In this document: one piece after another, positions 1 through 64,000 of the stretch
How positions within the stretch are numbered: the stretch's first letter is position 1
Layout of the letters: each line of letters opens with the position of its first letter
Source: an uncultured Saprospiraceae bacterium
Lineage (GTDB): Bacteria > Bacteroidota > Bacteroidia > Chitinophagales > Saprospiraceae
Length of the DNA stretch: 64,000 bases
Direction of reading: 5' to 3'
Assembly: GCA_937951615.1 (NCBI GenBank)
Contig: CALFBH010000004.1
Location: 63,228 to 127,227, forward strand
Notes under the pieces: generated by a model
Database searches by the model: none
What the model was told of the DNA's origin: nothing
What the model saw: only the letters and a program-made list of their open reading frames with translations
Position numbers and translations under genes: made by a program

Positions 1-3000
1 CAAGTCGCTTCTGTTGCCACTAAATCCATCACAACCGCTGTTGGTTCATCAATTGTTACCGTTGCGATTGCAGTACATCCATTGGCATCAGTTACTGTTA
101 CATCATAAGTACCAAAGCCTAGATTGAGCGCAGTCTGTGCTGTTTGGAAACCTGTATTGGATGACCATTGATAGGTATAACTCGGCACACCGCCCACAGG
201 CTCTACACTCACAAAACCATCTTGTTCTCCATTGCAACTCGGCCCTTGCCCTGTCGCTGTCAGTGTCAGTGGTGTATCTGGTCCTGTTACCGTAATATTG
301 ATTGGTGGTAAGCTACAACCATTGGCATCCGTTACTATTACAACATAAACATCTGCCATCAATCCGGTAATGCTGGAACTTGCTCCAGCATCATTAGCAA
401 TTACAGTACCTCCAAATGACCATTCATAAGTATAAGAAGGCGTACCTCCCGAAGGTGTAATCGTTGCCGTACCATCATCTCCACCAAAACAACTGACTGG
501 TTCAGAAGTCACGATGCCAGGCAGCAGGGCTGCAGGCTGACCAATCACCAATACTTCTGTTTCGAGGCAGCCATTGGCATCAGTCACAGAAACCGTATGT
601 GGCCCAGGACAAAGGAAATTTGCGGTCGTCGTCGTTTGTCCGTTGTCCCATTGATAGGTATAATTCCCTGCTCCACCACTTGCAGCTACAGTAGCCGCTC
701 CATCACAAATACCAACACAAGTGGCATCCTGTGTGGTAACATTGAGTGTAATTGCAGTAGGTTCATTTAAGGTCAAGTTATCGTTAATGGTACAGCCATT
801 CGCATCTGTTACGATGAGTGAATGATTGCCAGCTCCCAAACCTGTTGCTGTTGCACTAGTTTGTCCATTGCTCCAAAGGTAAGTGTAAGGCATTGTTCCG
901 CCATTCACGCTTGCTGTGATACTTCCATCTGTTCCATTTGCACAAAGCGGATCCATTCCAGTCAGGTTCAGTCCTAATGCAGTTGGCTCGTTGATGGTCA
1001 CATCAGCCGTTTCTATACAACCATTCAGATCAGTTACCGTGACGGTATGTGTGCCAACGGGCAGCATCACTGCGGTCTGCGTCACTTCGCCACTGCCCCC
1101 CCAGTTATACACATAAGGCGCAGTTCCGCCTGTCACCAGTGCTGTTGCAACACCATTTGCCTGTCCATTACAAAGCACGTCATTTGCATTGGTCATATTG
1201 ACAAATAAAGGCGTTGGTTCTGTAATCGTTGCTGTTTCTATCGTTGTACAAGCATTTGCATCAGCTACCGTTACTGTGTAAGTACCCGCTGCGAGTCCAT
1301 TCACCGTTTGTGTAATTGCAGCACCTGCGTTTGCACTCCATTGGTAAGTATATAGACCACTTGGTCCAGGTGTCCCGCCGGATGCTGTTGCTGTTGCTGT
1401 TCCATCATTGCCGCCATTGCAATTTACATTAGTTGTAGTAATAGCTGCGCTCACAGGCATTGGTTCTGTGATCGTTACACCACCTGTATCTGTACAGCCA
1501 TTCGCATCCGTCACGGTGACGATATGATTTCCAACTGGAAGATTTGTTGCTATTGCGGTAGTTTGTCCGCCTGCTCCAGCACTCCATAGGTAAGTATAAT
1601 TTCCTGCGGCATCAGGTGTACCTCCACTCGCAACAACGGCTGCTTCGGCATCATTACCGCCATTACAAGTTACCTGGGCATTGATATTTAAAATAAGATT
1701 CAAAGCCGAAGGTTCAGTGATCATCACTGATTCCACTAATGCACAGCCATTCATGTCAGTTACGGTCACATCATGTGTACCAGCCGCCAATCCTGTCGCT
1801 ACCGCTGTATTCTGATTGCCTGCGCTTACACTCCATTCGTAAGTATAACCTGGTATTCCGCCTGTTGCTGTTGCTGTTGCTTGTCCGTTTGTGCCGCCAT
1901 TACAATTGATGTTATTGTCCACATTCGCGCTAAGCACTAATACAGGTGGATCGGATACCGTTACTGATGCTGGTACAGCACAGCCGTTCGCATCAGTTAC
2001 CGTTACATCGTGTGTGCCTGCTGGCAAACCTGTTGCTGTTATTGAAGTTTGACTTCCTGCACTTGCACTCCATAGATAGGTATAAACACCTCCTGGCAGT
2101 GGTGTACCTCCTGAAGCATTCACAGTAGCTGCTCCATCACTGCCGCCTGCGCAACTCACATCGCTATCCAGACTGACGGACACACCAAGGGCTGGTGGGT
2201 CAAACATCGTTACACTTCCAGATGTTACGCAGCCATTCGCATCAGTCACGGTGACGTCATGTGTACCAACTGGCAAGTTGGTCACCGAAGCTGTCGTCTG
2301 ACTTGCTGCACTTGCACTCCATAGATACGTGTAGCCTGGCGTACCGCCGACTACGTTGGCTGTTGCAGCACCATCAGCATCTCCAGGACAACTGACTGGA
2401 TTATCTGGTGTTATGGTTAGAATGAGTACCAAAGGCTCTGTCAGTGTGACCTCTGCTGTTGCAGTACATCCATTGGCATCAGTTACCGTGACACCATTTA
2501 CGCCGGCACTCAATCCTGATGTTGTGGCTGTTGTTTGTCCGTTCTCCCATTCGTAAGAATAATTTCCTGCTGCATCGGGCGTACCACCTGCTGCTGTAGC
2601 TGTTGCTTCTCCATCTGCACCGCCATTACAATTTACATCATTATCTACGCTTGCGCTAATGGTTAAGACAGTTGGTTCAGTTAATGTTACATTATCAGCA
2701 ATGGTACATCCGTTGGCGTCCGTTATGGTCACGCCATGTGTTCCGACAGGAAGGTCAATCGCTGTTGCGGTGAGCTGGTTGCCTGCACTCGCACTCCACA
2801 AGTAAGTATAAGGAGCTGTTCCAGCTCCGGCAGTGGCTGTTGCCTGACCATCTATACCGCCATTACAAGTCACATCATTATCATTTGATACACTTAGCGT
2901 TAATGCAGTAGGTTCAGTGATGGTGACATTGCCCGTTGCCGTACATCCATTATCGTCTGTTACGGTTATATCGTGTGTGCCTACGGGCAAATTGAAAGCA

Positions 3001-6000
3001 GTTGCTGTCGTTTGACTTGCTGCGCCTACACTCCATTGGTAGGTATAATTACCAGCGGCATCAGGCGTTCCACCTGTAGCTGTTGCTGTTGCTTGTCCGT
3101 TTGTGCCGCCATTACAACTTACATCATTGTCCACTGTCGTGGAAATGGTGAGCAGGGTTGGCTCTGCAATATTTACCGAAGATGTGATGGTACAAGCATT
3201 GGCATCTGTTACAGTTACCGAATGTGTTCCTGCAGGAAGATTGGAAGCAGTCGCGCTCGTCTGTCCACCTGCGCTGGCACTCCATTCGTAAGTATAGCCT
3301 GGTGTTCCACCGCCGCCATTGGCAGTAGCTTGTCCGTCTGCTGCGCCATTACAGGAGACTTCATTGTCTATATTTGTTCCAATGGTCATTGCAGCGGGTT
3401 CATTGATGACATATTGGAAATTTGCCTCACAACCTGCGGCATCAGAAACAGTTACAAAATAAGTATCCGCAGAGAGGTTAGTCGCTGTTGCTGTATTGCC
3501 TGTTGCTGCATTCGCAGACCAGGTAAAACTATAAGGCAAATTCGGACTTCCAATCGGTGCTGTGGTGATGCTTCCAGAGGCTACTCCATTACACAGTGCA
3601 TCAGTTGCTGTACCGTTGTCTGTTATTGTGACACTCGCGCCTACAGACTGGTTGGCTGTAGTTGTACAGCCATTAGCGTCTGTTATCGTTACCTCATAAC
3701 TTCCAGGGTTGAGGTCAGTTGGGTTTGGAATATTTAAAGTATTATCGTGTGACCAGGCATAGGTGTATGGCAATGTGCCACCACTTGGATTTGTGGTAAG
3801 CTGCCCATCCAGACTGCCCTGGCAACTGGCGTCTGCATTCAGGGTAATATTTGCGGTAAGCAAATTAGGTTCAAATAATGTGGTACTCGCAAATGACATA
3901 CAGCCATTCCCGTCTGTTACCGTCAGTCCATAAAAACCTGCTACCAAACCTGTAATATCTTGTGTCGTCTGTCCATTCGACCAGACAAAAGTATAAGGTG
4001 GTGTTCCACCTGTTCCAACTCCATCTATGCTTCCAGTATTTTCACCAAAACAAAGCGGGCTGGTTTCATTATTCAAAATAGCTCCAAGAAGTGGTGGCTG
4101 CTCAACAACATCAGAAGCAAAAGCCATGCAGCCATTAGCGTCTGTCACTGTAACAGTATAAGTTCCTGGCGTTAGTCCGCCTACCGTCTGACTGGTCAGT
4201 ACTGTTCCTGACCAAGTGTAAGCATAAGGTAAAACGCCACCTGTAGGATTGGCAGTGATACTACCGTCCATTCCATTATTACAAGTAACACTATCTGCAA
4301 CTGCTGTGGTCGTAAGCAACATAGGTTCTGCAATGTTTACTTCATCTGTAGCCACACATCCTTGATTATCGGTCACTGTAACCGTATAATTTCCTGGTGC
4401 TAGATTACTGACCGACTGAGTAGTCGCGCCATTGGGTAACCAGCTATAAGCATAAGGTGCTGTGCCGCTTCCTGGCAAGACGGTAGCTGTGCCATCATTC
4501 GCACCATTACAAAGCACATCAGTTGAACTGGCTACTGCTGTTGGTGCATTTACACAAGTACAGCCTGTCAGCGTAAGTGTAGTAAAGTTCAGTAAATCAC
4601 ATTGTCCTGTCCCTAGTCCATCGCTGGTAATCGAGAATACATAATTACCATCTTCCGCACCTGTGAATGTAATGGGTGTTCCTGTTCCCATCACTGTTCC
4701 ACCACTTGGTGTAGTGAATGACCAAGAATAGTCAGCTGTTGCATCGACACTTGGAAAACCACCAGTCAAATCAACAGATACATCACAGTTATTTTGGGTC
4801 GCATTGAAGGATAATGGAGGGTTCATATAAATGGTGTAACCAGCACTCAAACCTGTACAAGCAGGATCAAATGATCCAGTCGTATTATTCGCTATAAAGG
4901 GTGCTACATAATAAGTAATTCCAGAGCCATCAGGTGTCAGCGTGACGCTTGTTCCTGCCACGCCCAAAACGCCCAGAAAATTAGCATCATCTCCCGGATT
5001 TTGATCCGGTGGTGTGCCGCCAGGTGGTACACCGCTTAGGCCAAATGGGTCGTTCAGCACCCATAATCCCCAAACAACATCAGGGAAGGTCGCGTTGGTT
5101 ACTTCATTTGTGGTTGATAAAACATAAGGTGCATCATCTGCACATAAATTGACCGTCGTTGGTGCTACGATTGTACCACCTGAAAGCGTACAACCTGCAC
5201 AAGTCACGGTGAAATCAATACTCTGCGTTCCCATACAATCATCCCCGTCATCCCAAGAATAAGTGACTGTGTAAGTTCCCGCAGTCAGTCCTGAAGGATC
5301 AAAAAATGCATATCCGCCGCCTACATCTCCAGTTACTCCCGTCCCTGTGAATGTAGCTGTTCCTGTTGGTGCGCCGACATTTACCGTGAAGCAGTTCATT
5401 ACTGTATTATCGAATGTTCCGCTTGTCATGATATTGCCATTGGCATAATCCACTACATCATAGGTAAATACACCTGTACCTGCATTATCGCACCATACGA
5501 TAGAATAATTTCCGCCAGGAGCAGGCGTAAAATACTCTCCATAACCAATAAAGTCTGTATTATTGGGTAAAGCACCGAGGTAATTTCCACCAATATTCGT
5601 TGGTCCCCAGTAGCCCAGTTGATTACCTGTACCATTGGGTCCATCCCATATTTCCAGTGAATTTTGTGTTGAGCCAAAACCGTCTGTTGTTACTTCTACG
5701 CCAAAAGAAGGCGTGATAAATCCATTTATTACAGGGTCAGGTCCTGACGTAGCGAATATCGAAATTGGTGAATCGGTACAATCTACTGTGGTCGGTAAGG
5801 TAAGGGGATTGCCTGATTGATCCAAAGCTTCAAAAGTCACTGTCCGGCAAGGCTGAATAATAGAGCAATCTGTCGCGCCTGTTCCGCCTGTTTGATTGGC
5901 AAAAATATCGGTGGGCATGTTGGAGAAGTTGGTAATTAAAAACACATAGACTTCACCAACCTGTCCATTTGGAATGGTTGCAACTTCTGTTTCCTGTGGA

Positions 6001-6452
6001 TCAAAACTACAATCTAGTCCATCTCCTGTCACGCAGCTATTTCCCGCATTTGTGCAGGATGCCGGATTGTCCGGGCAGCCATTACCAATAATCGGAACAC
6101 AGGCCAGCAAGTCTTCTGTTGCTGTCAAACTTCCACAAGTCCCCTGTGCTGTTGCCAAATCTGTAAATGGCCCGTACATAATGAAATCCACATCAAGGTT
6201 ATTAGAATTGGTCAAAGTGATTTCAATATCACCTGCTGTAGCTATTTCCAGATAATACCAAGCTGGATTGGGTTGGTCGATTAGGCAGCCATAAGTATTG
6301 CCGAGTTCAGCAGTGGTATTTGTACTTGCTGGAAATGAGGCTCCTGAATCTGTACAAAATGGCTCCATTGCGGCACAGGTAGCTCCTTGTGCGAATAGCT
6401 GGGCTGGTAATACAGTTATAATAAATAAAAATAATAGCGCGTAGTTTTTCAT
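1..6452 (-). CDS. Giant cell-surface adhesin rich in SprB-type repeats (probable T9SS/gliding-associated); 3' end lies beyond the window
   Basis: Absent from the ORF track because the frame stays open to the window edge. The revcomp ATG at 6452-6450 gives MKNYALLFLFIITVLPAQLFAQGATCAAMEPFCTD..., a signal peptide. Hand translation around 2700-2880 gives NDVTCNGGIDGQATATAGAGTAPYTYLWSASAGNQLTATA..GTHGVTITDANGC, which matches SprB-repeat-type consensus. The frame at 2879 is in phase with the ATG. Confidence 0.85.
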   Translation of the reverse strand, partial: MKNYALLFLFIITVLPAQLFAQGATCAAMEPFCTDSGASFPASTNTTAELGNTYGCLIDQPNPAWYYLEIATAGDIEITLTNSNNLDVDFIMYGPFTDLATAQGTCGSLTATEDLLACVPIIGNGCPDNPASCTNAGNSCVTGDGLDCSFDPQETEVATIPNGQVGEVYVFLITNFSNMPTDIFANQTGGTGATDCSIIQPCRTVTFEALDQSGNPLTLPTTVDCTDSPISIFATSGPDPVINGFITPSFGVEVTTDGFGSTQNSLEIWDGPNGTGNQLGYWGPTNIGGNYLGALPNNTDFIGYGEYFTPAPGGNYSIVWCDNAGTGVFTYDVVDYANGNIMTSGTFDNTVMNCFTVNVGAPTGTATFTGTGVTGDVGGGYAFFDPSGLTAGTYTVTYSWDDGDDCMGTQSIDFTVTCAGCTLSGGTIVAPTTVNLCADDAPYVLSTTNEVTNATFPDVVWGLWVLNDPFGLSGVPPGGTPPDQNPGDDANFLGVLGVAGTSVTLTPDGSGITYYVAPFIANNTTGSFDPACTGLSAGYTIYMNPPLSFNATQNNCDVSVDLTGGFPSVDATADYSWSFTTPSGGTVMGTGTPITFTGAEDGNYVFSITSDGLGTGQCDLLNFTTLTLTGCTCVNAPTAVASSTDVLCNGANDGTATVLPGSGTAPYAYSWLPNGATTQSVSNLAPGNYTVTVTDNQGCVATDEVNIAEPMLLTTTAVADSVTCNNGMDGSITANPTGGVLPYAYTWSGTVLTSQTVGGLTPGTYTVTVTDANGCMAFASDVVEQPPLLGAILNNETSPLCFGENTGSIDGVGTGGTPPYTFVWSNGQTTQDITGLVAGFYGLTVTDGNGCMSFASTTLFEPNLLTANITLNADASCQGSLDGQLTTNPSGGTLPYTYAWSHDNTLNIPNPTDLNPGSYEVTITDANGCTTTANQSVGASVTITDNGTATDALCNGVASGSITTAPIGSPNLPYSFTWSANAATGNTATATNLSADTYFVTVSDAAGCEANFQYVINEPAAMTIGTNIDNEVSCNGAADGQATANGGGGTPGYTYEWSASAGGQTSATASNLPAGTHSVTVTDANACTITSSVNIAEPTLLTISTTVDNDVSCNGGTNGQATATATGGTPDAAGNYTYQWSVGAASQTTATAFNLPVGTHDITVTDDNGCTATGNVTITEPTALTLSVSNDNDVTCNGGIDGQATATAGAGTAPYTYLWSASAGNQLTATAIDLPVGTHGVTITDANGCTIADNVTLTEPTVLTISASVDNDVNCNGGADGEATATAAGGTPDAAGNYSYEWENGQTTATTSGLSAGVNGVTVTDANGCTATAEVTLTEPLVLILTITPDNPVSCPGDADGAATANVVGGTPGYTYLWSASAASQTTASVTNLPVGTHDVTVTDANGCVTSGSVTMFDPPALGVSVSLDSDVSCAGGSDGAATVNASGGTPLPGGVYTYLWSASAGSQTSITATGLPAGTHDVTVTDANGCAVPASVTVSDPPVLVLSANVDNNINCNGGTNGQATATATGGIPGYTYEWSVSAGNQNTAVATGLAAGTHDVTVTDMNGCALVESVMITEPSALNLILNINAQVTCNGGNDAEAAVVASGGTPDAAGNYTYLWSAGAGGQTTAIATNLPVGNHIVTVTDANGCTDTGGVTITEPMPVSAAITTTNVNCNGGNDGTATATASGGTPGPSGLYTYQWSANAGAAITQTVNGLAAGTYTVTVADANACTTIETATITEPTPLFVNMTNANDVLCNGQANGVATALVTGGTAPYVYNWGGSGEVTQTAVMLPVGTHTVTVTDLNGCIETADVTINEPTALGLNLTGMDPLCANGTDGSITASVNGGTMPYTYLWSNGQTSATATGLGAGNHSLIVTDANGCTINDNLTLNEPTAITLNVTTQDATCVGICDGAATVAASGGAGNYTYQWDNGQTTTTANFLCPGPHTVSVTDANGCLETEVLVIGQPAALLPGIVTSEPVSCFGGDDGTATITPSGGTPSYTYEWSFGGTVIANDAGASSSITGLMADVYVVIVTDANGCSLPPINITVTGPDTPLTLTATGQGPSCNGEQDGFVSVEPVGGVPSYTYQWSSNTGFQTAQTALNLGFGTYDVTVTDANGCTAIATVTIDEPTAVVMDLVATEAT
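60..4450 (-). repeat. About 19 tandem coding repeats of ~225-250 nt (~79 aa) inside the adhesin
   Basis: The plus-strand motif CCATTSGCATCMGTYAC recurs near 88, 321, 573, 795, 1021, 1252, 1498, 1746, 1983, 2233, 2471, 2709, 2946, 3196, 3435, 3670, 3903, 4130 and 4360. Confidence 0.8.
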
Positions 6453-6597
6453 GTTATCTTTTAATGAATATCGCAAAAATTCAATCTCCCTTTATATCCT
6501 GGCCTTATATGACCAACAATCCCGAATTATAAAATCCGGGATTGTTGGATGAGGGAGGGTACTTCTGGTGTCTCGTTAAAGTGTGTTTAGGTATTTA

Positions 6598-7026
6598 TCA
6601 ATGCCCGTCGCGGCGCATACTTCTGATTTGCTTCAGCTTTTCCAATGCAGCTTCATTTTTTTCCATCAGTATTGGATTGGTGTCTGGTGTGTTTTGGAGT
6701 TCAGCAATTTTAAGTTCAAAATTGCGTATCTTTCCATCTATATCTGCATAAATGCTCGGGCTGGCGTGAGATTTTAGCACAATGCCTTGCGAATTAGTGC
6801 TAGCCTGTTTTTCTTCTGCGCTTACTGCTTTTAGTGTTCGGGTTTGTTGATAGAGCGGCTGGGCAGTAGTTGCTGTTTTTTCGATTGGTTTATTTTCTTG
6901 AAGCACTTCTTTTTTGGCTGTTTTAGCAACAGGTTGAAGTGTATTTTTTTGCTGTGCAAAAGCATTGGTCGCCATAAAGCTCCAAATCATGCACAAAACA
7001 AACATATTTAAAACATATTTTATCAT
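6598..7026 (-). CDS. Small secreted hypothetical protein
   Basis: 142-aa ORF. N-terminal signal peptide MIKYVLNMFVLCMIWSFMATNAFAQQ. Low-complexity Q/K/T-rich body. No recognisable domain. Confidence 0.6.
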   Translation of the reverse strand: MIKYVLNMFVLCMIWSFMATNAFAQQKNTLQPVAKTAKKEVLQENKPIEKTATTAQPLYQQTRTLKAVSAEEKQASTNSQGIVLKSHASPSIYADIDGKIRNFELKIAELQNTPDTNPILMEKNEAALEKLKQIRSMRRDGH

Positions 7027-7283
7027 TCTTTAATATTTTGTTATTTTTTCAAAAAGCGTGTAAAAATACAACTTCAAAGCCAGAAAACAAAGCTGTCACA
7101 ATTTTACAATTACCCTTTAAGACCCTTTAAATCACCTTACTCCCCTATTATATCAATCTTTTTAGAAAGTTAAGGATTCGTTAACACAGCGAGGAATCAC
7201 GTAGAAAAGGATTGCCATTTAGAGTATGTCTAAAATAACATAACTATTTTGTACATTTGACGCCAATTTAAAATTCATAAAAA

Positions 7284-8639
7284 ATGACAATCGTTTTACC
7301 TATTTCAATCTATATTTTGCGTTGTGTAAAGGTAGTCTTGCTAATTTTCGGAATATTTCAACTAAATTCTTGCGTCATGCCTGAACCTTTTGAATACGTA
7401 GCTCCAGGCAAATGGCGGGCCACACTTCAATTGGAAGAGAAAGTCGGGCCAAAAGAATTTCAGCCGCGCAAGCGTACTGCCGAGTTTGAAATGGAAGAAG
7501 TAACTGATGGAGAATTACCTTTTAATTTTGAAGTCGTTTATGAAAATAAAGAAGACTTTCATATTGATATTTTCAATGGCACAGAACGCATTCGAGTAAA
7601 AAAGGAAGATATTATTGTCGGTAGAAATCTGGCAACAGGTCAGGACACCTTGCTTATTAATTTTCCACATTACGAATCTTATATCAAAGCAATTTATGAA
7701 GAGCGTGTAATGGAAGGCGAATGGGTCGTAGAAACCCGCCCAAATTACCGGATTCATTTCACCGCTTGGCATGGACAAAAACATCGTTTTACTACGCTTC
7801 GTAAAGCCCCCAAAACAGACGTCGGAGGTGAATGGGCAGTGACTTTTTCGGAAGACGATGATCCTTATATTGCGGTAGGTGAATTTCAGCAAGATGGCAA
7901 TCAGTTGGAAGGTACTTTTCGTACCGAAACGGGAGATTTTCGTTATTTAGAAGGAACGGTACAGGCAAATAAGCTCTATTTGTCCTGCTTTGATGGCGCT
8001 CATGCTTTTTTGTATGAAGCTAAAATACTGGAAGATGAATCATTGATTGGAGCGTTTTGGTCGGGCAAACATTATAAAACGACCTGGTCGGCAAAACGCG
8101 ACCCCGATTTCAAACTGACTAGTCCCAATGAGCTGACTTATTTGAAAGAAGGTTATGATAAGCTTAGTTTTAAATTTCCAGACATCAATGGCAAGATGGT
8201 TTCTATTGATGACGAGCAATATAAAGGCAAAGTCAAGCTGGTACAAATACTGGGCACCTGGTGTCCGAATTGCGCAGATGAAACACAGTTTTTATCTGAA
8301 TATTATAATAATCTGAAGTCGGATGACCTCGCTGTTATCGGGCTAGCTTATGAGAAACACCGTGAGCCAGAGAAAGCTAAAGTAGCCATAGAACGATTTA
8401 TTCAGCGTTTTGATGTCCAATATGATGTACTCTTTGCCAATGGTTCTTCGTCCAAACAGGAAGCTGCCGAAACGCTGCCGATGCTTAATGCTGTCATCTC
8501 CTACCCCACGATGATTTTCATTGACAAAAATAATAAAGTCCGACGTATTCATACGGGCTTTGAAGGTCCGGCAACAAGTCGTTATCAAGAATTTACTCAG
8601 GAGTTTGATACTTTTGTAAAAGGATTGCTTGCGGAATGA
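7284..8639 (+). CDS. TlpA-like thiol-disulfide oxidoreductase (thioredoxin fold) with a long N-terminal domain; probable lipoprotein
   Basis: WCPNC redox motif (GTWCPNCADE) in the C-terminal ~150 aa. N-terminal hydrophobic stretch ending in LNSC. Confidence 0.85.
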   Translation: MTIVLPISIYILRCVKVVLLIFGIFQLNSCVMPEPFEYVAPGKWRATLQLEEKVGPKEFQPRKRTAEFEMEEVTDGELPFNFEVVYENKEDFHIDIFNGTERIRVKKEDIIVGRNLATGQDTLLINFPHYESYIKAIYEERVMEGEWVVETRPNYRIHFTAWHGQKHRFTTLRKAPKTDVGGEWAVTFSEDDDPYIAVGEFQQDGNQLEGTFRTETGDFRYLEGTVQANKLYLSCFDGAHAFLYEAKILEDESLIGAFWSGKHYKTTWSAKRDPDFKLTSPNELTYLKEGYDKLSFKFPDINGKMVSIDDEQYKGKVKLVQILGTWCPNCADETQFLSEYYNNLKSDDLAVIGLAYEKHREPEKAKVAIERFIQRFDVQYDVLFANGSSSKQEAAETLPMLNAVISYPTMIFIDKNNKVRRIHTGFEGPATSRYQEFTQEFDTFVKGLLAE

Positions 8640-8643
8640 ACGG

Positions 8644-8746
8644 ATTAAGTTTAAGTTTAAGTATAAGATTAAGTTTAAATTATTACTTTCGTAAAATTGC
8701 TGAATTATGAATAAGTTTAAGTACAAGATTAAGTTTAAGTTTAAAA
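8644..8746. repeat. Two blocks of degenerate hexamer array (TTTAAG/ATTAAG/TATAAG)
   Basis: 8644-8679 reads attaagtttaagtttaagtataagattaagtttaaa. 8711-8746 reads ataagtttaagtacaagattaagtttaagtttaaaa. The reverse-complement word CTTAAACTTAA sits directly upstream of the starts at 31085, 32669 and 36259. Confidence 0.75.
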
Positions 8747-8807
8747 CGATATAGAATGCTGGTAATTAGTTTTTTATTCAAAATTTAAATTATAGATAAT
8801 TCTGTTC

Positions 8808-8910
8808 AATTACTTACCCTTAATTACTAATAACCAAATAACCAAATACCCCAATTACTAATAACCAATACCCCAGTTACCAAATACCCCAATTCCCTAA
8901 TCACTAATAC
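8808..8910. repeat. Array of AATACCCCAAT / ACTAATAACC words just upstream of the 8920 start
   Basis: The sequence reads ...taattactaataaccaaataaccaaataccccaattactaataaccaataccccagttaccaaataccccaattccctaatcactaatac. Reverse-complement words (ATTGGGGTATT, GGTGATTGG) occur at 11647-11689, 11859-11902, 14480-14492, 28465-28500 and 50134-50200. Confidence 0.75.
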
Positions 8911-8919
8911 ACAACATAG

Positions 8920-11649
8920 ATGAATTCATACCTGACATATTGCAAAGAAAATGGCAGAATAGCCAGAGAGATAGAAGGCAACCTGCGTTCGGCAGGAGCA
9001 GAATTTACGCATGACACACGCGATGAAACCGAACAAAGTCGGCTCAAGCGGGAAATGCGATTAAATCAAAATCCGGTTTTTCTCTTGATTAGCGATAATT
9101 TCCTGAAATCGGCAGAATGCATGCGCGGAGCATTGTCTTTTATTACTGACATGGGAATTGCCAAAAACATTTGCCCGATAATCGTGGATGGTGTGGAAGC
9201 AGATGAGACGACTTATGCGACCAAGATAAAAAAAGCTCAAAAGTATATCGACTATTGGGAGGAAGAATATAAGGAATTGCGCGCTCGAAAGGGCAATATT
9301 TCTCCACAAGAAAAAGAGACCTACAACTGGCGTGTAATGATTGTCAGGCGAATTTCTAATGAAATTGGCACTTTCATGAAGGAGTTAAAAAAACTCAATC
9401 CGGTTCCCTATAAAGATTTTAAAGCGGATAATTTTAAATCCTTTTTTGCTGCACACGGGCTGGCTGATAGTTCTGCTCACCAGAGCTTCACTTCTGTTCC
9501 TACAGAGACCATAATTGTCGAAGAAAAAAAGACCAGTTTTATTCCGCCCATTATTCCTGTAAAAAACCCTTTTGGTAAAAAAACAGACGATATACTAGAA
9601 CTTACACTTGATGGTGATACTACAGAAACGCTTGAAGAAGTTGTAACAGAACAGGCAGCAGAAATTTTGCCAGATGTCCCCGAAGTGGAAGTTCCTGAAA
9701 CGGTAAGCGAAGTACAAGAAAGCATCACAGAAAAAGTGGAGGAGGTCTTGCCCGAAGTTCCCGAAGTCGAAATTCCTGAAACCGTGGCAGAAAAAGTAGA
9801 GGAAGTCTTGCCGGAAGTTCCTGAACCTACAGTTGAGGTAGACGCACAACTTGAGGCTATTGCGGAAGAAGTGAAAACACCTGAAGTAGAAATAGAAACA
9901 CCGACTCTCGAATTTGAAGAAAGCATCACTACAGAAGATGAATTAAAAACTGCCCTTCCTGACGCACTTGAATTTGAAGCGGGTGTTGCACCACCAGTTG
10001 TAGAGGAACTTAGAGTTGAAGACCTCATAGAACAGGAGGAAATCATCATGGAAAATAGTATTCAGGCAGCTCCTGTTCTCGAAGAGAAAGGCAAATTAAG
10101 TTGGCAGGATGCTTATGATGCTGAGGATCGAGGGGAGTATGACTTGGCGCGTGCGCATTATGAAACCTTGTTGGAAAAAACGCCTTATCATGCGGACGGG
10201 CATTTTCATTATGGGATGCTGTTGCTGGAAAAATTTGGGGATAAAGAAGGTGCAAGAAGCCATTTTGAAACTACGGTCAATCAGAAAAGCAAACATACTG
10301 AAGGCTGGGTACAACTGGCTAGACTAGCTGAGCAGGATGAAGATTATCTATTGGCGAAAAGCTATTATGAAAAAGTAGTTGGGCTAGATGCAGAGCATGC
10401 TGATGCGCACTATCGGCTGGGCAATCTTGTTTCCCGTTATTTTGATGATCAGCCGGAAACTGCTGCTGATTATTATAAAAAGACGCTTGAACTCGCGCCC
10501 GACCATGCCGATGCTCATTACGAATATGCTGCCTTATTGAGCGAGCATTTTGAATCTTATGATGAAGCGCGTAAACAATTGGAACAAGTCATCGAGATTA
10601 ATCCAGACCATCCTTTTGCTTATTATGACCTAGCGAAACTGTACCAAAGAAAAGGCAAAAAGAAAACAGCTTATTCTTATTATAAAAAAGCCGTAAAAAC
10701 GAATAGCATTTTCAAAACGGACACCAATGATAAGTTCTTTAAAAAGCCTAAAAAGAAGAAGAAAAAGAAAAAAGCAAATAAGAAGAAGTATAAAGAGTTA
10801 TTGGAAATCCACCATATAGAGCCGGTTTTCCAGCCTGTCGTCGAAGATGTTCAGGAGGAAGAAATCATAGACGAAACGCCAAAGGAATTGATCCTCATCA
10901 CTGGTGCAACCTCTGGAATCGGGGAAGCAACGGCGAGGTTATTTGCCAAAAAAGGACATAATATCATTATTACAGGCAGGCGGCAAGAACGCTTAGAAGA
11001 TTTGCAAAACAATTTGCAAGAAGCCCATGAGGTGCAGGTTCAAACGCTTGCTTTTGATGTCCGCAATCCAAGTGCAGTCGAAAAAGCAATAGACTCACTG
11101 GATGAAGACTGGAAAAATGTAGATATTTTGGTCAATAATGCCGGACTAGCGAAAGGCTTCTCCCCTATCCACGAAGGCTCGCTAGAAGACTGGGAAACGA
11201 TGATCGACACCAATATCAAAGGGCTACTCTATATGACTCGCGCTGTATCGCCGGGCATGGTCGGTCGTGGTGTTGGGCATATTATCAATGTCGGCTCTAG
11301 TGCAGGCAAAGAAGTGTATCCGAATGGCAATGTCTATTGTGGCACCAAACATGCTGTGGAAGCCCTCACACAAGGGATGCGCATGGACTTGGTGAAACAT
11401 GGCTTGCGAGTCAGTTCGGTATCGCCCGGACATGTAGAAACCGAATTTGCTTTAGTCCGTTTTGACGGCAATGAAGAAAGAGCGGATAAAGCCTACGAAG
11501 ATTTCAGTCCGCTGACAGCAGAAGATGTAGCAGAGGTGATTTATTTCATCGTTACTCGCCCAGATCATGTCAATATCCAGGATGTGGCTATGTTTTCAAA
11601 ACAACAAGCTTCTAACATGGTGATTGACCGGAGTGGGAAGGTGGAGTGA
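8920..11649 (+). CDS. Multidomain fusion: TIR-like N-terminus, acidic PE-rich repeats, TPR repeats, poly-Lys linker and a C-terminal classical short-chain dehydrogenase (YdfG-like)
   Basis: The N-terminus SYLTYCKENGRIAREIEGNLRSAG...PVFLLISDNFLKSAECMRGAL resembles the TIR betaA/alphaA and S-x-x-C/E motifs. There are several A/Y-rich TPR-like units (..AHYETLLEKTPYHADGHFHYG..). The SDR part has ITGATSGIGEATA, NNAG and YCGTKHAVEAL. Confidence 0.8.
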   Translation: MNSYLTYCKENGRIAREIEGNLRSAGAEFTHDTRDETEQSRLKREMRLNQNPVFLLISDNFLKSAECMRGALSFITDMGIAKNICPIIVDGVEADETTYATKIKKAQKYIDYWEEEYKELRARKGNISPQEKETYNWRVMIVRRISNEIGTFMKELKKLNPVPYKDFKADNFKSFFAAHGLADSSAHQSFTSVPTETIIVEEKKTSFIPPIIPVKNPFGKKTDDILELTLDGDTTETLEEVVTEQAAEILPDVPEVEVPETVSEVQESITEKVEEVLPEVPEVEIPETVAEKVEEVLPEVPEPTVEVDAQLEAIAEEVKTPEVEIETPTLEFEESITTEDELKTALPDALEFEAGVAPPVVEELRVEDLIEQEEIIMENSIQAAPVLEEKGKLSWQDAYDAEDRGEYDLARAHYETLLEKTPYHADGHFHYGMLLLEKFGDKEGARSHFETTVNQKSKHTEGWVQLARLAEQDEDYLLAKSYYEKVVGLDAEHADAHYRLGNLVSRYFDDQPETAADYYKKTLELAPDHADAHYEYAALLSEHFESYDEARKQLEQVIEINPDHPFAYYDLAKLYQRKGKKKTAYSYYKKAVKTNSIFKTDTNDKFFKKPKKKKKKKKANKKKYKELLEIHHIEPVFQPVVEDVQEEEIIDETPKELILITGATSGIGEATARLFAKKGHNIIITGRRQERLEDLQNNLQEAHEVQVQTLAFDVRNPSAVEKAIDSLDEDWKNVDILVNNAGLAKGFSPIHEGSLEDWETMIDTNIKGLLYMTRAVSPGMVGRGVGHIINVGSSAGKEVYPNGNVYCGTKHAVEALTQGMRMDLVKHGLRVSSVSPGHVETEFALVRFDGNEERADKAYEDFSPLTAEDVAEVIYFIVTRPDHVNIQDVAMFSKQQASNMVIDRSGKVE
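9661..9828 (+). repeat. In-frame acidic tandem repeat (E-V/I-L-P-E/D-V-P-E-V-E-x-P-E-T-V), about 2.5 copies
   Basis: Units at 9661-9711, 9743-9802 and 9803-9828 share gtcttgcc[c/g]gaagttcc[c/t]gaa. Confidence 0.7.
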
Positions 11650-11902
11650 TTGGTGTATTGGTGATTCGTGATTGGTAAATTAGTTGATTAAGTTATTGCT
11701 TATTGAGTGCGTGTTGTCCTCGGTTTCGCTCGGACAAGCGAAGTATCGGTGAATACAATATCGTATAAATAAGATAAAAATCCCAGGTTGCCACGAAGTA
11801 GGCAGCCGCAGGAGAAGTCCCTCTCTGCCGAAGGATGGAGAGGCTAGGTGAGGCATATGGGTGATTGGCTATTGGTAACTGGTTGATTGGAATATTGGTA
11901 GC
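11647..11902. repeat. Complex intergenic repeat region with GGTGATTGG-type word arrays at both ends
   Basis: 11647-11689 reads tgattggtgtattggtgattcgtgattggtaaattagttgatt. 11859-11902 reads gggtgattggctattggtaactggttgattggaatattggtagc. The track ORF 11693..11956 lies inside and looks spurious. Confidence 0.6.
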
Positions 11903-11982
11903 TAAATCAGAATATTGACATTCATTCAAAGCAAAAAAACTAAGTTGCCACGACACTCTCCTGCAAAATACATATATAAAAT

Positions 11983-12021
11983 AAAAAAACGGAATTTGGA
12001 CTGTTTTAGTCTAAATCCCGC
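11983..12021 (-). terminator. Rho-independent terminator of the PUR-like gene
   Basis: Minus strand reads gcgggatttagac-taaaaca-gtccaaattccg followed by T7. The stem pairs at 11 of 12 positions, counting one G-U pair. Confidence 0.7.
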
Positions 12022-12047
12022 TTTTTAATATTTTTCAAGCGAAGTTT

Positions 12048-12494
12048 TTACCACTTCATATCATCCTCATCGACTGGCTCAGAAGGTGGTTCTGGCTCTG
12101 GGCTGTCAATGGGAGAATCTGTTTGCTCTGGAATAGCATCATCTGCTGGCGTGGTAGAAATACCTGCTGCTTCTGCGGCATCTTCAGCCGCTCTTTTGGC
12201 TTCATATTCTTCATGACGACGTGTATATTCATCATAATCATAATCAGGCATTAAGTCTGTTTTGACATGATTAATAGCCTTATTTAAGCCTGCCATGAAA
12301 CGATTGAAATCTTCTTTGTACAAAAAGATTTTGTGTCGCTCATAACCATCACCGTTGAAGCGGCGCGTGCTTTCCGTTATCGTCAGATAATAATCTTCGC
12401 CACGAGTCTGGCGTACATCAAAAAAATAGGTACGCCGTTTACCGGCACGTATTTTTTCGGAAAAAACACTTTCAAATTTTCGTCTATCGTCCAC
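12048..12494 (-). CDS. PUR-alpha-like nucleic-acid-binding protein (DUF3276 family)
   Basis: FSEKIRAGKRRTYFFDVRQTRGEDYYLTITESTRRF...HKIFLYKEDFNRF matches the DUF3276/PUR repeat pattern. Acidic C-terminal tail. Confidence 0.8.
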   Translation of the reverse strand: MDDRRKFESVFSEKIRAGKRRTYFFDVRQTRGEDYYLTITESTRRFNGDGYERHKIFLYKEDFNRFMAGLNKAINHVKTDLMPDYDYDEYTRRHEEYEAKRAAEDAAEAAGISTTPADDAIPEQTDSPIDSPEPEPPSEPVDEDDMKW

Positions 12495-12584
12495 TGCTGA
12501 AAAAGGTTTTGGGTAAAAAAATTTGATTTTTGTCTAGATATAATTTTTACAAAAATAATTAAATGAATCGCAATTTAAAAAAAA

Positions 12585-14381
12585 TCACGCTTTAATTTCC
12601 CTGACTTCTGACTTTTGTTTCTCCAACATATCAAAATAAAAGCCTTTCCTTGTCACAAGTTCTTCGTGTGTACCTGCTTCAATAATCTGCCCATCTTCGA
12701 GGACAATAATTTTATCAAACTGCAATAAAGCATAAATTCTGTGCGTGATAATGATGGCTGTTTTATCTGATAAAGCAGTGTTCAAATAGCCCAAAATAGT
12801 CTGTTCTGTCGTGGCATCTACAGCTGACAAACAATCGTCCAAAATAATGATGTCTGGCTCTTTGACCAAAGCCCTTGCAATGGAAATTCGTTGTTTTTGT
12901 CCGCCAGAAAGTGTCACTCCACGTTCGCCAACTATCGTATCAAAACCTTTACTCAAACCCATAATCTCCTGATAAACAGCAGCATATTTTGAAAATTCAA
13001 TGATTTTATCGCGTTCTATACCTGTTGTACCAAAAGACAAATTGGTCTCTACGGTATCCGAAAACAAAAAGCCATCCTGTGGTACATACCCCATCCGTTG
13101 GCGCAAAGAAGCAAGGCTATAGGTCTTAATATCCTGCCCGTCCAGCAATACTTTCCCGCCGCTCACATCGTACAGTCGCACCAGCAAATCTGCTATCGTC
13201 GTTTTGCCAGATCCTGTGCGCCCGATGATGGCCATTTTTTGTCCGGGTTTCAGTTCAAAAGAGATATTACGCAAAGCCTCAATACCTGTATCAGGATAGG
13301 TAAATCTTACATTTTGAAAACTTATTTTCCCATCGAACTGTTCGACAGAAATCGTATTTTTTTCATCTTTTATGGCTGGTTCAGTCTCCAAAAACTCATT
13401 TATCCGCTTTTGCGAGGCTGCTGCCTGTTGTACAATTGAGGCTACCCAGCCTATCGCCGTGACGGGCCAGGTCAGCATATTGACATAGATAACAAACTCT
13501 GCAATATTGCCCGGTGTAATGTTGCCTTTGATGACTTGAATACCGCCAACGTAGATGGTAATAATCGTACTCATGCCAATCAGCAAGAGCATCAAAGGAT
13601 GAAATAATGCCTGCACCCGTGCCAATTCCATGGTCTTACCTTTGTAGGATTCGCTTTCGCCTGCGAAAAAACGTCCCATTGGTCCTTCCTGTACATAAGA
13701 TTTGATGACTCGAATGCCGGAATACACTTCTTGTGCTGCGCTGTTCAATACAGAAAGTTGCTTTTGTATGGCTTCACTTTTTTTATTGATTAAATTGCTG
13801 ACATAATAGATGGAAATGGATAAAAATGGTAAAGGTAGCAAAGCATATAAAGTCAGCTCCCGACTGACACTTAGCATCGCATAAATGACCATCGCAAATA
13901 AGCCGACCAAATTGATGGCATACATGATGGCTGGACCGAGGTACATACGTACTTTTCCCACATCTTCTGTAATGCGGGCCATCAGGTCGCCTGTATTATT
14001 TTTTTTGTAAAATGCTAAATCCAGATTTTCATAATGCACAAAAATTTCATTGCGCAGGTCGTATTCAATCAGGCGGGACATCACAATAATCGTCTGCCGC
14101 ATAAAATACATAAATACGCCCATGATTAAGGCCAGCACCAAGACCGTTATTCCAAAAAACAACAAAATACCTGCGAGAGAAGCGTAAAGCTTTGCCTGTG
14201 CATCAAAGCCTGCATACATGCGATACAGGCTGATATTTTCTACCACCAAATCGAGCGCGTGGCGCACCATCCTTGGTTGTAAAATTCTGAAATAATTTTG
14301 CCCAAACACCAGCAAAGTCCCGATGATGAGATGCCATTTGTACTGAACAAAATATTTATTGAGATAAAAAAGGTACTTCAT
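12585..14381 (-). CDS. ABC exporter, fused permease plus ATPase (MsbA/multidrug type)
   Basis: Six-TM N-terminal domain. Walker A GRTGSGKTT, signature LSGGQKQR, Walker B IIILDD. The start at MKYLFY (14381) is preferred over the track start at 14420, which reaches into the repeat region. Confidence 0.9.
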   Translation of the reverse strand: MKYLFYLNKYFVQYKWHLIIGTLLVFGQNYFRILQPRMVRHALDLVVENISLYRMYAGFDAQAKLYASLAGILLFFGITVLVLALIMGVFMYFMRQTIIVMSRLIEYDLRNEIFVHYENLDLAFYKKNNTGDLMARITEDVGKVRMYLGPAIMYAINLVGLFAMVIYAMLSVSRELTLYALLPLPFLSISIYYVSNLINKKSEAIQKQLSVLNSAAQEVYSGIRVIKSYVQEGPMGRFFAGESESYKGKTMELARVQALFHPLMLLLIGMSTIITIYVGGIQVIKGNITPGNIAEFVIYVNMLTWPVTAIGWVASIVQQAAASQKRINEFLETEPAIKDEKNTISVEQFDGKISFQNVRFTYPDTGIEALRNISFELKPGQKMAIIGRTGSGKTTIADLLVRLYDVSGGKVLLDGQDIKTYSLASLRQRMGYVPQDGFLFSDTVETNLSFGTTGIERDKIIEFSKYAAVYQEIMGLSKGFDTIVGERGVTLSGGQKQRISIARALVKEPDIIILDDCLSAVDATTEQTILGYLNTALSDKTAIIITHRIYALLQFDKIIVLEDGQIIEAGTHEELVTRKGFYFDMLEKQKSEVREIKA

Positions 14382-14444
14382 AGGTTGAAACTCAAATGCA
14401 AAAAACAAACTCAAACTCAAATGTAAATTATTTTGACATTTTAT

Positions 14445-14637
14445 TTATTTTGGACTTTGGACAATGGGACATTAGGAAATTGGGGTATTCGATAAAGCTT
14501 TGATTATTAATTTTTAACAAAAAAAATACATTCTTTTTTATTTAATAAAAAATACATTCCTGATAATCAGTACTTTAAAATTTTAAACCTAATTTCCCAA
14601 TACCCTAATTCCCTTTTGTCCAAAGTCCAAATTTATT
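14445..14637. repeat. Long imperfect inverted repeat (~45-nt arms, ~95-nt spacer) in a divergent intergenic region
   Basis: Left arm is tttggactttggacaatgggacattaggaaattggggtatt. Right arm is cctaatttcccaataccctaattcccttttgtccaaagtccaaa. The outermost 16 nt of the two arms pair perfectly. The spacer holds a direct repeat aaaaaatacattcYt x2. Confidence 0.8.
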
Positions 14638-14882
14638 AGTCTTACAACAAAGTTAGACAAGATATTCTCTAATTAAACCATTTAGTAAAAAATAAATACC
14701 TAAGCAGCTATTTGTCAGTGTAATATTTTTTTACGACATTTAACTCGATAAAAGAACACACCGGATCTTTCCGGCTATTTATCACCTTAAAAATCTTAGA
14801 CCATGAAAACTAAAATCACCTTTACCCCCCCCGAAAACAATTTAACTTATTTTTAATCTGTTTATTTTCCATTTCTACAAGT

Positions 14883-17800
14883 ATGCTGACTGCCCAGACC
14901 TATGTCAATAAAGAATGGGTACAAAGCTCTGGCACACCAGATGAAGCGATTGACTGGCAGGCTTCGGTATTGGATGTCAATGGAGACATTCTGATAACGA
15001 CCAATACGACAACAGCAGGTCAGTCCACCAATATCCTGACCACTAAAGTCAGCGCAGAAGACGGCAGCATTCTTTGGGAAAAAGAGTATAATCATCCCGC
15101 CAATGACAAAGACTATGGTACTGCTATTGCCACAGACGCAGCAGGCAACGTCTATGTAGCTGGTGCTGCTAATATTCCCGGTGCAGGCTATGACTTTGTG
15201 CTGCTGAAATATGCAGATGACGGCTCTTTGCAATGGAGCAAAACCTACGATGGCATTTCTGCACAAAACGATGTACCTGTAGCTATTGCCGTGGATGGTG
15301 CAGGTAATGTATATGTAACAGGCGGCAGCCAGAACGGTACAGCACTTATTGATTACTGTACGATAAAATATGATGCAAATGGCAATCAATTATGGCTGGC
15401 TCATTACGATTATAACAGCCTCTATGACGCACCGATTGCCTTACAAATCGACCCGCAGGGCGATATTGTCGTAACGGGTGTGAGTGCTGAAAACACAAGC
15501 AACTGGGAGTCTGCTACCATAAAATACGATGCGAGTGACGGAACACAAATTGCGGAAAGCCGCATTGAGCAGTCCGCAGGCATAGCTGAGCCTGCCGATT
15601 TTACGATGGACGATAATGGCAATTTTTACATCACCGGAAAAACAAGTGCAGATGGCGTGAACTATGACATTCGCACCATAAAATTAACGGCGAACCTCGA
15701 CATCGCCTGGGTACAGGACTATGATGCAGCAGGTTTAGAAGATGCCGGCGTCAGTATAGATGTGGATGCACAGGGCAATATATTTGTCGGCGGTTACATC
15801 CACGATTCAGGCGGTACACGAAAGGCACTTGTGCTTCGCTATGACGCTGACGGCACACAAGTCTCCGATGAAACGATAAATACGAGTGCTGATACCGAAA
15901 TGACCATAGAACATATTAAGGTAGAAGAAAGTATCGTGCTGCTTACAGGCAAAATGGAGACTTCGGGCAGCAGCAAAATGTTTGCCCGCGCACAGGACAC
16001 GGACAATCAATTATTGTGGCAAAAGCAGGCATCCGGCAGTACGGAAAGCACCGGAAAAACGATTTTAATGGCTGACAATTCGCTCTCTGCGGAAGCTGAT
16101 AAAGGGGTGTTTATTACAGGAACTTCGGAAGGCAATGCGAGTATTATGACCACGACGGCCAAGTATAGCCGGTTTAATCCACCAACAGACGTCATCACAA
16201 ATAATGAAGGTGAACCTTTATATATGGACAGAATGGTGATTAGCCGTTTTCACAGAAATGCCGTCATAATAGAAAACATTGACAACAGAGACCTTACTTT
16301 TGGTCGGGCAGGTACTTTTCTGACGCCCGACGCGATAGCTATATTAAACCAAAATCTGAGTTTTGATATGAATCAGGCTTATCTCATCAAAATATTTCCA
16401 CAGTTGAGCAGTACGCTCAAATATTCGGAAAATCGGCTGGGCAGACAGGTACGTGTACCCGACTTTTGGACAAGTTTTGTGGTGGTGCTTCCACAATTTG
16501 CTACGTTGTCTCCCCTAAACCAGGTGACGGTATCACAGGCCTCGGCTGAGTTGGAACTGGTGCGGTCGGTGGTGCGGTATGCACATCCGAACCATATTAC
16601 ATCTGTCACAGGCTATGACATAGAAGCTTCAACACCTCCTAATGACCCACGCTACGAAGAACAATTATCACTCCATTATGTTCCTGGAAATCCACAAAGT
16701 TGCGATACTTGTCATATCAATATTGAGCCTGCTTGGAACGTCAGCGTAGGCAGACCAGAAATCAAGGTAGGGGTGTTTGATAGTGGTATCTACTGGAAAC
16801 ACGAAGACTTTGGATATGATGAATTTACTCCGAACAGTTCTGTGGTAAAAGGTGGTTGGTCTTTTAACACAGGAACAGTAGAGGGTCTTGACATGTTTAA
16901 TTTTCCTGATATTTCTCTTGCAGCTCAGACCGACCATGGTACCAGATGTGCTGGAATTATTGGTGCAGTTAAAGATAATGGTATAGGTATTGCAGGCATT
17001 GCGGGAGGAACAGATACCGATACACCTGGAGTATCTCTTTATGCTTTAAAAATTTTAAATTCCAACAACAATTTATTTTTTAGTCAGACAAACTTCGCTG
17101 CCGCTGCGATTATGAGTAGTTCTTTAAATAATGTGGACAGCATGGATTATGATTATGGGCTGCATATTCAAAATCATAGCTGGTCATTTAAAGGAGGTAA
17201 CGTCAGTTTTCAGCAAAATCAATTGGTCAGAGACGCAGTACATTTTGCTAATAGAATGCAGGTAATATTAGCTGCTGCCAGAGGAAATGACCTTAGTCCA
17301 AACGGAACAACAGACTTTCCTGCCTGCTATAATGATGAATGGGTGATGAATGTGGGTGGTTCTAGTGAAAATGGAAATTATTGGGACTATGCAGAATTTG
17401 GTTATAATCTTGATTTTGTAGCTCCAGCAGATTCAACTGGTGTCATTCTAAGTTTAAAATCAAGTTTGACCGGTAATGAATATGCTGAATTTAATGCGAC
17501 CTCTGCCGCTACTGCCCATGTATCTGGTGTAGCTGCACTTATGCTAAGTCATGCCAATGACTCTGCTGCTACCTATAACAACCTCGCCCCCGAAGATGTG
17601 GAATGGATATTAGAGAATACGGCAAAAGATATTTCGGATATTAATAATCTCAATATTAATCCTGGCTATGATGACTATACAGGACATGGACTTATTAATG
17701 CAGGGAAAGCTATGGAATTATTGCAATTTCCTTATGAGGTCAGACATATCAGTTCAAAGACTTCGCCTACAGACTATAATATTTTGCAAACCGCTGTCAA

Positions 17801-18485
17801 TGCTACGATTTATTACGAAGAACCTTATGATGTAGGAGAATATCCAATAGAAGATAGTACAGCTTATGAGGGGGATATATACAAAGTCACGGCAACCGTT
17901 GAGCATAACATCGGAATGGATAGTATTGCTGGTATATGGGAGCGACATTCCATGTCTAATCTTTTTAAAGAAGGAACTCCACTTATTAATCCTCCCAATT
18001 TTTACGACCTACTCCCTCACGAACAGGTGTATCTTGAAAATCATACTACAAATGAGGCAATTTTGCATGGTTTTGTATATCACTTAAAATACAAATTCGT
18101 GAATAATATGCCTATGCTGGTAGATGAATGGATACCGTTCGATCCATATAATCAAGAAGATAGCCTTTGTGTAGAATACTCGCTGCTATTGAAAAACAAT
18201 ACCAATAGCATTCCTACAATTGAGAAGGAAGATGTCTCTCTTTCTATTATTCCAAATCCTTCGGAGAGTACGCACACCTTATCAATGAATTTGTCCGAAA
18301 CGACTGATATTAATATCGCATTATATGATATGCAAGGCAGACTACTTCACATTATATATGAAGGTATATTGCCACAGGGTAAAAATAATATTAGCAATGA
18401 TATTAGTAGATTATCCCCTGGCATGTATTTCTATCGTATTACAGGCGACAGATGGCAAACTCTTGACAAATTTGTGAAGCTGTAA
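14883..18485 (+). CDS. T9SS-secreted SBBP beta-propeller plus subtilisin-like (S8) serine peptidase; 5' end apparently frameshifted
   Basis: SBBP-like repeats (YGTAIATDAAGNVYVAG..DFVLLKYADDGSLQW). S8 triad contexts VGVFDSGI, DHGTRCAGIIGA and NATSAATAHVSGVAAL. The C-terminal type-A sorting domain is LSIIPNPSES...LYDMQGRLL...GMYFYRIT. The ATG at 14803 and the signal peptide are out of frame across a C8 tract (see findings). Confidence 0.9.
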   Translation: MLTAQTYVNKEWVQSSGTPDEAIDWQASVLDVNGDILITTNTTTAGQSTNILTTKVSAEDGSILWEKEYNHPANDKDYGTAIATDAAGNVYVAGAANIPGAGYDFVLLKYADDGSLQWSKTYDGISAQNDVPVAIAVDGAGNVYVTGGSQNGTALIDYCTIKYDANGNQLWLAHYDYNSLYDAPIALQIDPQGDIVVTGVSAENTSNWESATIKYDASDGTQIAESRIEQSAGIAEPADFTMDDNGNFYITGKTSADGVNYDIRTIKLTANLDIAWVQDYDAAGLEDAGVSIDVDAQGNIFVGGYIHDSGGTRKALVLRYDADGTQVSDETINTSADTEMTIEHIKVEESIVLLTGKMETSGSSKMFARAQDTDNQLLWQKQASGSTESTGKTILMADNSLSAEADKGVFITGTSEGNASIMTTTAKYSRFNPPTDVITNNEGEPLYMDRMVISRFHRNAVIIENIDNRDLTFGRAGTFLTPDAIAILNQNLSFDMNQAYLIKIFPQLSSTLKYSENRLGRQVRVPDFWTSFVVVLPQFATLSPLNQVTVSQASAELELVRSVVRYAHPNHITSVTGYDIEASTPPNDPRYEEQLSLHYVPGNPQSCDTCHINIEPAWNVSVGRPEIKVGVFDSGIYWKHEDFGYDEFTPNSSVVKGGWSFNTGTVEGLDMFNFPDISLAAQTDHGTRCAGIIGAVKDNGIGIAGIAGGTDTDTPGVSLYALKILNSNNNLFFSQTNFAAAAIMSSSLNNVDSMDYDYGLHIQNHSWSFKGGNVSFQQNQLVRDAVHFANRMQVILAAARGNDLSPNGTTDFPACYNDEWVMNVGGSSENGNYWDYAEFGYNLDFVAPADSTGVILSLKSSLTGNEYAEFNATSAATAHVSGVAALMLSHANDSAATYNNLAPEDVEWILENTAKDISDINNLNINPGYDDYTGHGLINAGKAMELLQFPYEVRHISSKTSPTDYNILQTAVNATIYYEEPYDVGEYPIEDSTAYEGDIYKVTATVEHNIGMDSIAGIWERHSMSNLFKEGTPLINPPNFYDLLPHEQVYLENHTTNEAILHGFVYHLKYKFVNNMPMLVDEWIPFDPYNQEDSLCVEYSLLLKNNTNSIPTIEKEDVSLSIIPNPSESTHTLSMNLSETTDINIALYDMQGRLLHIIYEGILPQGKNNISNDISRLSPGMYFYRITGDRWQTLDKFVKL

Positions 18486-18499
18486 CAACCTAACTCTCA

Positions 18500-18540
18500 T
18501 TCCGATCCAGCTATTACTTAGCCGGATCGGAAATAATTTT
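18500..18540 (+). terminator. Possible terminator hairpin after the protease gene
   Basis: ttccgatcc-(15 nt)-ggatcggaa followed by ataattttc. The U-tail is weak. Confidence 0.35.
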
Positions 18541-18547
18541 CTCTGTT

Positions 18548-19687
18548 ATGAAATACAAATATGTATTATGCTTCTATCTGGTGTGTGTGTTATTGATTTC
18601 AGGCACTTGCAAGAAAGAAAACTTATTGACACTATTAACATCGTGTACTCACGATTTCAGCGAGGTTGTAAAGAATGAAGAATATAAAGTACTCCCAGCA
18701 CCTTGTCCAACTGGGATATGGTATGAAGAAGAACCACCATTAAGTGCCTATAACTACTACTCTCCTGTTTTCAATCCAAACAATCCAAATCAAATTGCAT
18801 ATATACGCTTTGATACACTTGCGCCATATCAGCAAAAGGGAGCTTTAGAGCTTCATACTTTTGATTTTTGTTCTGGTGAAGTAAGTATTGTAAATAGAGA
18901 TTCTATTGTAAGTTATACTGTAGAGTGGAGTAGTAAAGACTGGCTGTTATACAGAAAATGGTTCAAAGATATTTATAAAATAAAATCGAACGGTCAGTCC
19001 AAAACAAAAGTTGTTGATACATATATTAGTTTAAGCCAGAATCGCATTCCCATTTGGAGCGGCTCAGGTGATCATTTAGCCTGGTCAGGTGATGAACGAC
19101 CATTAATATACGGACTTTATGATAACAGCACCTGTGGTTTTGTGATTATGAACGAAAACGGTATGAAAGTCGACACCATATCCGAGTTTTGCAAGGTAGT
19201 TCCAAGCGGAGGTGTTCTATTTCAGAATTTTAATCTGAATCTTGAAATTGCCGACCATTTTTCATGGAGCAAAGACAACACAAAAATAGCTTGCGATGCA
19301 AGTGCCTATGTAGATTATCTATATTTATACGGCTTATTTTATTATGATTTTACTTTAGATGAAATAGTTTTTGTAGATGACCTGAATGCTTACCCTTGGT
19401 ACGGCAAAGTCACCGACACCGACTGGACACCCGACAGCCGAAAACTGGTGTGGAGTACGGAGCGCAGCGTCGGTTGGAAAGACATCTATTCCGGCGAAAG
19501 AAAAATCATCCTCACCGGACATGAAAACAGAAAGTATGAAAGCATAGATGTATCGCCCGACGGCAAAACCATTGCCATAGAACGCCTGAACAGGGTAAAC
19601 GTAAACGGCTGCACCAAAGTGGAACGAGCTATTTATCTGGTGAATATGGACGGCACGGATGAACGAAGGGTTTTGGTACCAGAGTAA
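18548..19687 (+). CDS. TolB/PD40-like beta-propeller lipoprotein, paralog A
   Basis: Signal/lipobox-like MKYKYVLCFYLVCVLLISGTC. PD40-like SPDGKTIAIERL and TPDSRKLVWS. Shares FNPNNPNQIAY and IYKIKSNG blocks with the next ORF. Confidence 0.7.
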   Translation: MKYKYVLCFYLVCVLLISGTCKKENLLTLLTSCTHDFSEVVKNEEYKVLPAPCPTGIWYEEEPPLSAYNYYSPVFNPNNPNQIAYIRFDTLAPYQQKGALELHTFDFCSGEVSIVNRDSIVSYTVEWSSKDWLLYRKWFKDIYKIKSNGQSKTKVVDTYISLSQNRIPIWSGSGDHLAWSGDERPLIYGLYDNSTCGFVIMNENGMKVDTISEFCKVVPSGGVLFQNFNLNLEIADHFSWSKDNTKIACDASAYVDYLYLYGLFYYDFTLDEIVFVDDLNAYPWYGKVTDTDWTPDSRKLVWSTERSVGWKDIYSGERKIILTGHENRKYESIDVSPDGKTIAIERLNRVNVNGCTKVERAIYLVNMDGTDERRVLVPE

Positions 19688-19802
19688 TTCATTTATCAGG
19701 GTTCATTTATCATTTCCAATAGGGCGTGTTCATTTTCTAATAGATGTGTACAAGTTCTGTATGATAAATGTTAAATGGTCAATGATAAATGTTCAATGAC
19801 AA

Positions 19803-20780
19803 ATGAACATGAAAACAACAACTTTTATTATTGCGATAAGCATCAGCTTATGTGCCTGTTCTTCCGCATTTTTTGCCTGCGAACAAGAATCTTTGGATGA
19901 CATTATTGACCATTGTCTGTTCAATAACACAGAACTTTTAGAAGACCATAATATACTTGGGTCCAGTAGCGGAATGCAGCAATGGCAGGTACTCGGCCCA
20001 GACTACCAGCATCCGCACTTCAACCCAAACAACCTCAATGAAATTGCTTTTCAGAAAAGCCGGGAAATATGGATTATAGATATGTGCACAGGAGAAAAAC
20101 GACTACTGATACCAGACTATGTCTCCAGCCTCTGGGACTGGGGCAAGACCGACTGGCTGATTTATACCAATACCGGCATGGATTTGTACAAAATAAAATC
20201 CAATGGCGACAGCCTGACCCGATTGACCACTTATGGCATATACAACACAAATGCACTCTTCAACTCTACAGGGGATAAGTATGTGTATAGAAAAATCATG
20301 GACGCCGAGGGTTTTTCGATTATTGCTAACCTTGACGGTGTTCATCTGGATACTATCGGTGGCCCTATGCGCTCGGACAGGATGCATTGGTTTGAAGATG
20401 GGAGATTATGTGGCAGAAACAGCGAAGGCATTGGATTTATTGACATTGCTTCTTTTGAAATGACCGCAATCGATTTTATTTATCTTCACTTCACCGTATA
20501 TGGGGCGCATTATTTGTATGATGATGCAAGTATTCTGTGGGGTACAAAGCAGTATTTGTTTCGTACAAATGTCGATACAGGCGAGCGTGCTATCATCAAA
20601 CAAGGAAGTGTTTCGCAGGTTTACCGAGAGTTTGATGTATCGCCCGACCAAAGTACGATTTTGGTCATTCGCTCCGATATGACACCTGGCTCGCCGAGTT
20701 ATATTATTGAGGAACGCAAACATCTCTGCCTGATGGATATTGACGGGCGGCATGAGCGACGGATGATGATTGACTGGTAG
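19803..20780 (+). CDS. TolB/PD40-like beta-propeller lipoprotein, paralog B
   Basis: Signal peptide ending SLCACSS. Blocks FNPNNLNEIAF, LYKIKSNGDS and SPDQSTILV parallel 18548..19687. Confidence 0.7.
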   Translation: MNMKTTTFIIAISISLCACSSAFFACEQESLDDIIDHCLFNNTELLEDHNILGSSSGMQQWQVLGPDYQHPHFNPNNLNEIAFQKSREIWIIDMCTGEKRLLIPDYVSSLWDWGKTDWLIYTNTGMDLYKIKSNGDSLTRLTTYGIYNTNALFNSTGDKYVYRKIMDAEGFSIIANLDGVHLDTIGGPMRSDRMHWFEDGRLCGRNSEGIGFIDIASFEMTAIDFIYLHFTVYGAHYLYDDASILWGTKQYLFRTNVDTGERAIIKQGSVSQVYREFDVSPDQSTILVIRSDMTPGSPSYIIEERKHLCLMDIDGRHERRMMIDW

Positions 20781-20938
20781 TCATTATCTAGTTTTATTAA
20801 CCAAATACAACATTTCCGCATAAAAAACCGCCAATGTCTAGCAGGATATAAAAAATTGTGTTTTCTTTGTTGTGCAAATTTAAAAACAATCATTGAGGAG
20901 TATTTTTTTCCTCCAACCCAATAGTCGTCCATAGGGAA

Positions 20939-21874
20939 ATGATAAGTAGAAGAAACGTTCGCATCAAAGTGATGCAAGTATTATATGCTATGAATCGCGA
21001 TGCAGCCGTCACTGCTCGGATTTCAAAAAAGCATTATGACGAGAGTGTAGAAACCTCGTACAGGATATATTTGCTTAATGTACTTCAATTGTACAAGTTA
21101 GCAGAGTATGTATTGCAGGATGCCGAATTGCGCAAGAAAAAGCATCTGCCTACCGAAGAAGATAAAAATCTTTCCACTAAGTTATTCCACAATCCTGTTA
21201 TTCAAACCATCGCCAACAGTGATGCGTTTAATACTTTAGTAAAGAAGCATAAGCTCTCTAAGCTACTGGACAGTGATTTCACTCGAAAGATGTATCTGGA
21301 GTTTTCTAAGTCAGATCTCTTCAAGACCTACCAACGCAATCAGGAGACTCAATTGGAAGATGACCGCGAATTATTGCTGGAAATGTACAAATTTCTGGTC
21401 AAGCATGAGCTGTTTGAAGAGCGTCTGGAAGACTATTTCACGAGTTGGCAAGATGACAAATCTCTTGTCGTTGGTGCTATGAAAAAAACCATCAAGCGGG
21501 CCAACGGAGAAGAATACTTCCATGAGCAACACCTTCCAGAAACGGAAACGGTTAGAGAATTTGGTGAAGACCTGCTGCATAAGGTCATGACTTTTGATAC
21601 TGATTTGTTGGAATTGATTGAGCCGATGTTGCAAAACTGGGAAGCCGAGCGCGTTGCTATCCTGGACATGATTCTGCTCAAAATGGCGGTTTGCGAATTG
21701 CTTCACTTTGAAACCATTCCAACCAAAGTCACGATTAACGAATACGTTGATATTTCTAAAATTTACAGCACGCCAAAAAGTAAAGAGTTTATCAATGGCG
21801 TACTCGACAAGCTGATGAAAAGGTTACAGGAGGAAGGTAAAATCAATAAAGAAGGACGTGGGCTGAAAGACTAA
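20939..21874 (+). CDS. nusB: Transcription antitermination factor NusB (long Bacteroidota form)
   Basis: N-terminus MISRRNVRIKVMQVLYAM. C-terminal ERVAILDMILLKMAVCELLHF..IPTKVTINEYVDISKIYSTPKSKEFINGVLDKL. Confidence 0.9.
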   Translation: MISRRNVRIKVMQVLYAMNRDAAVTARISKKHYDESVETSYRIYLLNVLQLYKLAEYVLQDAELRKKKHLPTEEDKNLSTKLFHNPVIQTIANSDAFNTLVKKHKLSKLLDSDFTRKMYLEFSKSDLFKTYQRNQETQLEDDRELLLEMYKFLVKHELFEERLEDYFTSWQDDKSLVVGAMKKTIKRANGEEYFHEQHLPETETVREFGEDLLHKVMTFDTDLLELIEPMLQNWEAERVAILDMILLKMAVCELLHFETIPTKVTINEYVDISKIYSTPKSKEFINGVLDKLMKRLQEEGKINKEGRGLKD

Positions 21875-22062
21875 GTAGTCTCAGTAGCAGTCTTAATTTC
21901 CAATTCCGAAAACTTCATTTCACACTTTTAAGAAAATCTTAATTAGTGGCTACATCTCTATAAAATCTAATCCAAACTGTTATTTTTGTGCTTTCCACAC
22001 AAGAAAAGCAGCTTCTTTCCGTTTGTAGTGGGCTTTTACATTTGAAAATAGTGAACTAAATT

Positions 22063-22986
22063 ATGAATTACACAGTAAAAATTATTTTGTTGGGCTGTAT
22101 GTCTATTTTATTGACTGCCTGCATTAGTAAAAAAGAATACGCAAAAATCCAGACTCAACTCGCTGATGCCAATAAAAATCTGGATGAGTATGGAGAGACG
22201 GTCAATGATTATATGACAAAATTATCTGCCTGCGAAAGAAATGCAGAAAAACTCAAAGGACAGGTAAAAAGTGCCAAGGGCAATCTCAAGTTGCGCGAAG
22301 AGCAAATTAAGGATTTGAAAGATCAGGTTTCGGATGTCCGCACACAACGCGACAAGCAGTTCAATCAGGTGGACGACCTGACCGTTCTGACTCAGGAAGC
22401 CAACCAGAATATTGAAAAGACCTTATCTCAATTAGAGCGCAAAGACAAGTACATCCAATATATACAGGAAGCCAAAACCAAGGCAGATTCTATGAATTTG
22501 GCATTGGCTGTCAATCTGAAAAGTGTATTGGAAGACGGCATTTCTGATGCAGATGTACAGGTAGAAGTGGATAAAACAGTGGTTTTTGTAAACCTATCCG
22601 ACAAAATGTTATTCCACAGTGGCAGCTCTATCGTCACACAAAGAGCAGATGAAGTACTGGGTAAAATTGCTAAAATTATTCAGTCGCGTCCTACCCTAGA
22701 AGTGATGGTGGAAGGCTATACAGATAATGTGCAAATCAGCCGCCCTTGCATGGAAGACAATTGGGATTTGAGTGTCAAACGCGCTACTGCGGTTGTTCGC
22801 AAATTGCACAAAGAGCATAATGTAAATCCTAATCGCCTGATTGCTGCCGGACGTGGAGAGTATAATTCGCTTACGCTAAATGATACAGAAGCCGGACGCG
22901 CCATGAATCGCCGGACACGCATTATCATTCTGCCAAAACTAGATGAGTTTTACGAATTGCTTGATCCTAATAATGTGCCGAAATAA
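22063..22986 (+). CDS. OmpA/MotB-family lipoprotein with an N-terminal coiled coil
   Basis: Lipobox LLTAC. OmpA_C motifs VEGYTDN, NWDLSVKRATAV and NRRTRIIILP. Confidence 0.88.
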   Translation: MNYTVKIILLGCMSILLTACISKKEYAKIQTQLADANKNLDEYGETVNDYMTKLSACERNAEKLKGQVKSAKGNLKLREEQIKDLKDQVSDVRTQRDKQFNQVDDLTVLTQEANQNIEKTLSQLERKDKYIQYIQEAKTKADSMNLALAVNLKSVLEDGISDADVQVEVDKTVVFVNLSDKMLFHSGSSIVTQRADEVLGKIAKIIQSRPTLEVMVEGYTDNVQISRPCMEDNWDLSVKRATAVVRKLHKEHNVNPNRLIAAGRGEYNSLTLNDTEAGRAMNRRTRIIILPKLDEFYELLDPNNVPK

Positions 22987-23001
22987 TTAATTATGAATGT
23001 G

Positions 23002-23063
23002 TTAATTACGAATTACGAATCTACGTCCAATTCGTAATTATCAGATTCGTAATTCGTAATTAA
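23002..23063. repeat. Perfect 19-bp-stem hairpin built from AATTACG heptamer words
   Basis: ttaattacgaattacgaat (23002-23020) pairs perfectly with attcgtaattcgtaattaa (23045-23063). Related copies at 40063-40135 and 50205-50252. Confidence 0.8.
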
Positions 23064-23068
23064 ACACT

Positions 23069-23614
23069 ATGAAATATATTTCCATGCTTCGCGGCATCAA
23101 TGTCGGCGGTAGAAAGAAGATCAAAATGGCTGAACTTCGGGAGATGTATGTCGCCCTTGGTTTTGAGGACGTGAACAGTTATATCCAAAGTGGCAATGTT
23201 GTTTTTGACTATAAAAAAACGAAGCCCGCTGAACTGGAAGCACAGATTAAACAAGCCATTCAGGATACTTTTGGCTTTGATGTTCCAGTACGCATCAGGA
23301 CAGCGGACGACTTTAAGCACATCATCAATAGCCATCCATTTTTTGATGCGGAGCAGGAATTGAAATTATTTCACGTTACTTTTTTGGCGGAAGCCCCAAA
23401 TACTGAAGCCCTTCAAAGCATTGCTGATTTCCAATATAAAGAAGATCTTTTTCAAATTGATGGAGACAAGATACACCTCTACTGCCCCGGAGGATATGGG
23501 GAAACTAAGCTATCCAATAATTTTTTCGAGCGTAAGCTCAAAGTTTCTGCTACAACTCGAAATTGGAAGACTGTTTTGAAATTATATGAAATGGCTATTG
23601 CGGATTGTCCATAG
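23069..23614 (+). CDS. DUF1697 family protein
   Basis: N-terminus MKYISMLRGINVGGRKKIKMAELR is the DUF1697 hallmark. Confidence 0.85.
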   Translation: MKYISMLRGINVGGRKKIKMAELREMYVALGFEDVNSYIQSGNVVFDYKKTKPAELEAQIKQAIQDTFGFDVPVRIRTADDFKHIINSHPFFDAEQELKLFHVTFLAEAPNTEALQSIADFQYKEDLFQIDGDKIHLYCPGGYGETKLSNNFFERKLKVSATTRNWKTVLKLYEMAIADCP

Positions 23615-23743
23615 TCCATAGTCCATAGTCCGCAGTCGATGGTTGTTTGATGGATAAAAAAATGAATTCATTCATTTTTCACACATTTTGCGAAGCAAAA
23701 TAACATGCATTTTCTATCGACCATGGACCATGGACTATCGACC
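23608..23743. repeat. Hairpin element E1: heptamer-word arms plus a TTTTGC-N3-GCAAAA core
   Basis: Left arm is tccatagtccatagtccatagtccgcagtcgatgg. Core is cattttgcgaagcaaaat (23684-23701). Right arm is ctatcgaccatggaccatggactatcgacc. Confidence 0.8.
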
Positions 23744-23752
23744 AAAACCAAG

Positions 23753-24571
23753 CTACCTCCCCCCCACATCCACAGCTTCATATTCAGGAAAGACAATCTT
23801 AACACCATGTTCCTGTAAAGCAGATTTAATATTTTTATACACGCCATAATAAACTGCCCAGTAATCTTCTGGCTTGGCATAAGGATAGACATCCAAATGA
23901 ATATTATATTCTCCAAAACTGCTGATTTCTACTTCGGGAACTGGTGTATCCAGCACTTTTGGCGTAGCTCGAATAGCTGCTAGAATAACGCCTTGGATGC
24001 GTTCAAAATCCTCTACATAAGCCATCATAATACTCAAGTCTATACGCACATAATCAAATGCGGAGCGATTCACAATAATACCATTGGTCACGACACCATT
24101 TGGAATGATGATTCGCTTGTTTTGAGGCGACCGGATGACGGTATTGAACACCTCAATTTCTTCAACATGCCCCAGTTTTCCTTCAATTTCTACGAGGTCT
24201 CCTGTTTTGTATGGCTTAAATAACAAAATCATCACGCCAGAAGCAAAATGCCCCAGTGTCCCCTGTAGTGCCATTCCAACTGCCAGTCCCAACATGCCCA
24301 GTAAAGCAATGAAAGACGTGGTTTCTATGCCTAGCATTCCGGCAACACTTAGTATCAATAAAACTTTAAGAATGACACTAACCAGAGAAGATAAAAAAGG
24401 AACAACATCTCCATCTAACCCTGAACGCTCCATAGAACGGCGAATGACAACCATCAGCCTGCCAATAATCCAGAGTCCGATAATTAAGACCAGAATTGCT
24501 CCTACTAAACGTGGTGCCAGGTCAATGAGCTGCCCCAGCCAAGATTCCGCTTTCTCAAGTAATAATTCCAT
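23753..24571 (-). CDS. Small-conductance mechanosensitive channel (MscS family)
   Basis: Three TM helices followed by the MscS beta-domain motif YKTGDLVEIEGKLGHVEEIEVFNTVIRSPQNKRIIIPNG. Confidence 0.88.
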   Translation of the reverse strand: MELLLEKAESWLGQLIDLAPRLVGAILVLIIGLWIIGRLMVVIRRSMERSGLDGDVVPFLSSLVSVILKVLLILSVAGMLGIETTSFIALLGMLGLAVGMALQGTLGHFASGVMILLFKPYKTGDLVEIEGKLGHVEEIEVFNTVIRSPQNKRIIIPNGVVTNGIIVNRSAFDYVRIDLSIMMAYVEDFERIQGVILAAIRATPKVLDTPVPEVEISSFGEYNIHLDVYPYAKPEDYWAVYYGVYKNIKSALQEHGVKIVFPEYEAVDVGGR

Positions 24572-24716
24572 AAATTATTAATGTTTTTTGTTTATTAAAT
24601 GTACAAATCAAATAGACTATAAAGCAGGTTAAATAATTGGACAACAGCCCAATATCCTAATTCAAGCCATAAACACAAGTATACGAAATTATTTCAAATA
24701 AGATTCAAAACACGTT

Positions 24717-25898
24717 CTAAAGCACTTCAAATAAGCCCGCAGCGCCCATGCCGCCGCCTACACACATGGTAGAAACAACATATTTCGCGCCCCGACGCTT
24801 ACCTTCAATCAAGGCATGAGCCACCATTCTCGAACCACTCATTCCATAAGGATGCCCAATAGAAATAGAGCCGCCATTGACATTTAAAATATCATCCGAA
24901 ATTCCCAGGCGTTCTCTGCAATAAATAACCTGTACTGCAAAAGCCTCATTCAATTCCCACAAGCCAATGTCTTCTATCTTTAATCCGTGTTGCTTCAATA
25001 ATTTTGGAACAGCAAAGACAGGTCCGATGCCCATTTCATCCGGCTCGCAGCCCGCTACCGCTATCCCTCTATAAATCCCCAATGGCTGAATGCCTTCTTT
25101 TTCTGCCAGCTTTCGTTCCATCAATACACAGGCAGAAGCTCCGTCCGATAATTGACTAGCATTGCCTGCTGTTATCGTTCCACCTTCAGTCACTAGGCGC
25201 AATCCTGCTAGTCCTTCCGCTGTTGTTCCAGGTCGATTGCCTTCATCTTTTGCAAGCGTCACTTCATGATAAGTGATTTCTTTAGTTGCTTTATCCATCA
25301 CAGCCTTGGTGGTTGTAATTGACATAATTTCATCATCAAATTTTCCAGCTTCCTGGGCTGCTGCGGTGCGCATCTGGCTTTGATAGCCATAGGCATCCTG
25401 CTGCTCTCTGCTGATATTGTATCGCTTCGCCACGACTTCTGCAGTTTGTAACATCGGCATATAAACGTGTTTATGAATGGCGACCAAGTTTTTATCCAAT
25501 GCTCTGTGCAAGTTCATATTTTGGTTTTGTACCAGGCTCACGGATTCCAGTCCTCCACCTATCACAATGTCCATCCCATCATACATAATCTGCTTGGCTG
25601 CTGTAGCAATTCCCATCATACCAGAAGAACACTGGCGGTCAATACTCATGCCACTTGTCGTCACAGGAAGTCCCCCTGCCAGAGCAGCCAATCGACCGAT
25701 ATTTCCGCCTGTTGTTCCCTGCTGCAAGGCACAGCCCATCACCACATCTTCCACTCGTGCCGGGTCTATTCCAGCTCTTTTCACTGCTTCCCGAATGGTC
25801 CAACCTGCCATGGTAGGCGCATTGGTATTATTCAAAGCACCTTTATAGGCTTTTCCAATTGGCGTTCTTGCCGTAGATACGATAACAGCTTCTTTCAT
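24717..25898 (-). CDS. Acetyl-CoA C-acyltransferase (thiolase)
   Basis: Thiolase motifs [10 protein letters not shown] (active Cys), NEAFA and [21 protein letters not shown]. Confidence 0.92.
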
Positions 25899-26011
25899 CT
25901 TGTTTTATTTTTTTATACTCGTCAATAAAATTCTAATAGGTATGAATGGTTGAAGTTACTTTAATTTTTAAAATTAAATACGTAGGTTTATAAAAACATT
26001 GGAGAATTATC

Positions 26012-27430
26012 ATGCAAGTATCAAAAAGCACCAAATTATTATACGGACTAGGTTTTTCTGCCCAGGGTATAAAAGATGGATTGTTTCAGGTTTTTCTGTT
26101 TTTTTACTTCAATCAGATTTTGGGGTTAGACCCAGCACTCACGGGTACAGCAACCATCATTGCCTTGCTTTTTGATGCCATTTCAGATCCGCTTGTGGGC
26201 GTCATTTCCGACAATTGGACATCAAAAAAATGGGGGCGACGTCATCCTTTTATGTTTTTATCGGCTATTCCTATGGGCATTTTTATCTGGCTACTTTTTC
26301 TTCCGCCGGAAGGTCTTGGACAGATGGAACTATTCTGGTGGATGGTGGTCTTTACTATACTTGTTCGTATTTCACTCACCTTATTTATTGTCCCTGCGAT
26401 GTCGCTTGGTGCGGAGCTTTCGACCGACTATGAGGAACGGACTTCCATTACCAGTTTCCGCGTGATGTTTTCGGCATTTATGTCTACAGTCATTATATTT
26501 ATCGGTTTTTTAGTCTACTTTGTGCCTACAGAAGAGTACGAGCGTGGTTTGATGAACAAAGAAGCCTACCCCAAATTTGCCCTGCTGAGTGCCATCGTTA
26601 TTATCATCTGTATTTTTATAAGTACCTGGGGCACCAGAAAAGAAATCCCCCGATTGCAGGCGGCTTTGGATCAACAACAACGTCGTGCCGTTTCTCTTGG
26701 GCAGTTGTTCAGCAACTTAAGAAATATGATCAAGTTGAAATCCTTCAATTCCCTAGTCATTTATACTATGATTGTATATATCGGTCTTGGGATAGGGACA
26801 GTTTTCACGACTTATTTTATGGAGTATTATTTCAAATTGAGTAGCACTGAAATGATTATTCTACCTATAGCCTCAGGTCTAGGTGGTATATTGGCACTTA
26901 TATTTACGCCTATTCTTGCCCGAAAATTTGATAAGAAAAAAACGGTCATTATCAGTACCATTCTATTTGCCTTCTTTTTTTCTGCGCCTTATAATTTCCG
27001 CTTATTAGGTCTATTTCCCGAAAACGGTGATTCCGCCTTAATCTGGTTATTTTTCTTAGCTGTCATGGGGGGCTATATGTTTTTGTGGGCAGTATTGAGT
27101 CTCGTCAATTCCATGATGGCCGATGTCGTAGATGAATACGAACTCAATGCACAACAAAGGGATGAAGGCTTGTTTTTTTCCGTCTTATCTTTTGCGTATA
27201 AAATGACGGTCGGTGTAGGCTACTTTGTAGCAGGTATATTACTCAAAGTGATTAGTTTCCCCAATACCCCAACAGAACAAGCGATACCACAAACAGCGAT
27301 AGACGGACTAGGCAAAATAGGCGGTCCATGCTTGCTGGCAATTTACCTGGCTTCAATCTTCTTCATTATTATGTATCCAATCAGCCGCAGCAGATATAAA
27401 GAAATTAGAACTCAATTAGAATCAAAATAG
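26012..27430 (+). CDS. MFS transporter, GPH-like symporter family
   Basis: About 12 TM segments. GPH-type motif DPLVGVISDNWTSKKWGRRHPFM. Confidence 0.8.
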   Translation: MQVSKSTKLLYGLGFSAQGIKDGLFQVFLFFYFNQILGLDPALTGTATIIALLFDAISDPLVGVISDNWTSKKWGRRHPFMFLSAIPMGIFIWLLFLPPEGLGQMELFWWMVVFTILVRISLTLFIVPAMSLGAELSTDYEERTSITSFRVMFSAFMSTVIIFIGFLVYFVPTEEYERGLMNKEAYPKFALLSAIVIIICIFISTWGTRKEIPRLQAALDQQQRRAVSLGQLFSNLRNMIKLKSFNSLVIYTMIVYIGLGIGTVFTTYFMEYYFKLSSTEMIILPIASGLGGILALIFTPILARKFDKKKTVIISTILFAFFFSAPYNFRLLGLFPENGDSALIWLFFLAVMGGYMFLWAVLSLVNSMMADVVDEYELNAQQRDEGLFFSVLSFAYKMTVGVGYFVAGILLKVISFPNTPTEQAIPQTAIDGLGKIGGPCLLAIYLASIFFIIMYPISRSRYKEIRTQLESK

Positions 27431-27435
27431 AAAAA

Positions 27436-28464
27436 ATGCCAATACTCTACATCCTAGCAATCCTCATATTCGGCAGCATAGCCTTATTCTTCCTATTCAC
27501 CCAATCAGACCTACTTCCCAAAAGTACCATAGAACGCATCAAGCAAACAAAAGAAAGCAGCATCCCAGAACGCATCACCGGGCAAACAGGCATTGCTCAA
27601 AACGGCAAGATTAAGATCTTCTATGAAGTTCTGGGCAGCAGCAGTTCCAAAGGAGACATCCTACTCGTAAACGGACACACCCATTCCCTCATCGCCTGGC
27701 CAAAACACTTCTACCAGCCCCTCATTGATGCTGGCTATCGAGTCATTCGATATGATAATCGCGGCATGGGCAACAGCGACTGGATGAAAAACTGGACAAA
27801 ACAAAATGCTTACAAGCTCGAAGACATGGCAACAGACGGTATTGCGGTACTCAAAGCACTGGACATCGAAAAAGCACACATCATCGGCATGTCTATGGGC
27901 GGGATGATTGGACAAAGAATGGCGATTAGCCACAGTGAACATGTTCATTCTCTGACTTCCATTATGTCTACCGGGCATTATTTTGACAAAAAAGAAAAAA
28001 ATACCTCCTTCAAATTTTACAAAGGTTTTGTCCGAAATGTTGTCGCTTATAAACCCAATCCAAAAATCGAAGAAAGTACAGTCAAACTCTATGTCGCAGT
28101 TCAGCGTCTCCTTGTCGGAAAAGGCAATTATGATTTTGATGACCAAAAATATATCACAGACACGTTTTACGAAATCAGACACAGAAACGGATTGAATCCA
28201 AAAGCTGGACTCCAACATTCAAAAGCCATAAAATTATCAGGATCAAGGCTGGAAGAACTAGACAATATCAAAGCACCGACACTCATCATACATGGCACAG
28301 ATGACACCTTGATACTGATCGGACAAGGCAAAAAATGCGCCTCAAAAATACCAGATGCAGAGGCTTTGTATGTAGAAGGCATGGGACACGATCTACCCGA
28401 CATTTATATGGATAAAATTCATTCAGCAATATTCAAAAACATTAATTTGGTGATTGGAGATTAG
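27436..28464 (+). CDS. Alpha/beta-hydrolase with an N-terminal membrane anchor
   Basis: Nucleophile elbow GMSMGG, HG oxyanion region LLVNGHTHS, C-terminal GMGHD. Confidence 0.8.
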   Translation: MPILYILAILIFGSIALFFLFTQSDLLPKSTIERIKQTKESSIPERITGQTGIAQNGKIKIFYEVLGSSSSKGDILLVNGHTHSLIAWPKHFYQPLIDAGYRVIRYDNRGMGNSDWMKNWTKQNAYKLEDMATDGIAVLKALDIEKAHIIGMSMGGMIGQRMAISHSEHVHSLTSIMSTGHYFDKKEKNTSFKFYKGFVRNVVAYKPNPKIEESTVKLYVAVQRLLVGKGNYDFDDQKYITDTFYEIRHRNGLNPKAGLQHSKAIKLSGSRLEELDNIKAPTLIIHGTDDTLILIGQGKKCASKIPDAEALYVEGMGHDLPDIYMDKIHSAIFKNINLVIGD

Positions 28465-28562
28465 TAACTGGTGATTAGAAATTAGGGACTGGTGATGGGT
28501 AATGCTCATTTATCACATTTGGAATTTGGTACTTTTTAATTTTGAAATTTTAAACAATAGGA

Positions 28563-30965
28563 ATGATAAAGACTCAAAATAAAACAATACATTTCACAGC
28601 AGAACACGAGTTATTCAGACAAAGTCTTCGGACATTTTTACAAAAAGAAGTCCAACCATACATCAATGAATGGGAAGAGCAACGAAAAATTCCCAAATCC
28701 ATCTGGAAAAAAATGGGCGAAATGGGTTTCCTCGGCCTATCCTACCCCGAAGAGTATGGCGGCATGAACCTAGATTTTTTCTATGATGTGGTGTTCAATG
28801 AGGAAATAGGAAAAATGAATTCTGGCGGATTTGTCATCACCCAGCAGGTCGTTCAGTATATGTCTGCCCCTTATATTTTGAAATACGGAACAGAGAAATT
28901 AAAACAAAAATACTTGCCTGGACTCATCTCTGGCGACCTTATTTCCTGCATTGGCATCACCGAACCTAGCGCAGGCTCTGATGTACAAAACATTCAAACC
29001 AAAGCCATTCGGGAAGGCGATTATTATGTGGTCAATGGCGCGAAAACGTTTATCACGAATGGCGTCTATGGCGATTGTGTCGTCGCAGTGGTCAAAACAC
29101 CCAATGAAGCTGGCAAAATGGTCGTCAGTTTACTTGTTATCGACTTGAATACAGAAGGCGTCAGTCGCAGAAAGCTCAAAAAACTCGGCTGGCATGCCTC
29201 CGATACTGCCGAGCTGAATTTTGATCATGTCAAAGTCCCTGTAGAGCACCTGATTGGTGAAGAAGGACAAGGTTTTCATTATCTGATGAATGGCTTACAA
29301 TTGGAACGGCTCTGCTTTATTCCTGGCAGTGTTGCTAACATGGAATATGCTATTGACGAAGCCTTAACATACATGTCAGAGCGTATGGCTTTTGGTCGTT
29401 CACTCAATAAATTTCAGGTCTTGCGCCATCGCATTGCCCAACTCGCATCGGAAGTCGAAGCCCTAAAAGCATTTTCTTATTACTGCTGCAAATTATACGA
29501 CCAGAACGTTTATGATGTCAAACTTTGCTCTATGGCAAAACTGCTTTGTACTGAATTACACGAAAAAGTAGCCACACAATGCCTCCAGTTTTATGGCGGT
29601 TATGGATTCATGGAAGAATACCCAATGGCACGTATGTATCGCGATGTACGAGTCGGCACGATTGGTGGCGGCAGCTCAGAAGTTATGCGGGAAATTATTG
29701 CAAAAATGGTCATCGACGATGTGGCTTACGCCAAAGCAGCAGGCAATATTCGAGCAAATTCAAATGCAGAGAATCCTATCTCCCCTTTCAAAGAAGAACA
29801 TCAATTATTCCGCCAGGCAGTCCAGGATTTTATGGCAAAAGAAGTCAAACCCTATATTGACCAATGGGAAAAAGACGGAGAAGTACCAAAAAACATGTAC
29901 AAAAAATGCGGTGAAATGGGCTTATTCGGACTCGGGTTCGCCGAGGAATATGGCGGTTCTAATGCAGACATCTGGTACACTGTCGTTCTACACGAAGAAA
30001 TGGCAAAAGTCAATTCTGGCGGATTTGCAGCAGCTATGGGCGCACACTTTTTCCTCGCCCTCGTACACATCAACGGAGAAGGCAATGCCCAACAAAAACA
30101 AAAATATCTACCCCCCGGCATAACAGGAGAATTGATCGGCTGCATGGCGGTTACTGAACCCTTCGGCGGTTCAGATGTCAAAGCCCTCCGCACAACAGCA
30201 GTCCGAGAAGGCGATCATTATGTCATCAATGGTTCAAAGACGTTTATCACCAATGGCGTACTCAGTGATTATATTGTCGCAGCAGTAAAAACCGCCCCAG
30301 AAAAAGGTGCACACGGACTCAGCATGATACTCATAGAACGCGACCGCAAAGGCGTCTCTGCCACTAAGCTCGACAAGCTCGGTTGGAAAGCATCCGACAC
30401 TGGTGAAATTGCATTTGATAATGTCAAAGTCCCCGTAGAAAATTTGCTCGGCAAAGAAAACAGTGGCTTCTATTACATCATGGAACACTTTGTATCTGAA
30501 CGACTCTCTATGGCAACTGGCTCTGTCGCAGCTGCCGAGCATGCCATCGAACTCACCTTGCAATACATGAGCGAACGCGAAGCCTTTGGAAGACCCATCA
30601 ATAAATTTCAGGTACTCCGCCACCGCATCGCACAAATGTCTGCCGAAATTGAAATGAACAAACAATTTATATACAGTTTATACCAAAAATTTGAAGCCGG
30701 AGCATACTTAGTCAAAGAAGCATCTATGGCAAAACTCCTGGCCACCAAGCTATCCGACAAAGTAACGTTTGAATGTCTTCAAATGTACGGAGGCTATGGC
30801 TACATGGAAGATTATCCCATGGCCAGAATGTGGCGCGATTCAAGACTCGGACAAATAGGCGGCGGCACCTCAGAAATACTTTGTGAAATTATTTCAAAAA
30901 TGATGATAGAGGTAAAAGGTTATAAAACAGAAAAAAGAAATTCCAAAAGAGCAATGAGTGATTAA
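28563..30965 (+). CDS. Tandem-fused double acyl-CoA dehydrogenase (two complete ACAD modules in one 800-aa chain)
   Basis: Module 1 (~aa 10-385) and module 2 (~aa 400-790) are collinear paralogs. Matching blocks are FTAEHELFRQSLRTFLQKEVQPYINEWEE / FKEEHQLFRQAVQDFMAKEVKPYIDQWEK, ITEPSAGSD / VTEPFGGSD and YGGYGFMEEYPMARMYRD / YGGYGYMEDYPMARMWRD. Confidence 0.9.
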   Translation: MIKTQNKTIHFTAEHELFRQSLRTFLQKEVQPYINEWEEQRKIPKSIWKKMGEMGFLGLSYPEEYGGMNLDFFYDVVFNEEIGKMNSGGFVITQQVVQYMSAPYILKYGTEKLKQKYLPGLISGDLISCIGITEPSAGSDVQNIQTKAIREGDYYVVNGAKTFITNGVYGDCVVAVVKTPNEAGKMVVSLLVIDLNTEGVSRRKLKKLGWHASDTAELNFDHVKVPVEHLIGEEGQGFHYLMNGLQLERLCFIPGSVANMEYAIDEALTYMSERMAFGRSLNKFQVLRHRIAQLASEVEALKAFSYYCCKLYDQNVYDVKLCSMAKLLCTELHEKVATQCLQFYGGYGFMEEYPMARMYRDVRVGTIGGGSSEVMREIIAKMVIDDVAYAKAAGNIRANSNAENPISPFKEEHQLFRQAVQDFMAKEVKPYIDQWEKDGEVPKNMYKKCGEMGLFGLGFAEEYGGSNADIWYTVVLHEEMAKVNSGGFAAAMGAHFFLALVHINGEGNAQQKQKYLPPGITGELIGCMAVTEPFGGSDVKALRTTAVREGDHYVINGSKTFITNGVLSDYIVAAVKTAPEKGAHGLSMILIERDRKGVSATKLDKLGWKASDTGEIAFDNVKVPVENLLGKENSGFYYIMEHFVSERLSMATGSVAAAEHAIELTLQYMSEREAFGRPINKFQVLRHRIAQMSAEIEMNKQFIYSLYQKFEAGAYLVKEASMAKLLATKLSDKVTFECLQMYGGYGYMEDYPMARMWRDSRLGQIGGGTSEILCEIISKMMIEVKGYKTEKRNSKRAMSD

Positions 30966-31013
30966 AAAATGTCAAAAAGCATTAGTGGTTCAAAAAATAA
31001 AAATGCAAAAAAT

Positions 31014-31084
31014 CAACTATGGACTATCGACCATCGACTATGGACGTAAACACTTAAACTTATTCTTAAACTTAAACTTAAAAA
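31014..31084. repeat. Heptamer array (CTATGGAC/TATCGAC/CATCGAC) followed by CTTAAACTTAA words directly upstream of the 31085 start
   Basis: The sequence reads caactatggactatcgaccatcgactatggacg ... cacttaaacttattcttaaacttaaacttaaaaa. Confidence 0.75.
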
Positions 31085-31828
31085 ATGTTCAGATTAGACA
31101 ATCAAATTGCCATCGTAACAGGTGGCGCGAGAGGCATTGGAGAAGGCATTGCCCAGGTATTTTGCAAAGCTGGCGCGACCGTATATATGTGGGATGTGCT
31201 GGATAGCGGTCAACAAGCTGCCGACAAAATCAACGCAGCAGGCGGGAATGCTTTTTTTAGAAAAGTAGATATCACCTCAAAAGAATCCGTAGAAACTGTA
31301 GTTGCAGAAATTATCGACAAGCATGGAAAAATTGATGTTCTCATCAATAATGCAGGCGTCATTCGCGACCGTTCTATTATGAAAATGACGGAAGCAGAAT
31401 GGAACACGGTTATCAATGTCAATATCAATGGGCTTTTTATCACCACAAAAGCTGTGCTCCCGCACATGCGCGAGGCTGGTTATGGTCGCATCGTCTGTGC
31501 TTCTTCTATCAATGCTGTTAATGGTGCATTTGGGCAAACCAATTATAGCGCATCCAAAGCTGCGACCAGCGGTTTTGTCCGTTCATTGGGCAGAGAAGTT
31601 GGCAAATATGGCATCACCGCCAATGCCGTCGCACCAGGCTTCATCAAATCCGAAATGACGGACAGTATGCCGGATGAAATTGTAAAAGCAGGCATCGCCA
31701 TGATTCCCGTCAAGCGTATCGGAACACCAGAAGATATGGGACACGTCTATTTATTCCTCGCTTCTAAGGAGGCTGGTTTTGTCAATGGAATTACTTTGCA
31801 TGCCAATGGTGGTGTATTGCCATTATAA
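31085..31828 (+). CDS. Short-chain dehydrogenase/reductase, 3-oxoacyl reductase (FabG-like)
   Basis: TGGARGIGEG, NNAG and YSASKAA motifs. Confidence 0.88.
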   Translation: MFRLDNQIAIVTGGARGIGEGIAQVFCKAGATVYMWDVLDSGQQAADKINAAGGNAFFRKVDITSKESVETVVAEIIDKHGKIDVLINNAGVIRDRSIMKMTEAEWNTVINVNINGLFITTKAVLPHMREAGYGRIVCASSINAVNGAFGQTNYSASKAATSGFVRSLGREVGKYGITANAVAPGFIKSEMTDSMPDEIVKAGIAMIPVKRIGTPEDMGHVYLFLASKEAGFVNGITLHANGGVLPL

Positions 31829-31830
31829 GA

Positions 31831-31954
31831 CAGTCCATAGTCCGCAGTCGATAGTCGATGGCTGTTTTTTTAGTGTTCATGTCATTTCAGTATTTCATTT
31901 TGCTTTGCAAAATGTCTTATTTTTCCATCGACTATGGACCATCGACCATCGACC
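31831..31954. repeat. Hairpin element E2 (same family as E1 and E3)
   Basis: Left arm is cagtccatagtccgcagtcgatagtcgatggctg. Core is cattttgctttgcaaaatg (31896-31914). Right arm is ccatcgactatggaccatcgaccatcgacc. Confidence 0.8.
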
Positions 31955-32007
31955 CCACCAATATTACTATTCAATAAACTATTGACCACACACTTAAATC
32001 TCACATT

Positions 32008-32502
32008 ATGTCAGAAACAATACAACAAGAAGCTTACGCCACACGCTTTGAAAAATTAGCTGACTTAGAACAGCACATCGGCAAAGAACTGGGCATTTCT
32101 TCCTGGATTGAAATCACACAGGAGAAAATCGATACTTTTGCGAAAGTAACACAAGACGAACAATGGATTCACGTCGATCCTGAAATGTCCGCCAAACATT
32201 CGCCTTACAAAACCACCATTGCGCATGGTTTTATGGTCTTGGCTTTTGCCTCCAAATTTGCTTACGACACCTTCGGTTTTGATGATGTCACCATGGGCTT
32301 AAATTATGGACTCAATAAAGTCCGCTTTATCAATGCGACCACTTGCGGCTCTTTTCTTCGTGGACGAATTTCTTTATTGTCATTCGAAACCATTGAAGGC
32401 GGTGCAAAGTATATTATGAAAGTCGTTTTTGAATTGAAAGGACAAGAGAAGCCAGCTTGTGTAGCAGAGTTTGTAGCTGTAGCCTATACCGGGAAGTCTT
32501 GA
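32008..32502 (+). CDS. MaoC-family (R)-specific enoyl-CoA hydratase/dehydratase
   Basis: Hot-dog fold motif FAKVTQDEQWIHVDPEMSAKHSPYKTTIAHGF. Confidence 0.85.
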   Translation: MSETIQQEAYATRFEKLADLEQHIGKELGISSWIEITQEKIDTFAKVTQDEQWIHVDPEMSAKHSPYKTTIAHGFMVLAFASKFAYDTFGFDDVTMGLNYGLNKVRFINATTCGSFLRGRISLLSFETIEGGAKYIMKVVFELKGQEKPACVAEFVAVAYTGKS

Positions 32503-32645
32503 TTGATTCGTCGGTTTCGTAAACTTGCGGGTGGGGGGGTGAATAGGGAGTTTGCTAAACCTTCTATGTTTCCCAATGGCAGGTTTAGCAAACTCGCATC
32601 CCGCAAAGCCTTCGCACAAGTTTACGAAACCGATGCAGGTTGATT
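32501..32645. repeat. Nested double hairpin with two perfect 15-bp stems
   Basis: Outer stem cggtttcgtaaactt (32512-32526) pairs with aagtttacgaaaccg (~32619-32633). Inner stem gagtttgctaaacct (32548-32562) pairs with aggtttagcaaactc (32581-32595). Confidence 0.8.
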
Positions 32646-32668
32646 TCCATTTAAATTTAAACTTATTT

Positions 32669-34180
32669 ATGCCTATTCAAACAGGAGAAGAATATATCCA
32701 CTCTTTGCGAAATCGCAATTTAAAGGTCTATCTATTTGGCGAACTTGTGGAAGAACCCGTCGACCACCCAATGATTCGCCCGTCGATTAATGCGCTGGCA
32801 AAGACTTATGATCTTGCGGTAGCTGCTCCCGAACTCGCATCCGTCATCTCTCCATTTACTGGAAAGCGAGTCAGTCGTTTTTTACATATTTGTACCAGTG
32901 CAGATGAATTGGTTTTGCAAAACAAAATGCAACGAAAACTGGGACAATTGACTGGCACTTGTTTTCAACGCTGCGTGGGCATGGATGCTTTCAATTCATT
33001 ATACTCTGTCACCTATGAAATGGATGAACATCATGGTACAACTTATCACAAACGCATGAAGGCTTTTCTGACGATGATGCATCAGCATAATTATGTCGTT
33101 GGCGGAGCAATGACTGATGTAAAAGGCGACCGTAGCCTTGCCCCACATCAGCAGGCTGACCCTGATATGTTTGTGCATATTGTCAAAAGAAGCAAAAAAG
33201 GCGTTTGGATCAGTGGTGCAAAAGCCCATCAAACGGGTTGTATCAATTCGCACTGGATGATTGTGATGCCTACGATGCGGCTGGGCGAAGCAGATAAGGA
33301 CTTTGCGATAGTCGGTGCTGTTCCTGTGGATGCTGAGGGAATTACTTACATCTATGGTCGGCAATCCTGTGATACGCGCAGTATGGAGGGCGGCAGCATA
33401 GACGTTGGTAATGCACAATATGGCGGACAGGAAGCCATGGTTATTTTTGACCAGGTTTTTATTCCCAATGAATATATTTTCATGGATGGTGAATACGATT
33501 TTGCTGCTATGCTGGTCGAGCGATTTACAGCTTATCACCGCAGAAGTTATGTGTGCAAAACAGGGCTGGGCGATGTATTGATTGGCGCGGCGGCTTCCAT
33601 TGCAGAGATGAATGGCATTCCCAAAGCTTCTCATATCAAAGACAAATTGGTGGAAATGACGCATCAAAACGAAACTATTTATGCCACTGGAATTGCTGCA
33701 TCTCATCAGGGTTATGCGACGAAGTCGGGCAACTATATATGTGATGGTATGCTGGCGAATGTCTGCAAACATCATGTTACCAAAATGCCTTTTGAGTTGG
33801 CGCGACTCGCGCAGGATATTGCTGGCGGACTGGTTTCTACACTGCCTTCGGAGAAGGATTTAAACCATCCTGAAATTGGAAAATTATTGCATAAATACTT
33901 GCGTGGCAAAGCAGATGTAAAAACAGAAGACCGAGTTCGCATACTGCGACTGATTGAAAACTTAACGATGGGTCGTAATGCGGTGGGCTACCTGACCGAG
34001 AGTATGCACGGAGCAGGTTCGCCACAGGCACAACGCATACAGATTGGTCGGCTGATGCAATTGGAATATAAAAAAAGACTGGCAGCTATTCTGGCCGGCA
34101 TTGAAGTGGAGACGGATAAAGATTTATTAGTTGAGGAGTTATCCGGTTATTTTAAAAGAGTCTTTAAAATTTCGACATAA
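32669..34180 (+). CDS. abfD: 4-hydroxybutyryl-CoA dehydratase / vinylacetyl-CoA isomerase family (AbfD-type)
   Basis: Collinear with my recollection of Clostridium AbfD. Matching blocks are MPIQTGEEYIHSLR, VDHPMIRPSINA, TGTCFQRCVGMDAFN (Cys ligand region), GGAMTDVKGDRSLAP, YGRQSCDTR, ESMHGAGSPQAQRI. The start at 32669 is preferred. The track start 32552 extends through the hairpin repeat. Confidence 0.88.
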   Translation: MPIQTGEEYIHSLRNRNLKVYLFGELVEEPVDHPMIRPSINALAKTYDLAVAAPELASVISPFTGKRVSRFLHICTSADELVLQNKMQRKLGQLTGTCFQRCVGMDAFNSLYSVTYEMDEHHGTTYHKRMKAFLTMMHQHNYVVGGAMTDVKGDRSLAPHQQADPDMFVHIVKRSKKGVWISGAKAHQTGCINSHWMIVMPTMRLGEADKDFAIVGAVPVDAEGITYIYGRQSCDTRSMEGGSIDVGNAQYGGQEAMVIFDQVFIPNEYIFMDGEYDFAAMLVERFTAYHRRSYVCKTGLGDVLIGAAASIAEMNGIPKASHIKDKLVEMTHQNETIYATGIAASHQGYATKSGNYICDGMLANVCKHHVTKMPFELARLAQDIAGGLVSTLPSEKDLNHPEIGKLLHKYLRGKADVKTEDRVRILRLIENLTMGRNAVGYLTESMHGAGSPQAQRIQIGRLMQLEYKKRLAAILAGIEVETDKDLLVEELSGYFKRVFKIST

Positions 34181-34199
34181 ACGATAAGTAAATATTTGC

Positions 34200-34344
34200 G
34201 TCCATAGTCGATGGTCGATAGTCCATGGCTAATTTAACAATATTCCTAATTTCTACAGGTTTTATGCGCATTTTGCAAAGCAAAATGAAATACTAAAATG
34301 ACCTGATTACTAAAAAGACAGCCATCGACCATCGACTATTGACC
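34200..34344. repeat. Hairpin element E3, inverted copy of the E2 core
   Basis: Left arm is gtccatagtcgatggtcgatagtccatggc. Core is cattttgcaaagcaaaatg (34269-34287). Right arm is gccatcgaccatcgactattgacc. Revcomp of 34265-34340 matches E2 31850-31914 over ~75 nt with few mismatches. Confidence 0.8.
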
Positions 34345-34420
34345 ATTTTTGACGGGCCAGCGCCACCACAGCATTTTAGTTTTAAAGCATTGTTGTACAA
34401 GGGAAAAGCTTTTTTTATTT

Positions 34421-34444
34421 TTTTAACTAAAAATTTAGTTAAAA
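34421..34444. promoter_or_regulatory. 11-bp-arm palindrome upstream of the ATPase gene (possible operator or hairpin)
   Basis: ttttaactaaa-aa-tttagttaaaa. It lies 66 nt upstream of the ATG at 34510. Confidence 0.35.
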
Positions 34445-34495
34445 GCCCAACCTTCTTTATCTTTGCTGCGTTATGTGAAATGTAACACTTTTGTT

Positions 34496-34503
34496 TATTT
34501 TTG
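34496..34503 (+). promoter_or_regulatory. Possible Bacteroidota -7 promoter box (TAnnTTTG)
   Basis: tatttttg matches TAnnTTTG. It is only ~7 nt from the ATG, so the transcript would be nearly leaderless. Weak call. Confidence 0.2.
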
Positions 34504-34509
34504 TGTCAA

Positions 34510-35751
34510 ATGAGTGAAAAAATCATCATAGAAAACTTTGGAGGTATTAAAAAAGCCTCCATTCAACTGAACCGGATTAATATTTTTATCGGGCCACAGG
34601 CATCGGGTAAGAGTGTAGTGGCGAAGTTGGTTTATTTTTTTCGGACTTCTATTGGAAACTTAATTGATGGTGGACTAAGTCATGTTACACTAGAAGCGAT
34701 AAGAGAAGGAGAGTCACTTAGGTTTGAAAAATATTTCCCTTCAAATAATTTAGGAAAAAATGACTTTTATTTAAAATATCAAATTAATAAAGAATCCATC
34801 ACAATAATAAAACAACAAGGTAAGGTAAACATTGAATATAGCCCTAAATTTGTAGCCTTACGCAAAGATATAGAGAAACTACTAGACCCAGAAGATGGTG
34901 AGCACAACAAAAAACACCCTGCAAGGCGATACCATGAAATAATATTAAGTGGTATTCCACACCGCTCTGTTAAAGAAAAATTTCCTGCTTCCTCTAGTTA
35001 TAGATCAACACTTATTCCGACAGGAAGATCATTTTTTGCTCAGGTTGAGGCAAGCATTTTTTCTTTGATACAAAATAAAATCCCCATTGATACTTTCTTA
35101 ATCAATTTCGGTGTTACCTACGAAAGCGCAAGAGGTTTTCATAAAGACCACACAATTGATCCTTCTATAACGCAACATATAGACCAGTTAGCATTGTCTA
35201 TACTTAAAGGTGAATATCTCAAAGAAAATAAGAAGGATTATATCGTACATAAAGATGGAAGAAAAGTAGAAGCAAAATATCTTTCGTCAGGACAGCAGGA
35301 AACTCTTCCCTTGATTCTTATACTTCGGCAGGCTGCTTATTCAAATTCTATGGTAGAGCCAGAGTCAATGATGCTAATCGAAGAGCCAGAAGCCAGTATT
35401 TTCCCAGTATCTCAACAAGAAATCGTAAAACTCATCGCTACTGTTTTTAATGTAGCCCAAAACACACAACACTTCCTAATTACCACCCACAGTCCATACA
35501 TTCTAACTGCGTTCAACAACCTCATACAGGCAGGTCTTATGATAGAAGAGGGAATTGATAAGAAGAAAATACACAAAATAGTCCCTGAATTTGAAGTCTT
35601 AAAATCGGGCACAGTTAGTGCTTTTCTGATGAAAAATGGCAGGGTTAAAAATATTATGGACAAGGAGTCAGGATTGATTGCCGCTGATTTAATTGACGAG
35701 GCTTCTGAGAATATTTCCCTTGAATTTGATAAATTGATGGATCTATACTGA
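34510..35751 (+). CDS. ABC-type (SMC/RecF/OLD-like, AAA_15/AAA_21-type) ATPase with no fused effector domain
   Basis: Walker A GPQASGKS, signature-like YLSSGQQE, Walker B/D-loop MMLIEEPEASIFP, H-loop ITTHSPY. The ATG at 34510 is preferred over the track's TTG at 34501. Confidence 0.85.
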   Translation: MSEKIIIENFGGIKKASIQLNRINIFIGPQASGKSVVAKLVYFFRTSIGNLIDGGLSHVTLEAIREGESLRFEKYFPSNNLGKNDFYLKYQINKESITIIKQQGKVNIEYSPKFVALRKDIEKLLDPEDGEHNKKHPARRYHEIILSGIPHRSVKEKFPASSSYRSTLIPTGRSFFAQVEASIFSLIQNKIPIDTFLINFGVTYESARGFHKDHTIDPSITQHIDQLALSILKGEYLKENKKDYIVHKDGRKVEAKYLSSGQQETLPLILILRQAAYSNSMVEPESMMLIEEPEASIFPVSQQEIVKLIATVFNVAQNTQHFLITTHSPYILTAFNNLIQAGLMIEEGIDKKKIHKIVPEFEVLKSGTVSAFLMKNGRVKNIMDKESGLIAADLIDEASENISLEFDKLMDLY

Positions 35752-35752
35752 T

Positions 35753-36190
35753 ATGAAAACAGAATGTATCACCGAAAGAACGGATTCGCTTATCGTGCTG
35801 AAAGACTCAAAAGGCGGAAGAAGCAAAATGACCTTTATAAACAGCAAGAATGAATTGGTGAAAGAAGTTGAGGTAGATGGTTGTGAAATAACTGAAGGAA
35901 AAAAATGTGATTTTCTCATTTTGCATCCTAAAAAAGTCAAAAAGAAAACCGTGAATGATGAGTATTTTGTAGAATTGAAAGGCAGGAAAGTCAAATATGC
36001 TTGCGAACAACTTGAAGCAAGCATCAGAAAACTAAGTGACAATCCAACACAAAAGCCAAAACACGCTATTGTTATTTGTACTAAAAATCCATTATCATCA
36101 TCACAAGGTCAAAAACTAAAAATTCAATTTAAGAAAACCCTCAATGCAAAATTGATTATTAGCAAACAATATACCCACAAACTATCATAA
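35753..36190 (+). CDS. Small (145 aa) putative PD-(D/E)xK-fold nuclease, translationally coupled to the ATPase
   Basis: The ATG is 1 nt after the ATPase stop. The motif ...GKKCDFLILHP..(x14)..EYFVELKGRK gives D53 / E74-x-K76 in beta-strand-like context, followed by ACEQLEASI. Confidence 0.65.
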   Translation: MKTECITERTDSLIVLKDSKGGRSKMTFINSKNELVKEVEVDGCEITEGKKCDFLILHPKKVKKKTVNDEYFVELKGRKVKYACEQLEASIRKLSDNPTQKPKHAIVICTKNPLSSSQGQKLKIQFKKTLNAKLIISKQYTHKLS

Positions 36191-36258
36191 AAAACTTTGA
36201 AAGCAATCGTGTAGTTTTAAGCTTAATCTTAAACTTGCACTTAAACTTAATTACAACC

Positions 36259-37734
36259 ATGACCATATACACTATATTTGGAATTTGTGCAGTAGCAGCA
36301 CTGGTATTGACCGTTTTATTCGGTGTAGTTCTGAAAAGAAAACCGCACAACTGGCTGATGCTATTCTTGCAGCAGTTTGTTGGTTCTTTATTGATTTTTT
36401 CCGGCTATGTGAAAGCTATTGACCCGAAGGGAACCGTTTATAAAATGGAGCAATATTTTGCTGAATTTGAAAGTGCTGTTGTGGCACCGATTTCAGGCAT
36501 CTTTCCCTTTCTGGCGGAAATGGGGCTGACTTTTTCTATTGCCACTATTGTACTTGAACTCGTGCTGGGCATTTGTTTGATTTTTGGGATCAAGCGCAAA
36601 TTTACGGTTTGGGCTTTATTGCCGATGCTGATCTTTTTTACTTTGCTTACTGGCTTCACTTATCTGACTTCCTACTCGGTCGAGTCGCTGGCTTTTATGT
36701 CTATCATCACGGCAGTTGTGCTGCTGGGTGGTGGGGCTTTATTTGCAAGAGAACGCAAGACCAAAATCGGCTTAGGGATTGGAGCGATTGCAGCCATTGT
36801 GATTATCAATTTACTGATGAAAGAAGGCTATTCCTGGTGGTTCAATTTTGCTGATTGGGAGTATGATAAGAATAAAATGAAGGTGACAGACTGTGGTTGT
36901 TTTGGTGATTTTTTGAAGCTGGAACCTAAAGTCTCTTTCATCAAAGACCTGATTTTGCTACCTATCTCTATCTGGTTTGTAATGGGTTGGCGCAATTTGA
37001 CGGAAGTCGTAGAAAAACGTTCTATCGCTACTGGACTTTTCTGGGGGGCAATTGTATTATCGACTTTATTCTGTTTGAAAAATAGTATTTGGGGCTTGCC
37101 ACAAAGTGATTTCCGCCCATTTGCCGAAGGCATCAACCTACCAGAAGCTAAACAGATCGCCTTGGATGACACGGACATTATAGATCGTTATCTGACCTAT
37201 AAAAACAGTGAAACTGGTGAAGCCGTCGAAATCAAATCTGATGCACTGATGGACAATCAGCACCTTTGGAAAAAGCCGACGCCCTGGGAAGCTGTCAAAG
37301 AAAAAACTCGTGAGGTTGTCATCAAAAAAGGTAGTGATTCCAAGATTAAAGATTTTGAATTTAGCAATGCAGAAGGTGCGGATGTGTCGCATGAAGTCGG
37401 CGCAGCGGGTTATCAATTCATGGTTATTTCATACAGTATGGAAAAAGCCAATCGCAAGTATTTCAAATCGGTGAACGCCATTGCAGCAGCAGCCGAGAAA
37501 GACGGGCATCGCACTTTTGGCATCACACAAATTGCCGATCCTACTGATGTAGATAAATTCCGACATGACTTGCAGGCAGGCTATCCGTTTTATACCGCAG
37601 ATGATATTTTATTGAAAACTATTATCCGGTCAAATCCTGGTGTTTTGTTGCTTAAAGATGGTACGGTTCTCAAGAAATGGCATGGACGCAACCTGCCAGA
37701 CTACAATACGATTAAGCAAGAATATGGGCTTTAG
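36259..37734 (+). CDS. DoxX/MauE-like membrane protein fused to a C-terminal soluble (thioredoxin-like?) domain
   Basis: Multiple TM helices and a DCGCFGDFLK motif typical of MauE/DoxX. The start at MTIYTIFG (36259) is preferred. The track start 36235 lies in the CTTAAACTTAA repeat. Confidence 0.75.
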   Translation: MTIYTIFGICAVAALVLTVLFGVVLKRKPHNWLMLFLQQFVGSLLIFSGYVKAIDPKGTVYKMEQYFAEFESAVVAPISGIFPFLAEMGLTFSIATIVLELVLGICLIFGIKRKFTVWALLPMLIFFTLLTGFTYLTSYSVESLAFMSIITAVVLLGGGALFARERKTKIGLGIGAIAAIVIINLLMKEGYSWWFNFADWEYDKNKMKVTDCGCFGDFLKLEPKVSFIKDLILLPISIWFVMGWRNLTEVVEKRSIATGLFWGAIVLSTLFCLKNSIWGLPQSDFRPFAEGINLPEAKQIALDDTDIIDRYLTYKNSETGEAVEIKSDALMDNQHLWKKPTPWEAVKEKTREVVIKKGSDSKIKDFEFSNAEGADVSHEVGAAGYQFMVISYSMEKANRKYFKSVNAIAAAAEKDGHRTFGITQIADPTDVDKFRHDLQAGYPFYTADDILLKTIIRSNPGVLLLKDGTVLKKWHGRNLPDYNTIKQEYGL

Positions 37735-37763
37735 AATTATTTAAAAGATATTAAGGAAACACG

Positions 37764-37792
37764 AAAAGGACAGCAATCGCTGTCCTTTTTTC
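37764..37792 (+). terminator. Rho-independent terminator
   Basis: aaggacagc-aatc-gctgtcctt followed by tttttc. Confidence 0.75.
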
Positions 37793-38016
37793 TTGGGAAT
37801 AGGCACTTTAAGAATGCATTAAAAAGGTAAATGAGAATTAGTGTAAGTGGGTTTCATCGCCAATTAGAATTATGCCTACATGATACAGGCTTTATTTTTT
37901 TTATACTATTTTTTCCTAATCTTTCCTTCGTTTGTATTATATGTTTTTTTGTAGTTTCATTTGCATACAGAACAACATAAAAAGCTGTTATACAACAGAA
38001 AAGACCTTTTTACTAT

Positions 38017-39522
38017 TTATTTTTCACCACTCACCAACACTTTAATTCTCCGTTCCAACCAGAATATATAAATGTCTATTAGTAGAGATTGCTTTGATAA
38101 AAAAGGCTTCAGTTTATTTAACGTTGCCTGACAATGTGCTATTTTTTCTTTATTTGTCATCCTTGTATTCACAACTTTTATGAGGCTTGAATGTATAAAT
38201 TGCTCTATCTCTTCATATATATTTCGCTCTCGACAATAACGGTAGAAGTGGTTCAATAATGATCGAAAAAGCTTTTCATTTCCTCGTTCAAAATGTACTA
38301 GTGCATGTGTCAGCTTCACAACGCCCTGGATAGACTGCATAAAGTCCTTGCCAGGAAAATCATGCATAAAGCGCAGTATCCAATCCTGGCAATGTTCATA
38401 CTGACTTTGCAGAAATGTCCCCTTGATCAAAAAATAATACATATAAGCCTGATCATAAGGCAGACCATCTGAAAATATTTCATCCAGATCGGTTTGCATG
38501 GAGTCAAATTTTTTAAAATCTCGTGACTCTACAGACAATAAGGCCTCCCTGACGATATATTTTTGCCGATGTGTCTGAATCAACCAGTCATTAAAAAAAT
38601 CTGGATAGCGTGTGGGTATTTCCTTGTACTCCTGAAGTACTTTTTTTGCTTTAGCATATTTTCCTCTGTATATCAATGCTGTGATATAGTTTAGATAAAA
38701 ACCAATAAAAGCCTGCATTCTGGAGCTGGAAAATTCCATATTATTTCTCATTTTCTCAATAATCTCTCCCCACTCCTCTGCTGTTTGCATCGACTCTCCT
38801 ACCACGCTTTCCGCAGCGAATTTAGCCTGAACGACCTGTAATCTTGCTTTTAAAGACAATGCTTTATCCTTATCTTTTATCAAAGGATTATTCAGGAGTG
38901 CCTGCATTTCTTCTTTGATTTCTTTTTTGGGATGCCTAGTATAGCGTTGATGAAAATTATACAGATCTGAAGCAATATTTTCTATTTCCTGATAATTGGT
39001 TTCTTTCTGTAAGCAGGACAATGTCTCTTGATACAGTTGATGGCGTTTTTTGATAAAATCTTCTCCCGATGTTTTAGCTTTAAGTATCCATACTTGCAGG
39101 CGATTAAACTCTACTACATCCAGAAATGTTTCTCTTTTTAATGCTTTTGCTCTGGGTTTGATCATCAGTTTTTCAGCATGTTCATTGAGTCCTTTACTGA
39201 ATAATATGAGTGCCATCTTGCGACTGTCCATCTCCTCAAAATGCGGGGTCTTCATATAATAATAATCTGACAGCATTTTCAGCACCAAACTGTATAACAA
39301 ATTTTTATAATAAGAAAACTGGCTAAGAAGCTTCTCATCATTTATCTTTTGTTTGAGCAAATCTTCATTGGGTGTTTTAGCCTGTGCGATATAATCAAAT
39401 AGCTGGATAACTTTTGCCTCATTCTTTTTCTGGTAGCGGGAAGTGTATATTTTAAAATATCGCTTTTCATGTTTATCCAAAGCATGAATAAGTTCGTAGA
39501 GTTTTTGAGATGATTTGCTCAT
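38017..39522 (-). CDS. ~500-aa all-helical (TPR-like) protein, paralog family member 1
   Basis: The N-terminus LYELIHALDKHEKRYFKIYTSRYQKKNEAKVIQLFDYI parallels the N-termini of 40845..42368 and 57287..58726. Rich in helix-forming residues. No TM segment or signal peptide. Confidence 0.75.
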   Translation of the reverse strand: MSKSSQKLYELIHALDKHEKRYFKIYTSRYQKKNEAKVIQLFDYIAQAKTPNEDLLKQKINDEKLLSQFSYYKNLLYSLVLKMLSDYYYMKTPHFEEMDSRKMALILFSKGLNEHAEKLMIKPRAKALKRETFLDVVEFNRLQVWILKAKTSGEDFIKKRHQLYQETLSCLQKETNYQEIENIASDLYNFHQRYTRHPKKEIKEEMQALLNNPLIKDKDKALSLKARLQVVQAKFAAESVVGESMQTAEEWGEIIEKMRNNMEFSSSRMQAFIGFYLNYITALIYRGKYAKAKKVLQEYKEIPTRYPDFFNDWLIQTHRQKYIVREALLSVESRDFKKFDSMQTDLDEIFSDGLPYDQAYMYYFLIKGTFLQSQYEHCQDWILRFMHDFPGKDFMQSIQGVVKLTHALVHFERGNEKLFRSLLNHFYRYCRERNIYEEIEQFIHSSLIKVVNTRMTNKEKIAHCQATLNKLKPFLSKQSLLIDIYIFWLERRIKVLVSGEK

Positions 39523-39697
39523 AAGCTTGCAGTATGCATGATTTTAGTATAAAGTCTCTCGCAAAGTATTAAAATTATACAACATTGATTAGTTTTTAAA
39601 TATAAAAAAAACAGACTCTTCAGTCTGCCCATCGGAAAATCTTATTATTTAAAATTAAAAACATTTAGGTTTCAAGACTTTTTTTTAATTTAGCAGT

Positions 39698-40057
39698 ATG
39701 GCAGCGCATAACGATTTAGGCATTCGGGGTGAACAATTGGCAAAATCTTTTTTGCTGAAAAAAGGCTATGCTGTTCTGGAAACCAACTGGCGCGTGGGCA
39801 AAGCTGAGATCGATTTGATTGTCAAAAAGGAAAATATTCTTATTTTTGTAGAAGTCAAAACCCGGCGAAACAATACTTTCGGCTATCCGGAAGAGGGCGT
39901 TACCGCCAAAAAGGAGCGTATGATGTTTGAAGCCGCCGGATTTTATATGCGCAAAATTGGCTACGAAGAAGAAATCAGATTTGACATTATCGCTATTACC
40001 ATGAATCCAAATCAGGAAATTAAACATTTCAGAGATGCCTTTTTTCCTGGCTGGTGA
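39698..40057 (+). CDS. yraN: YraN-family (UPF0102) endonuclease-like protein
   Basis: GEQLAKSFLLKKGYAVLETNWRVGKAEIDLIVKKENILIFVEVKTR is the UPF0102 signature. Confidence 0.88.
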   Translation: MAAHNDLGIRGEQLAKSFLLKKGYAVLETNWRVGKAEIDLIVKKENILIFVEVKTRRNNTFGYPEEGVTAKKERMMFEAAGFYMRKIGYEEEIRFDIIAITMNPNQEIKHFRDAFFPGW

Positions 40058-40068
40058 TTTTTTGAATT

Positions 40069-40740
40069 ATGAATGGTTTAATTACGAATTACGAATCCCA
40101 AGAAATAGTTAAACCCATTCGTAATTCATTCATTAATAATTATAAGGTGAAATACATTACATTACTTATCGCCACCCTGTTCAGCTTATCTCTTTCTGCA
40201 CAAAGTTTCAAAAAAATAATTTGTGAGCACAGAAAAGAATATAAAGAAGGTTTCAAAGAAGAAGGTTCGCCGCTCAAGCCGAATGAGATTCGGTATTTGA
40301 AATTCTACAAGCCCGACGAAGCTTATCAAGTCCCTGCTGACTTCAAACGTACATTCGGTGAAAAGCCATTTGATATGGTGACTTCTAGCGGTAAAAAGAA
40401 ACGTTATGTAAAATATGGAGAGCTAAGTTTTGAGCTTAAAGGAACAGCTATCACGCTTGCCTTATATCAAAGCCTGAAACTTATGTCCATGCCTCAATAT
40501 AAAGAATACCTGTTTTTGCCTTTCAAGGACTCAACAAATGGGCAGGAAACTTATAGTGCCGGGCGATATATAGACTTGGAAATGTCGGACATTAAAAACG
40601 ATAAAGTGACGCTTGATTTTAACAAGACTTATAATCCTTACTGCGCTTATACGACTGGCTATAATTGCCCGTATCCACCAGCAGAAAATCATTTGACCAT
40701 GCCGATTTATGCAGGAGAAAAGATGTTTGGAAAGAAATAG
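40069..40740 (+). CDS. DUF1684 family protein (secreted)
   Basis: C-terminal YNPYCAYTTGYNCPYPPAENHLTMPIYAGE is the DUF1684 motif. An in-frame GTG at 40147 gives MKYITLLIATLFSLSLSAQ and may be the true start. The ATG at 40069 lies in the AATTACG repeat. Confidence 0.8.
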   Translation: MNGLITNYESQEIVKPIRNSFINNYKVKYITLLIATLFSLSLSAQSFKKIICEHRKEYKEGFKEEGSPLKPNEIRYLKFYKPDEAYQVPADFKRTFGEKPFDMVTSSGKKKRYVKYGELSFELKGTAITLALYQSLKLMSMPQYKEYLFLPFKDSTNGQETYSAGRYIDLEMSDIKNDKVTLDFNKTYNPYCAYTTGYNCPYPPAENHLTMPIYAGEKMFGKK

Positions 40741-40844
40741 TTAAATTCAAATTCAAACGTCAAATACAAATTCAAAGATAACAAACTTCAATTATAGGTA
40801 TTACCGTAGGCTTTCCATCAAACATGTCTGCTACATGGCTAAAT

Positions 40845-42368
40845 TCAAACTCCCCTCGTCCTATCTGCGCCGTAATACCTATCCAGCATCAGTTGATAAT
40901 ATGGTTTTTTCAGGCTTTTGCTAGTCAGCCAGAGATTATAATTCAGCAATTCATTTGAACCAATTTCAAAATGGGTATATTGTTCTACAAATCGTTCAAT
41001 TTTCTTCTTGGTTTTTTCCTGTTTAACCGCATTGGGTTTGCTGATAAAGTCGCGCAATATTTCTAAAAACTCTTTCTGTTCGGCATAGCCTGGCAATCGA
41101 ATTTCTTTACTAAACCTTCTACGCAAATCTTTATAACGCACTTCTGCAAATTGATAATCTTCTGACTCTATCCTAAACACCACTTCCAAAATAGAAATGG
41201 TCAACTGAAGGTGAGGAGAAATACTTTTATAGTCTTTCGACACAATTACTTTCCCAATATAATCCAGACAAACATTGATATTCTGTTCATAAAAATAAAG
41301 CATGGACAGGTTGAGATAGATAGAAAAGAAACTTAAAATATCCCGGTATTTTTCAGCGTGCAATAAATCTTCCAACATACTAATCGCTTCCTGCGGTCTA
41401 CCTTGTATTATTCTCACCACCGTTTCAGACTGGTAATACAACCAGACATATTTATTATAAAAAACATGGTCAAACTCAGTTATGCTTCGCCCCAATTCCT
41501 GCGTAAAAGCAACGGTCTTATCCACTTCCCGAATACGACTAAAGGTATTCACCAGCCAGATCAGCATGATAATTTTTTCTTCATGATGTCGGTCAAATAC
41601 ACCATCTTTTTCAAACTCTTCATAACTTTGCATCAGATAATCTGCCAGTGTGTCGAATTCTCGTTTTTGCAATAAGATTTGCCGCGCACACTGATTAATT
41701 TTCAGCCTGAAAACAGGCTGTCGACTATCCGCAACAGACACCTGCATTTCTTCAAAAATAGCCTCCAGCATTTCTACTACTCCTTCTTCCTGTACAGAAA
41801 AATTGGACCGATGAAGCCGATAATTTAGTGTCGCTAATAAAGAATTGAAGTGTTGAATTTGCTCGTATTTTCGTTGTATAACCTGCTTTTTGTGGGTGTA
41901 AGGTGTTGGATCAAGATTGGAGTTAAAGTGACACAATTGAATTAATTTGTCATAAATAATATTCAATAGTCCATAAAGTTCATGGCTTAAAGCAAGTTTT
42001 TCTGCTTCTTTCAAATAGTGTTCAGCAATGCCATAGTCTGTTTTATCAATAAAAATATCGGATAAACGGATGTAGTTGTTCACCACAGTTTCTTCGTCTT
42101 TATCTTTATAAAACGACAATAAACTATGCTCTAAATCATGAAGCAGTCTATTTTTGAGCCTGTAATATGAATTGCGTTTATTTTTCTCAAAAAATTGCTG
42201 ACTAATGAGATCATCGTATTCATCAATTTTTTCTAATTTTAAAGTATTCAGGAGCTGTATGGTCTTTTTTTCCTGACCTTTTTGCAGAAAATTAGAATTT
42301 AATATCCTGTAATGACGGACCTCTTTCCCGCTCATCAGGCGAATAAAGTTAGTTAATAAATATTTCAT
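40845..42368 (-). CDS. ~500-aa all-helical (TPR-like) protein, paralog family member 2
   Basis: N-terminus FIRLMSGKEVRHYRILNSNFLQKGQEKKTIQLLNTL. Length and composition are similar to members 1 and 3. Confidence 0.75.
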   Translation of the reverse strand: MKYLLTNFIRLMSGKEVRHYRILNSNFLQKGQEKKTIQLLNTLKLEKIDEYDDLISQQFFEKNKRNSYYRLKNRLLHDLEHSLLSFYKDKDEETVVNNYIRLSDIFIDKTDYGIAEHYLKEAEKLALSHELYGLLNIIYDKLIQLCHFNSNLDPTPYTHKKQVIQRKYEQIQHFNSLLATLNYRLHRSNFSVQEEGVVEMLEAIFEEMQVSVADSRQPVFRLKINQCARQILLQKREFDTLADYLMQSYEEFEKDGVFDRHHEEKIIMLIWLVNTFSRIREVDKTVAFTQELGRSITEFDHVFYNKYVWLYYQSETVVRIIQGRPQEAISMLEDLLHAEKYRDILSFFSIYLNLSMLYFYEQNINVCLDYIGKVIVSKDYKSISPHLQLTISILEVVFRIESEDYQFAEVRYKDLRRRFSKEIRLPGYAEQKEFLEILRDFISKPNAVKQEKTKKKIERFVEQYTHFEIGSNELLNYNLWLTSKSLKKPYYQLMLDRYYGADRTRGV

Positions 42369-42505
42369 GTTTAGTTTTAGCCCGTAATTTTTACAGGTAA
42401 AAATAGCTAAATCGATTTAATTTTCTAAGTATATTGCGAATTAAATAGCCGAAACACCGTCTAAAATGTACTGTTTTGCTTTTACCAATTGAAAAAAATA
42501 ACAAA

Positions 42506-43285
42506 ATGAATAAGATAAAATGGATGCTACTTATGCTGATGAGCCTTATGCTTATTAGCCCTGCAATGGCGCAAATGAGTGGAGAAATTTATTTTGAAAT
42601 TGAATATGAAGAAGATGATGACGACGACGACGATGGACCAAGCGTTATTATCACAGGTGAACTTGTCAATACAGGGAATGTTGATATTGACATAGATATC
42701 GATCTGGGCGTATTTGTAAGCCAGAGCTTTCCTAATCCGCCTTTTGCTCCTGATCTGAATTATATCCTCGAGCTGGAAGATGATCCATTAGAGCCTGGTG
42801 AGGATACCGATTTTGAAATAGAATTGTTTGTCAATAATCCGGCTCACAAACTTATGGTTGGCACAAATAATATCATCACCATCTGGCCACTGAATGCAAC
42901 AGACATTATTACCATTTGGCCATTAACTGGCAGCATGCTGGGCTTTGGAGGCAGTAATGACTATGGCAGTGCTTCGATATTTGTACCTGAAAGCACCACT
43001 ACTACAAACATATTGAATTTCGGTGAGCTTGATAGAGTTACAACATTCCCTAGTCCATCAACAGGAGTATTTAATATTGACTTGACAAATGCTGAACTAA
43101 CAGGTGATTTCACCCTAGAAGTATATAATGCACAAGGCAAAAATGTAATGACCGAATTGCGTCAAATAAATAATTCTATTATGCAATTCAATTTAAGTCA
43201 TGTAGCACCAGACTTATATTTTATTAGCATCAAAGACAGTAATGGTATATTAAAATACCAGAGCAATCTTATCATCACCCAATAA
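42506..43285 (+). CDS. Small T9SS-secreted protein with a poly-Asp run and an internal duplication
   Basis: Signal peptide MNKIKWMLLMLMSLMLISPAMAQ. EEDDDDDDDG run. Duplicated IITIWPL. C-terminal type-A sorting domain TFPSPSTGVFNIDL...LEVYNAQGKNV...YFISIKD. Confidence 0.8.
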   Translation: MNKIKWMLLMLMSLMLISPAMAQMSGEIYFEIEYEEDDDDDDDGPSVIITGELVNTGNVDIDIDIDLGVFVSQSFPNPPFAPDLNYILELEDDPLEPGEDTDFEIELFVNNPAHKLMVGTNNIITIWPLNATDIITIWPLTGSMLGFGGSNDYGSASIFVPESTTTTNILNFGELDRVTTFPSPSTGVFNIDLTNAELTGDFTLEVYNAQGKNVMTELRQINNSIMQFNLSHVAPDLYFISIKDSNGILKYQSNLIITQ

Positions 43286-43336
43286 TAGCATTATAACTTC
43301 CTTGAATCCAAACAAATAAACAAGTAAAATAATGCG

Positions 43337-43366
43337 GAGGGTAGAGATTTTTCTCTACCCTTTTTT
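43337..43366 (+). terminator. Rho-independent terminator
   Basis: gagggtagag-atttttc-tctaccc followed by T6. Confidence 0.75.
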
Positions 43367-43380
43367 ATGTATATGTATCC

Positions 43381-43664
43381 ATTAAAAAAGAGAGCAGTCT
43401 GCGTTTTACACTACAGTATTGCTCTCCTATTTTTCAAACCTTATAATAACAAATCTCATAAAACAAGAAGGGGACTTTTTCTTAATCCGAAAAAAGTAAG
43501 ACCAGCTTTACCTCATTGTCCCAAAGTAATCACTGGCCTTCCCTGTCCTAGTATCTAACTTTAAGAGAACTAACAAATCTCATTTTAAGCATTGTGGTAT
43601 GGCTCACAAACTGCCAGGACAAACATCCCAGCAGTTTTGTGAAGGTACTATGAAAAGAATTTTT
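43381..43664. repeat. ~280-nt non-coding element, copy A
   Basis: Collinear conserved blocks with copy B: attaaaaaagag..cagtc (43381), ctcattgtccc (43512), aactaac (43568) and aggtactatgaaaagaattttt (43643-43664). Confidence 0.75.
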
Positions 43665-44017
43665 ATAAAACAGGAAGTCTCTACAAGCATGCGAATAATC
43701 AATTCCGGTATACTTCAGCTAACGCACACAATCTATTGTAACTAATAACTTTCCGCGCATAACTTGCAGAGACTTTAATCTGGTTTATGCTTAAACCAAA
43801 TCACTTCCTTTTTTCATTGCTCATGAATATGAAACAAACTTACTTACTATTTTCTATAAATATTGTGCAAAAGATAGCAATCTATTACGGCTTATAATTT
43901 CACATAACACAAACAACCATTTGTATCTAACTGTAATAAAAAATACTAGGTCGCAGACAGCAACAGGTGGATTGTAAAAAGTTACAGCTTAAAACTGTTT
44001 AACGAATATGTAAATCA

Positions 44018-45670
44018 TCACAATTCCCCCTTGTCACCAAGAATGATGACCATACCGTCTTCAGTTTGTTTGTGAAGCAATTCTACAAGATTAGAAATAA
44101 TAATGGGCGGAATATTATCGAAAGGATTTTCTATAACTAAAATTGGTTTCTCGGTCAATAAAGCCCGAACATATTGCAAAATACGTTCCTGACTAGCAGA
44201 TAGTCGGCTCCCAAATTCGCCAATTTTATCTTTCGCAAAAAGCGTTTGATTGACAGGTAATCCGCGCTGCATTTGCGCCAGCATTTCCTCTACTTTTGGT
44301 AAACGACTCTTATCTAAGCTATACGATACTGCTTCAAAAACGTCTTTACCCAATAAAGGAAAAGAAGCAGAAACAACCGCCATACAACGTCGAAGTGATT
44401 TCAGTGAAATATTTTCCTGATTTGTTTTTCCAATCAGAATTTTGCCCGAATCTGGTTGATACAAACCCAGCAGCAACTTAATAAGAGCAGGCTTTCCAAG
44501 CGGAATATCCAGCACATTAATCTGATTCAATTCAAAACGAGCATCAAGCTGACTAAACACAGGCGTACTCGCATGATGCGGCGTAAATGTCAGCCCTTTC
44601 AATTCGACTGGATAAGCACGTTTGCGAATATTTTCTGTCCCCGGTGACTCGATAGGCAGGTTCAAAACAATCAGCAGTTTTTGAAAAGAAATATTGCCCA
44701 GTTCCCAGGTGACAGGTGTGCGTAAAATACGCCGAAAAACAGGTAAGACCGTAATGAGCAACAGAATGACACTCAGCAATACACCTTCCTCCAACTCGCC
44801 CCTCCCCTGCTGTTTTTGCCACAAAACATACCATAATACTGCAGCAATCATCAGGTATAATAAAGTAGGCACCAGAATGAAAATCAGGCTATAAATTCGC
44901 TGATAGTCAATCCCCAAGCCCAACAAACGTACCGTGCGCTTGCGAAACCTTTTCATCTCCGGCTCAAAACGATTGAAGGCCTTGATGGTCTCCATTGCTT
45001 TGAATCGCCCATTGATAAAACCCAATAAACCAGATGTTTTATTTCGCTTTTGCAAACTTGCTTTGTGCAAAGGAATATTCAGCACATAAACCAGTCCTGT
45101 CGTCACCAACCACAAAGCACATACAATCCAACCAATACCTGTATTGATAAAAAACAAGGCAACTAAAGTCAAGGTCAATAACACGATATCAACAGCAAAC
45201 CTTAGCGTACCTTTTGTAAAATAATTTCGAATACTTTTTAAGTCACCACTGTATCGCAACAAATAACGTCCAATGCCTTTTTCATCATAAATATTTGTGT
45301 GTAATTCCAATTGGCGAGCATACAGCGTATCGCGTATATCGTGTACAAATAATTCGCCCAGGCGGGCAATAGAAAATCGTTCGACAAAATGAAAAATGGC
45401 TTTCAGCACAATGAGTCCTAGTAATAAGCGGAGGTAAGCCTGCGGAGTAGCAACATCAAAAAAAGGAAGATGCTTCAAGAATTGAGCCCGTACTGCCCGC
45501 ATCTCAAAAACCAACTCATAGTATTTACCAAAACTCACCGGAATTAAAATGGTCAGTAGACTTGACACCAGCCCCGCCAGTCCTGCTATGGCAATCGCCA
45601 CAGGGTGCTGCTGGACAAACTGAAGGATCAGTGCCTTTTTGGAAAAAGAAGAGGACGCAGGTGCTGGCAT
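44018..45670 (-). CDS. ABC-exporter-like protein with a degenerate (probably non-catalytic) nucleotide-binding domain
   Basis: Six-TM ABC_membrane-like N-terminal half. In the C-terminal NBD, Walker A is DIPLGKPA, the signature is LSASQ and Walker B is ILVIEN (the catalytic Glu position is Asn). No H-loop His. Confidence 0.8.
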   Translation of the reverse strand: MPAPASSSFSKKALILQFVQQHPVAIAIAGLAGLVSSLLTILIPVSFGKYYELVFEMRAVRAQFLKHLPFFDVATPQAYLRLLLGLIVLKAIFHFVERFSIARLGELFVHDIRDTLYARQLELHTNIYDEKGIGRYLLRYSGDLKSIRNYFTKGTLRFAVDIVLLTLTLVALFFINTGIGWIVCALWLVTTGLVYVLNIPLHKASLQKRNKTSGLLGFINGRFKAMETIKAFNRFEPEMKRFRKRTVRLLGLGIDYQRIYSLIFILVPTLLYLMIAAVLWYVLWQKQQGRGELEEGVLLSVILLLITVLPVFRRILRTPVTWELGNISFQKLLIVLNLPIESPGTENIRKRAYPVELKGLTFTPHHASTPVFSQLDARFELNQINVLDIPLGKPALIKLLLGLYQPDSGKILIGKTNQENISLKSLRRCMAVVSASFPLLGKDVFEAVSYSLDKSRLPKVEEMLAQMQRGLPVNQTLFAKDKIGEFGSRLSASQERILQYVRALLTEKPILVIENPFDNIPPIIISNLVELLHKQTEDGMVIILGDKGEL

Positions 45671-45680
45671 TTATTCTTAT

Positions 45681-45952
45681 ATTAAAAAAGAGCAGTCCCA
45701 TGCTTATGATGCACAGTACTGCTCGAAAACCTAACAAATATTAGCCCTAGAAAACACTAATAAAGCAAGCTTAGGAATTAGAAAACAGAACCAATATCTC
45801 ATGCTCATTGTCCCGAAACACAGACATCAATCTACTATCACATTCATTCTCAAAATTAACTAACGATTTTTCATTCCAATTATTCAAAGTCTATCGGGAA
45901 ATTTCACCCTCCCGATAGAGCAATGAATTTAGGTACTATGAAAAGAATTTTT
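45681..45952. repeat. ~280-nt non-coding element, copy B (direct orientation relative to A)
   Basis: Blocks at 45681, 45804, 45858 and 45931-45952 have the same order and similar spacing as in copy A. The element ends 11 nt from the ABC-like start codon (minus strand). Confidence 0.75.
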
Positions 45953-45970
45953 TTCGTAATCTTCTGCAGT

Positions 45971-47020
45971 TCATCCTGCTTTAGCCAGTAGACTAGACTG
46001 GTGATGCGAAGGGCGTAAATGATTGAGGACAGCTTCTTCTTTCAAATCATCTAAATTCAAAATCGGCTGTGACACTGAAGGTCGAACCTCATCTACCAGC
46101 ATTGGGCTTGCTGTAAATATTCCACTAATCGCAAAAGGCGTGAGTCCCATTTTTTCTAAAACATCCAGTCCGCCCAATGCTCCCAAACTATCTCCAGTAG
46201 AAAGAATAATGTAATCAAAACTTCTCCTAAAATCTGGATCCGTAAGGAGTAAATGCGTTTCGCGCTGCAACAAACCATCTGCTATTTCTACCACAACATA
46301 CTCTGGGTCTGCTTTTGCAACTTGTCGCATCAAGTGATTATATAAAGCCATCAATTCCGGCTTATCACATAAAAAAGTAGAAGGAAATCCAACGTCTGAA
46401 AAATCCAGCACATGATCAGCATCACAAGAAGCCACGAAGTCTTTGTCTTTAGTAAATACCGTTCCAGTAAACTTCACATAAGATGCACGTTTTCCGGCAT
46501 TCTGTAAGCCGCGCACGAGAAAACCTGCAGTTGTTGTCTTACCGCTATCCATACTTGACCCTACCGACAAAATGACTTTGAAAGGCGGGCGTACGAACTC
46601 TTTAGCAGGCAGAATCTTATGCTTAGTATTCAAGATTTGCCCTTCATGATCGCTTGCAAAACCTACAAATTCGACGGTGGTCGGTCCGATATCTTCGGCA
46701 TTAGCATGTGTCTGTTTCACCACACCAACTACACCGCCCTTACCCAAAATATGATACTCCATACGAAAAGCCACCGGCACCTCTCCACGAAACACAACAG
46801 TCGCATAACGATTGCCAAATGCACCCATAAAATAATCTCCTTCAAACAAAGTAACGTTTCTACCATGCGCTCCTTGAAGCGTTTTGTGTTTGCCCAGTTG
46901 TTTGACTTTAAAAATCCCAACATCGCCTGCTTTTGGAAGCGTGTTTCGAGACAAATGTTCGTTGATTTGGAAGTCGCCAATTTCTTTGCAAATAATTGCT
47001 TTTTTAATCTTGTCTTTCAT
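45971..47020 (-). CDS. P-loop NTPase of unknown function (possibly DUF1611-like)
   Basis: P-loop VGSSMDSGKTTTAGF in the middle of a 349-aa protein. Family assignment is tentative. Confidence 0.7.
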   Translation of the reverse strand: MKDKIKKAIICKEIGDFQINEHLSRNTLPKAGDVGIFKVKQLGKHKTLQGAHGRNVTLFEGDYFMGAFGNRYATVVFRGEVPVAFRMEYHILGKGGVVGVVKQTHANAEDIGPTTVEFVGFASDHEGQILNTKHKILPAKEFVRPPFKVILSVGSSMDSGKTTTAGFLVRGLQNAGKRASYVKFTGTVFTKDKDFVASCDADHVLDFSDVGFPSTFLCDKPELMALYNHLMRQVAKADPEYVVVEIADGLLQRETHLLLTDPDFRRSFDYIILSTGDSLGALGGLDVLEKMGLTPFAISGIFTASPMLVDEVRPSVSQPILNLDDLKEEAVLNHLRPSHHQSSLLAKAG

Positions 47021-47046
47021 GTCTATTCTATGTTTAGGTGAGAAGC

Positions 47047-47811
47047 TTAGTATGTTTTTAATCGAACCTGCGCACTCAGTCCAAGTACCCAGTAATTGCT
47101 AAATTTATTCCTTGTCTTGCTACTTTGGGGGCGAGTGGTATTCAGTTGATGTTGCTTACTTAGATTAAATTCTTTTTGTAATAATCCGTATAATTTAAAA
47201 TGAACGTATCGGCTAGGTCGGCAATGTATTCCTGTTGTCCAGCGAACCCGGTGAAAGCCATTCGGCGCAAATTCACCTATTACTTTATCTGATTCATCAT
47301 ATTGTTCTATAATCTGTCCACCCTGAAAATAATAAGCCCGTATAGCTGTATAAGGCGCGATAGCAAAGGGTTTGCGCAGGAGTGTTTTTTTCCACCGCAG
47401 GGCATAACTTAATCGCCAACCATATTTTTTCAGGTGAGGAAAAAATTTCTCTGTCGTCAGGTATTGTCGAAAGGGCGAACCCTTAAAGCGATAAGAGACT
47501 TCTGCCAAGGCCCGATGACTGACCGTTGGATTATTGGAGTGCGTCATTCCGCGTACATAAGCTGCAGTGATGTAGTAACGCTTATTGGGTGCATAACTCG
47601 CATAAGCTTTAATTTGATCATACTTCAACGATTGCTGCGTGAAACTATGAGCTAAAAAATAGCTCGCATTCAAGGAGAGTTTTTTGTGTACCCGAACTTT
47701 CATACCTGTTGAAGCCCAAAGTCGAAACTCACCAGACTGCGCGGCTATGCTTACTGCAAGGCTACACAATAATATCAGACTGCTTATTTTTTTCATTGTT
47801 CTTGTATTCAT
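47047..47811 (-). CDS. Predicted outer-membrane beta-barrel protein (DUF2490-like, tentative)
   Basis: Signal peptide MKKISSLILLCSLAVSIAAQ. Alternating aromatic/hydrophilic strands. C-terminal LSAQVRLKTY. Confidence 0.65.
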   Translation of the reverse strand: MNTRTMKKISSLILLCSLAVSIAAQSGEFRLWASTGMKVRVHKKLSLNASYFLAHSFTQQSLKYDQIKAYASYAPNKRYYITAAYVRGMTHSNNPTVSHRALAEVSYRFKGSPFRQYLTTEKFFPHLKKYGWRLSYALRWKKTLLRKPFAIAPYTAIRAYYFQGGQIIEQYDESDKVIGEFAPNGFHRVRWTTGIHCRPSRYVHFKLYGLLQKEFNLSKQHQLNTTRPQSSKTRNKFSNYWVLGLSAQVRLKTY

Positions 47812-48069
47812 TACAAAAGCAAATTTACCTGCTATTTTAAAATAATGTTCGTGAAAAGACCTATATTTATTACAGGCTCAAAATTTAAAAAACATATTAC
47901 TCATCAATAAAACCAAAACAATACTCAATAAAAAAGCGCATTAATAACAATATTAAAGAGTTATAAAATTACATGCTAGAAGTGTTTAAGGCTTTATTAA
48001 AACTTTCAGTTTTTACTTACCTTGTGACATAACAGTTCAATTTTTCCTTTTTTTAAATAAAAAAACAGA

Positions 48070-49227
48070 ATGTCTAATACACAAAAAACATTGCTCTTGC
48101 TGTCTTTTAATCTGTTTGCAATTGCATCTTGTACAGTTTCTAAGTTGCCCGATAAAAATGTGAAGACTCAAACTCTGGAAATTATTTTTGGTGGAGATAT
48201 TGATTTTGGAGATCGCTATCATTTACATAAAAACGGACATGTAAAAAACTGTATCCTTAAAGAAAAAGGTTATGCGAATAGCTTCGACAGCATAAGTCCA
48301 CTACTACATTCTACTGAACTCCTCGTGGCAAATTTAGAAACACCTATTTCCGGACAGATAGAAAAAAACCCATTGGAAGGAAAGAAGAAATATTTACACT
48401 GGTGTCAAGCAGAAGAAGCAGTTGCTGTTTTGGAAAAATTTGATTTTGATTACCTGAGCCTTGCGAATAATCATTCTTTAGACCAGGGTATAGCAGGTAT
48501 AGAAACTACATTTAATCACCTGACAACTGCTAATATTGAATATTTTGGTGCTGGAAAAACAGCGGACGAGGCTTCAAAGCCAATGATAATAGAAGATGAA
48601 ATTACTGGAAGAAAGCTATACATTTTAGGCGGCTTTCAATACAGGAGCAAGTACAGACGTGTATATGATTTTTATGCCACCGCAGACAAAACAGGCGTTA
48701 ATAAATGGACTAAAAAAGAAGCTGAACGCCAAATCAAGCAAATAAAAGAAACAGACCCTACTGGTTTTATTATAGCTTTTCCGCATTGGGGCGAAAATTA
48801 TAAATGGAAAGATGAAAAACAAGAAGCACTGGGCGCAGTTCTCATTGATGCAGGTGCAGATTTAGTCATCGGTCATGGAACCCACAAATTTCAGGAAATA
48901 GAACAGGTAAAGGGTAAATGGATTTTTTACAACTTAGGCAATCTCGTCATGAACTCCACCGGCAGATATGAGCAGGAAAATGCCATGCCTTATAGTTTTA
49001 TTCTAAAATTGAAATTGGTGCGTACTCAGTCCGGAATTGAAATTGAATCAAACATATACCCAATCGTGAGTAATAACAAACTTACAGCTTATCAACCCCA
49101 TTTTGTTTCTAAAATAGAGATGGAATTATTGAAATCAACATTAATTGAAAAAACAGCTTCACTCAGAAAAAAAATAAAAATCAGACAGGATGATATTGGA
49201 TATTTTTTTAGCTTAAAGCTGAATTAA
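48070..49227 (+). CDS. CapA/PGA_cap-family metallophosphatase-like lipoprotein
   Basis: Lipobox FAIASC. Motifs GGDIDFGDRY, LVANLETP, SLANNHSLDQG, PHWGENY and GHGTHKFQ. Confidence 0.82.
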   Translation: MSNTQKTLLLLSFNLFAIASCTVSKLPDKNVKTQTLEIIFGGDIDFGDRYHLHKNGHVKNCILKEKGYANSFDSISPLLHSTELLVANLETPISGQIEKNPLEGKKKYLHWCQAEEAVAVLEKFDFDYLSLANNHSLDQGIAGIETTFNHLTTANIEYFGAGKTADEASKPMIIEDEITGRKLYILGGFQYRSKYRRVYDFYATADKTGVNKWTKKEAERQIKQIKETDPTGFIIAFPHWGENYKWKDEKQEALGAVLIDAGADLVIGHGTHKFQEIEQVKGKWIFYNLGNLVMNSTGRYEQENAMPYSFILKLKLVRTQSGIEIESNIYPIVSNNKLTAYQPHFVSKIEMELLKSTLIEKTASLRKKIKIRQDDIGYFFSLKLN

Positions 49228-49244
49228 GTTTGTGTTTACTGCGT

Positions 49245-50117
49245 TCAAATATGACGCTCCGCATGATAGGAAGAGCGTACCAGCGGCCCACTTTCTACAT
49301 AATCAAAACCTTTTTTCAGCCCAACTTCCTTATACATCGCAAAAGTATCAGGGTGGACAAAAGACTCCACATTCAGGTGCAGCTTGGTCGGTTGTAGGTA
49401 CTGACCAATCGTGAGGACATCGCAGCCATGGGCTACTAGATCATCCATGATAGCTAATACTTCTTCGTCTGTTTCTCCTAAGCCGACCATGATGCCGGAT
49501 TTAGTGCGTTTGCCATAAGATTTGGTGCGTTGGATTTGTTCGAGACTTCGGTCGTATTTGGCTTGTGGACGTACTTTTCTATATAGACTTTTGACCGTTT
49601 CCATATTATGAGAAACGACTTCTTGTCCAGGGCTTATCATCGTTTCCAATGCTTCCCAATTAGCACGTACATCTGGAATTAGTGTTTCAATAGTCGTATC
49701 GGGTGATAGGTTTTTGACTTCCTGTACTGTAGCATGCCAAATCGCTGCACCTCGGTCTTTCAGCTCATCCCGATTGACAGAAGTGATGACGGCATGTTTG
49801 ACACCCATTAGTTTGATGGCTTCGGCTACTCGATAGGGTTCATCTTCGTCGTATTCATTTGGTCGCCCGGTTTTCACTGCACAAAACGAACAGGAACGGG
49901 TGCAGGTATTTCCCAAAATCATAAAAGTCGCTGTACCTTCTCCCCAACATTCGCCCATATTCGGACAATGCCCACTTTGACATATCGTATTCAGTTTATA
50001 CTCATCAACAATATTCCGCACATTGCGATACGTTTCTCCCATCGGAAGTTTTACGCGCAACCAATCGGGCTTTTTTTTCCGCTCTTCTTTTCTATCTACT
50101 ACTGGTAAGTCTATCAT
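49245..50117 (-). CDS. lipA: Lipoyl synthase
   Basis: Radical-SAM and auxiliary cluster motifs [12 protein letters not shown] and [10 protein letters not shown]. Full-length 290 aa. Confidence 0.95.
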
Positions 50118-50133
50118 TTTCTTTTATTGAGTG

Positions 50134-50250
50134 TGTTGGGGGTTGGGTGTATTGGGGTATTGGGGTGATTGGGGTGATTGGGGTGATTGGGTAATTGAAT
50201 ATTTGTAACTAGCAATTCGTAATTAACCCATTCATAATTCGTAATTAAAT
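50134..50250. repeat. Tandem 8-9-nt array (ATTGGGGTG) followed by AATTCGTAATTA words, upstream of lipA
   Basis: gtattggggtattggggtgattggggtgattggggtgattgggtaattg, then ..caattcgtaattaacccattcataattcgtaattaaa. Confidence 0.8.
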
Positions 50251-50253
50251 ACA

Positions 50254-51015
50254 TCACCATCTTTTCCCTAATTGCAAAGCGATGTATACCGTTGGGAAAA
50301 TAGCTTTATTGTCTTCCGTCAGCATAATCGGGACAGCTTCTGTATAAACATCCAGCATCACGCCCATTTCCAGTGCTTTTATAAAATGATTATACGCACC
50401 CCAGTCAAAATTTAATCCAGCTTTTGCAAAACCGCCCGGCACAATACCCAACTCTCCAAAACCAGACAGAAAACCCGTTGCACCACGCACGCAAGCCGGA
50501 TTCAAAAAGCAGGAACGATTTTCTTCGCTGTATGATTGAGAAACCACCCCATCCAATACTTTTAAATCCAAATAATACGGCTTAGTAATGCCCAAAGAAG
50601 GACCGATGGCATAGGAAAACCCAACTGCAACACCTTGCTTTCTCGCTTTGTCGGAAAAATACAACTTTCCGCCATAACCAACATGAATACCGTAAAAACT
50701 ATTTTGTTTTCCGAAAGCATAACTGTGAGAGGCATTTGTAAACGGACCACTTACGGCTCCACTCCCCTGCTGTTTTACTTCCCGATGATGCCGCAAAGAT
50801 ACGACTTCAAAACGTAAAAGATGGGTAAATCTGAGTTGTTTGACAATGCCATAATCCACCCCGATACCCATACCCGCAGAATGTCCTGCCACTGAAAAAA
50901 TCAATTCATTACTCAGTTTTGAATCTGCGTAGGTTTCTGTCTGTGCCATTATATTAGAGGCCGCCAAACAAATAAGCAGAATGAGGTGTATTGTTATTTT
51001 TATAAAAATATGCAT
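50254..51015 (-). CDS. Predicted outer-membrane beta-barrel protein (hypothetical)
   Basis: Signal peptide ending NIMAQ. Gly/aromatic-rich alternating strands. C-terminal ...IALQLGKRW. Confidence 0.65.
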   Translation of the reverse strand: MHIFIKITIHLILLICLAASNIMAQTETYADSKLSNELIFSVAGHSAGMGIGVDYGIVKQLRFTHLLRFEVVSLRHHREVKQQGSGAVSGPFTNASHSYAFGKQNSFYGIHVGYGGKLYFSDKARKQGVAVGFSYAIGPSLGITKPYYLDLKVLDGVVSQSYSEENRSCFLNPACVRGATGFLSGFGELGIVPGGFAKAGLNFDWGAYNHFIKALEMGVMLDVYTEAVPIMLTEDNKAIFPTVYIALQLGKRW

Positions 51016-51029
51016 GCTTTAGTTTTTAC

Positions 51030-51205
51030 TCAGTAATGGTAAAAAAATAAGTTCCCTATTTCAGGTAATTAATTTTGATGCTGAACGAGGCGCAAAGAAG
51101 GAGCTATGCCTTAGCATAGTGACTGATGCAGCAACGAAGTGCAGCGGCAAAATTAATACATCAAATGCGGAAGTTATTTTTTTACTATTACCAATACCCA
51201 AATTT
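51030..51205. repeat. Inverted repeat with ~45-nt arms around an 80-nt centre
   Basis: cagtaatggtaaaaaaataagttcc...ttgatg compared with catcaaa...ggaagttatttttttactattac. The arms match except for a few mismatches. Confidence 0.65.
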
Positions 51206-51487
51206 ACAAAATAAAACAATATAAAGCCATGCTTGTTTGTCGGGGTGGTGTCATTCTCCAAAATTTTCTGGCTAAATTGACTGCTAAATGGCTATATTGG
51301 GAACACAGGTACAGGACAAATTTGTAGATGGGTTATTTTTCTCGCAAAGACGCAAAGCCGCAAAGTTTGTTTTCTCTTAAGTTTTCGCGCCTTAGCAAGA
51401 GATTTTTCACCAAACTTTATGCTGACACCCTGTGCACATTTATTCTGGTTTCTGACAAACTGTCCACAGATAACTAATACCAATTTT

Positions 51488-51892
51488 ATGACAACAGAAA
51501 TTATTTACGCCGGCGACTTGCATACAGATGCAAGGCATATTCGATCTGGCAATATCATTCAGACCGATGCACCAACTGACAATAATGGAAAAGGAGAAGC
51601 TTTTTCGCCGACCGACCTGGTAGCTGCGGCATTGGGTTCATGTGTGCTGACGATTATGGGCATTGCAGCCCGCAATCACAATATTGATATGACTGGCGCG
51701 ACGGCACAAGTCAATAAGGTGATGTTAGCCAATCCACGCCGTATTGGTAAGCTGGAAGTCATGATTCAGATGCCTGAAGGGAATTTTACGGAAAAGGAAA
51801 AGAAAATTCTGGACAAGGCAGCTCATGGCTGTCCGGTCAAACAGAGTTTGCATCCTGACTTGGAGGAAACGATTATTATTAAGTGGCAGTAG
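51488..51892 (+). CDS. OsmC/Ohr-family peroxiredoxin-like protein
   Basis: FSPTDLVAAALGSCVLT and HGCPV motifs. The ATG at 51488 (MTTEIIYAG) is preferred over the track start. Confidence 0.85.
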   Translation: MTTEIIYAGDLHTDARHIRSGNIIQTDAPTDNNGKGEAFSPTDLVAAALGSCVLTIMGIAARNHNIDMTGATAQVNKVMLANPRRIGKLEVMIQMPEGNFTEKEKKILDKAAHGCPVKQSLHPDLEETIIIKWQ

Positions 51893-51910
51893 CAATATCA
51901 ATATCAATAT

Positions 51911-51985
51911 CAGTATCAGTATCAGTAGCAGTGGCAGTTACAATAAGAAAAACTCGTACTGCCACTGTAACTGTAACTGATACTG
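51911..51985. terminator. Hexamer-word (CAGTAT/CAGTGG) hairpin between convergent genes; probable bidirectional terminator
   Basis: cagtatcagtatcagtagcagtggcagttac pairs with gtactgccactgtaactgtaactgatactg. The 9-bp core cagtggcag/ctgccactg is perfect. Confidence 0.45.
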
Positions 51986-51986
51986 C

Positions 51987-53897
51987 CTAGGTTTTCTTGA
52001 CTAGTACAGCTTTCACCCTATCATGCTTTTTCACTTTTTTGTAAAAGTCGTACATGTCCTGATAGCGGTTTGCTGGCAAATCGAAGTTTTTAACGCTAAA
52101 TTCTCGTTGATAGAACAGCTTATTGTCCTTCATTTCACAGGAAATCTTATAGCGTCCAAAATCCGTATCAATTTCAACGCCTTCTGGTATGCTTTCAGAA
52201 GCATACCCTTCTGGAAGTGCAATTTCTACCTCGTCTTTTTGTGTATAAGGATGCTGATTGATGATGCGTTGTTTGCGTTCTTTTTCCTTATCTGGCACAC
52301 GGGTAAACTGGTGAATAACATTTGGGCGAATAAAAAGGCGATTACCTTGTATCGTGGCTAGTTTGCTAACTTCAAGGTCATAATGGTACTCGCTAATCGG
52401 ACGGGTTTCATCTGTCTTAATTTCCTGATGAGTAACTGTAAGTGATGGCAATTCACTCAAGGATTCTTCCAGTTCTTCTTTAAGTTCTTTTGCCGAAAGG
52501 CTACTCCCCGCATAGCGATGCCACTCCTGAGAAGTACCTGTTTTTGTGCTGCGCACTTTCACTTCAGCTGTGCCTTCTTCATCTAGTGCAACTTCAATCT
52601 TGGCATGTCCTGTATTTTGTCCAGACTCGCTTTTTGGCGTATCTATCAACTGACCACCTTCGGGGGTAATGAGCAGGGCTTTGCGATTTGCCAAACTGCG
52701 ACCTACATGCCCTGGCGGATCGTAAGAACTGGTACATTCCAGCCAAGTCGGTTCGTCACCAGGTACGTATAGTATAACATGATTAAAACGGGAATCACTG
52801 TACGATGCTTCGATAGGTTCGGGTTTGCTGCTTGCTGCAATAAGTGCTGGATAAGCTTCCACACCAGCTTCCTGAAGCATGGATTTCATAAACCAGGTGA
52901 GGGCTTTGCAGTCGCCATATTTATTGCGCTCCACGTATTTGGCATCAAAACTCTGCCAGCCGCCGATGCCGAGTTGTACACTCACATAGCGGGTATTTTT
53001 TTGTAAATATTGGTATAATACGGCTATTTTTTCTTCATCCGTTTTGGCATCTGCAATCAGTGATTGCACTTTTTCTTTCATCGTTGCCGAAAGGACATCC
53101 TGCCCCTTATTCAATTTATAAATAAAATTGCCAAAGGACTTCCAGGTGGACATGTCTCCCTCATAGTCATCTACACTAAAAACAGTTGGCGCGACGCGCA
53201 AGAGCGGTAAAATTTCTCTATCGACCGGTGAATAATATTCTTCTTTTATTGGTTTTAAATTACGGGTTGTCCATTCATAAACCGTCATTCCGTCTTTCTC
53301 CGATTTTGCAGGCTTTGTATCAAAATTTGCCTTATGCCGCATATCCACTCCTTTCCCCAAGCTAATGCGATAGGCTGAATTCTGCACGGCTATGCCATAA
53401 TCAAATTGCGGCGACCAATCGGGATAGTTGCGAATCCCTTTGTATTCCAATTCGTATTCAAATGCTACGGTGTAGGGATAATTCGGATAATTGACTTCCA
53501 GAAATTTCACGCGGCTATCTTCATAAATAGAAAAATCGGACACTGCGCTGTAGTCTTTAATTTCTTCTTTATCTATTTTGCGAATTAATTTGCCATTCGC
53601 ATCATACAATTTGCCTGTAATTGCTTTGACCTGACAAAAGCTGTTATAATGAATCACCAGTCCATTCAGATAGGTTTGGTCATTCATAATCGTGATGACA
53701 CGTTTCTCCCACATGCTTGCCCGTGATGCAGATTTGACGGTATAATCAATCTGATAATCGCGCACTATAGCATCTGCTTCCATAAGGCTGGCAGGTATTG
53801 CTGCCACAGGATAAGCCATGCCTTTTTTTTGTGCTGTCGCTTCGCTCGCTAATAGTGCAAGCAGGCTGATGAGGATGACGTTGAGTATGTTTTTCAT
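51987..53897 (-). CDS. DUF3857 plus transglutaminase-like cysteine-protease-fold protein (catalytic Cys present)
   Basis: Signal peptide MKNILNVILISLLALLASEATAQ. Core YGDCKALTWFMKSMLQEAGVEAYPALI. Start 53897 preferred. Confidence 0.85.
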   Translation of the reverse strand: MKNILNVILISLLALLASEATAQKKGMAYPVAAIPASLMEADAIVRDYQIDYTVKSASRASMWEKRVITIMNDQTYLNGLVIHYNSFCQVKAITGKLYDANGKLIRKIDKEEIKDYSAVSDFSIYEDSRVKFLEVNYPNYPYTVAFEYELEYKGIRNYPDWSPQFDYGIAVQNSAYRISLGKGVDMRHKANFDTKPAKSEKDGMTVYEWTTRNLKPIKEEYYSPVDREILPLLRVAPTVFSVDDYEGDMSTWKSFGNFIYKLNKGQDVLSATMKEKVQSLIADAKTDEEKIAVLYQYLQKNTRYVSVQLGIGGWQSFDAKYVERNKYGDCKALTWFMKSMLQEAGVEAYPALIAASSKPEPIEASYSDSRFNHVILYVPGDEPTWLECTSSYDPPGHVGRSLANRKALLITPEGGQLIDTPKSESGQNTGHAKIEVALDEEGTAEVKVRSTKTGTSQEWHRYAGSSLSAKELKEELEESLSELPSLTVTHQEIKTDETRPISEYHYDLEVSKLATIQGNRLFIRPNVIHQFTRVPDKEKERKQRIINQHPYTQKDEVEIALPEGYASESIPEGVEIDTDFGRYKISCEMKDNKLFYQREFSVKNFDLPANRYQDMYDFYKKVKKHDRVKAVLVKKT

Positions 53898-53898
53898 T

Positions 53899-54025
53899 GT
53901 TGATTGAGTTGAATGAGAGAATGAGTAAATGAGTTGAATGAGAGAATGAGTTGATTCGGTGATTATTTGATTTTGCTTTGCAAAATCTCTTCTAATCACT
54001 CAATCAACTCAATAACCGAATCAAC
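53899..54025. repeat. Hairpin element E4: different arm words, same TTTTGC-N3-GCAAAA core
   Basis: Arms are gagttgaatgagagaatgag... and ...ctaatcactcaatcaactcaataaccgaatcaac. Core is gattttgctttgcaaaatc (53969-53987). Confidence 0.75.
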
Positions 54026-54029
54026 TTAA

Positions 54030-56027
54030 TTACATTTTCTTCAGTACAATTTGTTCCCCTTCTTTGTCGAATATCTTATCAAAAAACTCTTTCAAGCCGT
54101 CATACTCTTCTGGCTGAAATACCGGTTTGTTCAATCTTTCTTCGGAACGAAGCTGAATACGCTTGTCTTTGACTTCCACCAGATACAAATAACTACCATC
54201 GCCATCTGGCAATTTAAGCTTGATACTTTCTGGTGTAGAGACGACCTCATAACCCTCGGGAATATCAAAATTGAGGATATATTTTTCGACATAAGGATAA
54301 GCAATATCCACCGGATAAGTCCGTTTTTTGAGACTGAATACCCGTTCTTCTGTTTGTTCCATCAAAAGCGGATTGATATAAATATTGTCTCCCGATTTAT
54401 CTACTGCATCAGTAACTGTCAGTGTCATTTTTTCTACAAAACGTTTTCCAGGTTTGTCTGCGTTTTGAAATTCAGCATCTTCTACTTCGAAATCATATAG
54501 ATTGCCCAGGCGGTTTTCGATATAATCTTCCTCCTTTTCGTTTTTGTAGCTTTTACGCTTATAGCGGGCGCGATAGCCATTATATACTCCAGTAAATTCA
54601 GCTTCCGATTCATCTCCGTCCAGTTTCAGGTTGATGTTCACCAATTCATCACTGGCTTGCGGAGGCAGCGTGACCCATGCAGGATTTTTGAGGTCTTCAT
54701 CCACTAATAAGCCTTCTTTATTTAAAGATTGTGGGTGGATCATATTCGGCGACAACTCCTTATCAATGGCATCTAATAGAAACTCTTTGCCATTTACTTT
54801 CGCCAACAAAATGATGTGGTCAAATTGCTGAATAATTGGGTAAATCTTCTGTAGCTTACCATTGTCCCGCGTACTCAGCAGTACAGGATAAACTTCGATA
54901 TCGGCTGCCTGCAAACAGGCCAACAGACTCAGATTGATTGCAGTACCGTTTCCTGATTTATTCTCAAAAGCAGTATTCAGATTTTTTTCTTCCATATACC
55001 TCCAGAAATTTCCATCCCAGGAGTAGCTGTCCCGAATAAAATTAAACAAAGCCTCCATTTGTTTTTCTTTATCCGTTATACCTGCGGTAACGAGTTTAGC
55101 TGCATTCAGTATTTTTTTGTGATTGGCTTTATATTTTATCTGACGCCCGCCACTTTCGGCTTTCATCCACCTTCTTATCAGGTCGGCCCAGTCTGTCATA
55201 AATTCATCTTTTGCCCCCGCCGAATAGGGCGGCGAAGGATAATCAATGCGCGCCAACTGAAACTGTATTCTACTTCTATAGTCATCCATTGTGGTAATAA
55301 AAGACTCTTCCTCCATAGCTGGCAGGTCTTTCAGTACAAATCGAAAAGTTGTTTCTGTAGCACTAACACCAAAAGAACGGGTATTCCGACTCTCTACTTC
55401 TTTAATATCGTAGGGTTTAGTGACTCTTGATACCTGGACATATTCCATGTGTTCGGGCAATGTAAAGCGGCATTCGCTCCACTTCACAGGGATATCGCTT
55501 TGAAAATACCAGGAATCAGGAATAGCCACAAAAGGAGAATTTTGACTGTATTTATATTCTATAATCGAACCAACCCGTACATCGGGAAAAGCAAATTTAC
55601 GCGTATAGTATCGTCCGCCGTCCTGTTTTTCATCGAATACATCTTCCTTGCGTACCTTAGAAACGCCATCCGGATTAATCGTCTGTGCCTCGAACTTAAA
55701 TATTTTTTCCTTCTTATGGTAAGACATTTTTACAGACGCATCTTTCGCGCCTTCTTCAGTCAGTATTTTTATACGTATATGGCGGGTATAAACAACTTCC
55801 AAATCGTCTGATGCTTCTCGTTTCACCAAGGTCGTGGTACCATAAGAACAAAGCACGACTTTATCGGCATCGGGGTCGAGTGTATAGCTGGTCATCGCAA
55901 GGTCGTCATCAGGGACGATACCCCAGATTAATGGTGGTGCTTGTGCTTCTAGTATTGGTGTAAAAGTAAGTTGAAAAAAAATGAATAGTAGGACTAATCG
56001 AAGTCCGTTTGTAAGGAATTTTCGCAT
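54030..56027 (-). CDS. DUF3857/DUF3858-type transglutaminase-like paralog lacking the catalytic Cys
   Basis: Signal peptide ending ILEAQ. The position equivalent to GDCKA reads GNGTA (GNGTAINLSLLACLQAADIEVYPVLL). Confidence 0.82.
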   Translation of the reverse strand: MRKFLTNGLRLVLLFIFFQLTFTPILEAQAPPLIWGIVPDDDLAMTSYTLDPDADKVVLCSYGTTTLVKREASDDLEVVYTRHIRIKILTEEGAKDASVKMSYHKKEKIFKFEAQTINPDGVSKVRKEDVFDEKQDGGRYYTRKFAFPDVRVGSIIEYKYSQNSPFVAIPDSWYFQSDIPVKWSECRFTLPEHMEYVQVSRVTKPYDIKEVESRNTRSFGVSATETTFRFVLKDLPAMEEESFITTMDDYRSRIQFQLARIDYPSPPYSAGAKDEFMTDWADLIRRWMKAESGGRQIKYKANHKKILNAAKLVTAGITDKEKQMEALFNFIRDSYSWDGNFWRYMEEKNLNTAFENKSGNGTAINLSLLACLQAADIEVYPVLLSTRDNGKLQKIYPIIQQFDHIILLAKVNGKEFLLDAIDKELSPNMIHPQSLNKEGLLVDEDLKNPAWVTLPPQASDELVNINLKLDGDESEAEFTGVYNGYRARYKRKSYKNEKEEDYIENRLGNLYDFEVEDAEFQNADKPGKRFVEKMTLTVTDAVDKSGDNIYINPLLMEQTEERVFSLKKRTYPVDIAYPYVEKYILNFDIPEGYEVVSTPESIKLKLPDGDGSYLYLVEVKDKRIQLRSEERLNKPVFQPEEYDGLKEFFDKIFDKEGEQIVLKKM

Positions 56028-56162
56028 GATTTATGGCTTGTTGGACTTTGCGCAGGGTTTTCCAATTCTGAGCAAGTCTTTTTGGTTATGGCGTTATACG
56101 CACTGAAAAAATGTTTCGTTTTGGTGTTCAAATCCAAGTTTATGGAGATGAGATGCTGCATA

Positions 56163-56320
56163 GGAATGACGCAAAAATAAATTTACATTTTGACTCGTTC
56201 TTTTCCCCTCTTTCTTCGTTGCGAAAACCCTTACGTAGCTAGGCTATGTGCGGTTTTCACGCCTCGAAAGAGAAAAAAACAACTTCGTCAAAGAAAGTAA
56301 ATTTATTTATGCCTCATTCC
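56163..56320. repeat. Long imperfect inverted repeat (~68-nt arms, ~22-nt loop)
   Basis: ggaatgacgcaaaaataaatttacattttgac...gcgaaaacc compared with ggttttcacgcc...gtcaaagaaagtaaatttatttatgcctcattcc. Confidence 0.75.
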
Positions 56321-56483
56321 ATAGCAATTTTATAGTATATCTAAATATACCGCTAATATATCAAAAACAGCGGTAAATTGTTACCCCTTTTAACAGATTA
56401 ACAATACATTGAAATAAAAATTATAAAAAAAATATGAAAAACGAAACTATAAAGGTGAGTATCCCGTATATAACATAACGAGC

Positions 56484-56524
56484 AAAAAAAAATCCGCCGG
56501 AAGGTCCCAGTCTTCCGAACGGAT
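56484..56524 (-). terminator. Strong Rho-independent terminator on the minus strand with no annotated gene upstream
   Basis: Minus strand reads atccgttcggaag-actgggac-cttccggcggat followed by T9. Confidence 0.7.
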
Positions 56525-57286
56525 TTTCACAGTGAGAAATACAAAGGTGTCTTTAACCGCTTGCTTGTTGTTTTTCTCTGGATGAGTTTAAATCCTTCTT
56601 GTTGATTTGTTTTAGCTTTTTAATTTCATTAAACTCAGTCGCGTTATTTGACCTCTCTGTGTTGTGTACAAGTGTTTTCTCTATATAAAAGTCGGCTGTA
56701 AGACAGCCTAAAAAATTCCTAAATAAAAGGTACTACCGACTAATCGGCAGCACCTTCCCCTAACCTAAAATGTGACAAGATTTGTGGGAGCGTGAGACGC
56801 TCCAACTATATTTTTCAATTCCTTTGAAATGAAAGCTATTTCTATTTTGTTTTCCTCCTCTTTCCTTTCTTCCACACTGCAATTTTACGGAGGTTTTTAA
56901 GTTTTAAAAATTTCATTTAAATTAAATTGTAGTTATTTTTAAAGTTAATTTAAATTCATTTTTTATCTTAAACTATTTATTTTCAGTGTTTTATGTAAAT
57001 TTATTTGTAGTCGATTTTTAATTAAAAATAAATTTAAACCAAAAATTTTATATTTTATATTTTCTTTCTTAATTTGTGGAGCATCCAAACTTCTTTGATT
57101 GCTTATTATGATTACAAATATAGGGGCTAATCTATTACAAAAAAAGGCACAGATTTCTTAAAATGTAGCCTTAAAAACAATAAAATAACAAATTTAATGC
57201 ATTTTCAATAAATTAATAATCAATCAATTAAAATAAAAATATCTAAAAAAAATGTAGTTATTTTCAACTCAAAAAATCATTCTTTT

Positions 57287-58726
57287 ATGCAAAAAACCAA
57301 ACTTATTCACTTGTTTAGAGCCTTAGAAACCGACGAATTGCGCGAATTTGCGAAGTTTTCAAAAAGTCCGTTTCACAATAAAAATGAGCGTGTTATTGCT
57401 TTATATCAATACTTAAGAAAGTATCAGGATGATCTATCTAGTCCAAAACTGAACAAAGAAACAGCCTTTAAAAAGTTATTTCCCAAAGGAGAAAAGTATG
57501 CTGACTGGAAAATGCGGGAACTCATGTCAGATTTATCTTTGCTGATAGAACAATATTTTGTGTGGAAAGAGGCTACACAAAAGGACACGCAGCAAATGTT
57601 ACTGATCAAATCACTCAGAAAAAGACAGAAGGCAGAAAAGTATTTTTTCAAAAATGCTCAAGACCTGCATAAAGCACTTAATGCTAAACCGCTAAAAGGT
57701 ACGGACTATTATTACGATCAGCTACAATTGAACCTCATGTTATATTATCATCCTCAGATTTCCAAATACTCTGGTAAGGATGATGCTAAAGAATACCTGA
57801 CAGGCATCATGGAAAACTTAGATTTTCATTATGCTACAGCAAAACTAAGGCATGGCTGCGAAACGGCTATATGGGAGCACTTTAAAGATGTATCCATTCC
57901 CTCTCCTATCCCTACTAATCTACTGGATGAATTATCGGCCGTTCAGAATGTAGACCATACCCTGCTGAATATCTATAGCATGATTGGCAGAATATTTAAA
58001 GAAAAAACTTACCATTTATATGAAAACATAAAGCTGCTGGCTTTAGCACATTTCCAACACCTCGACGGGGAAGAATCAGGCAGTCTTCTTACGCTCCTTA
58101 TTAATGCAGCTTCGGTTACGAATCAAGGGCGAAAAGAAATGTTATATTGGTACAGATATGGGCTAGCTCAAGACATCTTTTTGGAAAATGGTTCTATATC
58201 ACCAGATCACTTCAACAATATTGTATCGGTTGCTTCATCTCTTAAAGAGTATGAATGGACTAAAAACTTCATTAAGGAATATTATGTCCATCTACCACAA
58301 ATTGAAGATCGAACGGAAAATATCGCCCAGCTCTATAATGCACAACTCGCTTTTGCGCAAAAAGATTTTAGCGACACAGTATCTAGACTATATAGGCTTG
58401 AATTTGAAGACTTTTCTTACGGCATTCGCCATTACACTTTAATGATTCGAAGTCTTTACGAACTTCAGTCAGAGGACATCTTCGACAAATGCAATGCTTT
58501 TAATGTCTATATTTTTAGAAAAAATAAGAACAACATTATCAGCAGACATATTCTTGAATTTAATCGCAATTTCATTTCTATAGTTGAGCAACTAGCCCGA
58601 TCTCGGGGAATGTTTAAAATAGATGCGGATAAAATTAAAAATAAAATAGATAGTATGGATACGCTCAATATGCGTGAATGGCTGCTTGAAAAAGTATCGG
58701 AACTAAAAAAGCCCCATCGCGTATAA
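57287..58726 (+). CDS. ~480-aa all-helical (TPR-like) protein, paralog family member 3
   Basis: N-terminus LIHLFRALETDELREFAKFSKSPFHNKNERVIALYQYL parallels members 1 and 2. Confidence 0.75.
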   Translation: MQKTKLIHLFRALETDELREFAKFSKSPFHNKNERVIALYQYLRKYQDDLSSPKLNKETAFKKLFPKGEKYADWKMRELMSDLSLLIEQYFVWKEATQKDTQQMLLIKSLRKRQKAEKYFFKNAQDLHKALNAKPLKGTDYYYDQLQLNLMLYYHPQISKYSGKDDAKEYLTGIMENLDFHYATAKLRHGCETAIWEHFKDVSIPSPIPTNLLDELSAVQNVDHTLLNIYSMIGRIFKEKTYHLYENIKLLALAHFQHLDGEESGSLLTLLINAASVTNQGRKEMLYWYRYGLAQDIFLENGSISPDHFNNIVSVASSLKEYEWTKNFIKEYYVHLPQIEDRTENIAQLYNAQLAFAQKDFSDTVSRLYRLEFEDFSYGIRHYTLMIRSLYELQSEDIFDKCNAFNVYIFRKNKNNIISRHILEFNRNFISIVEQLARSRGMFKIDADKIKNKIDSMDTLNMREWLLEKVSELKKPHRV

Positions 58727-58788
58727 TGCGACAGGACTTTTATTTATTAAATGACAGAACAGTTATCTTATTTGGATATGAAAATAAA

Positions 58789-59181
58789 TCAAGGTTTTAG
58801 GAATTCAAATCTATCCACTAATCTACCACCCTGTGTGATGACTAGGGCATAATCGTCTCCACTCACCAATTCTGGATAATCATCAAGATCAACATCTATT
58901 GTATCGCCTGGTGTATATTCTCTCATTGTTAAAACGACCTCATCCCCTCCTTTTAGTGGATAAGCGGATATTATAATCATATTGCTATCCATTCTTCTTT
59001 GTCCCAATTCAGTAAAACTGGCCATGACATCGTACTCACCTTCAAAGCTAAGCTGCGATATAACAACGACATAGCCTCCGGTTATTTCCTGTGGGCTGTA
59101 AATTTTTGCATTTGCGGTTACAGTAGTTGCACTAAGTGCAAATAATACGATACAAGTTAAGCTGATAAATAAATTTCTCAT
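58789..59181 (-). CDS. Small secreted hypothetical protein
   Basis: Signal peptide MRNLFISLTCIVLFALSATTVTANA. Beta-rich 105-aa mature part. Confidence 0.65.
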   Translation of the reverse strand: MRNLFISLTCIVLFALSATTVTANAKIYSPQEITGGYVVVISQLSFEGEYDVMASFTELGQRRMDSNMIIISAYPLKGGDEVVLTMREYTPGDTIDVDLDDYPELVSGDDYALVITQGGRLVDRFEFLKP

Positions 59182-59936
59182 GATTTGTTAAGTTTCTTGC
59201 GTTTAAAAAAAGATTCAAAATTCCCTCAAATTTGAATCGATATCGCTCCCATACGATACCTGTTGGATTTCGAGGACGTTTTTACGGTAAATAATTGAAA
59301 ACCTAGTAGTTAACTATGCGCATAGTTCACCAAAAATCTGAATAATTTCCTAGGTAATTATCCAAATCCGTCAGTCTTCAGGAATACCGTATAATTAAAA
59401 TGAGTATTAAGAAAGAGTACCTGCTTCCCTTTGCAGGTCTTGCTTTAGTGGATAAAACTTAATATCTTGCCAACCAATTGAAGAAAGCAATCGTTAATTT
59501 TTTACCTAAAGCATTTCTTATTAATGGTCGCTAATTCGTTTGTTCGTTGATTTGTTATAAAGACAAATACAACGCTTCTTTTTGGACACTTTTAATGAAA
59601 AAATTGAAAACTCTTTTATTAAAAAAGTGAACAATTTTCCTCCACACCTCTCATAAATAGCTGACATTAAATCTCTTAAGTAGGAATTTTTTTCTACTAA
59701 AAACTTGTAATTTTTAGTTGTTATTTTCAATATGCGTTTTACAAATATTAAAAATAACAGATTAAGACTAGTGTTTTGTTAAGCTTATAAGCTGATGATT
59801 GCCATCAGATACTTATGACCTGCAAGACTTAGTTTTTTATTTTTTTTACAAAAAGTGTCCGAATATGATTTGCCGGACAGTCTATAGTAGCAAACGTTCC
59901 TGATATCCACAATATCAAATAGTCGATTTCGCCCCC

Positions 59937-59944
59937 TAGTTTTG
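59937..59944 (+). promoter_or_regulatory. Possible Bacteroidota -7 box (TAnnTTTG) for the 60005 gene
   Basis: tagttttg lies 60 nt upstream of the ATG. Confidence 0.25.
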
Positions 59945-60004
59945 ATTTACTACAAACGAAAGAAAACCGATTCAATATTTCGATGACAAAACAGGGAACG
60001 CAAA

Positions 60005-61327
60005 ATGAACCACTACGAAGACGGTAGAATTGACTCTTATTTATTAGAGTCTGACCCCGAAAGATTTTTTAAAAGCTACCGGCAAAAGCCGGAAGATCGC
60101 ATTAAGTGCAATTTGTTGCAAGTCGGATTTGAAACCGAATTTAATGCTAGTACCCAACGTTTTTTTGGAGCACTCCAACAATCGCTCAAAAAACGCATGG
60201 GAAACAGGCAGGCAGAAAAAATTTCTGTCAGAAGAATGGTTTCTGAAGAAAGCAACAAACTGCTGAATGACGATGCGTATTTACTAAAGAATATTGTTCC
60301 ACTATTAATTTACAAATATAGAGGGGACATTAGAGACTTAGTAAAACGCTATGCTAAAGGGAAGTTTCTGAACTTCGGACACCAATTTCGCTCAAGGGTT
60401 TATCAAGCCTTGCACGAAGAGCTGACGGCATACAGCCATCTCTCTAACCAACTCGTTGCATCGCCAGGTATGCTACTAAAAGCAATTGTATCCAAAGAAT
60501 GGCTAACCCAACTTAGCCATGCAGAGGACACCGAATTACTTGAAAATGGTAATAATCGACTGGTCGAAAAATACCAGCCCGTTATCAAAATCAAGACACA
60601 TCGGTACATTGATGGTACAGCAACCATAAAAGAGGACATTGAAAGTGACGTCACTTTAATGTTGCTCGAAAAGATTGAAAAAGGCAGTCTGCGGAAAAAC
60701 TATAATGGTAATGGGACTGTTTCGGCATATCTCAATACAATTATCTACCGCGACGTTTTCACGGCATTGAAAAAACAACGCCCGAAAATTGATACAATTC
60801 CGGTATCTCCTTATCAGCACAACTACTGCACAGATAGCGAAGCCGAGCAGTTTGAAGGTAATGATCAATTAAATTATTACCTGAATGCACATGCACAAAC
60901 GCTTGACGCTGCTATGCGAATTACCTGTAGAAAACCAGGACAGGTAGAGCGATTCAAACTTACATTGATGGTGCTTTATGGCACGGAAGTCATAGAAAAT
61001 CAATGTATTATCAGTTTGTTTCCTAACTGCCCACAAAGTCTTGCTGACGAAATTACTGCATTTGCCAATAGTAAGGAGAGTGCATTTAATAAAGACTATT
61101 TTTTCGGTTTTCTGGGGAATATGCTCGCGCGTATTGAACAGACAGAAGTACAGAAAGGAGACTCGTTCCGAAAAAACTACGAAAGAAAAGAAGATAAAAT
61201 CTGGGGTGTTTTTACCGAAAGACACCAGATTAATTTCAACAGAAGGGGCCGACAAAATATCAGTTATTTTGAAGAACTGGTCAATTATTATTTCAAAAAT
61301 TATTCTAATCACCCTCTAAATTCTTAA
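60005..61327 (+). CDS. Atypical sigma-70/ECF-like protein with a ~190-aa N-terminal extension (tentative)
   Basis: The central segment LVEKYQPVIKIKTHRYI..DIESDVTLMLLEKI..GTVSAYLNTIIYRDVFTALKKQR resembles sigma region 2. QVERFKLTLMVLYG resembles the start of region 4. Confidence 0.55.
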   Translation: MNHYEDGRIDSYLLESDPERFFKSYRQKPEDRIKCNLLQVGFETEFNASTQRFFGALQQSLKKRMGNRQAEKISVRRMVSEESNKLLNDDAYLLKNIVPLLIYKYRGDIRDLVKRYAKGKFLNFGHQFRSRVYQALHEELTAYSHLSNQLVASPGMLLKAIVSKEWLTQLSHAEDTELLENGNNRLVEKYQPVIKIKTHRYIDGTATIKEDIESDVTLMLLEKIEKGSLRKNYNGNGTVSAYLNTIIYRDVFTALKKQRPKIDTIPVSPYQHNYCTDSEAEQFEGNDQLNYYLNAHAQTLDAAMRITCRKPGQVERFKLTLMVLYGTEVIENQCIISLFPNCPQSLADEITAFANSKESAFNKDYFFGFLGNMLARIEQTEVQKGDSFRKNYERKEDKIWGVFTERHQINFNRRGRQNISYFEELVNYYFKNYSNHPLNS

Positions 61328-61441
61328 GCCTATGACTTAAAACTGCTCCAGCGATAAATCCACTTAACCATATAGCATTAATACACTTACATCCCTGACG
61401 CCAAAGAAGCAATCTATTTAAATTTGTTGTTAATATTTAAA

Positions 61442-62020
61442 ATGCCTTTAAACATGGTTAAACAGAACCTACTCATTCAAGAAGGAGGAATCACTCCGGT
61501 AGGCGTGGCTATATATGTTGAAAAAATGTTGATCGGACAGTTGGAAGACCTTCCTGCCTGCCTTATCAATCATGTAAATCAATCTGACCAGTGTCGTTCA
61601 AAAATATCGTTTTTATTGGAACATGAACTGGACAAACAACGTATATATAATATACGCGAAGCCATAAAGACCGAAGTATCCACCATACGGAAGAAGACCG
61701 CAAAATGCAATGCCCAACTTCCGCTACTTAGCCCATTAAACAATGAAGTTTTTGTCGAACATATACAATTTGAATTTGAAAGACCTTTAGCACAACAAGC
61801 TATTTTGTATATCATCGACAGCAACGAAAATAAAATACTAAAAACAGTGCTAAAAACTGACAGTACGACATATCATTACTGCCCGCACAATTTGCAATCA
61901 GGATTATATCACTACGTCATTGGTACGCAGGATACTTCCCTGAAGGGTAGTTTTTTCTACTGTCAAAAAGATCAGAATGTTGTTCTTACCAACAATAAGC
62001 TGTCTTATTCAGCCTGTTAA
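61442..62020 (+). CDS. Hypothetical protein, possible anti-sigma-like partner
   Basis: ORF directly downstream of the sigma-like gene. N-terminal C-x3-H-x6-C (CLINHVNQSDQC). No TM segment. ATG at 61442 preferred over the TTG at 61424. Confidence 0.5.
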   Translation: MPLNMVKQNLLIQEGGITPVGVAIYVEKMLIGQLEDLPACLINHVNQSDQCRSKISFLLEHELDKQRIYNIREAIKTEVSTIRKKTAKCNAQLPLLSPLNNEVFVEHIQFEFERPLAQQAILYIIDSNENKILKTVLKTDSTTYHYCPHNLQSGLYHYVIGTQDTSLKGSFFYCQKDQNVVLTNNKLSYSAC

Positions 62021-62036
62021 ATTTTTACCGCTTGTT

Positions 62037-62075
62037 ACCTGCCCGGCCGCCCAACAGTCGTGGCAGGTTTTTTTA
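62037..62075 (+). terminator. Rho-independent terminator
   Basis: acctgcc-(18 nt)-ggcaggt followed by T7. Confidence 0.6.
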
Positions 62076-62260
62076 ACACCTTCCTTTCTAACGGCAATTA
62101 GTGACACACATAGCCCACTGTCTCCCCGACAGTGGTTCTATGTTTTTTGGGGCAAGTCCACTGGACTTCTGGTTTTCTTTCAGAAAACTACACTCCGTTC
62201 ATGCACTCCTTACAGCTAGTTTCCTTATCTTCACGGCGTTTTTTAAGTAATGATAAAAGA

Positions 62261-63556
62261 ATGTCAGACCAACAAAAATTTAGTCTTTCTGCTACTGACC
62301 GTCAGCGTAAAATATACACGGACGGTATGCGGGGCAATATACCTCTTATTCCGACGAATCAGGCCAGGCTGAAAAAACTGGCTAAAGAACGTATGACGCC
62401 CGAAGCTTTTGCTTATGTGGCTGGTGGCGCGGGTATGGAGGATACTATTGCACAGAATCGTTCTGGCTTCAACTACTGGAATATCCTGCCCCGAATGCTG
62501 AATGATGTATCTCAGGCTGATACTTCCGTCGAATTATTCGGACACAAGCTCCCCTCCCCTTTCCTACTCGCGCCTATTGGTGCCCTGGAACTTGTGAATC
62601 AGGAAGCCGACCTCGCAGTAGCCAATGCCGCCCGTGAAACAGGTGTTCCTATGATATTTTCCAATCAGGCTTCTATTTCTATGGAAATCTGCTCGCGTAT
62701 CATGGAAAACTCCCCGCGCTGGTTTCAACTATATTGGAGCAAATCCGACGAACTCATCAGCAGTTTTGTGCGGCGGGCAGAAAATTCAGACTGCACAGCC
62801 ATTGTGGTGACACTGGATACGACGATGCTCGGCTGGCGTACTCAAGATTTAGACCTCGGGCATCTGCCTTTTATGCATGGTAAGGGTATCGCCCAATATA
62901 CCAGCGATCCTATTTTTACAAAAATGCTGGAAGAAGATGACAGCAACGCGCCCAAAATAAGCAAACTGACGCCCACTGGTATTGCTTCTGTATTTCAACT
63001 CGCCAACCGATTTCCAGGCGGAATTTTTAATAATATACAGTCGGGCAAGCCTATGAAAGCTGTTCGAAAATTTATTGATATATACTCACGTCCTTCTCTG
63101 AGTTGGGAAAATCTGGCTTTCCTGCGCAAACAAACAGCACTCCCTATTCTACTGAAGGGTATTTTACATCCCGAAGATGCGGCTAAGGCATTAGATCATG
63201 GCATCAATGGCATTATTGTATCCAATCATGGCGGCCGGCAGCTTGATGGCGCAATTAGTGCGATTCAGGCGTTGCCTTCCATTATACGTGCTGTAGAAGG
63301 CAAAATACCGATATTAATGGATAGCGGAATTCGTGGTGGCGCAGATGCATTTAAGGCACTTGCACTTGGTGCAAAGGCGGTTTGTATCGGACGTCCTTAT
63401 GTTTATGCTTTATCCATTGCCGGCAGTGCCGGTGTAGAAGCTTTACTCAGAAATTACATGGCAGATTTTGAACTGACCATGCGATTATCTGGTTGTACAT
63501 CTGTAAAAGAAATTACCCGAAATCATCTTAGAAAAAATATTGCTTTTGCAGGATAA
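62261..63556 (+). CDS. FMN-dependent alpha-hydroxy-acid oxidoreductase (lactate 2-monooxygenase/L-lactate oxidase-like)
   Basis: Motifs AFAYVAGGAG, VTLDT, SNHGGRQLDG and DSGIRGGADAFKALALGA. The ATG at 62261 (MSDQQKF) is preferred over the track start 62132. Confidence 0.88.
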   Translation: MSDQQKFSLSATDRQRKIYTDGMRGNIPLIPTNQARLKKLAKERMTPEAFAYVAGGAGMEDTIAQNRSGFNYWNILPRMLNDVSQADTSVELFGHKLPSPFLLAPIGALELVNQEADLAVANAARETGVPMIFSNQASISMEICSRIMENSPRWFQLYWSKSDELISSFVRRAENSDCTAIVVTLDTTMLGWRTQDLDLGHLPFMHGKGIAQYTSDPIFTKMLEEDDSNAPKISKLTPTGIASVFQLANRFPGGIFNNIQSGKPMKAVRKFIDIYSRPSLSWENLAFLRKQTALPILLKGILHPEDAAKALDHGINGIIVSNHGGRQLDGAISAIQALPSIIRAVEGKIPILMDSGIRGGADAFKALALGAKAVCIGRPYVYALSIAGSAGVEALLRNYMADFELTMRLSGCTSVKEITRNHLRKNIAFAG

Positions 63557-63599
63557 ACGTTTAACTCAATTTCATTCGTAAAAAAATTATTATACTATA

Positions 63600-64000
63600 A
63601 TGGGCTTATTAATTGCATTTTTTGTTCTCTCTATTTTCTTTTCTTTTTTATGCTCTATACTTGAGGCTGTTTTGCTGAGTATCACGCCATCTTATGTCAG
63701 TATTAAAGAGCAGGAAGGCAGTAGCATTGCTGATGAATTAAAGGAACTCAAGGAAGATATAGATCGTCCTTTATCAGCCATCCTTACCCTCAATACTATT
63801 GCGCACACCGTCGGTGCAATAGGAGTAGGCGCGGCAGCCAGTAAAATATGGGCTGACAATACAGTTGATATTTTTGGTTTACCGCTTTCTTATGAAGCCA
63901 TTGTTGCGACGCTAATGACACTGGCCATTCTTATTTTTTCGGAAATCATTCCAAAGACTATAGGTGCAAACAACTGGAAATCACTGACTCCATTTACGGT
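63600..64000 (+). CDS. DUF21/CNNM-domain membrane protein (hemolysin/CorC-like), 3'-truncated by the window
   Basis: Hand translation from the ATG at 63600 gives MGLLIAFFVLSIFFSFLCSILEAVLLSITPSYVSIKEQEG...PLSAILTLNTIAHTVGA, a typical DUF21 N-terminus. Not in the track because it has no stop in the window. Confidence 0.8.
   Translation, partial: MGLLIAFFVLSIFFSFLCSILEAVLLSITPSYVSIKEQEGSSIADELKELKEDIDRPLSAILTLNTIAHTVGAIGVGAAASKIWADNTVDIFGLPLSYEAIVATLMTLAILIFSEIIPKTIGANNWKSLTPFT

Follow-up and report, generated by a model that had tools for sequence, protein, structure and literature searches.

The short tandem word arrays in the spacers of this genome follow an orientation rule that is two-fold symmetric around ORFs and independent of the direction of transcription. 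Each word family has a preferred strand, and an identical outward form, X, which reads 5′ to 3′ away from the nearest ORF (rcX being its complement), occurs at stop ends and at start ends; X has the stop end of an ORF behind it 624 times and the start end 502 times. With a unit of about 6–9 nt, an excess in non-coding DNA, ORF-proximal polarity, inverted pairs and fast turnover, the word arrays are a large new example of the long-known bacterial heptamer SSR or STRR-type repeats.

Array census and polarity at ORF ends

The scanned genome comprises 6.96 Mb. Arrays were called with TRF, intergenic gaps were compared with shuffled spacers, and gene ends were taken from our own ORF-based map (longest ORFs and codon score), so that start positions, which depend on this crude map, are approximate. 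Genome-wide, arrays of period 5–12 number 2,216 in real spacers versus 260 in shuffled ones, and at a TRF score of at least 50 the figures are 508 and 3. Arrays are present in 46% of spacers and make up 10% of spacer DNA; 3,391 of all 5,361 lie in the roughly 15% of the genome that is intergenic. The units, 6–9 nt and mostly 7–8 nt long, are arranged head to tail and belong to more than 40 word families, and period 7 is the commonest among intergenic arrays (1,118), followed by 8 (797), 6 (495) and 9 (198). The majority of arrays are solitary (1,248 of 1,904 colonised spacers).

The 5′ end of X lies a median of 8 nt from the ORF and its 3′ end a median of 113 nt. Polarity learned per family and applied to held-out contigs is followed by 80% of arrays (625:159), rising to 93% in convergent spacers and to 87–90% for strong arrays (TRF score of at least 40), and it is sharper at stops than at starts (83–93% versus 76%). 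A rule trained at stops only predicts starts 524:164, and at divergent spacers, with no partner and with the array at most 25 nt from the ORF, 53:11. A TRF-free test of outward hexamer bias gives r = 0.585 for stops versus starts. The preliminary description had proposed both an orientation-aware spacer rule and a whole-genome repeat census restricted to spacers; the census reveals the array excess together with the orientation bias, and the cross-validated conformity upholds the rule genome-wide.

On the coding strand, arrays nearest a start carry more C than G (859:519) and those nearest a stop more G than C (734:381; Fisher p = 6e-45 against start-side arrays). Before starts AAACTT prevails 66:17, while after stops AAGTTT prevails 45:9 and the GGTGATT family 49:2. 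The outward strand is G/T-rich in most families, with G exceeding C in 31 of the 37 skewed ones, and composition predicts a left-out family in 33 of 41 cases. Six families, the AAATTC group among them, have the opposite G/C sign and show the same symmetric behaviour. The AAATTC group, the exception to G/T-richness, lies after stops 97:17, or 101:21 in an exact-word census. The earlier suggestion that C-rich forms precede starts and G-rich forms follow stops thus holds for most families and fails for the C-bearing AAATTC-type words, which follow stops.

Between congeners the words turn over and the orientation rule persists. Outward G exceeds C in G005 (56:9) and G003 (37:10), in which the dominant families are mostly different words, and the orthologous spacers in G001, G003 and G005 measure 9–64 nt or contain other words, versus 280 nt here. 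A comparison across the genus, which the preliminary description had also proposed, therefore shows words being replaced while two congeners with mostly other words keep the rule. As the rule is in addition published for other phyla, the words alone are genome-specific, and not the rule itself as had been supposed.

Arrays and hairpins in the window

The window is the whole stretch of DNA that was analysed, 64,000 nt in length. Every array to which attention had been drawn there is present, within a few bases of where it had been placed. With polarity learned outside the window, 17 of its arrays conform, 4 do not and 10 are unassignable. The features are as follows.

8643..8744, plus strand: two AAGTTT/TTAAGT hexamer arrays (TRF) in X form, 4 nt past the stop of 7284..8639.
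8829..8909, minus strand: A/C-rich array AATAACCA / ATACCCCAAT / ATACCCCAATTACT; 10 nt separate its end from the ATG at 8920, and its G/T-rich X form, carried by the minus strand, points away from the gene.
8920..11649, plus strand: the 'bracketed' gene, 909 aa, with weak TIR-like, TPR and short-chain dehydrogenase domains (Pfam); relatives of the protein are found in Saprospiraceae.
11646..11676, plus strand: (GTGATTG)n array of the GGTGATT family (TRF) in X form, overlapping the TGA stop at 11647-11649.
11858..11900, plus strand: a further G-rich array of GGTGATT type, within the convergent spacer that also contains 11646..11676, abutting no ORF; it is 148 nt from the stop of 12048..12494, for which it breaks the rule.
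19688..19806, unstranded: hairpin with ATCATTT-type and AAATGAT-type arms (TRF; MFE -29.5 kcal/mol), occupying the spacer 18548..19687 / 19803..20780; the listed array within it is 19761-19806.
22990..23063, unstranded: AATTACGAAT / ATTCGTAATT hairpin (family census), occupying the spacer 22063..22986 / 23069..23614.
23607..23744, unstranded: hairpin between convergent genes, in which a TTTTGC-N3-GCAAAA apex separates a GTCCATA/GTCGATG arm from a complementary one (MFE -41.8 kcal/mol).
31012..31082, minus strand: solitary A/C-type arms abutting the start of 31085..31828, namely CTATGGAC/TATCGAC words (31012-31045) and then ACTTAA hexamers (31052-31082).
31831..31954, unstranded: hairpin just past the stop of 31085..31828, with a GTCCATA/GTCGATA arm, the apex TTTTGCTTTGCAAAA (about 31898-31912) and a CCATCGA arm.
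34200..34346, unstranded: hairpin of the same family and apex as 31831..31954, past the stop of 32552..34180.
36217..36250, minus strand: AAACTT-type hexamer array (TRF) that adjoins the called start of 36235..37734 or overlaps it.
40743..40776, plus strand: AAATTC/TCAAAT hexamers, 3 nt past the stop of 40069..40740, with a C-bearing outward form.
50125..50197, plus strand: (GGGTGATTG)n array; the start of the minus-strand gene 49245..50117 is 8 nt away, and the array is C-rich on the coding strand of that gene.
51882..51979, unstranded: CAGTAT / ACTGTA hexamer-armed hairpin (MFE -39.3 kcal/mol) in the convergent spacer 51419..51892 / 51987..53999.
53899..54030, unstranded: hairpin between 51987..53999 and 54030..56027, in which GAATGAGT/GTTGATT arms and their complementary arms lie around the TTTTGCTTTGCAAAA apex.

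Throughout the genome, hairpins form only from pairs of arrays and not from single word units. Measured without gene calls, 194 pairs are G-first and 29 C-first, and among pairs within 300 nt the G-rich arm comes first in 179 of 187 (179:8). The median gap is 40 nt for G-first pairs and 641 nt for the C-first pairs, which on this account span a gene. The apex TTTTGC-N3-GCAAAA sits at the 3′ end of X (180 versus 5), and a recognisable apex adjoins only about 10% of arrays. The array hairpins are long, AT-rich and imperfect, with canonical terminators distal to the arrays in examples, and most of them are gene-less. Among the PF05635 (Avd-like) genes, 6 of 11 are flanked by X on the left side and by rcX on the right, giving a hairpin cassette in which a small four-helix-bundle gene is enclosed by long complementary arms; the inverted-repeat scores of the flanks are 44–54 in three enclosed genes, and scores of at least 40 occur in 1.4% of control small genes. 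PF05635 resembles Avd, the accessory protein of DGR reverse transcriptases, and three reverse transcriptases are encoded in the genome, none of them adjoining PF05635 genes.

Inverted pairs of one family are found within one spacer in 210 of 841 cases versus 31 expected, and across one gene in 37 of 827 versus 21.8 ± 4.8 expected. The unit of array organisation is the spacer and not the gene, and single genes have no private pairing code. Since pairing is strong within spacers and weak across genes, long-range 5′–3′ pairing of the mRNA is not the organising principle, and the earlier view of genes bracketed by complementary words retains only this weak signal.

Possible origins of the rule

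Our preferred reading, to which we assign a probability of roughly 45%, is that the arrays are paired or solitary arms of fixed-handed hairpin elements that colonise about half of the spacers, spread as units and are filtered by orientation. Such an element would have a G/T-rich 5′ arm (X) and an A/C-rich 3′ arm (rcX), which would surround the small TTTTGC-N3-GCAAAA apex or, at six or more sites, a PF05635 gene encoding an Avd-like four-helix bundle. Because X-apex-rcX is the same on both strands, X would face outward from the left and the right ORF whatever the direction of the genes, and a gene between two colonised spacers would therefore look 'bracketed', with oppositely oriented arrays at its two ends. 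The hairpins would lie beside ordinary genes and around PF05635 genes. We infer that the elements spread as units and change size by slippage, that solitary arms may be remnants or half-elements retaining their side, and that selection would add an orientation filter, under which the sense strand just before a start is G-poor and free of ATG and GTG; these two triplets are depleted there 422:185. Polarity is 83% for arrays without an inverted partner within 200 nt and 80–83% for those with one, so hairpin descent alone does not explain the rule. Neither a transposase nor an insertion signature could be linked to the arrays in this genome.

It is unlikely that such a filter on expression acted alone, with arrays arising or landing either way and selection keeping the tolerated orientation. 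Because Bacteroidota initiate without Shine-Dalgarno pairing, the sense strand before a start would be kept G-poor, unstructured and free of AUG and GUG, and since neither 7 nor 8 is divisible by 3, the G/T-rich form past a stop would provide stops in all three frames; start-side and stop-side pressures would then happen to favour complementary forms. The outward G excess of most skewed families and its leave-family-out prediction, its replication in congeners with other words, the ATG and GTG depletion and the dominance of spacer periods 7 and 8 are all consistent with this account, as are the stop-bearing frames that are commoner on the sense strand after stops (384:210) and a weaker but like skew in non-array spacer DNA (outward G.165 and C.128 at starts,.185 and.168 at stops). 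However, AAATTC, AATTACG and AATATCG, the most abundant families, do not obey the compositional filter: AAATTC carries no stop yet follows stops by the margin given above, GAATTT, with TGA and TTG, precedes starts, and AATTACG and AATATCG behave in the same way as these. Polarity is also sharper at stops, although the argument is weaker there, and the overwhelmingly G-first order of close pairs is at odds with selection, which could not flip a palindromic hairpin.

Less probable again is that the arrays are one-way signals acting on RNA polymerase or RNA. Read outward, they would stop or mark transcripts; read inward, they would be a C-rich, G-poor tract free of start codons, which would load Rho on untranslated antisense RNA and on sense RNA would be covered by initiating ribosomes, while arrays in pairs would serve as hairpins for processing or termination. 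That one form points away from the ORF at stops and starts alike, and that ATG and GTG are scarce on the inward strand at both, agrees with such a role. The arrays are probably transcribed, because several sit between a stop and a separate canonical terminator. In Xanthomonas, most such repeats are transcribed (Rehm 2015, PMC4692102). Against it stand the solitary arrays without terminator-like structure and the AAATTC group with its opposite G/C sign, and the study of Rehm et al. (PMC4692102) found no regulatory role. The fast turnover of words and the orthologous spacers that are often free of arrays argue against an indispensable signal.

In another scheme, which we regard as very doubtful, synthesis of the G/T-rich strand runs 5′ to 3′ from the edge of the spacer to its middle, a free 3′ end being extended by slippage or by the addition of repeats. 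Such extension could take place on both sides of a break, or a single-stranded copy could fold back at the apex and prime its own complement; the products would be X-apex-rcX hairpins together with solitary X arms whose anchor is the last essential sequence. The two-fold symmetry, the handedness of pairs within 300 nt, the like polarity of solitary arms, the position of the apex at the 3′ end of X and the arms of different families that flank one apex would all be covered, and the PF05635 genes within hairpins resemble a reverse-transcriptase accessory. However, no enzyme was identified, the reverse transcriptases do not adjoin the PF05635 genes, dozens of word families would require many templates, and the growth gradient along arrays is weak (lag identity 0.738 versus 0.753, p = 0.03); the idea is speculative. 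The more general claim, that handedness and the ORF-anchored polarity of solitary arms are a signature of strand-specific synthesis, for example 3′-end addition followed by fold-back priming at the apex, is itself improbable; the Avd-like PF05635 proteins inside some hairpins might take part in it. If true, the heptamer arrays of diverse bacterial phyla would be traces left by a mechanism, as yet undescribed, that makes or heals DNA, and would be neither slippage products nor binding sites.

A pairing of mRNA ends through complementary upstream and downstream arrays is very improbable as the source of the rule. The arrays flanking 8920..11649 and 31085..31828 are indeed complementary, with a duplex of -41.8 kcal/mol each, and pairs across genes are in small excess. 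For 8829..8909 with 11640-11700, this value compares with -28.4 ± 4.5 kcal/mol for shuffles; yet 9% of other genes' 3′ arrays do equally well. The per-gene complementarity test suggested in the preliminary description thus turned out against it, with about 9% of other genes' stop-side arrays matching the pairing of 8808-8919, and arrays of unrelated genes pair equally well in 5–9%. A family is common to both sides in only 4.5% of genes with two-sided arrays, the downstream 'bracket' arm of 31085..31828 pairs inside its own spacer (31831..31954; duplex -29.4 kcal/mol), and the rule is equal at divergent and convergent spacers; family sharing, across-gene pairs and duplex tests together largely refute gene-wise pairing. 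Generic AT-rich, low-complexity spacer DNA without a true orientation rule can be set aside, for although about 12% of calls at the lowest TRF threshold may be background (the 260 shuffled calls), shuffle controls, cross-validation, exact-word censuses and congener replication refute it.

Relation to known repeats

Mazel and colleagues reportedly described, in 1990, cyanobacterial STRR heptamers in which one genome holds many tandem families in its non-coding DNA; we know of no STRR paper that states an ORF-relative polarity rule. The present genome differs from those hosts in being Saprospiraceae-like; its place in the Bacteroidota, and not among cyanobacteria, is evident from the lack of a photosynthetic reaction-centre gene and from at least 150 T9SS sorting domains.

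ORF-relative polarity has precedents in the literature, where Rehm 2015 reported it for single families of Xanthomonas and of Nostoc, and MacGregor 2015 for the TAACTGA repeats. Rehm et al. 2015 (PLoS One, PMC4692102) described the G-rich heptamers GGGAATC in Xanthomonas and GGGGA(C/T)T in Nostoc PCC 7120, which lie up to about 50 nt from an ORF, sense after stops and antisense before starts in any gene orientation. Inverted convergent pairs capable of forming stem-loops are frequent, length and sequence vary among close relatives, and no function was found. Those SSRs share with the present arrays the 7-nt tandem units, intergenic location, polarity, inverted pairs and turnover. Whereas that study treats a single G-rich family per genome and favours a G-quadruplex interpretation, more than 40 families are present here, in Bacteroidota, mostly without G-runs and some with the opposite G/C sign, and the rule is given per family with cross-validation, with handedness and PF05635 enclosure quantified.

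The TAACTGA direct repeats of Beggiatoaceae, cyanobacteria and five Bacteroidetes (MacGregor 2015, Front Microbiol, PMC4679880) form intergenic arrays that, in one orientation, run to within a few nt of the start codon, and in Flexibacter litoralis a stop-adjacent set is in reverse orientation. One orientation of the word has stops in all frames, and its distribution is patchy over phyla, with long arrays in some Bacteroidetes. TAACTGA differs from the present arrays in being a single, mostly start-proximal word read as the binding site of a translational regulator; neither a symmetric rule nor a hairpin architecture is described in that paper.

REP, REPIN and BIME sequences with RAYT (Bertels and Rainey 2011, PMC3116915) are likewise short and extragenic, occur as inverted doublets and singlets with a fixed doublet arrangement, form hairpins and fill spacers near gene ends. 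The present arrays differ from REPs in their units, which are 6–9-nt tandem words without self-complementarity and not 20–40-nt imperfect palindromes. The genome has three Y1_Tnp genes, of which the C37 and C38 copies are flanked by a different, GC-rich REP (AAGCCCTGAAAGGGC); only the C38 gene is also flanked, on both sides, by (GAAACCAC)n arrays. In the IVS cassettes of 23S rRNA a PF05635 four-helix-bundle ORF likewise lies between long complementary arms, which in the enclosed copies here are word arrays of standard handedness. The PF05635 genes of this genome, by contrast, are located between ordinary genes; the assembly is without rRNA genes. Unlike MITEs, the arrays are variable in length and without terminal inverted repeats. 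A separate 105-nt MITE-like element with TAAGTG termini, present in about 60 full-length copies, carries an AAATTC array and is weakly polar (32:18).

Word arrays in the window and across the genome

Every word array that the preliminary description claimed for the window is present, both at the two genes presented there as bracketed and at the other sites listed, where Tandem Repeats Finder (TRF) recovers the arrays at or beside the coordinates reported for them. The two bracketed genes and their arrays are as follows.

8829-8909: A/C-rich words (AATAACCA, ATACCCCAAT); the array ends 10 nt 5′ of the ATG at 8920
8920..11649: gene for a 909-aa protein with weak TIR-like, TPR and short-chain dehydrogenase (SDR) domains
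11646-11676: (GTGATTG)n, overlapping the TGA stop of the gene starting at 8920
31085..31828: gene preceded by CTATGGAC/TATCGAC words and followed by GTCCATA/GTCGATA words

The convergent spacer 11690-11860, between two GGTGATT-type arrays, holds further dispersed repeats, a hairpin (GTTGTCCTCGGTTTCGCTCGGACAAGC) and a block of ~70 nt (CCCAGGTTGCCACGAAGTAGGCAGCCGCAGGAGAAGTCCCTCTCTGCCGAAGGATGGAGAGGCTAGGTGAGGC), both of which recur beside arrays elsewhere in the genome where array flanks were inspected. A search of Rfam gave no match within the window.

The assembly (G000) comprises 6.96 Mb at 40% G+C. A Nostocales cyanobacterium with STRR-type repeats is ruled out as its source, since no photosynthetic reaction-centre gene (Photo_RC) was found in the assembly, at least 150 type IX secretion (T9SS) sorting domains are encoded, and the 909-aa protein has its best named relatives in Saprospiraceae, including Saprospira grandis, at 35-46% identity. 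The genome is probably that of a Saprospiraceae-like member of the Bacteroidota. No 16S rRNA gene was found in the assembly, which is rated 100% complete in 142 contigs, and repeats of the word-array kind may be what breaks it.

Genes were mapped as the longest ORFs ranked by a codon-usage score, yielding 4,816 genes whose start positions are uncertain. Genome-wide, TRF reports 5,361 array clusters, 3,391 of them intergenic, with a commonest period of 7 followed by 8 and 6. Spacers, the gaps between ORFs, contain 2,216 arrays of period 5-12 as against 260 when each spacer is shuffled, and 508 as against 3 at a TRF score of at least 50. Arrays cover 10% of spacer DNA and occupy 46% of spacers, with convergent, divergent and co-directional spacers colonised equally.

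Polarity of the arrays at ORF ends

On the coding strand, the arrays nearest a start are more often C-rich than G-rich (859:519) and those nearest a stop more often G-rich than C-rich (734:381; starts versus stops, p=6e-45). The tendency for C-rich forms to precede starts and G-rich forms to follow stops, proposed from the window, thus holds throughout the genome, and this bias together with the excess over shuffled spacers contradicts a reading of the arrays as generic AT-rich spacer DNA. Individual word families are biased far more strongly than the pooled G/C counts and not merely in G versus C; a plain G-versus-C rule describes only the majority, 31 of 37 families, and the AAATTC group runs opposite to it.

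Orientation counts for four word families
GGTGATT: after stops 49:2
CGATGGT: after stops 42:7; complement before starts 41:9
AAGTTT: after stops 45:9; AAACTT before starts 66:17
AAATTC (the C-bearing form): after stops 97:17; GAATTT before starts 63:14

In every case the form found at starts is the reverse complement of that found at stops, so that the rule can be stated without reference to transcription: each family shows one form, here called X, when read 5′ to 3′ away from the nearest ORF end, whether that end is a start or a stop. When polarity is learned on one half of the contigs, 80% of arrays in the other half follow it (625:159), a share that rises to 83% in single-array spacers, 93% in convergent spacers and 87-90% at TRF scores of at least 40. 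Polarity learned only at stops predicts the start-side arrays (524:164), including those lying within 25 nt of an ORF in divergent spacers that lack an inverted partner (53:11). Within the window, judged by polarity learned outside it, 17 arrays obey the rule, 4 violate it and 10 are unassignable.

The same symmetry emerges without TRF. Hexamer strand bias in the 60 nt flanking stops and starts, read outward, correlates positively (r=0.585), as a symmetric rule demands; a transcription-linked rule would yield a negative correlation. Exact-word counts are likewise skewed for AAATTC x2.5 (101:21), AATGATG x2 (51:6) and a 32-nt AATTACG element (32:8), the 5′ end of which lies within 10 nt of an ORF in 28 of 40 copies. 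Oriented as X, arrays have a median distance to the ORF of 8 nt at their 5′ end and 113 nt at their 3′ end, with a stop behind 624 of them and a start behind 502. An ORF-calling artefact is rejected, because arrays swallowed by called ORF ends share the polarity of the others, at 28:8 for 3′ ends and 31:6 for 5′ ends, and form no concealed pool of opposite orientation; in several start-side cases inspected by eye, the array extends up to a plausible ATG.

Hairpins, enclosed genes and the origin of the polarity

Adjacent arrays form same-family inverted pairs within a spacer in 210 of 841 cases, against 31 +/- 5 under permutation, and across a gene in 37 of 827, against 21.8 +/- 4.8, which places the strong association inside spacers. 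On folding, spacers form long imperfect hairpins whose arms are made of word arrays, with the following examples in the window.

22990-23063, folded hairpin
23607-23744, folded hairpin
31831-31954, folded hairpin
34200-34346, folded hairpin
51882-51979, folded hairpin
53899-54030, folded hairpin

Several of the window hairpins share the apex TTTTGC-N3-GCAAAA, which genome-wide adjoins the 3′ end of an X array in 180 cases and the 5′ end in 5. When handedness is scored independently of gene calls and family labels, neighbouring same-family inverted pairs with the G-rich arm first (n=194) have a median gap of 40 nt, and those with the C-rich arm first (n=29) have a median gap of 641 nt and are the gene-spanning pairs; at gaps of up to 300 nt the ratio is 179:8.

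At both the 8920 gene and 31085..31828 the two flanking arrays are complementary, and the predicted duplex energy is -41.8 kcal/mol for each gene. Stop-side arrays of other genes pair equally well in 9% (8920 gene) and 5% (31085..31828) of cases, and the downstream arm of 31085..31828 has a partner within its own spacer. End-to-end pairing of the mRNA is therefore not the organising principle, and the rule is no code for the long-range 5′-3′ pairing raised earlier as one possibility. What survives of the orientation-aware grammar is the rule itself, whereas its centring on genes gives way to a centring on spacers and elements.

Genes of PF05635, an Avd-like four-helix-bundle family, occupy a distinct place in this arrangement. 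Six of the 11 in the genome lie between an X-type array to the left and its complement to the right, and in three of these six the flanks score 44-54 as inverted repeats, a score of at least 40 being reached by 1.4% of 300 control small genes. With an X arm on one side and its complement on the other, the enclosed genes lie at the apex position, inside the hairpins, while ordinary genes lie outside; the arrays around them have the reverse of the sense found at ordinary genes, which is what a polarity defined by the element's centre would produce. The family resembles Avd, which acts as accessory protein in diversity-generating retroelements, and the genome's three reverse transcriptases are located away from the PF05635 genes. 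At one PF05635 gene (G000:C31:98062-98532) the (TTCGATA)n flanks are direct rather than inverted, an exception to the cassette pattern.

The reading that we favour, at a probability of roughly 45% and hence at slightly worse than even odds, is that the arrays derive from chiral hairpin elements. The arms of such elements would be prone to slippage, and constraints on expression would further filter their orientation. Descent from hairpin elements accounts for the paired arrays and for the enclosure of PF05635 genes. Selection for G-poor, start-free leaders also fits as a force shaping the polarity: a compositional rule that expects more G, GT and TG on the outward strand gives the right sign in 33 of 41 unseen families, non-array spacer DNA has a similar but weaker outward skew, and ATG/GTG is depleted on the sense strand before starts (422:185). 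Initiation in Bacteroidota does not rely on Shine-Dalgarno pairing. However, these leader-composition arguments do not hold for the commonest families, AAATTC, AATTACG and AATATCG, so that start avoidance with stop provision is rejected as the full explanation, and selection on orientation cannot act on a palindromic hairpin, which is identical when inverted. Polarity as mere geometry of hairpin pairs is ruled out, as solitary arrays with no detectable partner are as polar as paired ones (83%). The gradient of unit identity along arrays that directional growth would leave is barely detectable.

Relatives, known repeats and other dispersed elements

Coding DNA of the window region is ~72-76% identical between G000 and same-genus genomes. 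The spacer before 8920 (8640-8919) spans 280 nt here, as against lengths of 9, 54 and 64 nt among the three congeners G001, G003 and G005; one congener's short spacer carries another word (TGGATAA) with a hairpin of its own. At the 3′ side of the orthologue, the three congeners have a GCGAGTT-type array, a plain terminator alone or a short GC hairpin alone. The orthologue of this TIR-TPR-SDR gene in G001 is apparently split into two ORFs. In the DNA sampled from G005 (260 kb) and G003 (211 kb), array density matches that of G000, with different dominant words, yet ORF-abutting arrays in both have an outward strand richer in G than in C (56:9 and 37:10). Words therefore turn over and the rule stays, which answers the question of conservation raised in the preliminary description and removes the notion that the grammar is specific to one genome. 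Few exact families are shared with other genomes; where they are, polarity transfers in 9/12, 12/16 and 7/10. The exact 17-mer AATTACGAATTACGAAT has 136 copies in G000, 22 in one congener, none in three further congeners and 3 in a fourth, and 4-23 in genera and families scattered through the same order, and its reversed control is almost never found (G000 and relatives G001, G015, G017, G019 and G028). Judged from sequence, this distribution suggests horizontal spread or repeated amplification of one word.

Tandem heptamer arrays in bacteria have been known since 1990 and are famous in Nostocales; we know of no explanation for them to date. Position, strand preference and convergent pairs of the arrays here match exactly those of GGGAATC in Xanthomonas and GGGGA(C/T)T in Nostoc, for which no function was found (Rehm et al. 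2015, PMC4692102). TAACTGA repeats end just 5′ of starts in Beggiatoaceae, cyanobacteria and five Bacteroidetes, with one stop-adjacent set in reverse orientation (MacGregor 2015, PMC4679880). The present arrays are a very rich case of this known, unexplained kind of repeat. What this genome contributes is the scale (over 40 word families, occupying roughly half of the spacers), the proof of a family-by-family, two-fold symmetric rule, the near-absolute handedness of the hairpins, the persistence of the rule through word turnover, and a Saprospiraceae-like case of PF05635 genes located inside hairpins. A rule that outlasts word turnover between species suggests a general mechanism or constraint and yields concrete predictions open to test; in practice, the arrays inflate spacers, can mislead start-codon calling and are a probable cause of breaks in assemblies.

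The genome also holds a 105-nt dispersed element, TAAGTGG-AAATACAAATCCAAACGTCAAATTCAAATTCAAA-AAACTATTGACAATAAGCCAATTAGTCAAATTGAAAGTGGCGTTTAGTTGAGTCCAAGCACTTA (G000:C129:9395-9499, C4:172274-172378 and ~60 other full-length copies, 93-99% identical), with short inverted termini TAAGTG, which by its sequence features resembles either a MITE or a gene for a small RNA. It carries an AAATTC array and is rejected as the source of the polarity, being weakly polar (32:18) compared with stand-alone AAATTC arrays (98:17). A GC-rich REP (AAGCCCTGAAAGGGCGAAA), different from the word arrays, flanks two Y1-transposase (IS200/RAYT-like) genes.

G000:C37:2824-3276, Y1-transposase gene with REP flanks
G000:C38:28603-28941, Y1-transposase gene with REP flanks

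The C38 gene is accompanied in addition by a second hairpin and, to either side, by directly oriented (GAAACCAC)n octamer arrays, an arrangement that may connect REP-type hairpins with word arrays.

Follow-up and report, generated by a model that had tools for sequence, protein, structure and literature searches.

A C8 tract interrupts the signal peptide of a predicted type IX-secreted protease in an uncultured Saprospiraceae bacterium and may act as a phase-variation switch

In the 64,000-nt stretch of DNA analysed here (the window; contig C4 of a 6.96-Mb assembly with 142 contigs and 40% G+C), the gene of a subtilisin-like protease was found to be split close to its 5' end by a C8 homopolymer, and a paralog on contig C3 carries C9 at the homologous place and is intact. 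The reading that we favour tentatively, at slightly under an even chance, is that C8 is a real slipped-strand contraction and an OFF allele, and that the tract is a reversible ON/OFF switch of one of two paralogous secreted proteases. The layout of the locus makes a slippage switch of a known kind plausible.

Results

The C8 tract separates the start codon from the protease frame

The tract (14825–14832, plus strand, CCCCCCCC) is bordered by A on its 5' side and G on its 3' side and begins 22 nt past the start codon ATG at 14803. The frame opened by this ATG (14803–14856, plus strand) comprises 17 codons, MKTKITFTPPENNLTYF, followed by TAA at 14854–14856, and its residues 1–10 match the N-terminus of the C3 paralog. 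The long frame, which encodes a protein with SBBP repeats, an S8 peptidase and a type IX secretion system (T9SS) C-terminal domain (CTD) over 1223 codons, is out of frame with ATG 14803. It is closed upstream by TAA at 14811–14813, continues as NHLYPPRKQFNLFLICLFSISTSMLTAQTYVNKEW... and stays open until 18485; before the ATG at 14883, no ATG, GTG or TTG occurs in it (14814–14882). The original prediction had followed ATG 14803 through the C8 tract to an early stop, and had described the long frame as lacking a start codon between TAA 14811 and Met 14883. Our frame translations agree on both counts, except that the stop had been placed at 14851–14853 and lies one codon later. Alternative in-frame starts were considered and rejected: 14814–14882 offers ATC and ATT only, which would give a leader without an n-region.

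The two ATG codons at 14803 and 14883 are offset by 80 nt, so one added C joins both frames. A product of 17 aa results from C8, whereas C9 gives 1227 aa and C6 gives 1226 aa, both with a signal peptide, and C10 leads to an early stop. Read as C9, the frameshift site codes for (T)PP(R) in the n-region of the signal peptide. One added C recreates the N-terminus of the paralog residue for residue, so the frame join is more than chance. The prediction that C9 would restore a complete Sec signal peptide is borne out by this same-genome paralog, which has C9 and encodes exactly MKTKITFTPPRKQFNLFLICLFSISTSMLTAQ. Three features by which homopolymer contingency loci are recognised from sequence were found: a 5' tract of at least ~7–8 nt, a change of ±1 that toggles between full-length and truncated product, and a tract length that differs between near-identical copies (C8 in the window, C9 in the paralog). 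Lengths of C8 and C9 lie at the short end of the tract lengths known for fast switching.

The region upstream (14722–14802, plus strand) is a probable promoter and 5' leader that is common to the C3 paralog, whose alignment begins at 14722, and it contains a small hairpin at 14761–14774. A TAAAA motif was located at 14788–14792, 10 nt 5' of ATG 14803, and was absent ahead of ATG 14883. TAAAA placed 2–12 nt upstream of the start is a Flavobacterium-type ribosome-binding motif (PMC2483708). The evidence points to ATG 14803 as the authentic start codon. An Rfam search over 14300–15000 gave nothing significant, the top match being FopS, whose 27.9 bits fall below the gathering score of 56.

The product has the domains of a type IX secretion cargo

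In the C8 state, the ORF that can be called (14883–18485, plus strand) encodes 1200 aa, begins with MLTAQ and has no signal peptide; it comprises SBBP beta-propeller repeats, a subtilase and the T9SS C-terminal domain. Peptidase_S8 (PF00082) was placed at 16758–17633 (plus strand; E 2.6e-30; residues 649–940 of the frame from 14814), and the T9SS sorting domain Por_Secre_tail (PF18962) at 18246–18476 (plus strand; E 7.3e-12; residues 1145–1221); Pfam also detected the SBBP beta-propeller repeats. The Asp, His and Ser expected of an S8 peptidase are all present (VFDSG, DHGT and ATSAA), together with the subtilase Asn (QNHSW). In ATSAA, an Ala sits where a Gly usually precedes Thr-Ser in subtilases. 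The genome encodes T9SS core machinery on contig C41, where GldK (572 bits, above the cut-off) and GldM_1st matches adjoin.

The rest of the signal peptide is stranded in the long frame at 14833–14894 (plus strand) as RKQ-FNLFLICLFSISTSML-TA, with the predicted signal-peptidase cut between Ala (14892–14894) and Gln (14895–14897). In each of the six homologs compared, a hydrophobic leader opens with Met and ends in A or S right before an invariant Q-T-x-V-N-x-E-W, which fits cleavage before Gln. The segment had been described as a typical h-region with an A-Q cleavage context, and the leader end before the invariant Gln in 6/6 homologs corroborates this description. Of the two marks of a T9SS cargo, the C-terminal Por_Secre_tail is present, and the N-terminal Sec signal peptide is carried by no ATG-, GTG- or TTG-initiated product of the C8 state and appears only if the tract is C9. 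The further claim that C8 is a non-secreted OFF state stands as far as structure goes, in that C8 would leave a T9SS cargo without its Sec signal peptide.

The paralog and the same-genus ortholog indicate a maintained gene

A protein search showed that the C3 paralog (P0004) is an intact protein of 1219 aa, and the two copies are the only members of the SBBP-S8-CTD protease type in this genome. The C9 tract of the paralog lies at C3:28741–28749 within the codons ACC CCC CCC CGA, and the two copies differ by 4 substitutions in the 310 nt around the tract. Their identity is 93–99% over most of codons 1–300 and ~50% after. This step in identity indicates that the 5' third, together with ~80 nt upstream of the ATG, was recently homogenised between the paralogs. 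The C tract is young and was copied along with the homogenised 5' third.

Among 40 related genomes, an ortholog was found in one, a Saprospiraceae MAG of the same genus (G001), as a single gene with 76% protein identity to the window copy (71–91% in most 50-codon windows, 55–66% in five). Downstream of the window protease lie two genes on the same strand (18548–20780, plus strand; 379 aa and 325 aa), and in G001 the counterparts of both (388 and 329 aa; L009) come after the protease. This conserved gene order identifies the window copy as the syntenic ortholog. The G001 gene starts ATG AGA ACG AAA ... TTG CCC AAA AAC and has no C run. A comparison of orthologs had been proposed in the original prediction as a check: G001 shares the layout of the window copy (Met, basic n-region, hydrophobic core, AQ), which supports the signal peptide, and the missing C run counts against the switch reading. 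Among the genomes compared, the tract is carried by one only.

The gene body is intact and under purifying selection. Pairwise dN/dS was 0.13 against the G001 ortholog and 0.055 against the C3 paralog (dS 0.285; shared 300 codons, with 46.5 synonymous and 10.5 non-synonymous differences), and no second lesion was found in the 3.6-kb gene body. Given the 1223 intact codons and the low dN/dS, the long frame has been dead only briefly, if at all. The gene shows no sign of decay; either C8 arose very recently, or it is a passing state, or it does not exist in the DNA.

These data bear on a rival explanation, namely that a real one-base deletion is merely a recent loss of function, so that the gene would be a nascent pseudogene tolerated via the paralog and the tract a mutational weak spot. 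Homopolymer frameshifts are the commonest route of gene death. The genome has an intact C3 paralog that shares the N-terminal propeller, so the loss may be tolerated; the absence of the tract from the G001 ortholog implies that its history is not long, and eight C residues are few for a contingency tract. Against this, there is a single lesion in 3.6 kb with a pairwise dN/dS of 0.055–0.13, and the syntenic ortholog is the window copy rather than the paralog. The catalytic half of the paralog is only ~50% identical, so there is no obvious redundancy. By analogy with the inlA poly(A) tract, a C8/C9 tract would revert far faster than point mutations accumulate (PMC2831843). On balance, we regard loss of function as a doubtful account of the locus that nevertheless deserves weight.

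The C8 allele leans towards being real

If the true tract were C9, the gene would be intact and C8 an artefact of sequencing or assembly. Errors in homopolymer length are classic, as the original prediction had noted, the assembly is a draft of 142 contigs, and the paralogous 5' ends are 93–99% identical, which makes assembly harder. No independent assembly spans the tract: a Logan contig of ERR9287619, the one retrieved with the exact product of the downstream gene, is 100% identical to the window over 15644–23739, but its beginning at 15644 falls short of the tract and lies in the stretch shared with the paralog. An exact-product look-up of the upstream gene in independent assemblies returned no record, the N-terminal 260 aa used as a query retrieved no near-identical partial product, and a scan of JGI metagenome contigs with the tract-flank pattern gave 0 matches.

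The homopolymers elsewhere in the assembly argue against such an error. We counted the runs at which a change of ±1 yields a long spanning frame, a census that is unspecific in that it also flags ordinary gene junctions and was used only against random positions. By this measure, 28 of 1323 A/T runs of at least 8 nt (2.1%) gained a frame, compared with 48 of 3000 random positions (1.6%). For the 287 G/C runs of at least 6 nt, 159 lay in intact frames, and rescue was seen at 7, each 6 nt long, which matches the control rate, so rescuable frames are not in excess in either class. Six G/C runs of at least 8 nt lie within long genes; the five others, of 8–9 nt, are all in frame, and the window C8 is the exception. 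Bases specific to the window copy, an A in both cases, bracket the tract at 14789 (35 nt before) and 14840 (8 nt after), and the longest exact stretch common to window copy and paralog is 110 nt. With these flanking differences and a paralog of C9, C8 could not have come from mixing up the two paralogs, and at 8–35 nt from copy-specific bases, C8-bearing reads must exist. The assembly thus shows no excess of homopolymer frameshifts; C8 leans towards a real allele and is less likely an artefact, which we judge unlikely.

Recoding, in which the missing base is supplied in some products by a −1 slip of the ribosome on C_CCC_CCC or by an RNA polymerase that stutters on the run, is very improbable: ACC CCC CCC does form a homopolymeric X_XXY_YYZ heptamer in the ATG frame from which a −1 slip would lead exactly into the long frame, and runs of this kind may, as a matter of physics, allow some slippage at a low level, but the heptamer is the only mark of programmed −1 frameshifting found, since the downstream sequence forms no stimulatory structure (minimum free energy −9.2 kcal/mol, z +1.2 against shuffles), the paralog and ortholog are in frame, which makes a frameshift no conserved requirement, and Bacteroidota, to our knowledge, lack the Shine-Dalgarno-type stimulators of the known bacterial cases.

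Long G/C runs lie at genes of exported peptidases

To place the tract among the G/C runs of the genome, observed counts were compared with those expected from composition. Runs of 5, 6, 7 and 8 nt were observed 1852, 236, 34 and 7 times against 2935, 591, 119 and 24 expected, a 1.6- to 3.5-fold depletion. Runs of 9, 10, 11 and 12 nt were observed 4, 3, 2 and 1 times against 4.8, 1.0, 0.2 and 0.04 expected, and thereby exceed the depletion trend of the shorter runs. CCC makes up 17% of the Pro codons in the genome, and CCC-CCC occurs at 23 of 2712 Pro-Pro pairs where 82 are expected. As CCC is a minority codon and CCC-CCC is under-used, the protein does not impose ACC-CCC-CCC-CGA on the loosely constrained n-region. 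Of the six G/C runs of at least 8 nt within genes, four belong to peptidases with a signal peptide: both SBBP-S8-CTD paralogs, an S8-LRR protein encoded on contig C111 (C8, in frame) and a Peptidase_C25 protein encoded on contig C77 (G8). Of the remaining two, one falls in an ECF-sigma-like gene and one in the gene of a hydrolase.

Seven of the ten G/C runs of at least 9 nt sit in copies of one ~190-nt cassette. In G orientation, it consists of TTTG, a spacer of mostly G9–G12 and a TAnnTTTG-like box, and the TTTG-to-TTTG spacing is 27–29 nt in every copy, whatever the run length. This spacing has the geometry of the Bacteroidota −33/−7 promoter consensus (PMC9330008, PMC2483708), and the cassette is predicted to be promoter-like. 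The boxes are followed by a conserved ~100-nt leader with some covariation support for a stem; Rfam gave no match for the poly-G cassettes. The run differs among the three closest copies, being G10, G9 and an interrupted GGAGGGGGG. Three cassettes lie upstream of reprolysin-like metallopeptidase paralogs and one upstream of a 1024-aa protein with an HEMGHxxGxxH motif, and the cassette was not found in five genomes of the same genus. A likeness of the sequence after the C tract to the poly-G cassette was dismissed as low-complexity.

The position of long G/C runs at control points of genes for exported peptidases makes them more credible as switches, the loci being few and partly non-independent (paralogs, cassette copies). 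A broader possibility, speculative and improbable as matters stand, is that G/C homopolymers form a small contingency system that would switch extracellular peptidases one by one, through the 5' poly-C of both SBBP-S8-T9SS proteases and, upstream of the reprolysin-like metallopeptidases, a mobile cassette of promoter and leader with a G9–G12 run as its −33/−7 spacer.

Discussion

Our preferred reading, a reversible switch at the C tract, would work as follows. The SBBP-propeller/subtilisin protease would leave the cell in two steps, through Sec and then through the T9SS, with the n-region of its signal peptide encoded through the poly-C tract. Slipped-strand mispairing would have shortened the tract to C8, and ribosomes starting at ATG 14803 would stop after 17 codons. 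The 1200-codon body would have no start that provides a signal peptide, so that the T9SS cargo could not reach the periplasm and the protease would not be exported (OFF). Addition of one C or loss of two would restore the frame and turn the gene ON, as it is in the C3 paralog, and the tract would thus serve as a stochastic, heritable and reversible ON/OFF switch. Three parts of this reading are inferred: a genuine C8 in the genome, frequent slippage of the tract and a benefit of switching for the cell.

A practical consequence concerns annotation: a gene call from 14883, which yields a 1200-aa "cytoplasmic" protease, misleads, and the locus should be flagged as frameshifted or phase-variable with its true start probably at 14803. 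Homopolymer contingency loci are textbook devices of host-adapted pathogens, and the sole form of phase variation that is well known from environmental Bacteroidota is the invertible promoter. Simple-repeat phase variation is not an established trait of Saprospiraceae, and a literature search joining Saprospiraceae and phase variation returned no paper. If the tract switches, the control of costly secreted enzymes in environmental Bacteroidota that are not associated with hosts would also fall to homopolymer contingency loci. Stochastic expression of a T9SS protease would create subpopulations of producers and non-producers, which bears on public-goods dynamics in protein-degrading Saprospiraceae. 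Should the peptidase-wide G/C contingency system hold as well, simple-repeat phase variation would extend to secreted "public-good" enzymes of free-living Saprospiraceae.

The opa genes of Neisseria carry CTCTT pentamer repeats in the region that codes for the signal peptide, and encode outer-membrane adhesins of a host-restricted pathogen. As at the locus described here, the switch lies inside a loosely constrained leader-peptide segment, and paralogs occur in different ON and OFF states; the differences are that opa has pentamer repeats where our tract is a homopolymer, and that its products are adhesins of a host-restricted pathogen. In Campylobacter, as in the present case, G/C runs of ~8–13 nt occur within and between genes although the genome is AT-rich and elsewhere poor in such runs (PMC8355987). 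Campylobacter lacks MutS/MutL-type mismatch repair and has dozens of validated loci.

The closest analogues, however, are found in Listeria and Gardnerella. The 5' poly(A) tract of Listeria monocytogenes inlA varies at a frequency ~1000-fold above that of point mutations (Orsi, Bowen and Wiedmann 2010, PMC2831843). Both inlA and the present gene encode an exported protein and have a homopolymer among their first codons; in both, changing the run by one base leads to a short peptide (8 aa in inlA, 17 aa here), and an insertion restores the reading frame. The inlA tract differs in being poly(A) in a Gram-positive pathogen with measured switching, whereas ours is poly(C) in an environmental member of the Bacteroidota and is known from sequence alone. 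In the nanH3 sialidase gene of Gardnerella, length heterogeneity of a poly-C tract within populations was demonstrated by cloning and sequencing (Kurukulasuriya et al., bioRxiv 10.1101/2020.09.16.300947). Here, the variation consists only of C8 in one paralog and C9 in the other within a single assembly, but both cases join a poly-C tract in the coding region to an extracellular hydrolase, with tract length setting full-length enzyme against truncated peptides.

Mosaic structure of the protease gene and its probable source reads

Comparison of the T9SS-associated S8 protease gene (14803-18485) with its paralog on contig C3 of the same assembly revealed 93-99% identity across the 80 nt preceding the gene and over most of codons 1-300; between the protease halves of the two genes, identity was only about 50%. 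In P0006 and P0007, proteins of metagenome relatives, the propeller that the two paralogs share is likewise combined with alternative catalytic halves. Window 14722-15700 and C3:28640-29600 are a gene-conversion mosaic of the two protease paralogs. Window 15644-23739 was 100% identical over 8096 nt to a Logan contig of the public run ERR9287619, which very likely contains the source reads of the window. This contig breaks at repeats at both ends, namely the paralog-shared stretch and a hairpin element near 23740. In the stretch separating the protease from the ABC-exporter gene lies a palindromic AT-rich element (14422-14648). This element is an interspersed repeat: complete or partial copies, dozens in all, are spread over more than 20 of the genome's contigs.

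Subtilases usually have Gly before the Thr-Ser of the catalytic serine box. Ala occupies this position in the window protease (FNATSAATAHVSG, about 17460-17500), and Ala likewise replaces Pro in the box; the ortholog in G001, a same-genus Saprospiraceae MAG, has Gly (GGTSAATPH). The protein may tolerate these substitutions; alternatively, they may be an early indication that constraint has relaxed.

Homopolymer runs elsewhere in the genome

Two other signal-peptide-bearing peptidase genes contain in-frame runs, a C8 run (C111:13705-13712) in an S8-LRR gene (672 aa) and a G8 run (C77:108636-108643) in a Peptidase_C25 gene (1572 aa). A change of ±1 at either run would cut the product to about 200-250 aa.

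A separate G11 run (C41:161465-161475, G orientation) is flanked by TTTG and a TAtcTTTA box. A lipoprotein ORF of 90 aa (MLKLKKLSLLLCTVAAFMFTAC...) begins 44 nt downstream of the run, and after this ORF comes a gene for a lipoprotein of 383 aa.

Distinct from this run, a cassette of ~190 nt is repeated outside the window at C26:135733-135742, C41:60581-60590, C49:6698-6708, C52:18729-18738, C58:45989-45997, C61:13885-13893, C87:5859-5870 and C26:129918-129926. Its boxes, -33 TTTG and -7 TAnnTTTG, are 27-29 nt apart, and the spacer is a run of G9-G12 that is broken in one of the copies. After the boxes comes a conserved, foldable leader of ~100 nt with no match in Rfam. Reprolysin-like metallopeptidase paralogs lie downstream of three copies. 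A search of five same-genus genomes did not find the cassette. With these boxes it looks like a Bacteroidota promoter, and it is a candidate for either a phase switch in the promoter spacer or a new leader RNA.

What the first reader, a model, noticed from the sequence alone, without database searches (positions are those of the whole stretch)
23608..23743. Family of intergenic hairpin elements: heptamer-word arms around a conserved TTTTGC-N3-GCAAAA palindromic core
Seen in sequence: E1 has a left arm made of GTCCATA/GTCGATG heptamers, the central core cattttgcgaagcaaaat, and a right arm of the complementary words (ctatcgaccatggaccatggac). The same architecture and core recur at 31831-31954 (cattttgctttgcaaaatg), 34200-34344 (cattttgcaaagcaaaatg) and 53899-54025 (gattttgctttgcaaaatc). 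A solo arm lies at 31014-31046.

No ORF, transposase or terminal target duplication is evident.

Inference: this could be a REP/MITE-like structured repeat, a protein-binding palindrome embedded in an insulating stem, or a transcription attenuator family.
Basis: seen in the sequence. Interest (0 to 1): 0.6.

Follow-up and report, generated by a model that had tools for sequence, protein, structure and literature searches.

The report
Fold-back word-array repeats, conserved hairpin tip
A Saprospiraceae bacterium has filled the gaps between its genes with hundreds of hairpin-forming DNA repeats whose stems are runs of 7-8-letter words and whose tip is one strictly conserved 19-letter mini-hairpin; they appear to be gene-less relatives of cassettes that carry a small Avd-like protein, and what they do is untested.

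Summary
TTTTGC-N3-GCAAAA occurs 5 times in the window (0.04 expected) and 385 times in the 6.96-Mb genome. It is by far the commonest 6+3+6 mini-hairpin there. All five sister species searched have it. About 435 other Bacteroidota genomes searched have 0-4 copies, with one unrelated exception.

The unit is an 8-bp stem with a 3-nt R-N-A loop. The inner six pairs are fixed in sequence and the outer two covary. It sits at the tip of imperfect palindromes whose arms are tandem 7-8-nt words from many families. The G/T-rich arm always comes first (142:1).

It is not a canonical terminator, a RAYT-type REP, a promoter box or a symmetric double-stranded operator.

Arrays of the same word families bracket small PF05635/TIGR02436 (Avd-like) genes in this genome and in relatives. 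The word tracks the protein lineage. The window copies are therefore best read as gene-less fold-back repeats closed by a genus-specific tip.

This scan has met heptamer-armed palindromes, the G-first rule and the PF05635 link before on other DNA. Convergent heptamer arrays are published for Xanthomonas. I rate this a new variant of a known kind.

The parts
23607..23642 (+). E1 left arm: 5 tandem heptamers GTCSATR. G/T-rich, overlaps the TAG stop of the DUF1697 gene (23069-23614).
23685..23701 (.). E1 apical mini-hairpin, A-TTTTGC-GAA-GCAAAA-T (core 23686-23700)
23715..23742 (+). E1 right arm: 4 heptamers YATSGAC. A/C-rich, ends 10 nt before the stop of the convergent MscS-like gene (23753-24571, minus strand).
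31833..31953 (+). E2: family A element in the opposite internal orientation. Arms 31833-31861 and 31926-31953, core 31898-31912 (loop TTT). Starts 5 nt after the stop of the SDR gene.
34200..34344 (+). E3: family A element with the conserved ~90-nt interior. Arms 34200-34228 and 34323-34344, core 34271-34285 (loop AAA). Starts 20 nt after the hpaB-like stop.
53899..54030 (+). E4: same core (53971-53985, loop TTT) with arms from another word family (GAATGAGT/TTGAGTT...ACTCAAT/CAACTCA). The left arm abuts the start codon of a minus-strand gene.
31012..31045 (+). Solo A/C-type family A arm (YATSGAC x ~5), preceded by a half core TGCAAAA, about 40 nt upstream of the SDR gene start. Probably a truncated element.
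6947..6961 (.). Exact core TTTTGCTGTGCAAAA inside a coding region, without arms. Probably a chance or degenerate occurrence, not a member.

Best explanation
The window elements are gene-less members of a fold-back (hairpin) repeat system with two kinds of part.

(1) The arms are tandem 7-8-nt words. The G/T-rich strand always runs 5'->3' towards the centre.

(2) The centre is an interchangeable module. Here it is a 19-nt mini-hairpin, N2-TTTTGC-RNA-GCAAAA-N2'. Elsewhere in the same genome it is a second small hairpin, a small Avd-like four-helix-bundle gene (PF05635/TIGR02436), or other cargo.

The word arrays belong to a class found in several phyla, and the word sequence tracks the lineage of the enclosed PF05635 protein. 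I therefore infer that the words are that protein's binding sites.

The TTTTGC tip is specific to this genus. Its sequence is held almost invariant while everything around it diverges. Its loop follows the rule of the extra-stable d(GC-GNA-GC) mini-hairpin. I infer that it acts in single-stranded form (DNA or RNA) as the nucleation point, and probably a recognition point, that closes the fold-back. The repetitive arms can then zip up in any register.

Copies multiply by copying, partly by hitch-hiking in an IS5-type MITE. Arms change by slippage, and elements are gained and lost fast at a given intergenic site.

Shown here: anatomy, copy number, taxonomic range, polarity, covariation, conservation, gene context, and the association between word and PF05635 lineage.

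Inferred, not shown: protein binding, the single-stranded form, the copying mechanism, and any effect on neighbouring genes (for example RNase III-type cutting of the long stem, as happens for rRNA intervening sequences).
For: Copy number and specificity:
- 385 exact cores. TTTT-XY-N3-YX-AAAA gives 385 for GC against 44 or fewer for the other non-trivial dinucleotides.
- Loop length 3 occurs 385 times, against 23 (4 nt), 12 (5 nt) and 2 (2 nt).
- All 36 single-mismatch variants together number only 136.

Genus restriction:
- The 17-mer pattern is found 221 times in this genome and 12-64 times in each of 5 sister species.
- About 435 other Bacteroidota genomes have 0-4 copies. The one exception is G115 with 19, where it is a promoter-like TAATTTTG without arrays.
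- In 80 foreign loci that carry family A arms, the core occurs only in Saprospiraceae MAGs.

Discrete hairpin:
- Positions +-1 pair in 87% (A-T 221, T-A 91, G-C 20).
- Positions +-2 pair in 74% (T-A 141, C-G 124).
- Positions +-3 drop to 22%, below the shuffle value of 33%.

Loop:
- R-N-A in 366 of 385. Position 8 is free, position 9 is A in 96%, and complementary positions 7/9 are almost absent.
- GC-GNA-GC is the extra-stable DNA mini-hairpin, and its stability depends on the C.G closing pair (PMC13037366, PMC3201870).

Island of conservation:
- In 93 family A elements chosen by their arms, stem sites differ from consensus at 1.5%, against 46% in ungapped flanks.

Polarity and modularity:
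- G-rich arm first in 142 elements against 1.
- The rule is kept in 8 of 38 elements whose two arms come from unrelated word families.
- Family A arms carry the core (84 exact + 7 variants), a second 46-nt hairpin module (about 22), a PF05635 gene (1) or short junctions.
- The core also sits inside MITEs M1 and M2.

PF05635 link:
- The genome has 12-14 such genes. At least 5 lie between a G-type and a C-type array of one word family (A, D, F and two ATTGT/G-type families).
- 3 of 9 testable PF05635 genes are in the top 1% of 4,767 genes for flank complementarity.
- Paralogues in the same word family are 91% and 66% identical. All other pairs are 24-40%.
- Orthologues 70-83% identical in sister species keep GTCSATR. 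More diverged ones have altered words.
- In 573 kb of foreign loci picked only by the family A word, 5 hold a PF05635 gene. Each time the best match is the A-type paralogue (57-61%), and the gene lies 6-32 nt from the array.

Gene context:
- Cores per kb of intergenic DNA: convergent 0.54, tandem 0.41, divergent 0.14.
- In tandem gaps the core is nearer the upstream stop in 172 cases against 59.

Turnover:
- The site downstream of hpaB holds four different fillings or nothing in five species.
Against: - No binding, transcription or mobility data exist.
- The core itself was not found at the borders of the PF05635 cassettes in this genome. Its link to the protein is therefore only through shared arms.
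- PF05635 genes are also common in related genera that lack the core.
- The commonest octamer family (GTGTTGNN) has no obvious cognate PF05635 gene in this genome.
- Word-protein tracking rests on a handful of lineages that are related by descent.
- The R-N-A strand shows no bias relative to replication or transcription. No process that exposes one particular strand is therefore implicated.
- Near-perfect conservation of the tip in old copies could mean a host-level function rather than a selfish one.
- My gene calls are crude ORF calls.
Confidence: 0.5

Rival explanations
1. Host-serving RNA element. Transcribed into the 3' UTR or an operon spacer, the long imperfect stem acts as an mRNA 3'-end protector, as an RNase III processing site, or as a non-canonical bidirectional terminator. 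The conserved tip would be the loop that an RNA-binding factor recognises.
For: - The elements begin at or just after stop codons. In tandem gaps the core is nearer the stop in 172 cases against 59, about 81 nt from it.
- They are centred in convergent gaps and are 3-4 times rarer in divergent gaps.
- The symmetric design works in both reading directions.
- The tip is conserved far beyond its surroundings and across six species.
- By analogy, rRNA intervening sequences that carry PF05635 genes are cut out at their stem by RNase III (established knowledge).
Against: - There is no U-tract after the stem.
- G.U mismatches are not in excess over A.C on the sense strand (354 vs 409).
- The R-N-A loop lies on the sense strand in only 79 of 170 tandem cases, so half the transcripts would carry the weak Y-N-Y loop.
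- About a fifth of elements with strongly periodic arms on both sides have non-complementary arms.
- Orthologous gaps are not conserved.
- The same position bias is expected for any insert that must avoid promoters.
Confidence: 0.2
2. The 19-nt tip is itself a very small mobile element. It would resemble the 21-27-nt SDR hairpins of Nostoc and would insert on its own at the G-rich-to-C-rich switch point (the hairpin tip) of pre-existing word-array palindromes and of MITEs. On this view it is not the retained centre of one evolving family.
For: - The same exact core occurs in at least 8 unrelated arm families and inside two unrelated MITEs.
- The same arms occur with different centres.
- About two thirds of G->C array pairs have no core (102 of 333 have it).
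- One variant has a 36-nt palindrome nested in the core's loop, at 3 loci.
- The core is restricted to one genus although the arms occur in several phyla.
- Exact copies greatly outnumber mutated ones.
Against: - No clean filled/empty pair that differs only by the 19 nt was found. The nearest M2 comparison differs by 31 nt.
- No target duplication is seen.
- No enzyme candidate was found. The Y1/RAYT genes carry another REP, and no gene recurs next to cores.
- The Elhai et al. 2008 paper could not be read here, so this comparison rests on memory.
Confidence: 0.2
3. Double-stranded DNA binding site of a dimeric nucleoid-associated or regulatory protein. TTTTGC would be the half-site with a 3-bp spacer, and the arrays would be unrelated filler.
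For: - The motif is a perfect dyad with fixed spacing (385 with a 3-nt spacer against 23 or fewer for other spacings).
- It is strongly sequence-specific.
- It is intergenic.
Against: - The central three bases are constrained asymmetrically: R at 7, free at 8, A at 9. Self-complementary 7/9 pairs are almost absent.
- The outer two stem pairs covary rather than being fixed.
- The half-site alone is not enriched in intergenic DNA (0.43 vs 0.42 per kb).
- The motif is rarest where promoters are, in divergent gaps.
Confidence: 0.07

Closest known systems
Convergent heptamer arrays of Xanthomonas (GGGAATC) and Nostoc/Anabaena (GGGGAYT), Rehm et al. 2015, PMC4692102. Also STRR heptamers of heterocystous cyanobacteria (Mazel et al. 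1990, from memory).
   Same: - Intergenic tandem heptamers, often as two arrays facing each other on opposite strands (70-75 pairs per Xanthomonas genome).
- The G-rich strand is on the coding strand after genes and on the non-coding strand before genes.
- Arrays lie closer to the upstream ORF.
- They are rare between divergent genes.
- They are not conserved between related species.
   Different: - There is one G-run word per genome in those systems, interpreted there as G-quadruplex-forming.
- Here there are many word families without G-runs, and periods 7 and 8 are equally common.
- Here a strictly conserved 19-nt hairpin sits at the junction.
- The text passages I read report no link to PF05635 genes.
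Small dispersed repeats (SDR4-6) of Nostoc punctiforme, Elhai et al. 2008, Genome Res 18:1484 (abstract recalled from memory; paper not held)
   Same: Very short (21-27 nt) hairpin-forming repeats, supported by compensatory changes, found embedded in tandem heptamer arrays or in minitransposons. They are confined to one coherent lineage.
   Different: Different phylum and unrelated sequence. I could not check whether the Nostoc arrays flanking SDRs are inverted with a fixed polarity. Mobility of our tip on its own is not shown.
REP/REPIN elements with RAYT transposases (Bertels & Rainey 2011, PMC3116915)
   Same: High-copy extragenic palindromes, arranged as longer hairpins, lineage-specific. 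They are thought to act as single-stranded DNA hairpins.
   Different: The genome's Y1/RAYT-like genes are flanked by a different repeat (AAGCCCTGAAAGGGCGAAA), not by our core. REPIN arms are conserved sequence, not arrays of interchangeable words.
23S rRNA intervening sequences and other cassettes carrying PF05635/TIGR02436 four-helix-bundle proteins. These proteins are related to the DGR accessory protein Avd (PMC10053308) and to PDB 2GSC, XCC0516 of Xanthomonas.
   Same: A small PF05635 gene sits between inverted sequences that form a long stem. The A-type protein here matches PF05635 (115 bits), TIGR02436 (113 bits) and 2GSC (E 2.6e-15).
   Different: The window copies have no gene. The cassettes lie between protein genes, not in rRNA. 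The arms are word arrays. No reverse transcriptase lies next to them.
Foldback (FB) transposons of Drosophila (from memory)
   Same: Long inverted arms built of short tandem subrepeats, of variable length between copies, with a variable or absent middle.
   Different: Eukaryotic, kilobase scale, no sequence relation. This is an analogy of architecture only.

Membership tests
REP/REPIN (RAYT-associated) | The same repeat flanks the cognate RAYT (Y1 transposase) gene | tested here: not met
   There are 3-4 PF01797 hits. Those at C38:28603 and C37:2920 are flanked by AAGCCCTGAAAGGGCGAAA hairpins. No core lies within 1.5 kb.
REP/REPIN (RAYT-associated) | High-copy, extragenic, short palindrome | tested here: met
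   385 copies. About 90% are intergenic once ORF-start artefacts are removed.
MITE | Terminal inverted repeats plus target-site duplication, no coding capacity, multiple near-identical copies | tested here: inconclusive
   Met for subfamily M1, which carries the core internally: 27-nt TIR, TNAG duplication, 17-25 copies at 93-99% identity. Many family A copies end in GTAACAGTTTA...TAAACTGTTAC, but no duplication was established. E1-E4 show no TSD.
Intrinsic (Rho-independent) terminator | Stable stem-loop followed by a U-tract | tested here: not met
   TTTT lies within 12 nt after the hairpin foot in 7.3%, against 8.7% in controls. The T-run lies 5' and the A-run 3' of the tip, the reverse of a terminator.
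Convergent heptamer-array pairs (Rehm et al. 2015 type) | Intergenic tandem ~7-nt units in two facing arrays, with the G-rich strand towards the junction | tested here: met
   TRF finds 5,156 short-period arrays. G->C adjacent pairs number 333 against 85 reversed. At cores the ratio is 142:1.
Convergent heptamer-array pairs (Rehm et al. 2015 type) | G-tract words able to form G-quadruplexes | tested here: not met
   The words (GTCSATR, GGTGATT, GTGTTGTC, GAATGAT and others) have no G-runs.
PF05635-bracketing word-array cassette | A PF05635/TIGR02436 gene lies between a G-type and a C-type array of one word family | tested here: met
   Met for the arm families in this genome (C31:101848 family A, C10:98738 family D, C94:164 family F, C14:4681 and C42:36274 ATTGT-type/family G) and in sister species. 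The four window copies are gene-less.
PF05635-bracketing word-array cassette | The word sequence tracks the protein lineage | tested here: met
   Same-word paralogues are 91% and 66% identical, others 24-40%. In 5 of 5 foreign loci chosen by the family A word, the adjacent gene is A-type. There are few independent lineages, so this is suggestive rather than proven.
Any Rfam family | Match at the gathering threshold | tested here: not met
   0 matches in the whole 64-kb window.
Bacteroidota sigma-A promoter (-7 box TAnnTTTG) | TA two bases upstream of TTTG | tested here: not met
   Position -2 is A in only 5% of cores. The box is present in the unrelated G115 occurrences.
SDR elements (Elhai 2008) | Sequence or structure identity with SDR1-8; independent insertion shown by filled/empty sites | not testable with these tools
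   The paper is not held. No Nostoc comparison was run.

The most novel reading that the evidence does not exclude
Tandem 7-8-nt words are a programmable address code read by a diversifying family of Avd-like four-helix-bundle proteins. Each protein lineage would bind its own word. Word arrays plus protein would form a previously unrecognised kind of fold-back mobile element that spans several phyla. The 19-nt TTTTGC-RNA-GCAAAA tip would be an autonomous ultra-small module that seeds or closes new gene-less copies in this genus.
Probability: 0.2. Interest if true: 0.8.

Novelty: new variant of a known kind. Interest (0 to 1): 0.55.

Why it matters
Short-period intergenic arrays such as STRR and the Xanthomonas heptamers have been known for 35 years without an accepted origin or function.

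This genome offers an unusually clean handle on the problem:
- hundreds of copies;
- a sharply defined, covarying and almost invariant 19-nt tip;
- an absolute polarity rule;
- a testable partner, the PF05635/Avd-like protein, whose lineage tracks the word.

If the protein does read the words, that would give a role to one of the commonest 'four helix bundle / hypothetical' families in bacterial annotation. It would explain why rRNA intervening sequences carry it. It would also explain how half of all intergenic gaps in some genomes come to be built from word arrays.

In practice these elements break short-read assemblies (contigs end in them) and distort start-codon calls.

Tried and rejected
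- **Rfam.** Gathering scan of the window gave nothing.
- **RAYT/REP link.** The Y1 genes carry another REP.
- **IS110 and reverse transcriptase genes.** Present (2 and 4 copies) but not associated with cores. One IS110 element sits in the tip of a different palindrome.
- **Promoter -7 box.** It does not fit.
- **Uptake-signal-like half-site.** Not enriched on its own.
- **Canonical terminator.** No U-tract.
- **RNA-level pairing selection.** G.U is not more frequent than A.C.
- **Strand bias of the R-N-A loop.** None relative to transcription, GC skew or gene-strand bias.
- **A recurrent gene next to cores.** None; only giant surface proteins cluster.
- **Polarity as a pure by-product of the gene-proximal composition rule.** Arrays that are alone in their intergenic gap obey that rule only 61-69% of the time, against 142:1 at cores. 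It may contribute but does not suffice.
- **Strain-level presence/absence.** The only other assembly with the exact flanking protein is identical and breaks inside E1.
- **Single-linkage clustering of copies.** Useless, because shared words chain everything together.
- **Strict periodicity calls.** They miss most degenerate arms, so the counts of homo- and hetero-armed elements are lower bounds.
- **Elhai 2008.** The paper could not be read.
Full report
**What is there**

Each has three parts:
- a left run of G/T-rich heptamers (GTCSATR in E1-E3; GAATGAGT/TTGAGTT in E4);
- a centre containing TTTTGC-N3-GCAAAA;
- a right run of the complementary A/C-rich words.

The core occurs 5 times in the window against 0.04 expected. 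One of the five (6947-6961) is inside a gene and has no arms. Folded as single strands, E1-E4 give -19 to -27 kcal/mol with z-scores of -4.0 to -6.4. The core always forms the apical stem-loop. Rfam has nothing for the window.

**Host and scale**

The window is contig C4:63228-127227 of a 6.96-Mb, 40% G+C, 142-contig genome. Its proteins are closest to uncultured Saprospiraceae (Bacteroidota) MAGs, at 91% amino-acid identity for the hpaB-like gene.

The genome holds 385 exact cores. In a census of all 3,475 perfect 6-bp-stem/3-nt-loop hairpins, TTTTGC is first with 385. The next non-trivial stem has 33.

The motif is very specific:
- Among the 16 TTTT-XY-N3-YX-AAAA variants, GC has 385. The others have 44 or fewer, apart from low-complexity TT.
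- A 3-nt loop occurs 385 times, against 23, 12 and 2 for loops of 4, 5 and 2 nt.
- All 36 one-mismatch variants together number 136.
- Compensated stem variants are rare.

**Taxonomic range**

The 17-mer ATTTTGC-N3-GCAAAAT occurs 221 times here and 12-64 times in each of the five sister species held. It occurs 0-1 times in 35 genomes of other genera and families of the order. In 400 genomes sampled across the phylum it occurs 0-4 times, with one exception. That exception has 19 copies, which are TAATTTTG promoter-like sites upstream of genes without arrays. The sister species show the same architecture with yet other words, such as TGATTTT, GTTGCGG and ATTGTGA.

**The tip is a discrete, constrained hairpin**

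Pairing extends exactly two positions beyond the 15-mer, and it does so by covariation:
- +-1 pairs in 87% (A-T 221, T-A 91, G-C 20);
- +-2 pairs in 74% (T-A 141, C-G 124, G-C 10);
- +-3 pairs in only 22%, below the 33% of shuffled partners.

The loop reads R-N-A on one strand in 366 of 385 copies (GNA 205, ANA 161). The middle base is free. Position 9 is A in 96%. Self-complementary 7/9 combinations are nearly absent.

GC-GNA-GC is the 'extraordinarily stable' DNA mini-hairpin, and its stability depends on the C.G closing pair (PMC13037366, PMC3201870).

Such an asymmetric constraint around a dyad argues against a symmetric dimer on duplex DNA. It argues for a form in which one strand folds on itself.

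In 93 family A elements chosen by their arms alone, the 12 stem sites differ from consensus at 1.5%, against 46% in the ungapped flanks. Indels inflate the flank figure, but the contrast is large. The half-site alone is not enriched in intergenic DNA.

**The arms**

Short-period tandem arrays are a genome-wide feature. TRF finds 5,156 arrays, mostly of periods 6-9. Between 50% and 56% of intergenic gaps of at least 30 nt hold one.

At cores the left 100 nt are G>C and the right 100 nt C>G in 142 elements. The reverse is seen in 1. Because the structure is a palindrome, this means that on either strand the G/T-rich arm comes first.

Arm-to-arm complementarity is well above background (median local score 17, against 8 at random genomic positions). 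It is imperfect, at about 72% paired.

Of 38 elements with strongly periodic arms on both sides, 8 have arms from unrelated word families and still obey the polarity rule. Pairing is therefore usual but not obligatory.

Arrays that are alone in their gap follow a weaker, gene-relative version of the rule. They are G-rich on the sense strand after stops in 61% and C-rich before starts in 69% (OR 3.5, p 8.5e-15). Rehm et al. reported the same rule for Xanthomonas.

**Modularity**

The same core tips at least eight word families. It also lies inside two unrelated MITEs.
- M1 is about 205 nt, with a 27-nt TIR (GTAGTTCTTCCAGTTAATAATGTCGGG) and a TNAG target duplication typical of IS5-type transposition. 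It has 17-25 copies at 93-99% identity.
- M2 has the TIR TTAACCCAAGTTGAATATGTAGCCCCCAA and alternative palindromic interiors. Only some of them carry the core.

Conversely, the 131 adjacent family A arm pairs have varied centres:
- the exact core in 84;
- a 1-2-substitution variant in 7;
- a second conserved 46-nt module (GTCGAGTGCC-TTTC-GGCACTCGAC...) in about 22;
- a gene in one;
- very short junctions in the rest.

Many family A copies are further bounded by GTAACAGTTTA...TAAACTGTTAC. One carries a nested 150-nt MITE.

**Gene context**

Using my own ORF calls (87% coding), cores per kb of intergenic DNA are 0.54 in convergent gaps, 0.41 in tandem gaps and 0.14 in divergent gaps.

In tandem gaps the core is nearer the upstream stop in 172 cases against 59. 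The median distance is 81 nt from the stop and 110 nt to the next start. Arms often begin in or right after the stop codon, as in E1.

Most of the 61 'genic' hits are artefacts: stop-free A/C-rich arms extend ORFs upstream.

Four tests gave no sign of an RNA-level or strand-specific role:
- There is no T-run after the hairpin foot (7.3% vs 8.7%).
- G.U is not in excess over A.C on the sense strand (354 vs 409).
- The R-N-A strand shows no orientation bias relative to transcription (79:91).
- It shows none relative to GC skew or gene-strand bias.

**Turnover**

Downstream of the hpaB orthologue, each species has a different filling:
- this genome has E3;
- one sister species has GGATAAY arms around a core-like TTTCCGCGAAGCGAAAA;
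- another has (GGTTAAT)n followed by a non-complementary (AACTATG)n;
- another has GAATGAGT arrays followed by a separate AATGTAAA-type inverted array pair;
- one has nothing.

Seventy-nine of 80 orthologous loci from wider relatives lack the core.

**The PF05635 lead**

Notes from earlier windows of this scan said that heptamer-armed palindromes in Fibrella, a Steroidobacteraceae genome and others are gene-less forms of cassettes bracketing a PF05635 gene. I tested this here.

The genome has 12-14 PF05635 hits. At least five lie between a G-type array upstream and the matching C-type array downstream. That places them inside a hairpin, in the position the core occupies in gene-less copies. 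The arms are the same word families seen with cores:
- GTCSATR at C31:101848;
- GATGAAT at C10:98738;
- GGGTTGC at C94:164;
- ATTGT-type words at C14:4681 and C42:36274.

This orientation is the opposite of the weak rule for ordinary genes. Three of nine testable PF05635 genes fall in the top 1% of 4,767 genes for flank complementarity. At least one other small ORF, a 190-aa membrane-like protein, is also enclosed by arms.

Word and protein go together:
- The two family A paralogues are 91% identical.
- The two ATTGT-type paralogues are 66% identical.
- All other pairs are 24-40%.
- In sister species, orthologues at 70-83% identity keep GTCSATR.
- One at 65% has GTCCACA, and one at 66% has GGTTYAT.
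- The D-type orthologue at 72% has GATTAAT where this genome has GATGAAT.
- In one sister species the gene is flanked on both sides by core-tipped hairpins of one word.

The family A 22-mer occurs in more than 95 contigs of Chitinophaga, Mucilaginibacter, Niabella, Chryseolinea and other Bacteroidota, and in a few MAGs labelled as other phyla. In 80 such loci (573 kb), five hold a PF05635 homologue. Every time the best match among the eleven G000 paralogues (one an empty, untranslatable entry) is the A-type (57-61%), and the gene lies 6-32 nt from the array. The core is present only in the Saprospiraceae MAGs.

The protein matches PF05635, TIGR02436 'four helix bundle protein' and PDB 2GSC (Xanthomonas XCC0516). 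The family is regarded as related to the DGR accessory protein Avd (PMC10053308).

PF05635 genes are more numerous in this genus (8-21 per genome) than in most relatives (0-6). They are not confined to it.

**Reading**

The best-supported picture is a fold-back repeat system in two layers.

The arms belong to an old class found in several phyla, tied to Avd-like proteins. The words are probably those proteins' binding sites. This is inferred from co-variation only.

The centre is interchangeable. In this genus the dominant centre is a 19-nt mini-hairpin held under strong constraint, with the signature of a structure that forms in a single strand.

I cannot tell whether the tip is the retained centre of one evolving superfamily or a tiny element that inserts on its own at hairpin tips, as the Nostoc SDRs are thought to do. 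I also cannot tell whether the host uses the stems, for example for RNase III-type processing.

**Novelty**

Convergent heptamer arrays, STRRs, SDRs, REPINs and MITEs are all known. This scan has met heptamer-armed palindromes, the G-first rule, conserved tips and the PF05635 link before on other DNA.

New here are the Saprospiraceae case, the sharply defined R-N-A-looped tip shared by many word families, the hetero-armed elements, and an independent test of word-protein tracking.

My literature searches found no description of the tip or of the PF05635-word link, but the library searched is incomplete.

Noticed in passing
L089 (G000:C38:28603-28941) and L090 (G000:C37:2920-3258), outside the window: Two Y1-transposase (RAYT-like) genes are each flanked by a different hairpin repeat, AAGCCCTGAAAGGGCGAAA...CAGCACAGGGCAACGCCCTGTGAAACC. 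This looks like a classical REP/RAYT pair in a Saprospiraceae genome.
   Followed up: partly
G000:C4:33524-35276 (outside the window): An IS110-family element (DEDD transposase at 33966-34412) is inserted exactly in the tip (CCATGGTTAAAAC|CATTGG) of a core-less M2 MITE palindrome. This fits the known taste of the family for hairpin and REP targets.
   Followed up: partly
G000:C14:63397-63604 and about 20 other sites: MITE 'M1': about 205 nt, 27-nt TIRs, TNAG target duplication, 93-99% identical copies. Several contigs end in it. It carries a core-tipped hairpin as internal cargo.
   Followed up: yes
G000:C14:61440-61590 and about 77 other sites: A ~150-nt MITE 'M3' (TIR GGTAGTACTCGACTAAAGTATG...) is found nested inside a family A element.
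   Followed up: no
G000, about 22 sites, e.g. C23:2718, C3:22264: A second conserved centre for family A arms: a 46-nt module GTCGAGTGCC-TTTC/GAAA-GGCACTCGACTAAATGCTCTTTATGTCCTG (8-bp stem, tetraloop, asymmetric tail).
   Followed up: partly
L167 (G000:C84:65050-66110): A 190-aa membrane-like ORF without a Pfam match lies between GGTGATT-type arms that match each other (score 48, the highest among genes lying inside a G->C arm pair). Arms can therefore enclose cargo other than PF05635.
   Followed up: partly
G000: C12:115076, C134:31, C23:97255: A core whose 3-nt loop is replaced by a 36-nt palindrome (TTTTGC-GGATGTAGCGATAATTCATGAATTATCGCTACATCC-GCAAAA). It looks like a nested insertion at the tip.
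   Followed up: no
L114-L118 (genome G115, another family of the class): Nineteen copies of the same 17-mer, but as TAATTTTGC-NNN-GCAAAAT about 30-40 nt upstream of start codons without arrays. This looks like a Bacteroidota -7 promoter box with an overlapping palindromic operator and is unrelated to the repeat family.
   Followed up: partly
window 23004-23061: AATTACG/AATTCGT heptamer arrays lie between the OmpA-like and DUF1697 genes, just upstream of E1. This is another word family without the core (TRF rows).
   Followed up: no
whole genome: Stop-free A/C-rich arms let ORFs run upstream of true starts. 775 of 4,851 crude ORF calls needed trimming, so automated annotation of such genomes probably mis-sets many start codons.
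   Followed up: partly

Follow-up and report, generated by a model that had tools for sequence, protein, structure and literature searches.

A conserved ABC ATPase and small-protein gene pair in an uncultured Saprospiraceae bacterium: a probable divergent member of the candidate defence system PDC-M29

Several bacterial systems couple an ABC ATPase to a nuclease. In the PtuAB pairs of Septu and retron I-A, the ATPase gene has a small nuclease gene directly downstream, and in Septu the product of the latter, PtuB, is an HNH nuclease. PARIS, which is often carried by prophages and satellites, likewise combines an ABC ATPase scaffold, AriA, with a separately encoded TOPRIM/DUF4435 nuclease, AriB, whereas in the OLD-family nucleases and Gabija GajA a TOPRIM nuclease is fused to the ATPase. 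HEC-02, an ABC ATPase with a NERD protein as its separate PD-(D/E)xK-superfamily nuclease, has been reported as experimentally confirmed (Payne et al., 2024; 10.1101/2024.01.29.577857). Among the 145 candidates of that same study is PDC-M29, held in PADLOC-DB v2 as a "phage defence candidate" (cassette CAS_00123, FAM_00005>>FAM_02872), in which an ABC ATPase of about 410 aa is followed by a small protein. Its prototype cassettes derive from BREX, DISARM or type I RM loci, although the authors do not require that every instance be embedded in such loci (bioRxiv 10.1101/2024.01.29.577857). Other PDC and HEC candidates have had mixed outcomes when tested. For PDC-M29, and for the clade described here, a literature search returned no experiment, and PDC-M29, which carries no assigned mechanism, is mentioned solely in the original supplement.

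A gene pair of comparable design is found in an uncultured Saprospiraceae bacterium, within a stretch of 64,000 nt (contig CALFBH010000004.1, positions 63,228-127,227, forward strand) that is here called the window and whose numbering is used for all coordinates below. The larger gene (34510..35751, + strand) encodes an ABC ATPase of 413 aa when read from the ATG at 34510, or of 416 aa if the alternative TTG start at 34501 is taken (34501..35751). Its TGA at 35749-35751 is separated by one nucleotide from the ATG at 35753 of the smaller gene (35753..36190, + strand), which encodes a protein of 145 aa. A first-pass annotation had proposed both reading frames, their gap and the motifs discussed below, and all of these are present in the ORF list, the translations and the sequence. 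The AT-richness that it ascribed to the pair is real but moderate. Against a window GC of 0.403 and a mean ORF GC of 0.409 (sd 0.034, 42 ORFs), the ATPase gene has a GC of 0.356 (z -1.6) and the small gene 0.329 (z -2.4), the lowest of the 42; three further window genes have a similar GC of about 0.353-0.355, however, and the pair is thus among the most AT-rich genes of the window, not uniquely so. On the 5' side lie an HpaB/AbfD-family gene, a MaoC gene and an SDR gene, and on the 3' side a gene for a MauE/DoxX-like membrane protein. The cassette does therefore stand between a metabolic operon and a membrane gene, but the description of the latter as unrelated does not hold positionally, given that the cassette separates it from its promoter, as set out below.

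As judged from its motifs and its predicted structure, the first protein is a PtuA-like ABC ATPase whose catalytic residues are intact. The Walker A motif (GPQASGKS; G28-K34-S35), the signature (LSSGQQ; S259-S-G-Q-Q263), the Walker B/D-loop (MMLIEEPEASIFP; I290-E-E-P-E294) and the H-loop (ITTHSP; T325-T-H-S-P329) occur in that order in the translation, and all are invariant in 34 homologues. Pfam matches to AAA_15 (6e-22, 79.1 bits; cut-off 32.1) and AAA_21 (6e-16, 59.9 bits; cut-off 27), with SMC_N and RecF-like families below threshold, go with its assignment by sequence to the ABC ATPase superfamily (AAA_15/AAA_21, SMC/RecF/OLD-like). In Foldseek searches, the best matches of its AF2 model (pLDDT 84, pTM 0.87) are PtuA of Septu and retron I-A (E 2.5e-11 to 1e-8), and although PtuA is the nearest solved structure, its TM is only 0.45-0.5; Rad50 heads are also among the matches, but PtuA, not Rad50, is the closest. 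A sequence profile similarly matches PtuA (E 3e-9 to 3e-6) in an alignment limited to the C-terminal ABC half, and the OLD structure PDB 6p74 is matched at E 6e-8. Pfam, the AF2 model and Foldseek agree with the original reading of an AAA_15/AAA_21-type ATPase with no fused effector.

The partner had been proposed as a PD-(D/E)xK-like protein on the strength of a D-x20-E-x-K spacing, with D53 in CDFLIL and E74 and K76 in FVELKG. That spacing has proved invariant throughout the family: the three residues are unchanged in alignments of 76, 86 and 27 homologues, and down to about 20% identity the only residues invariant family-wide are D42, D53, E74-x-K76(-G77) and Q86, with C5, C44 and C52 conserved in the closer clade only. 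The AF2 model (pLDDT 92, pTM 0.89) has the order strand 54-62, strand 65-77, helix 80-94, strand 103-109, helix 116-130. D53 immediately precedes the first of these strands, and E74 and K76 stand at the end of the second, with which it is paired; the model thus puts the invariant residues on a beta-hairpin with a helix next, as in PD-(D/E)xK nucleases, while the helix with which the canonical fold begins is replaced by four short strands. Foldseek of the model against the PDB gave nothing at E <= 1e-3 (the best was Mus81, E 0.014; TM <= 0.36), and the weak matches are almost all PD-(D/E)xK nucleases, among them the whole of the top nine in the PDB (Mus81, MspJI), MspJI having a Foldseek probability of 0.82 and a TM of 0.35, with AspBHI, HinP1I and NucS lower down. 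The model had no significant match in BFVD, the protein matched no Pfam, NCBIfam or PHROG family, and profile searches of the PDB found nothing. Pfam matches of its family stay below threshold but cluster in the PD-(D/E)xK clan (NucS_C 0.0013, DUF2726 0.0032, HSDR_N 0.0038, HSDR_N_2, SfsA, PDDEXK_3 and Tox-REase-9). The invariant residues, the predicted topology and the weak matches all point to a PD-(D/E)xK nuclease. Elsewhere in the window a YraN gene matches NERD; an hhalign comparison of the small protein with this YraN aligned the ExK strands at a probability below 1% and was uninformative.

How, then, does the pair compare with the described systems? The architecture of Septu and retron I-A is shared, provided that the small protein is the nuclease it is predicted to be. 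The small protein and its 53+27 relatives match no HNH family, however, and carry the PD-(D/E)xK-type motif where PtuB has HNH, and the NCBIfam PtuA model scores the ATPase at 41.2 bits against a cut-off of 500, which leaves it outside the PtuA equivalog. HEC-02 is alike in joining an ABC ATPase to a separate nuclease of the (here predicted) PD-(D/E)xK superfamily, and HEC-02A is partially matched by the ATPase (E ~4e-14); its partner is a NERD protein, whereas the small protein is shorter and forms a family of its own, and neither it nor its relatives match Pfam NERD. The likeness to PARIS, again with the nuclease predicted, extends to matches of the ATPase to the PADLOC AriA models PDLC02979 and PDLC02980. 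These look like generic ATPase-domain matches, since the model lengths and matched spans are identical to those of Pfam AAA_15 and AAA_21, and the small protein has no TOPRIM, DUF4435 or AriB match in Pfam or PADLOC. OLD and GajA belong to the same ABC ATPase clade as the window protein, but the window pair has its effector encoded separately, with a different predicted fold.

With PDC-M29 the pair has in common both the gene order and the type and size of the ATPase, and its membership rests here on HMM matches together with that order. The ATPase matches the PDC-M29A HMM (E 2.4e-24, 84 bits) in three stretches that reach model positions 276-406 of 410 and take in its C-terminal extension, and all 34 of the 34 ATPase family members examined do likewise (best 6e-35). 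For the small protein, PDC-M29B is the sole PADLOC match (E 9e-6, 23.9 bits; residues 47-138 on model positions 69-159 of 164), and within its family PDLC04563 (PDC-M29B) is matched by 47 of 53 members (best 1.4e-13) and PDLC04564 by 24. These scores are modest, and the coverage of 55% of the B model may fall below the PADLOC coverage threshold; the model has 164 positions, compared with about 135-147 aa for the proteins of the window clade. Because the B match is weak and partial, the clade would be a distant branch of PDC-M29. Further, the prototypes occupy BREX, DISARM or RM loci, whereas the window copy is flanked by metabolic and membrane genes instead. The suggestion that the pair may not be catalogued must accordingly be given up, for both proteins match PADLOC-DB models of a candidate published by Payne et al. 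(2024), and as the architecture is already listed as a candidate, no new category is opened. What has been matched is nevertheless a named candidate that is unvalidated experimentally, and the window clade forms a divergent branch within it.

With their reading frames translationally abutted, the two genes are inherited together and constitute a conserved module. In 78 of 80 genome loci, drawn from many phyla, the small partner abuts an ATPase homologue in the order and on the same strand as in the window, mostly with gaps of -17 to +19 nt, which bears out the expectation that homologues of both genes co-occur elsewhere. An exhaustive HMM search puts the family at 2,816 representatives of 50%-identity clusters. 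A word-indexed homologue search had yielded 11 relatives of the small protein, and its reading as a rare orphan was rejected once the ATPase-anchored genome scan and the HMM search had raised these to thousands. The distribution is patchy, covering Cyanobacteria, Bacteroidota, Acidobacteriota and prophages, and the module is abundant in Cyanobacteria, Bacteroidota and prophage immunity regions; the pair is present at 48 of 80 loci on viral contigs, beside genes for CI-like repressors, integrases, Ant, CII, portal and terminase, and many of these relatives have a small protein of about 180 aa. No ATPase match was found on plasmids at E <= 1e-20. Synteny was likewise compared in relatives, and the flanks of the cassette differ in almost every genome. 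A conserved third gene was considered and rejected, as the next gene along is not constant across the family in its orientation, its distance or its size. The strong defence-island context that was looked for, however, did not emerge from the genes closest to the pair on the chromosome. These are mostly housekeeping genes in the 74 genomes compared, few of the 135 matching defence models (mad3, mad8, PDC-S17, LmuB, Uma2), and since only this minority does so, enrichment by plain neighbour count is weak.

The first-pass annotation had also drawn attention to a palindrome upstream of the pair. It exists and is perfect: TTTTAACTAAA-AA-TTTAGTTAAAA (34421..34444; 24 nt in total) has 11-nt arms that are 100% complementary around a 2-nt spacer; chance alone predicts 0 such matches. 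The Bacteroidota -7 promoter consensus, known from Bacteroides promoters, is TAnnTTTG, and 13 nt past the palindrome TATCTTTG (34458..34465, + strand) fits it, as does TATTTTTG (34496-34503), 6 nt before the ATG. The spacing between the palindrome and the -7 box is kept in six loci. The palindrome is conserved 5' of the ATPase in four related loci (L002, L003, L166, L174), but the block also stands before MauE-like genes in loci that have no pair (L211, L179) and before an unrelated ORF (L027), and upstream palindromes are not general across the family. The palindrome is thus, by sequence comparison, the 5' part of a conserved putative promoter block and is not specific to the cassette, and its interpretation as a cassette operator or autoregulatory site was rejected on both counts. 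No known RNA was found in the upstream region, and a scan with sigma-70-type promoter and terminator models, which do not apply to Bacteroidota, gave no more sites than shuffled sequence.

The MauE/DoxX-like gene itself (36259..37734, + strand) encodes 491 aa from its ATG and matches Pfam MauE at 5.9e-8. The order ATPase, small gene, MauE-like gene recurs in five loci, those of the window genome and four relatives, with differing outer flanks, and in L002 and L003 the MauE-like gene overlaps the small gene by 4 nt. Orthologues in these two loci are 83% and 70% identical for the MauE-like protein, compared with 65% and 44% for the ATPase and 73% and 62% for the small protein; on these identities, the pair is evolving faster than the adjacent core gene. 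An alignment-based metagenome scan, where a single-sequence scan had found none, showed that 77 of 79 homologous MauE-like loci are without the pair. The block that precedes such cassette-less genes points to insertion of the cassette into a 5' leader. Given its place between the palindrome-containing promoter and the core gene in five loci, the cassette is probably transcribed from that host promoter, and probably co-transcribed with the MauE-like gene, which is a neighbouring core gene and not a component of the module.

Taken as a whole, it is reasonably probable that the pair is an ATPase-plus-nuclease conflict module of the defence type and a divergent member of PDC-M29. The low GC, the rapid divergence, the gene coupling and the prophage copies speak for this reading, whereas the mostly housekeeping neighbours, the want of a significant fold match for the small protein and the failure to find the ATPase on plasmids at E <= 1e-20 speak against it. 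That the downstream membrane protein makes it a three-gene system in this lineage, for instance as a membrane-linked sensor or effector, might be argued from the order of the trio amid differing outer flanks, the 4-nt overlaps and the common promoter block. The likelihood of this is very slight, given the 77 of 79 MauE-like loci without the pair, the far greater conservation of the membrane protein, the absence of a family-wide conserved third gene, and the same block before cassette-less MauE-like genes, and it was rejected as the main reading. The five-locus synteny with a core gene in Saprospiraceae and the probable co-transcription would also suit a housekeeping function, which counts against a defensive one. 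A DNA-repair or recombination pair, in the manner of a mini Rad50-Mre11/SbcCD or a RecF-type system, would have the ATPase recognise DNA structures and the nuclease process them. The SMC_N and RecF-like matches, the Rad50 heads among the fold matches, and the structure-specific nucleases Mus81 and NucS among the best weak matches of the small protein are consistent with it. Such a role is nonetheless quite improbable: the GC minimum of the window lies in the module, its sequence changes between relatives far more quickly than that of the neighbouring core gene, prophages carry it in their immunity regions, its neighbours are varied and its flanks differ in nearly every genome, and the structure closest to its ATPase is PtuA.

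Two further explanations concern what the module is selected for and what the small protein does. Selfish addiction or mobile-element maintenance, in which a nuclease toxin would be restrained by the ATPase, loss of the cassette would be lethal, and phage defence would not be the selected function, accords with a compact, AT-rich, patchy cassette of variable flanks that is found in prophages and whose chromosomal neighbours are mostly not defence genes, and Pfam itself names AAA_21 "putative AbiEii toxin, Type IV TA system". Addiction modules abound on plasmids, however, where the ATPase had no match at E <= 1e-20, and in the order and size of its genes the cassette matches ABC ATPase-effector systems shown to defend (Septu, PARIS, HEC-02), with the PDC-M29 prototypes lying inside BREX, DISARM or type I RM loci; addiction in place of defence is therefore held to be unlikely, although the two are not exclusive, as abortive-infection systems are often toxin-antitoxin-like. 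It is improbable, too, that the small protein lacks catalysis and serves as an adaptor, a sensor or a DNA-binding subunit built on a restriction-endonuclease-like scaffold, with the ATPase or an unlinked factor as the effector. Its favourable points are the want of any significant sequence or fold match to characterised nucleases, the replacement of the canonical N-terminal helix by four short strands, and the label "DNA-binding protein" given to one homologue by one source. Yet inactivated PD-(D/E)xK domains typically lose their active-site residues, whereas the sole family-wide invariants here (D42, D53, E74, K76, Q86) are those expected for metal-dependent phosphodiester cleavage, and the ATPase has no effector domain.

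If the pair is a defence-type module, its operation may be pictured by analogy. We infer both the nuclease activity of the small protein and the anti-phage function of the pair. As in Septu and retron PtuAB and in PARIS, an ATPase oligomer would hold the small nuclease inactive; a phage-derived cue, which might be a protein of the phage, the ends of foreign DNA or a drop in ATP, would alter the state of the ATPase; the altered state would free or activate the nuclease; and the nuclease would then cut DNA or tRNA and halt the infection, probably with the loss of the cell. A bolder version, to which we give slightly less than even chances, is that the small protein founds a near-minimal PD-(D/E)xK family, with no Pfam model or recognisable structural neighbour, an N-terminal four-strand extension replacing the first helix and, in one clade, a three-cysteine cluster by the active site; and that, gated by a PtuA-like ATPase, it forms with it a genuine and widely distributed system against phages, represented by at least 2,800 clusters (50% identity), with a new trigger and a new target, either DNA or tRNA.

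The pair is thus a sound but not a new lead, widespread in bacteria and prophages. In the Saprospiraceae, its local layout illustrates neatly how a defence-type cassette can borrow host regulation: five related genomes have kept it between a core membrane gene and a promoter of the host. If active, the pair, only about 560 residues in all, would give the ABC ATPase-effector defence systems represented by Septu, PARIS and HEC-02 an experimentally tractable new member, and its small protein would represent a new small PD-(D/E)xK family that current domain and structure libraries have missed. More broadly, because the module is so abundant in Cyanobacteria, Bacteroidota and the immunity regions of prophages, its validation would annotate thousands of gene pairs now labelled "hypothetical".

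By its sequence matches, the pair formed by an ABC ATPase gene and a small gene directly downstream of it adds a new, divergent member to a known candidate system, PDC-M29. The ATPase ORF occupies 34501..35751 (+) from a TTG codon, giving 413 aa from the ATG at 34510, and its TGA (35749-35751) is separated by one base from the ATG of the small ORF (35753..36190, +, 145 aa). Both lie where the first-pass annotation placed them, and every motif that it quoted is found in the translations: the ATPase has GPQASGKS (with K34), LSSGQQ, MMLIEEPEASIFP and ITTHSP, and the small protein has CDFLIL, which contains D53, and FVELKG, which contains E74 and K76. On the upstream side an HpaB/AbfD-family gene follows MaoC and SDR genes; downstream is a gene for a MauE/DoxX-like membrane protein (36259..37734, +). 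The pair is AT-rich as had been claimed, with GC of 0.356 in the ATPase gene and 0.329 in the small gene, the lowest among the 42 ORFs of the window (ORF mean 0.409, sd 0.034; window 0.403), but three further genes lie near 0.355, and the trait is thus suggestive rather than unique.

The ATPase exceeds the gathering scores of AAA_15 (6e-22) and AAA_21 (6e-16) in Pfam, and its Walker A, signature, Walker B/D-loop and H-loop motifs are invariant in 34/34 full-length homologues. More than 4,700 of 8,000 candidates evaluated scored E <= 0.001, and the 120 matches listed are relatives of full length, mostly at 36-47% identity. The nearest solved structures to its confident AlphaFold model (pLDDT 84, pTM 0.87) are PtuA proteins of Septu and type I-A retrons (Foldseek E 2.5e-11 to 1e-8, TM 0.45-0.5), followed by Rad50, and a PDB sequence-profile search agrees with PtuA for the C-terminal ABC half. 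The ATPase is no PtuA equivalog: it reaches 41 bits in NCBIfam, where the cut-off is 500.

The small protein has no family in Pfam, NCBIfam or PHROG, and a word-indexed search returned 11 relatives, a misleading picture in view of a scan anchored on the ATPase. Among the best 80 of 573 confirmed ATPase loci from 185,579 species genomes, a small-protein homologue (detected by HMM) lies directly 3' of the ATPase in 78, a count that takes in two homologues cut by contig ends and one frameshifted; L063 and L083 are the only loci without it. The homologous genes thus do occur together elsewhere, with gaps mostly of -17 to +19 nt, in hosts that include Cyanobacteria, Bacteroidota, Acidobacteriota, Chloroflexota, Planctomycetota, Verrucomicrobiota, Armatimonadota, Nitrospirales, Methylobacter and Desulfobacteraceae. 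When 1.84 billion cluster representatives were searched exhaustively with a profile, 2,816 relatives reached E <= 1e-3, of which the best 150 are all short (98-161 aa). In the Chitinophaga filiformis locus L014 the partner gene is split by a frameshift (7158-7644), and in L166 it is seemingly shortened at the N-terminus (3675-3986); both copies may be decaying.

Whether this small protein is a nuclease is best judged from its invariant residues and its predicted topology. C5, D42, C44, C52, D53, E74, L75, K76 and Q86 are invariant in 76 to 86 orthologues, and when 26 far more divergent viral-contig partners (down to ~20% identity) are added, only D42, D53, E74-L-K76-G77 and Q86 remain so. In the very confident AlphaFold model (pLDDT 92, pTM 0.89), D53 starts strand 54-62 and E74/K76 end the paired strand 65-77, followed by helix 80-94 (holding Q86), strand 103-109 and helix 116-130. 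This predicted order corresponds to the beta-beta-alpha-beta-alpha part of the restriction-endonuclease core, although four short N-terminal strands stand in place of the usual first helix. The model has no fold match at E <= 1e-3 in PDB or BFVD; its top nine PDB hits, non-significant, are all PD-(D/E)xK nucleases (Mus81, MspJI), with AspBHI, HinP1I and NucS lower. Sub-threshold Pfam matches of the family recur in one clan (NucS_C 0.0013, DUF2726 0.0032, and also HSDR_N, HSDR_N_2, SfsA, PDDEXK_3 and Tox-REase-9), profile searches of PDB sequences gave no match, and hhalign to the window's YraN was uninformative. The earlier proposal of a PD-(D/E)xK-like protein is supported by the invariant D53/E74/K76 and the predicted topology, but fold and profile matches fall below significance; because of those residues and that topology, a PD-(D/E)xK-type nuclease is the best reading. 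The three cysteines invariant in about 86 closer orthologues (codons C5 35765-35767, C44 35882-35884 and C52 35906-35908), two of which flank D42 and D53, might serve in that clade as a Zn site, a disulfide or a redox switch; the divergent viral-contig relatives have other residues in place of C44 and C52.

The first-pass annotation was right about the architecture of an ATPase with a small partner, but its suggestion that the pair may not be catalogued does not survive comparison with PADLOC-DB v2. There the ATPase matches PDC-M29A (E 2.4e-24, C-terminal extension included), as do 34/34 members of its family (best 6e-35), and the small protein has a single match, PDC-M29B (E 9e-6), which is also hit by 47/53 members of its family (best 1.4e-13). 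Given the modest scores and partial coverage of the B model, the window's clade is a divergent branch of the PDC-M29 architecture. The PDC entries are 145 'phage defence candidates' derived from gene cassettes located within BREX, DISARM or type I RM loci (Payne et al., bioRxiv 10.1101/2024.01.29.577857); PDC-M29 is cassette CAS_00123 (FAM_00005>>FAM_02872), listed beside the number 110, here taken to be its instance count, and shares the FAM_00005 ATPase family with HEC-01. A literature search for PDC-M29 found no mention and no experimental test, and outcomes for other PDC/HEC candidates when tested have been mixed. A large group of near-identical viral contigs (L106-L125, L128, L132, L133) carries a longer B protein of about 181-183 aa with an extra cysteine-rich N-terminal insert (CKCF...SKCRC), and may be nearer the PDC-M29B model than the window's clade.

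No conserved gene follows the pair across the family. Chromosomal nearest neighbours are mostly unrelated housekeeping genes, a minority matching defence models (mad3, mad8, PDC-S17, LmuB, Uma2, DUF433). IMG/VR holds 122 ATPase relatives, and the small partner lies 3' of the ATPase in 48 of the 80 viral-contig loci fetched from these, among CI-like and other repressors, integrases, Ant, CII, UmuD-like proteins, portal and terminase; this neighbourhood is the lysogeny region, a typical place for defence genes carried by prophages. The ATPase had no match on plasmids at E <= 1e-20.

In five Saprospiraceae-type loci (the window, L002, L003/L004, L166 and L174) the MauE-like gene directly follows the pair, with gene overlaps of 4 nt in L002 and L003 and outer flanks that differ among the window, L002 and L003, and a three-gene system including the membrane protein might be supposed. 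Against this, the MauE-like protein is far better conserved in L002 and L003 (identity 83% and 70%) than either the ATPase (65% and 44%) or its small partner (73% and 62%), and the pair is missing at 77/79 metagenome MauE-like loci. The palindrome reported earlier at 34421-34444 is real (11-nt arms, 100% complementary, 2-nt spacer; 0 matches expected by chance) and is kept 5' of the ATPase in all five loci, but such palindromes are no general feature of the family. It belongs to a block, TTAACTAAA-N2-3-TTTAGTT, then about 20 nt and a TAnnTTTG box (window 34421-34465), which in L211 (3809-3860) and L179 (3880-3930) precedes MauE-like genes without the cassette, while in L027 the palindrome core alone (about 3547) lies ~50 nt 5' of an unrelated 201-aa ORF. 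Its recurrence suggests a candidate binding site of a lineage-specific regulator. The simplest history would be insertion of the cassette, in an ancestor of the sub-clade, between the MauE-like gene and a host promoter that now drives the cassette.

The window has several further features. A 29-nt direct repeat 5' of the ATPase start (34474-34503 vs 34394-34422, 72% identity) yields a second TAnnTTTG box 6 nt 5' of the ATG, and L003 has a single such box 4 nt before the start codon; the ATPase mRNA may have little or no leader. A structured intergenic repeat of ~140 nt (34195-34350; second full copy 31835-31965; partial copies near 31026 and 23716), with outer inverted arms GTCCATAGTCGATGGTCGAT / ATCGACCATCGACTATTGAC around an inner hairpin CATTTTGC...GCAAAATG, a core TCGATGGTCGAT occurring 7 times in the window vs 0.17 expected, and an RNA fold z of -6.4, resembles a REP/MITE-type element set between genes of the abfD-MaoC-SDR cluster. 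Downstream, a 501-aa ORF (38017-39522, - strand) without a Pfam match and with GC of 0.355 separates the MauE-like gene from the YraN (UPF0102) gene. The related genome L002 lacks this ORF and has YraN immediately after the MauE-like gene; the ORF may be a second inserted gene.

The basis for a mechanism is an intact PtuA-like ABC ATPase, a small partner with a nuclease-type invariant site and obligate linkage to that ATPase, and a module found at variable genomic locations and in prophages. On the model of Septu/retron PtuAB and PARIS, an ATPase oligomer would restrain the nuclease until a phage cue frees or activates it, whereupon it would cut DNA or tRNA and abort the infection. Rival readings make the pair an addiction module, a repair pair or part of a three-gene system with the membrane protein, or the small protein a non-catalytic partner. 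The earlier interpretation as a nuclease is probably right. The pair is moderately interesting, chiefly because it is abundant, compact and open to experiment and has a predicted mini-nuclease that has gone unrecognised.
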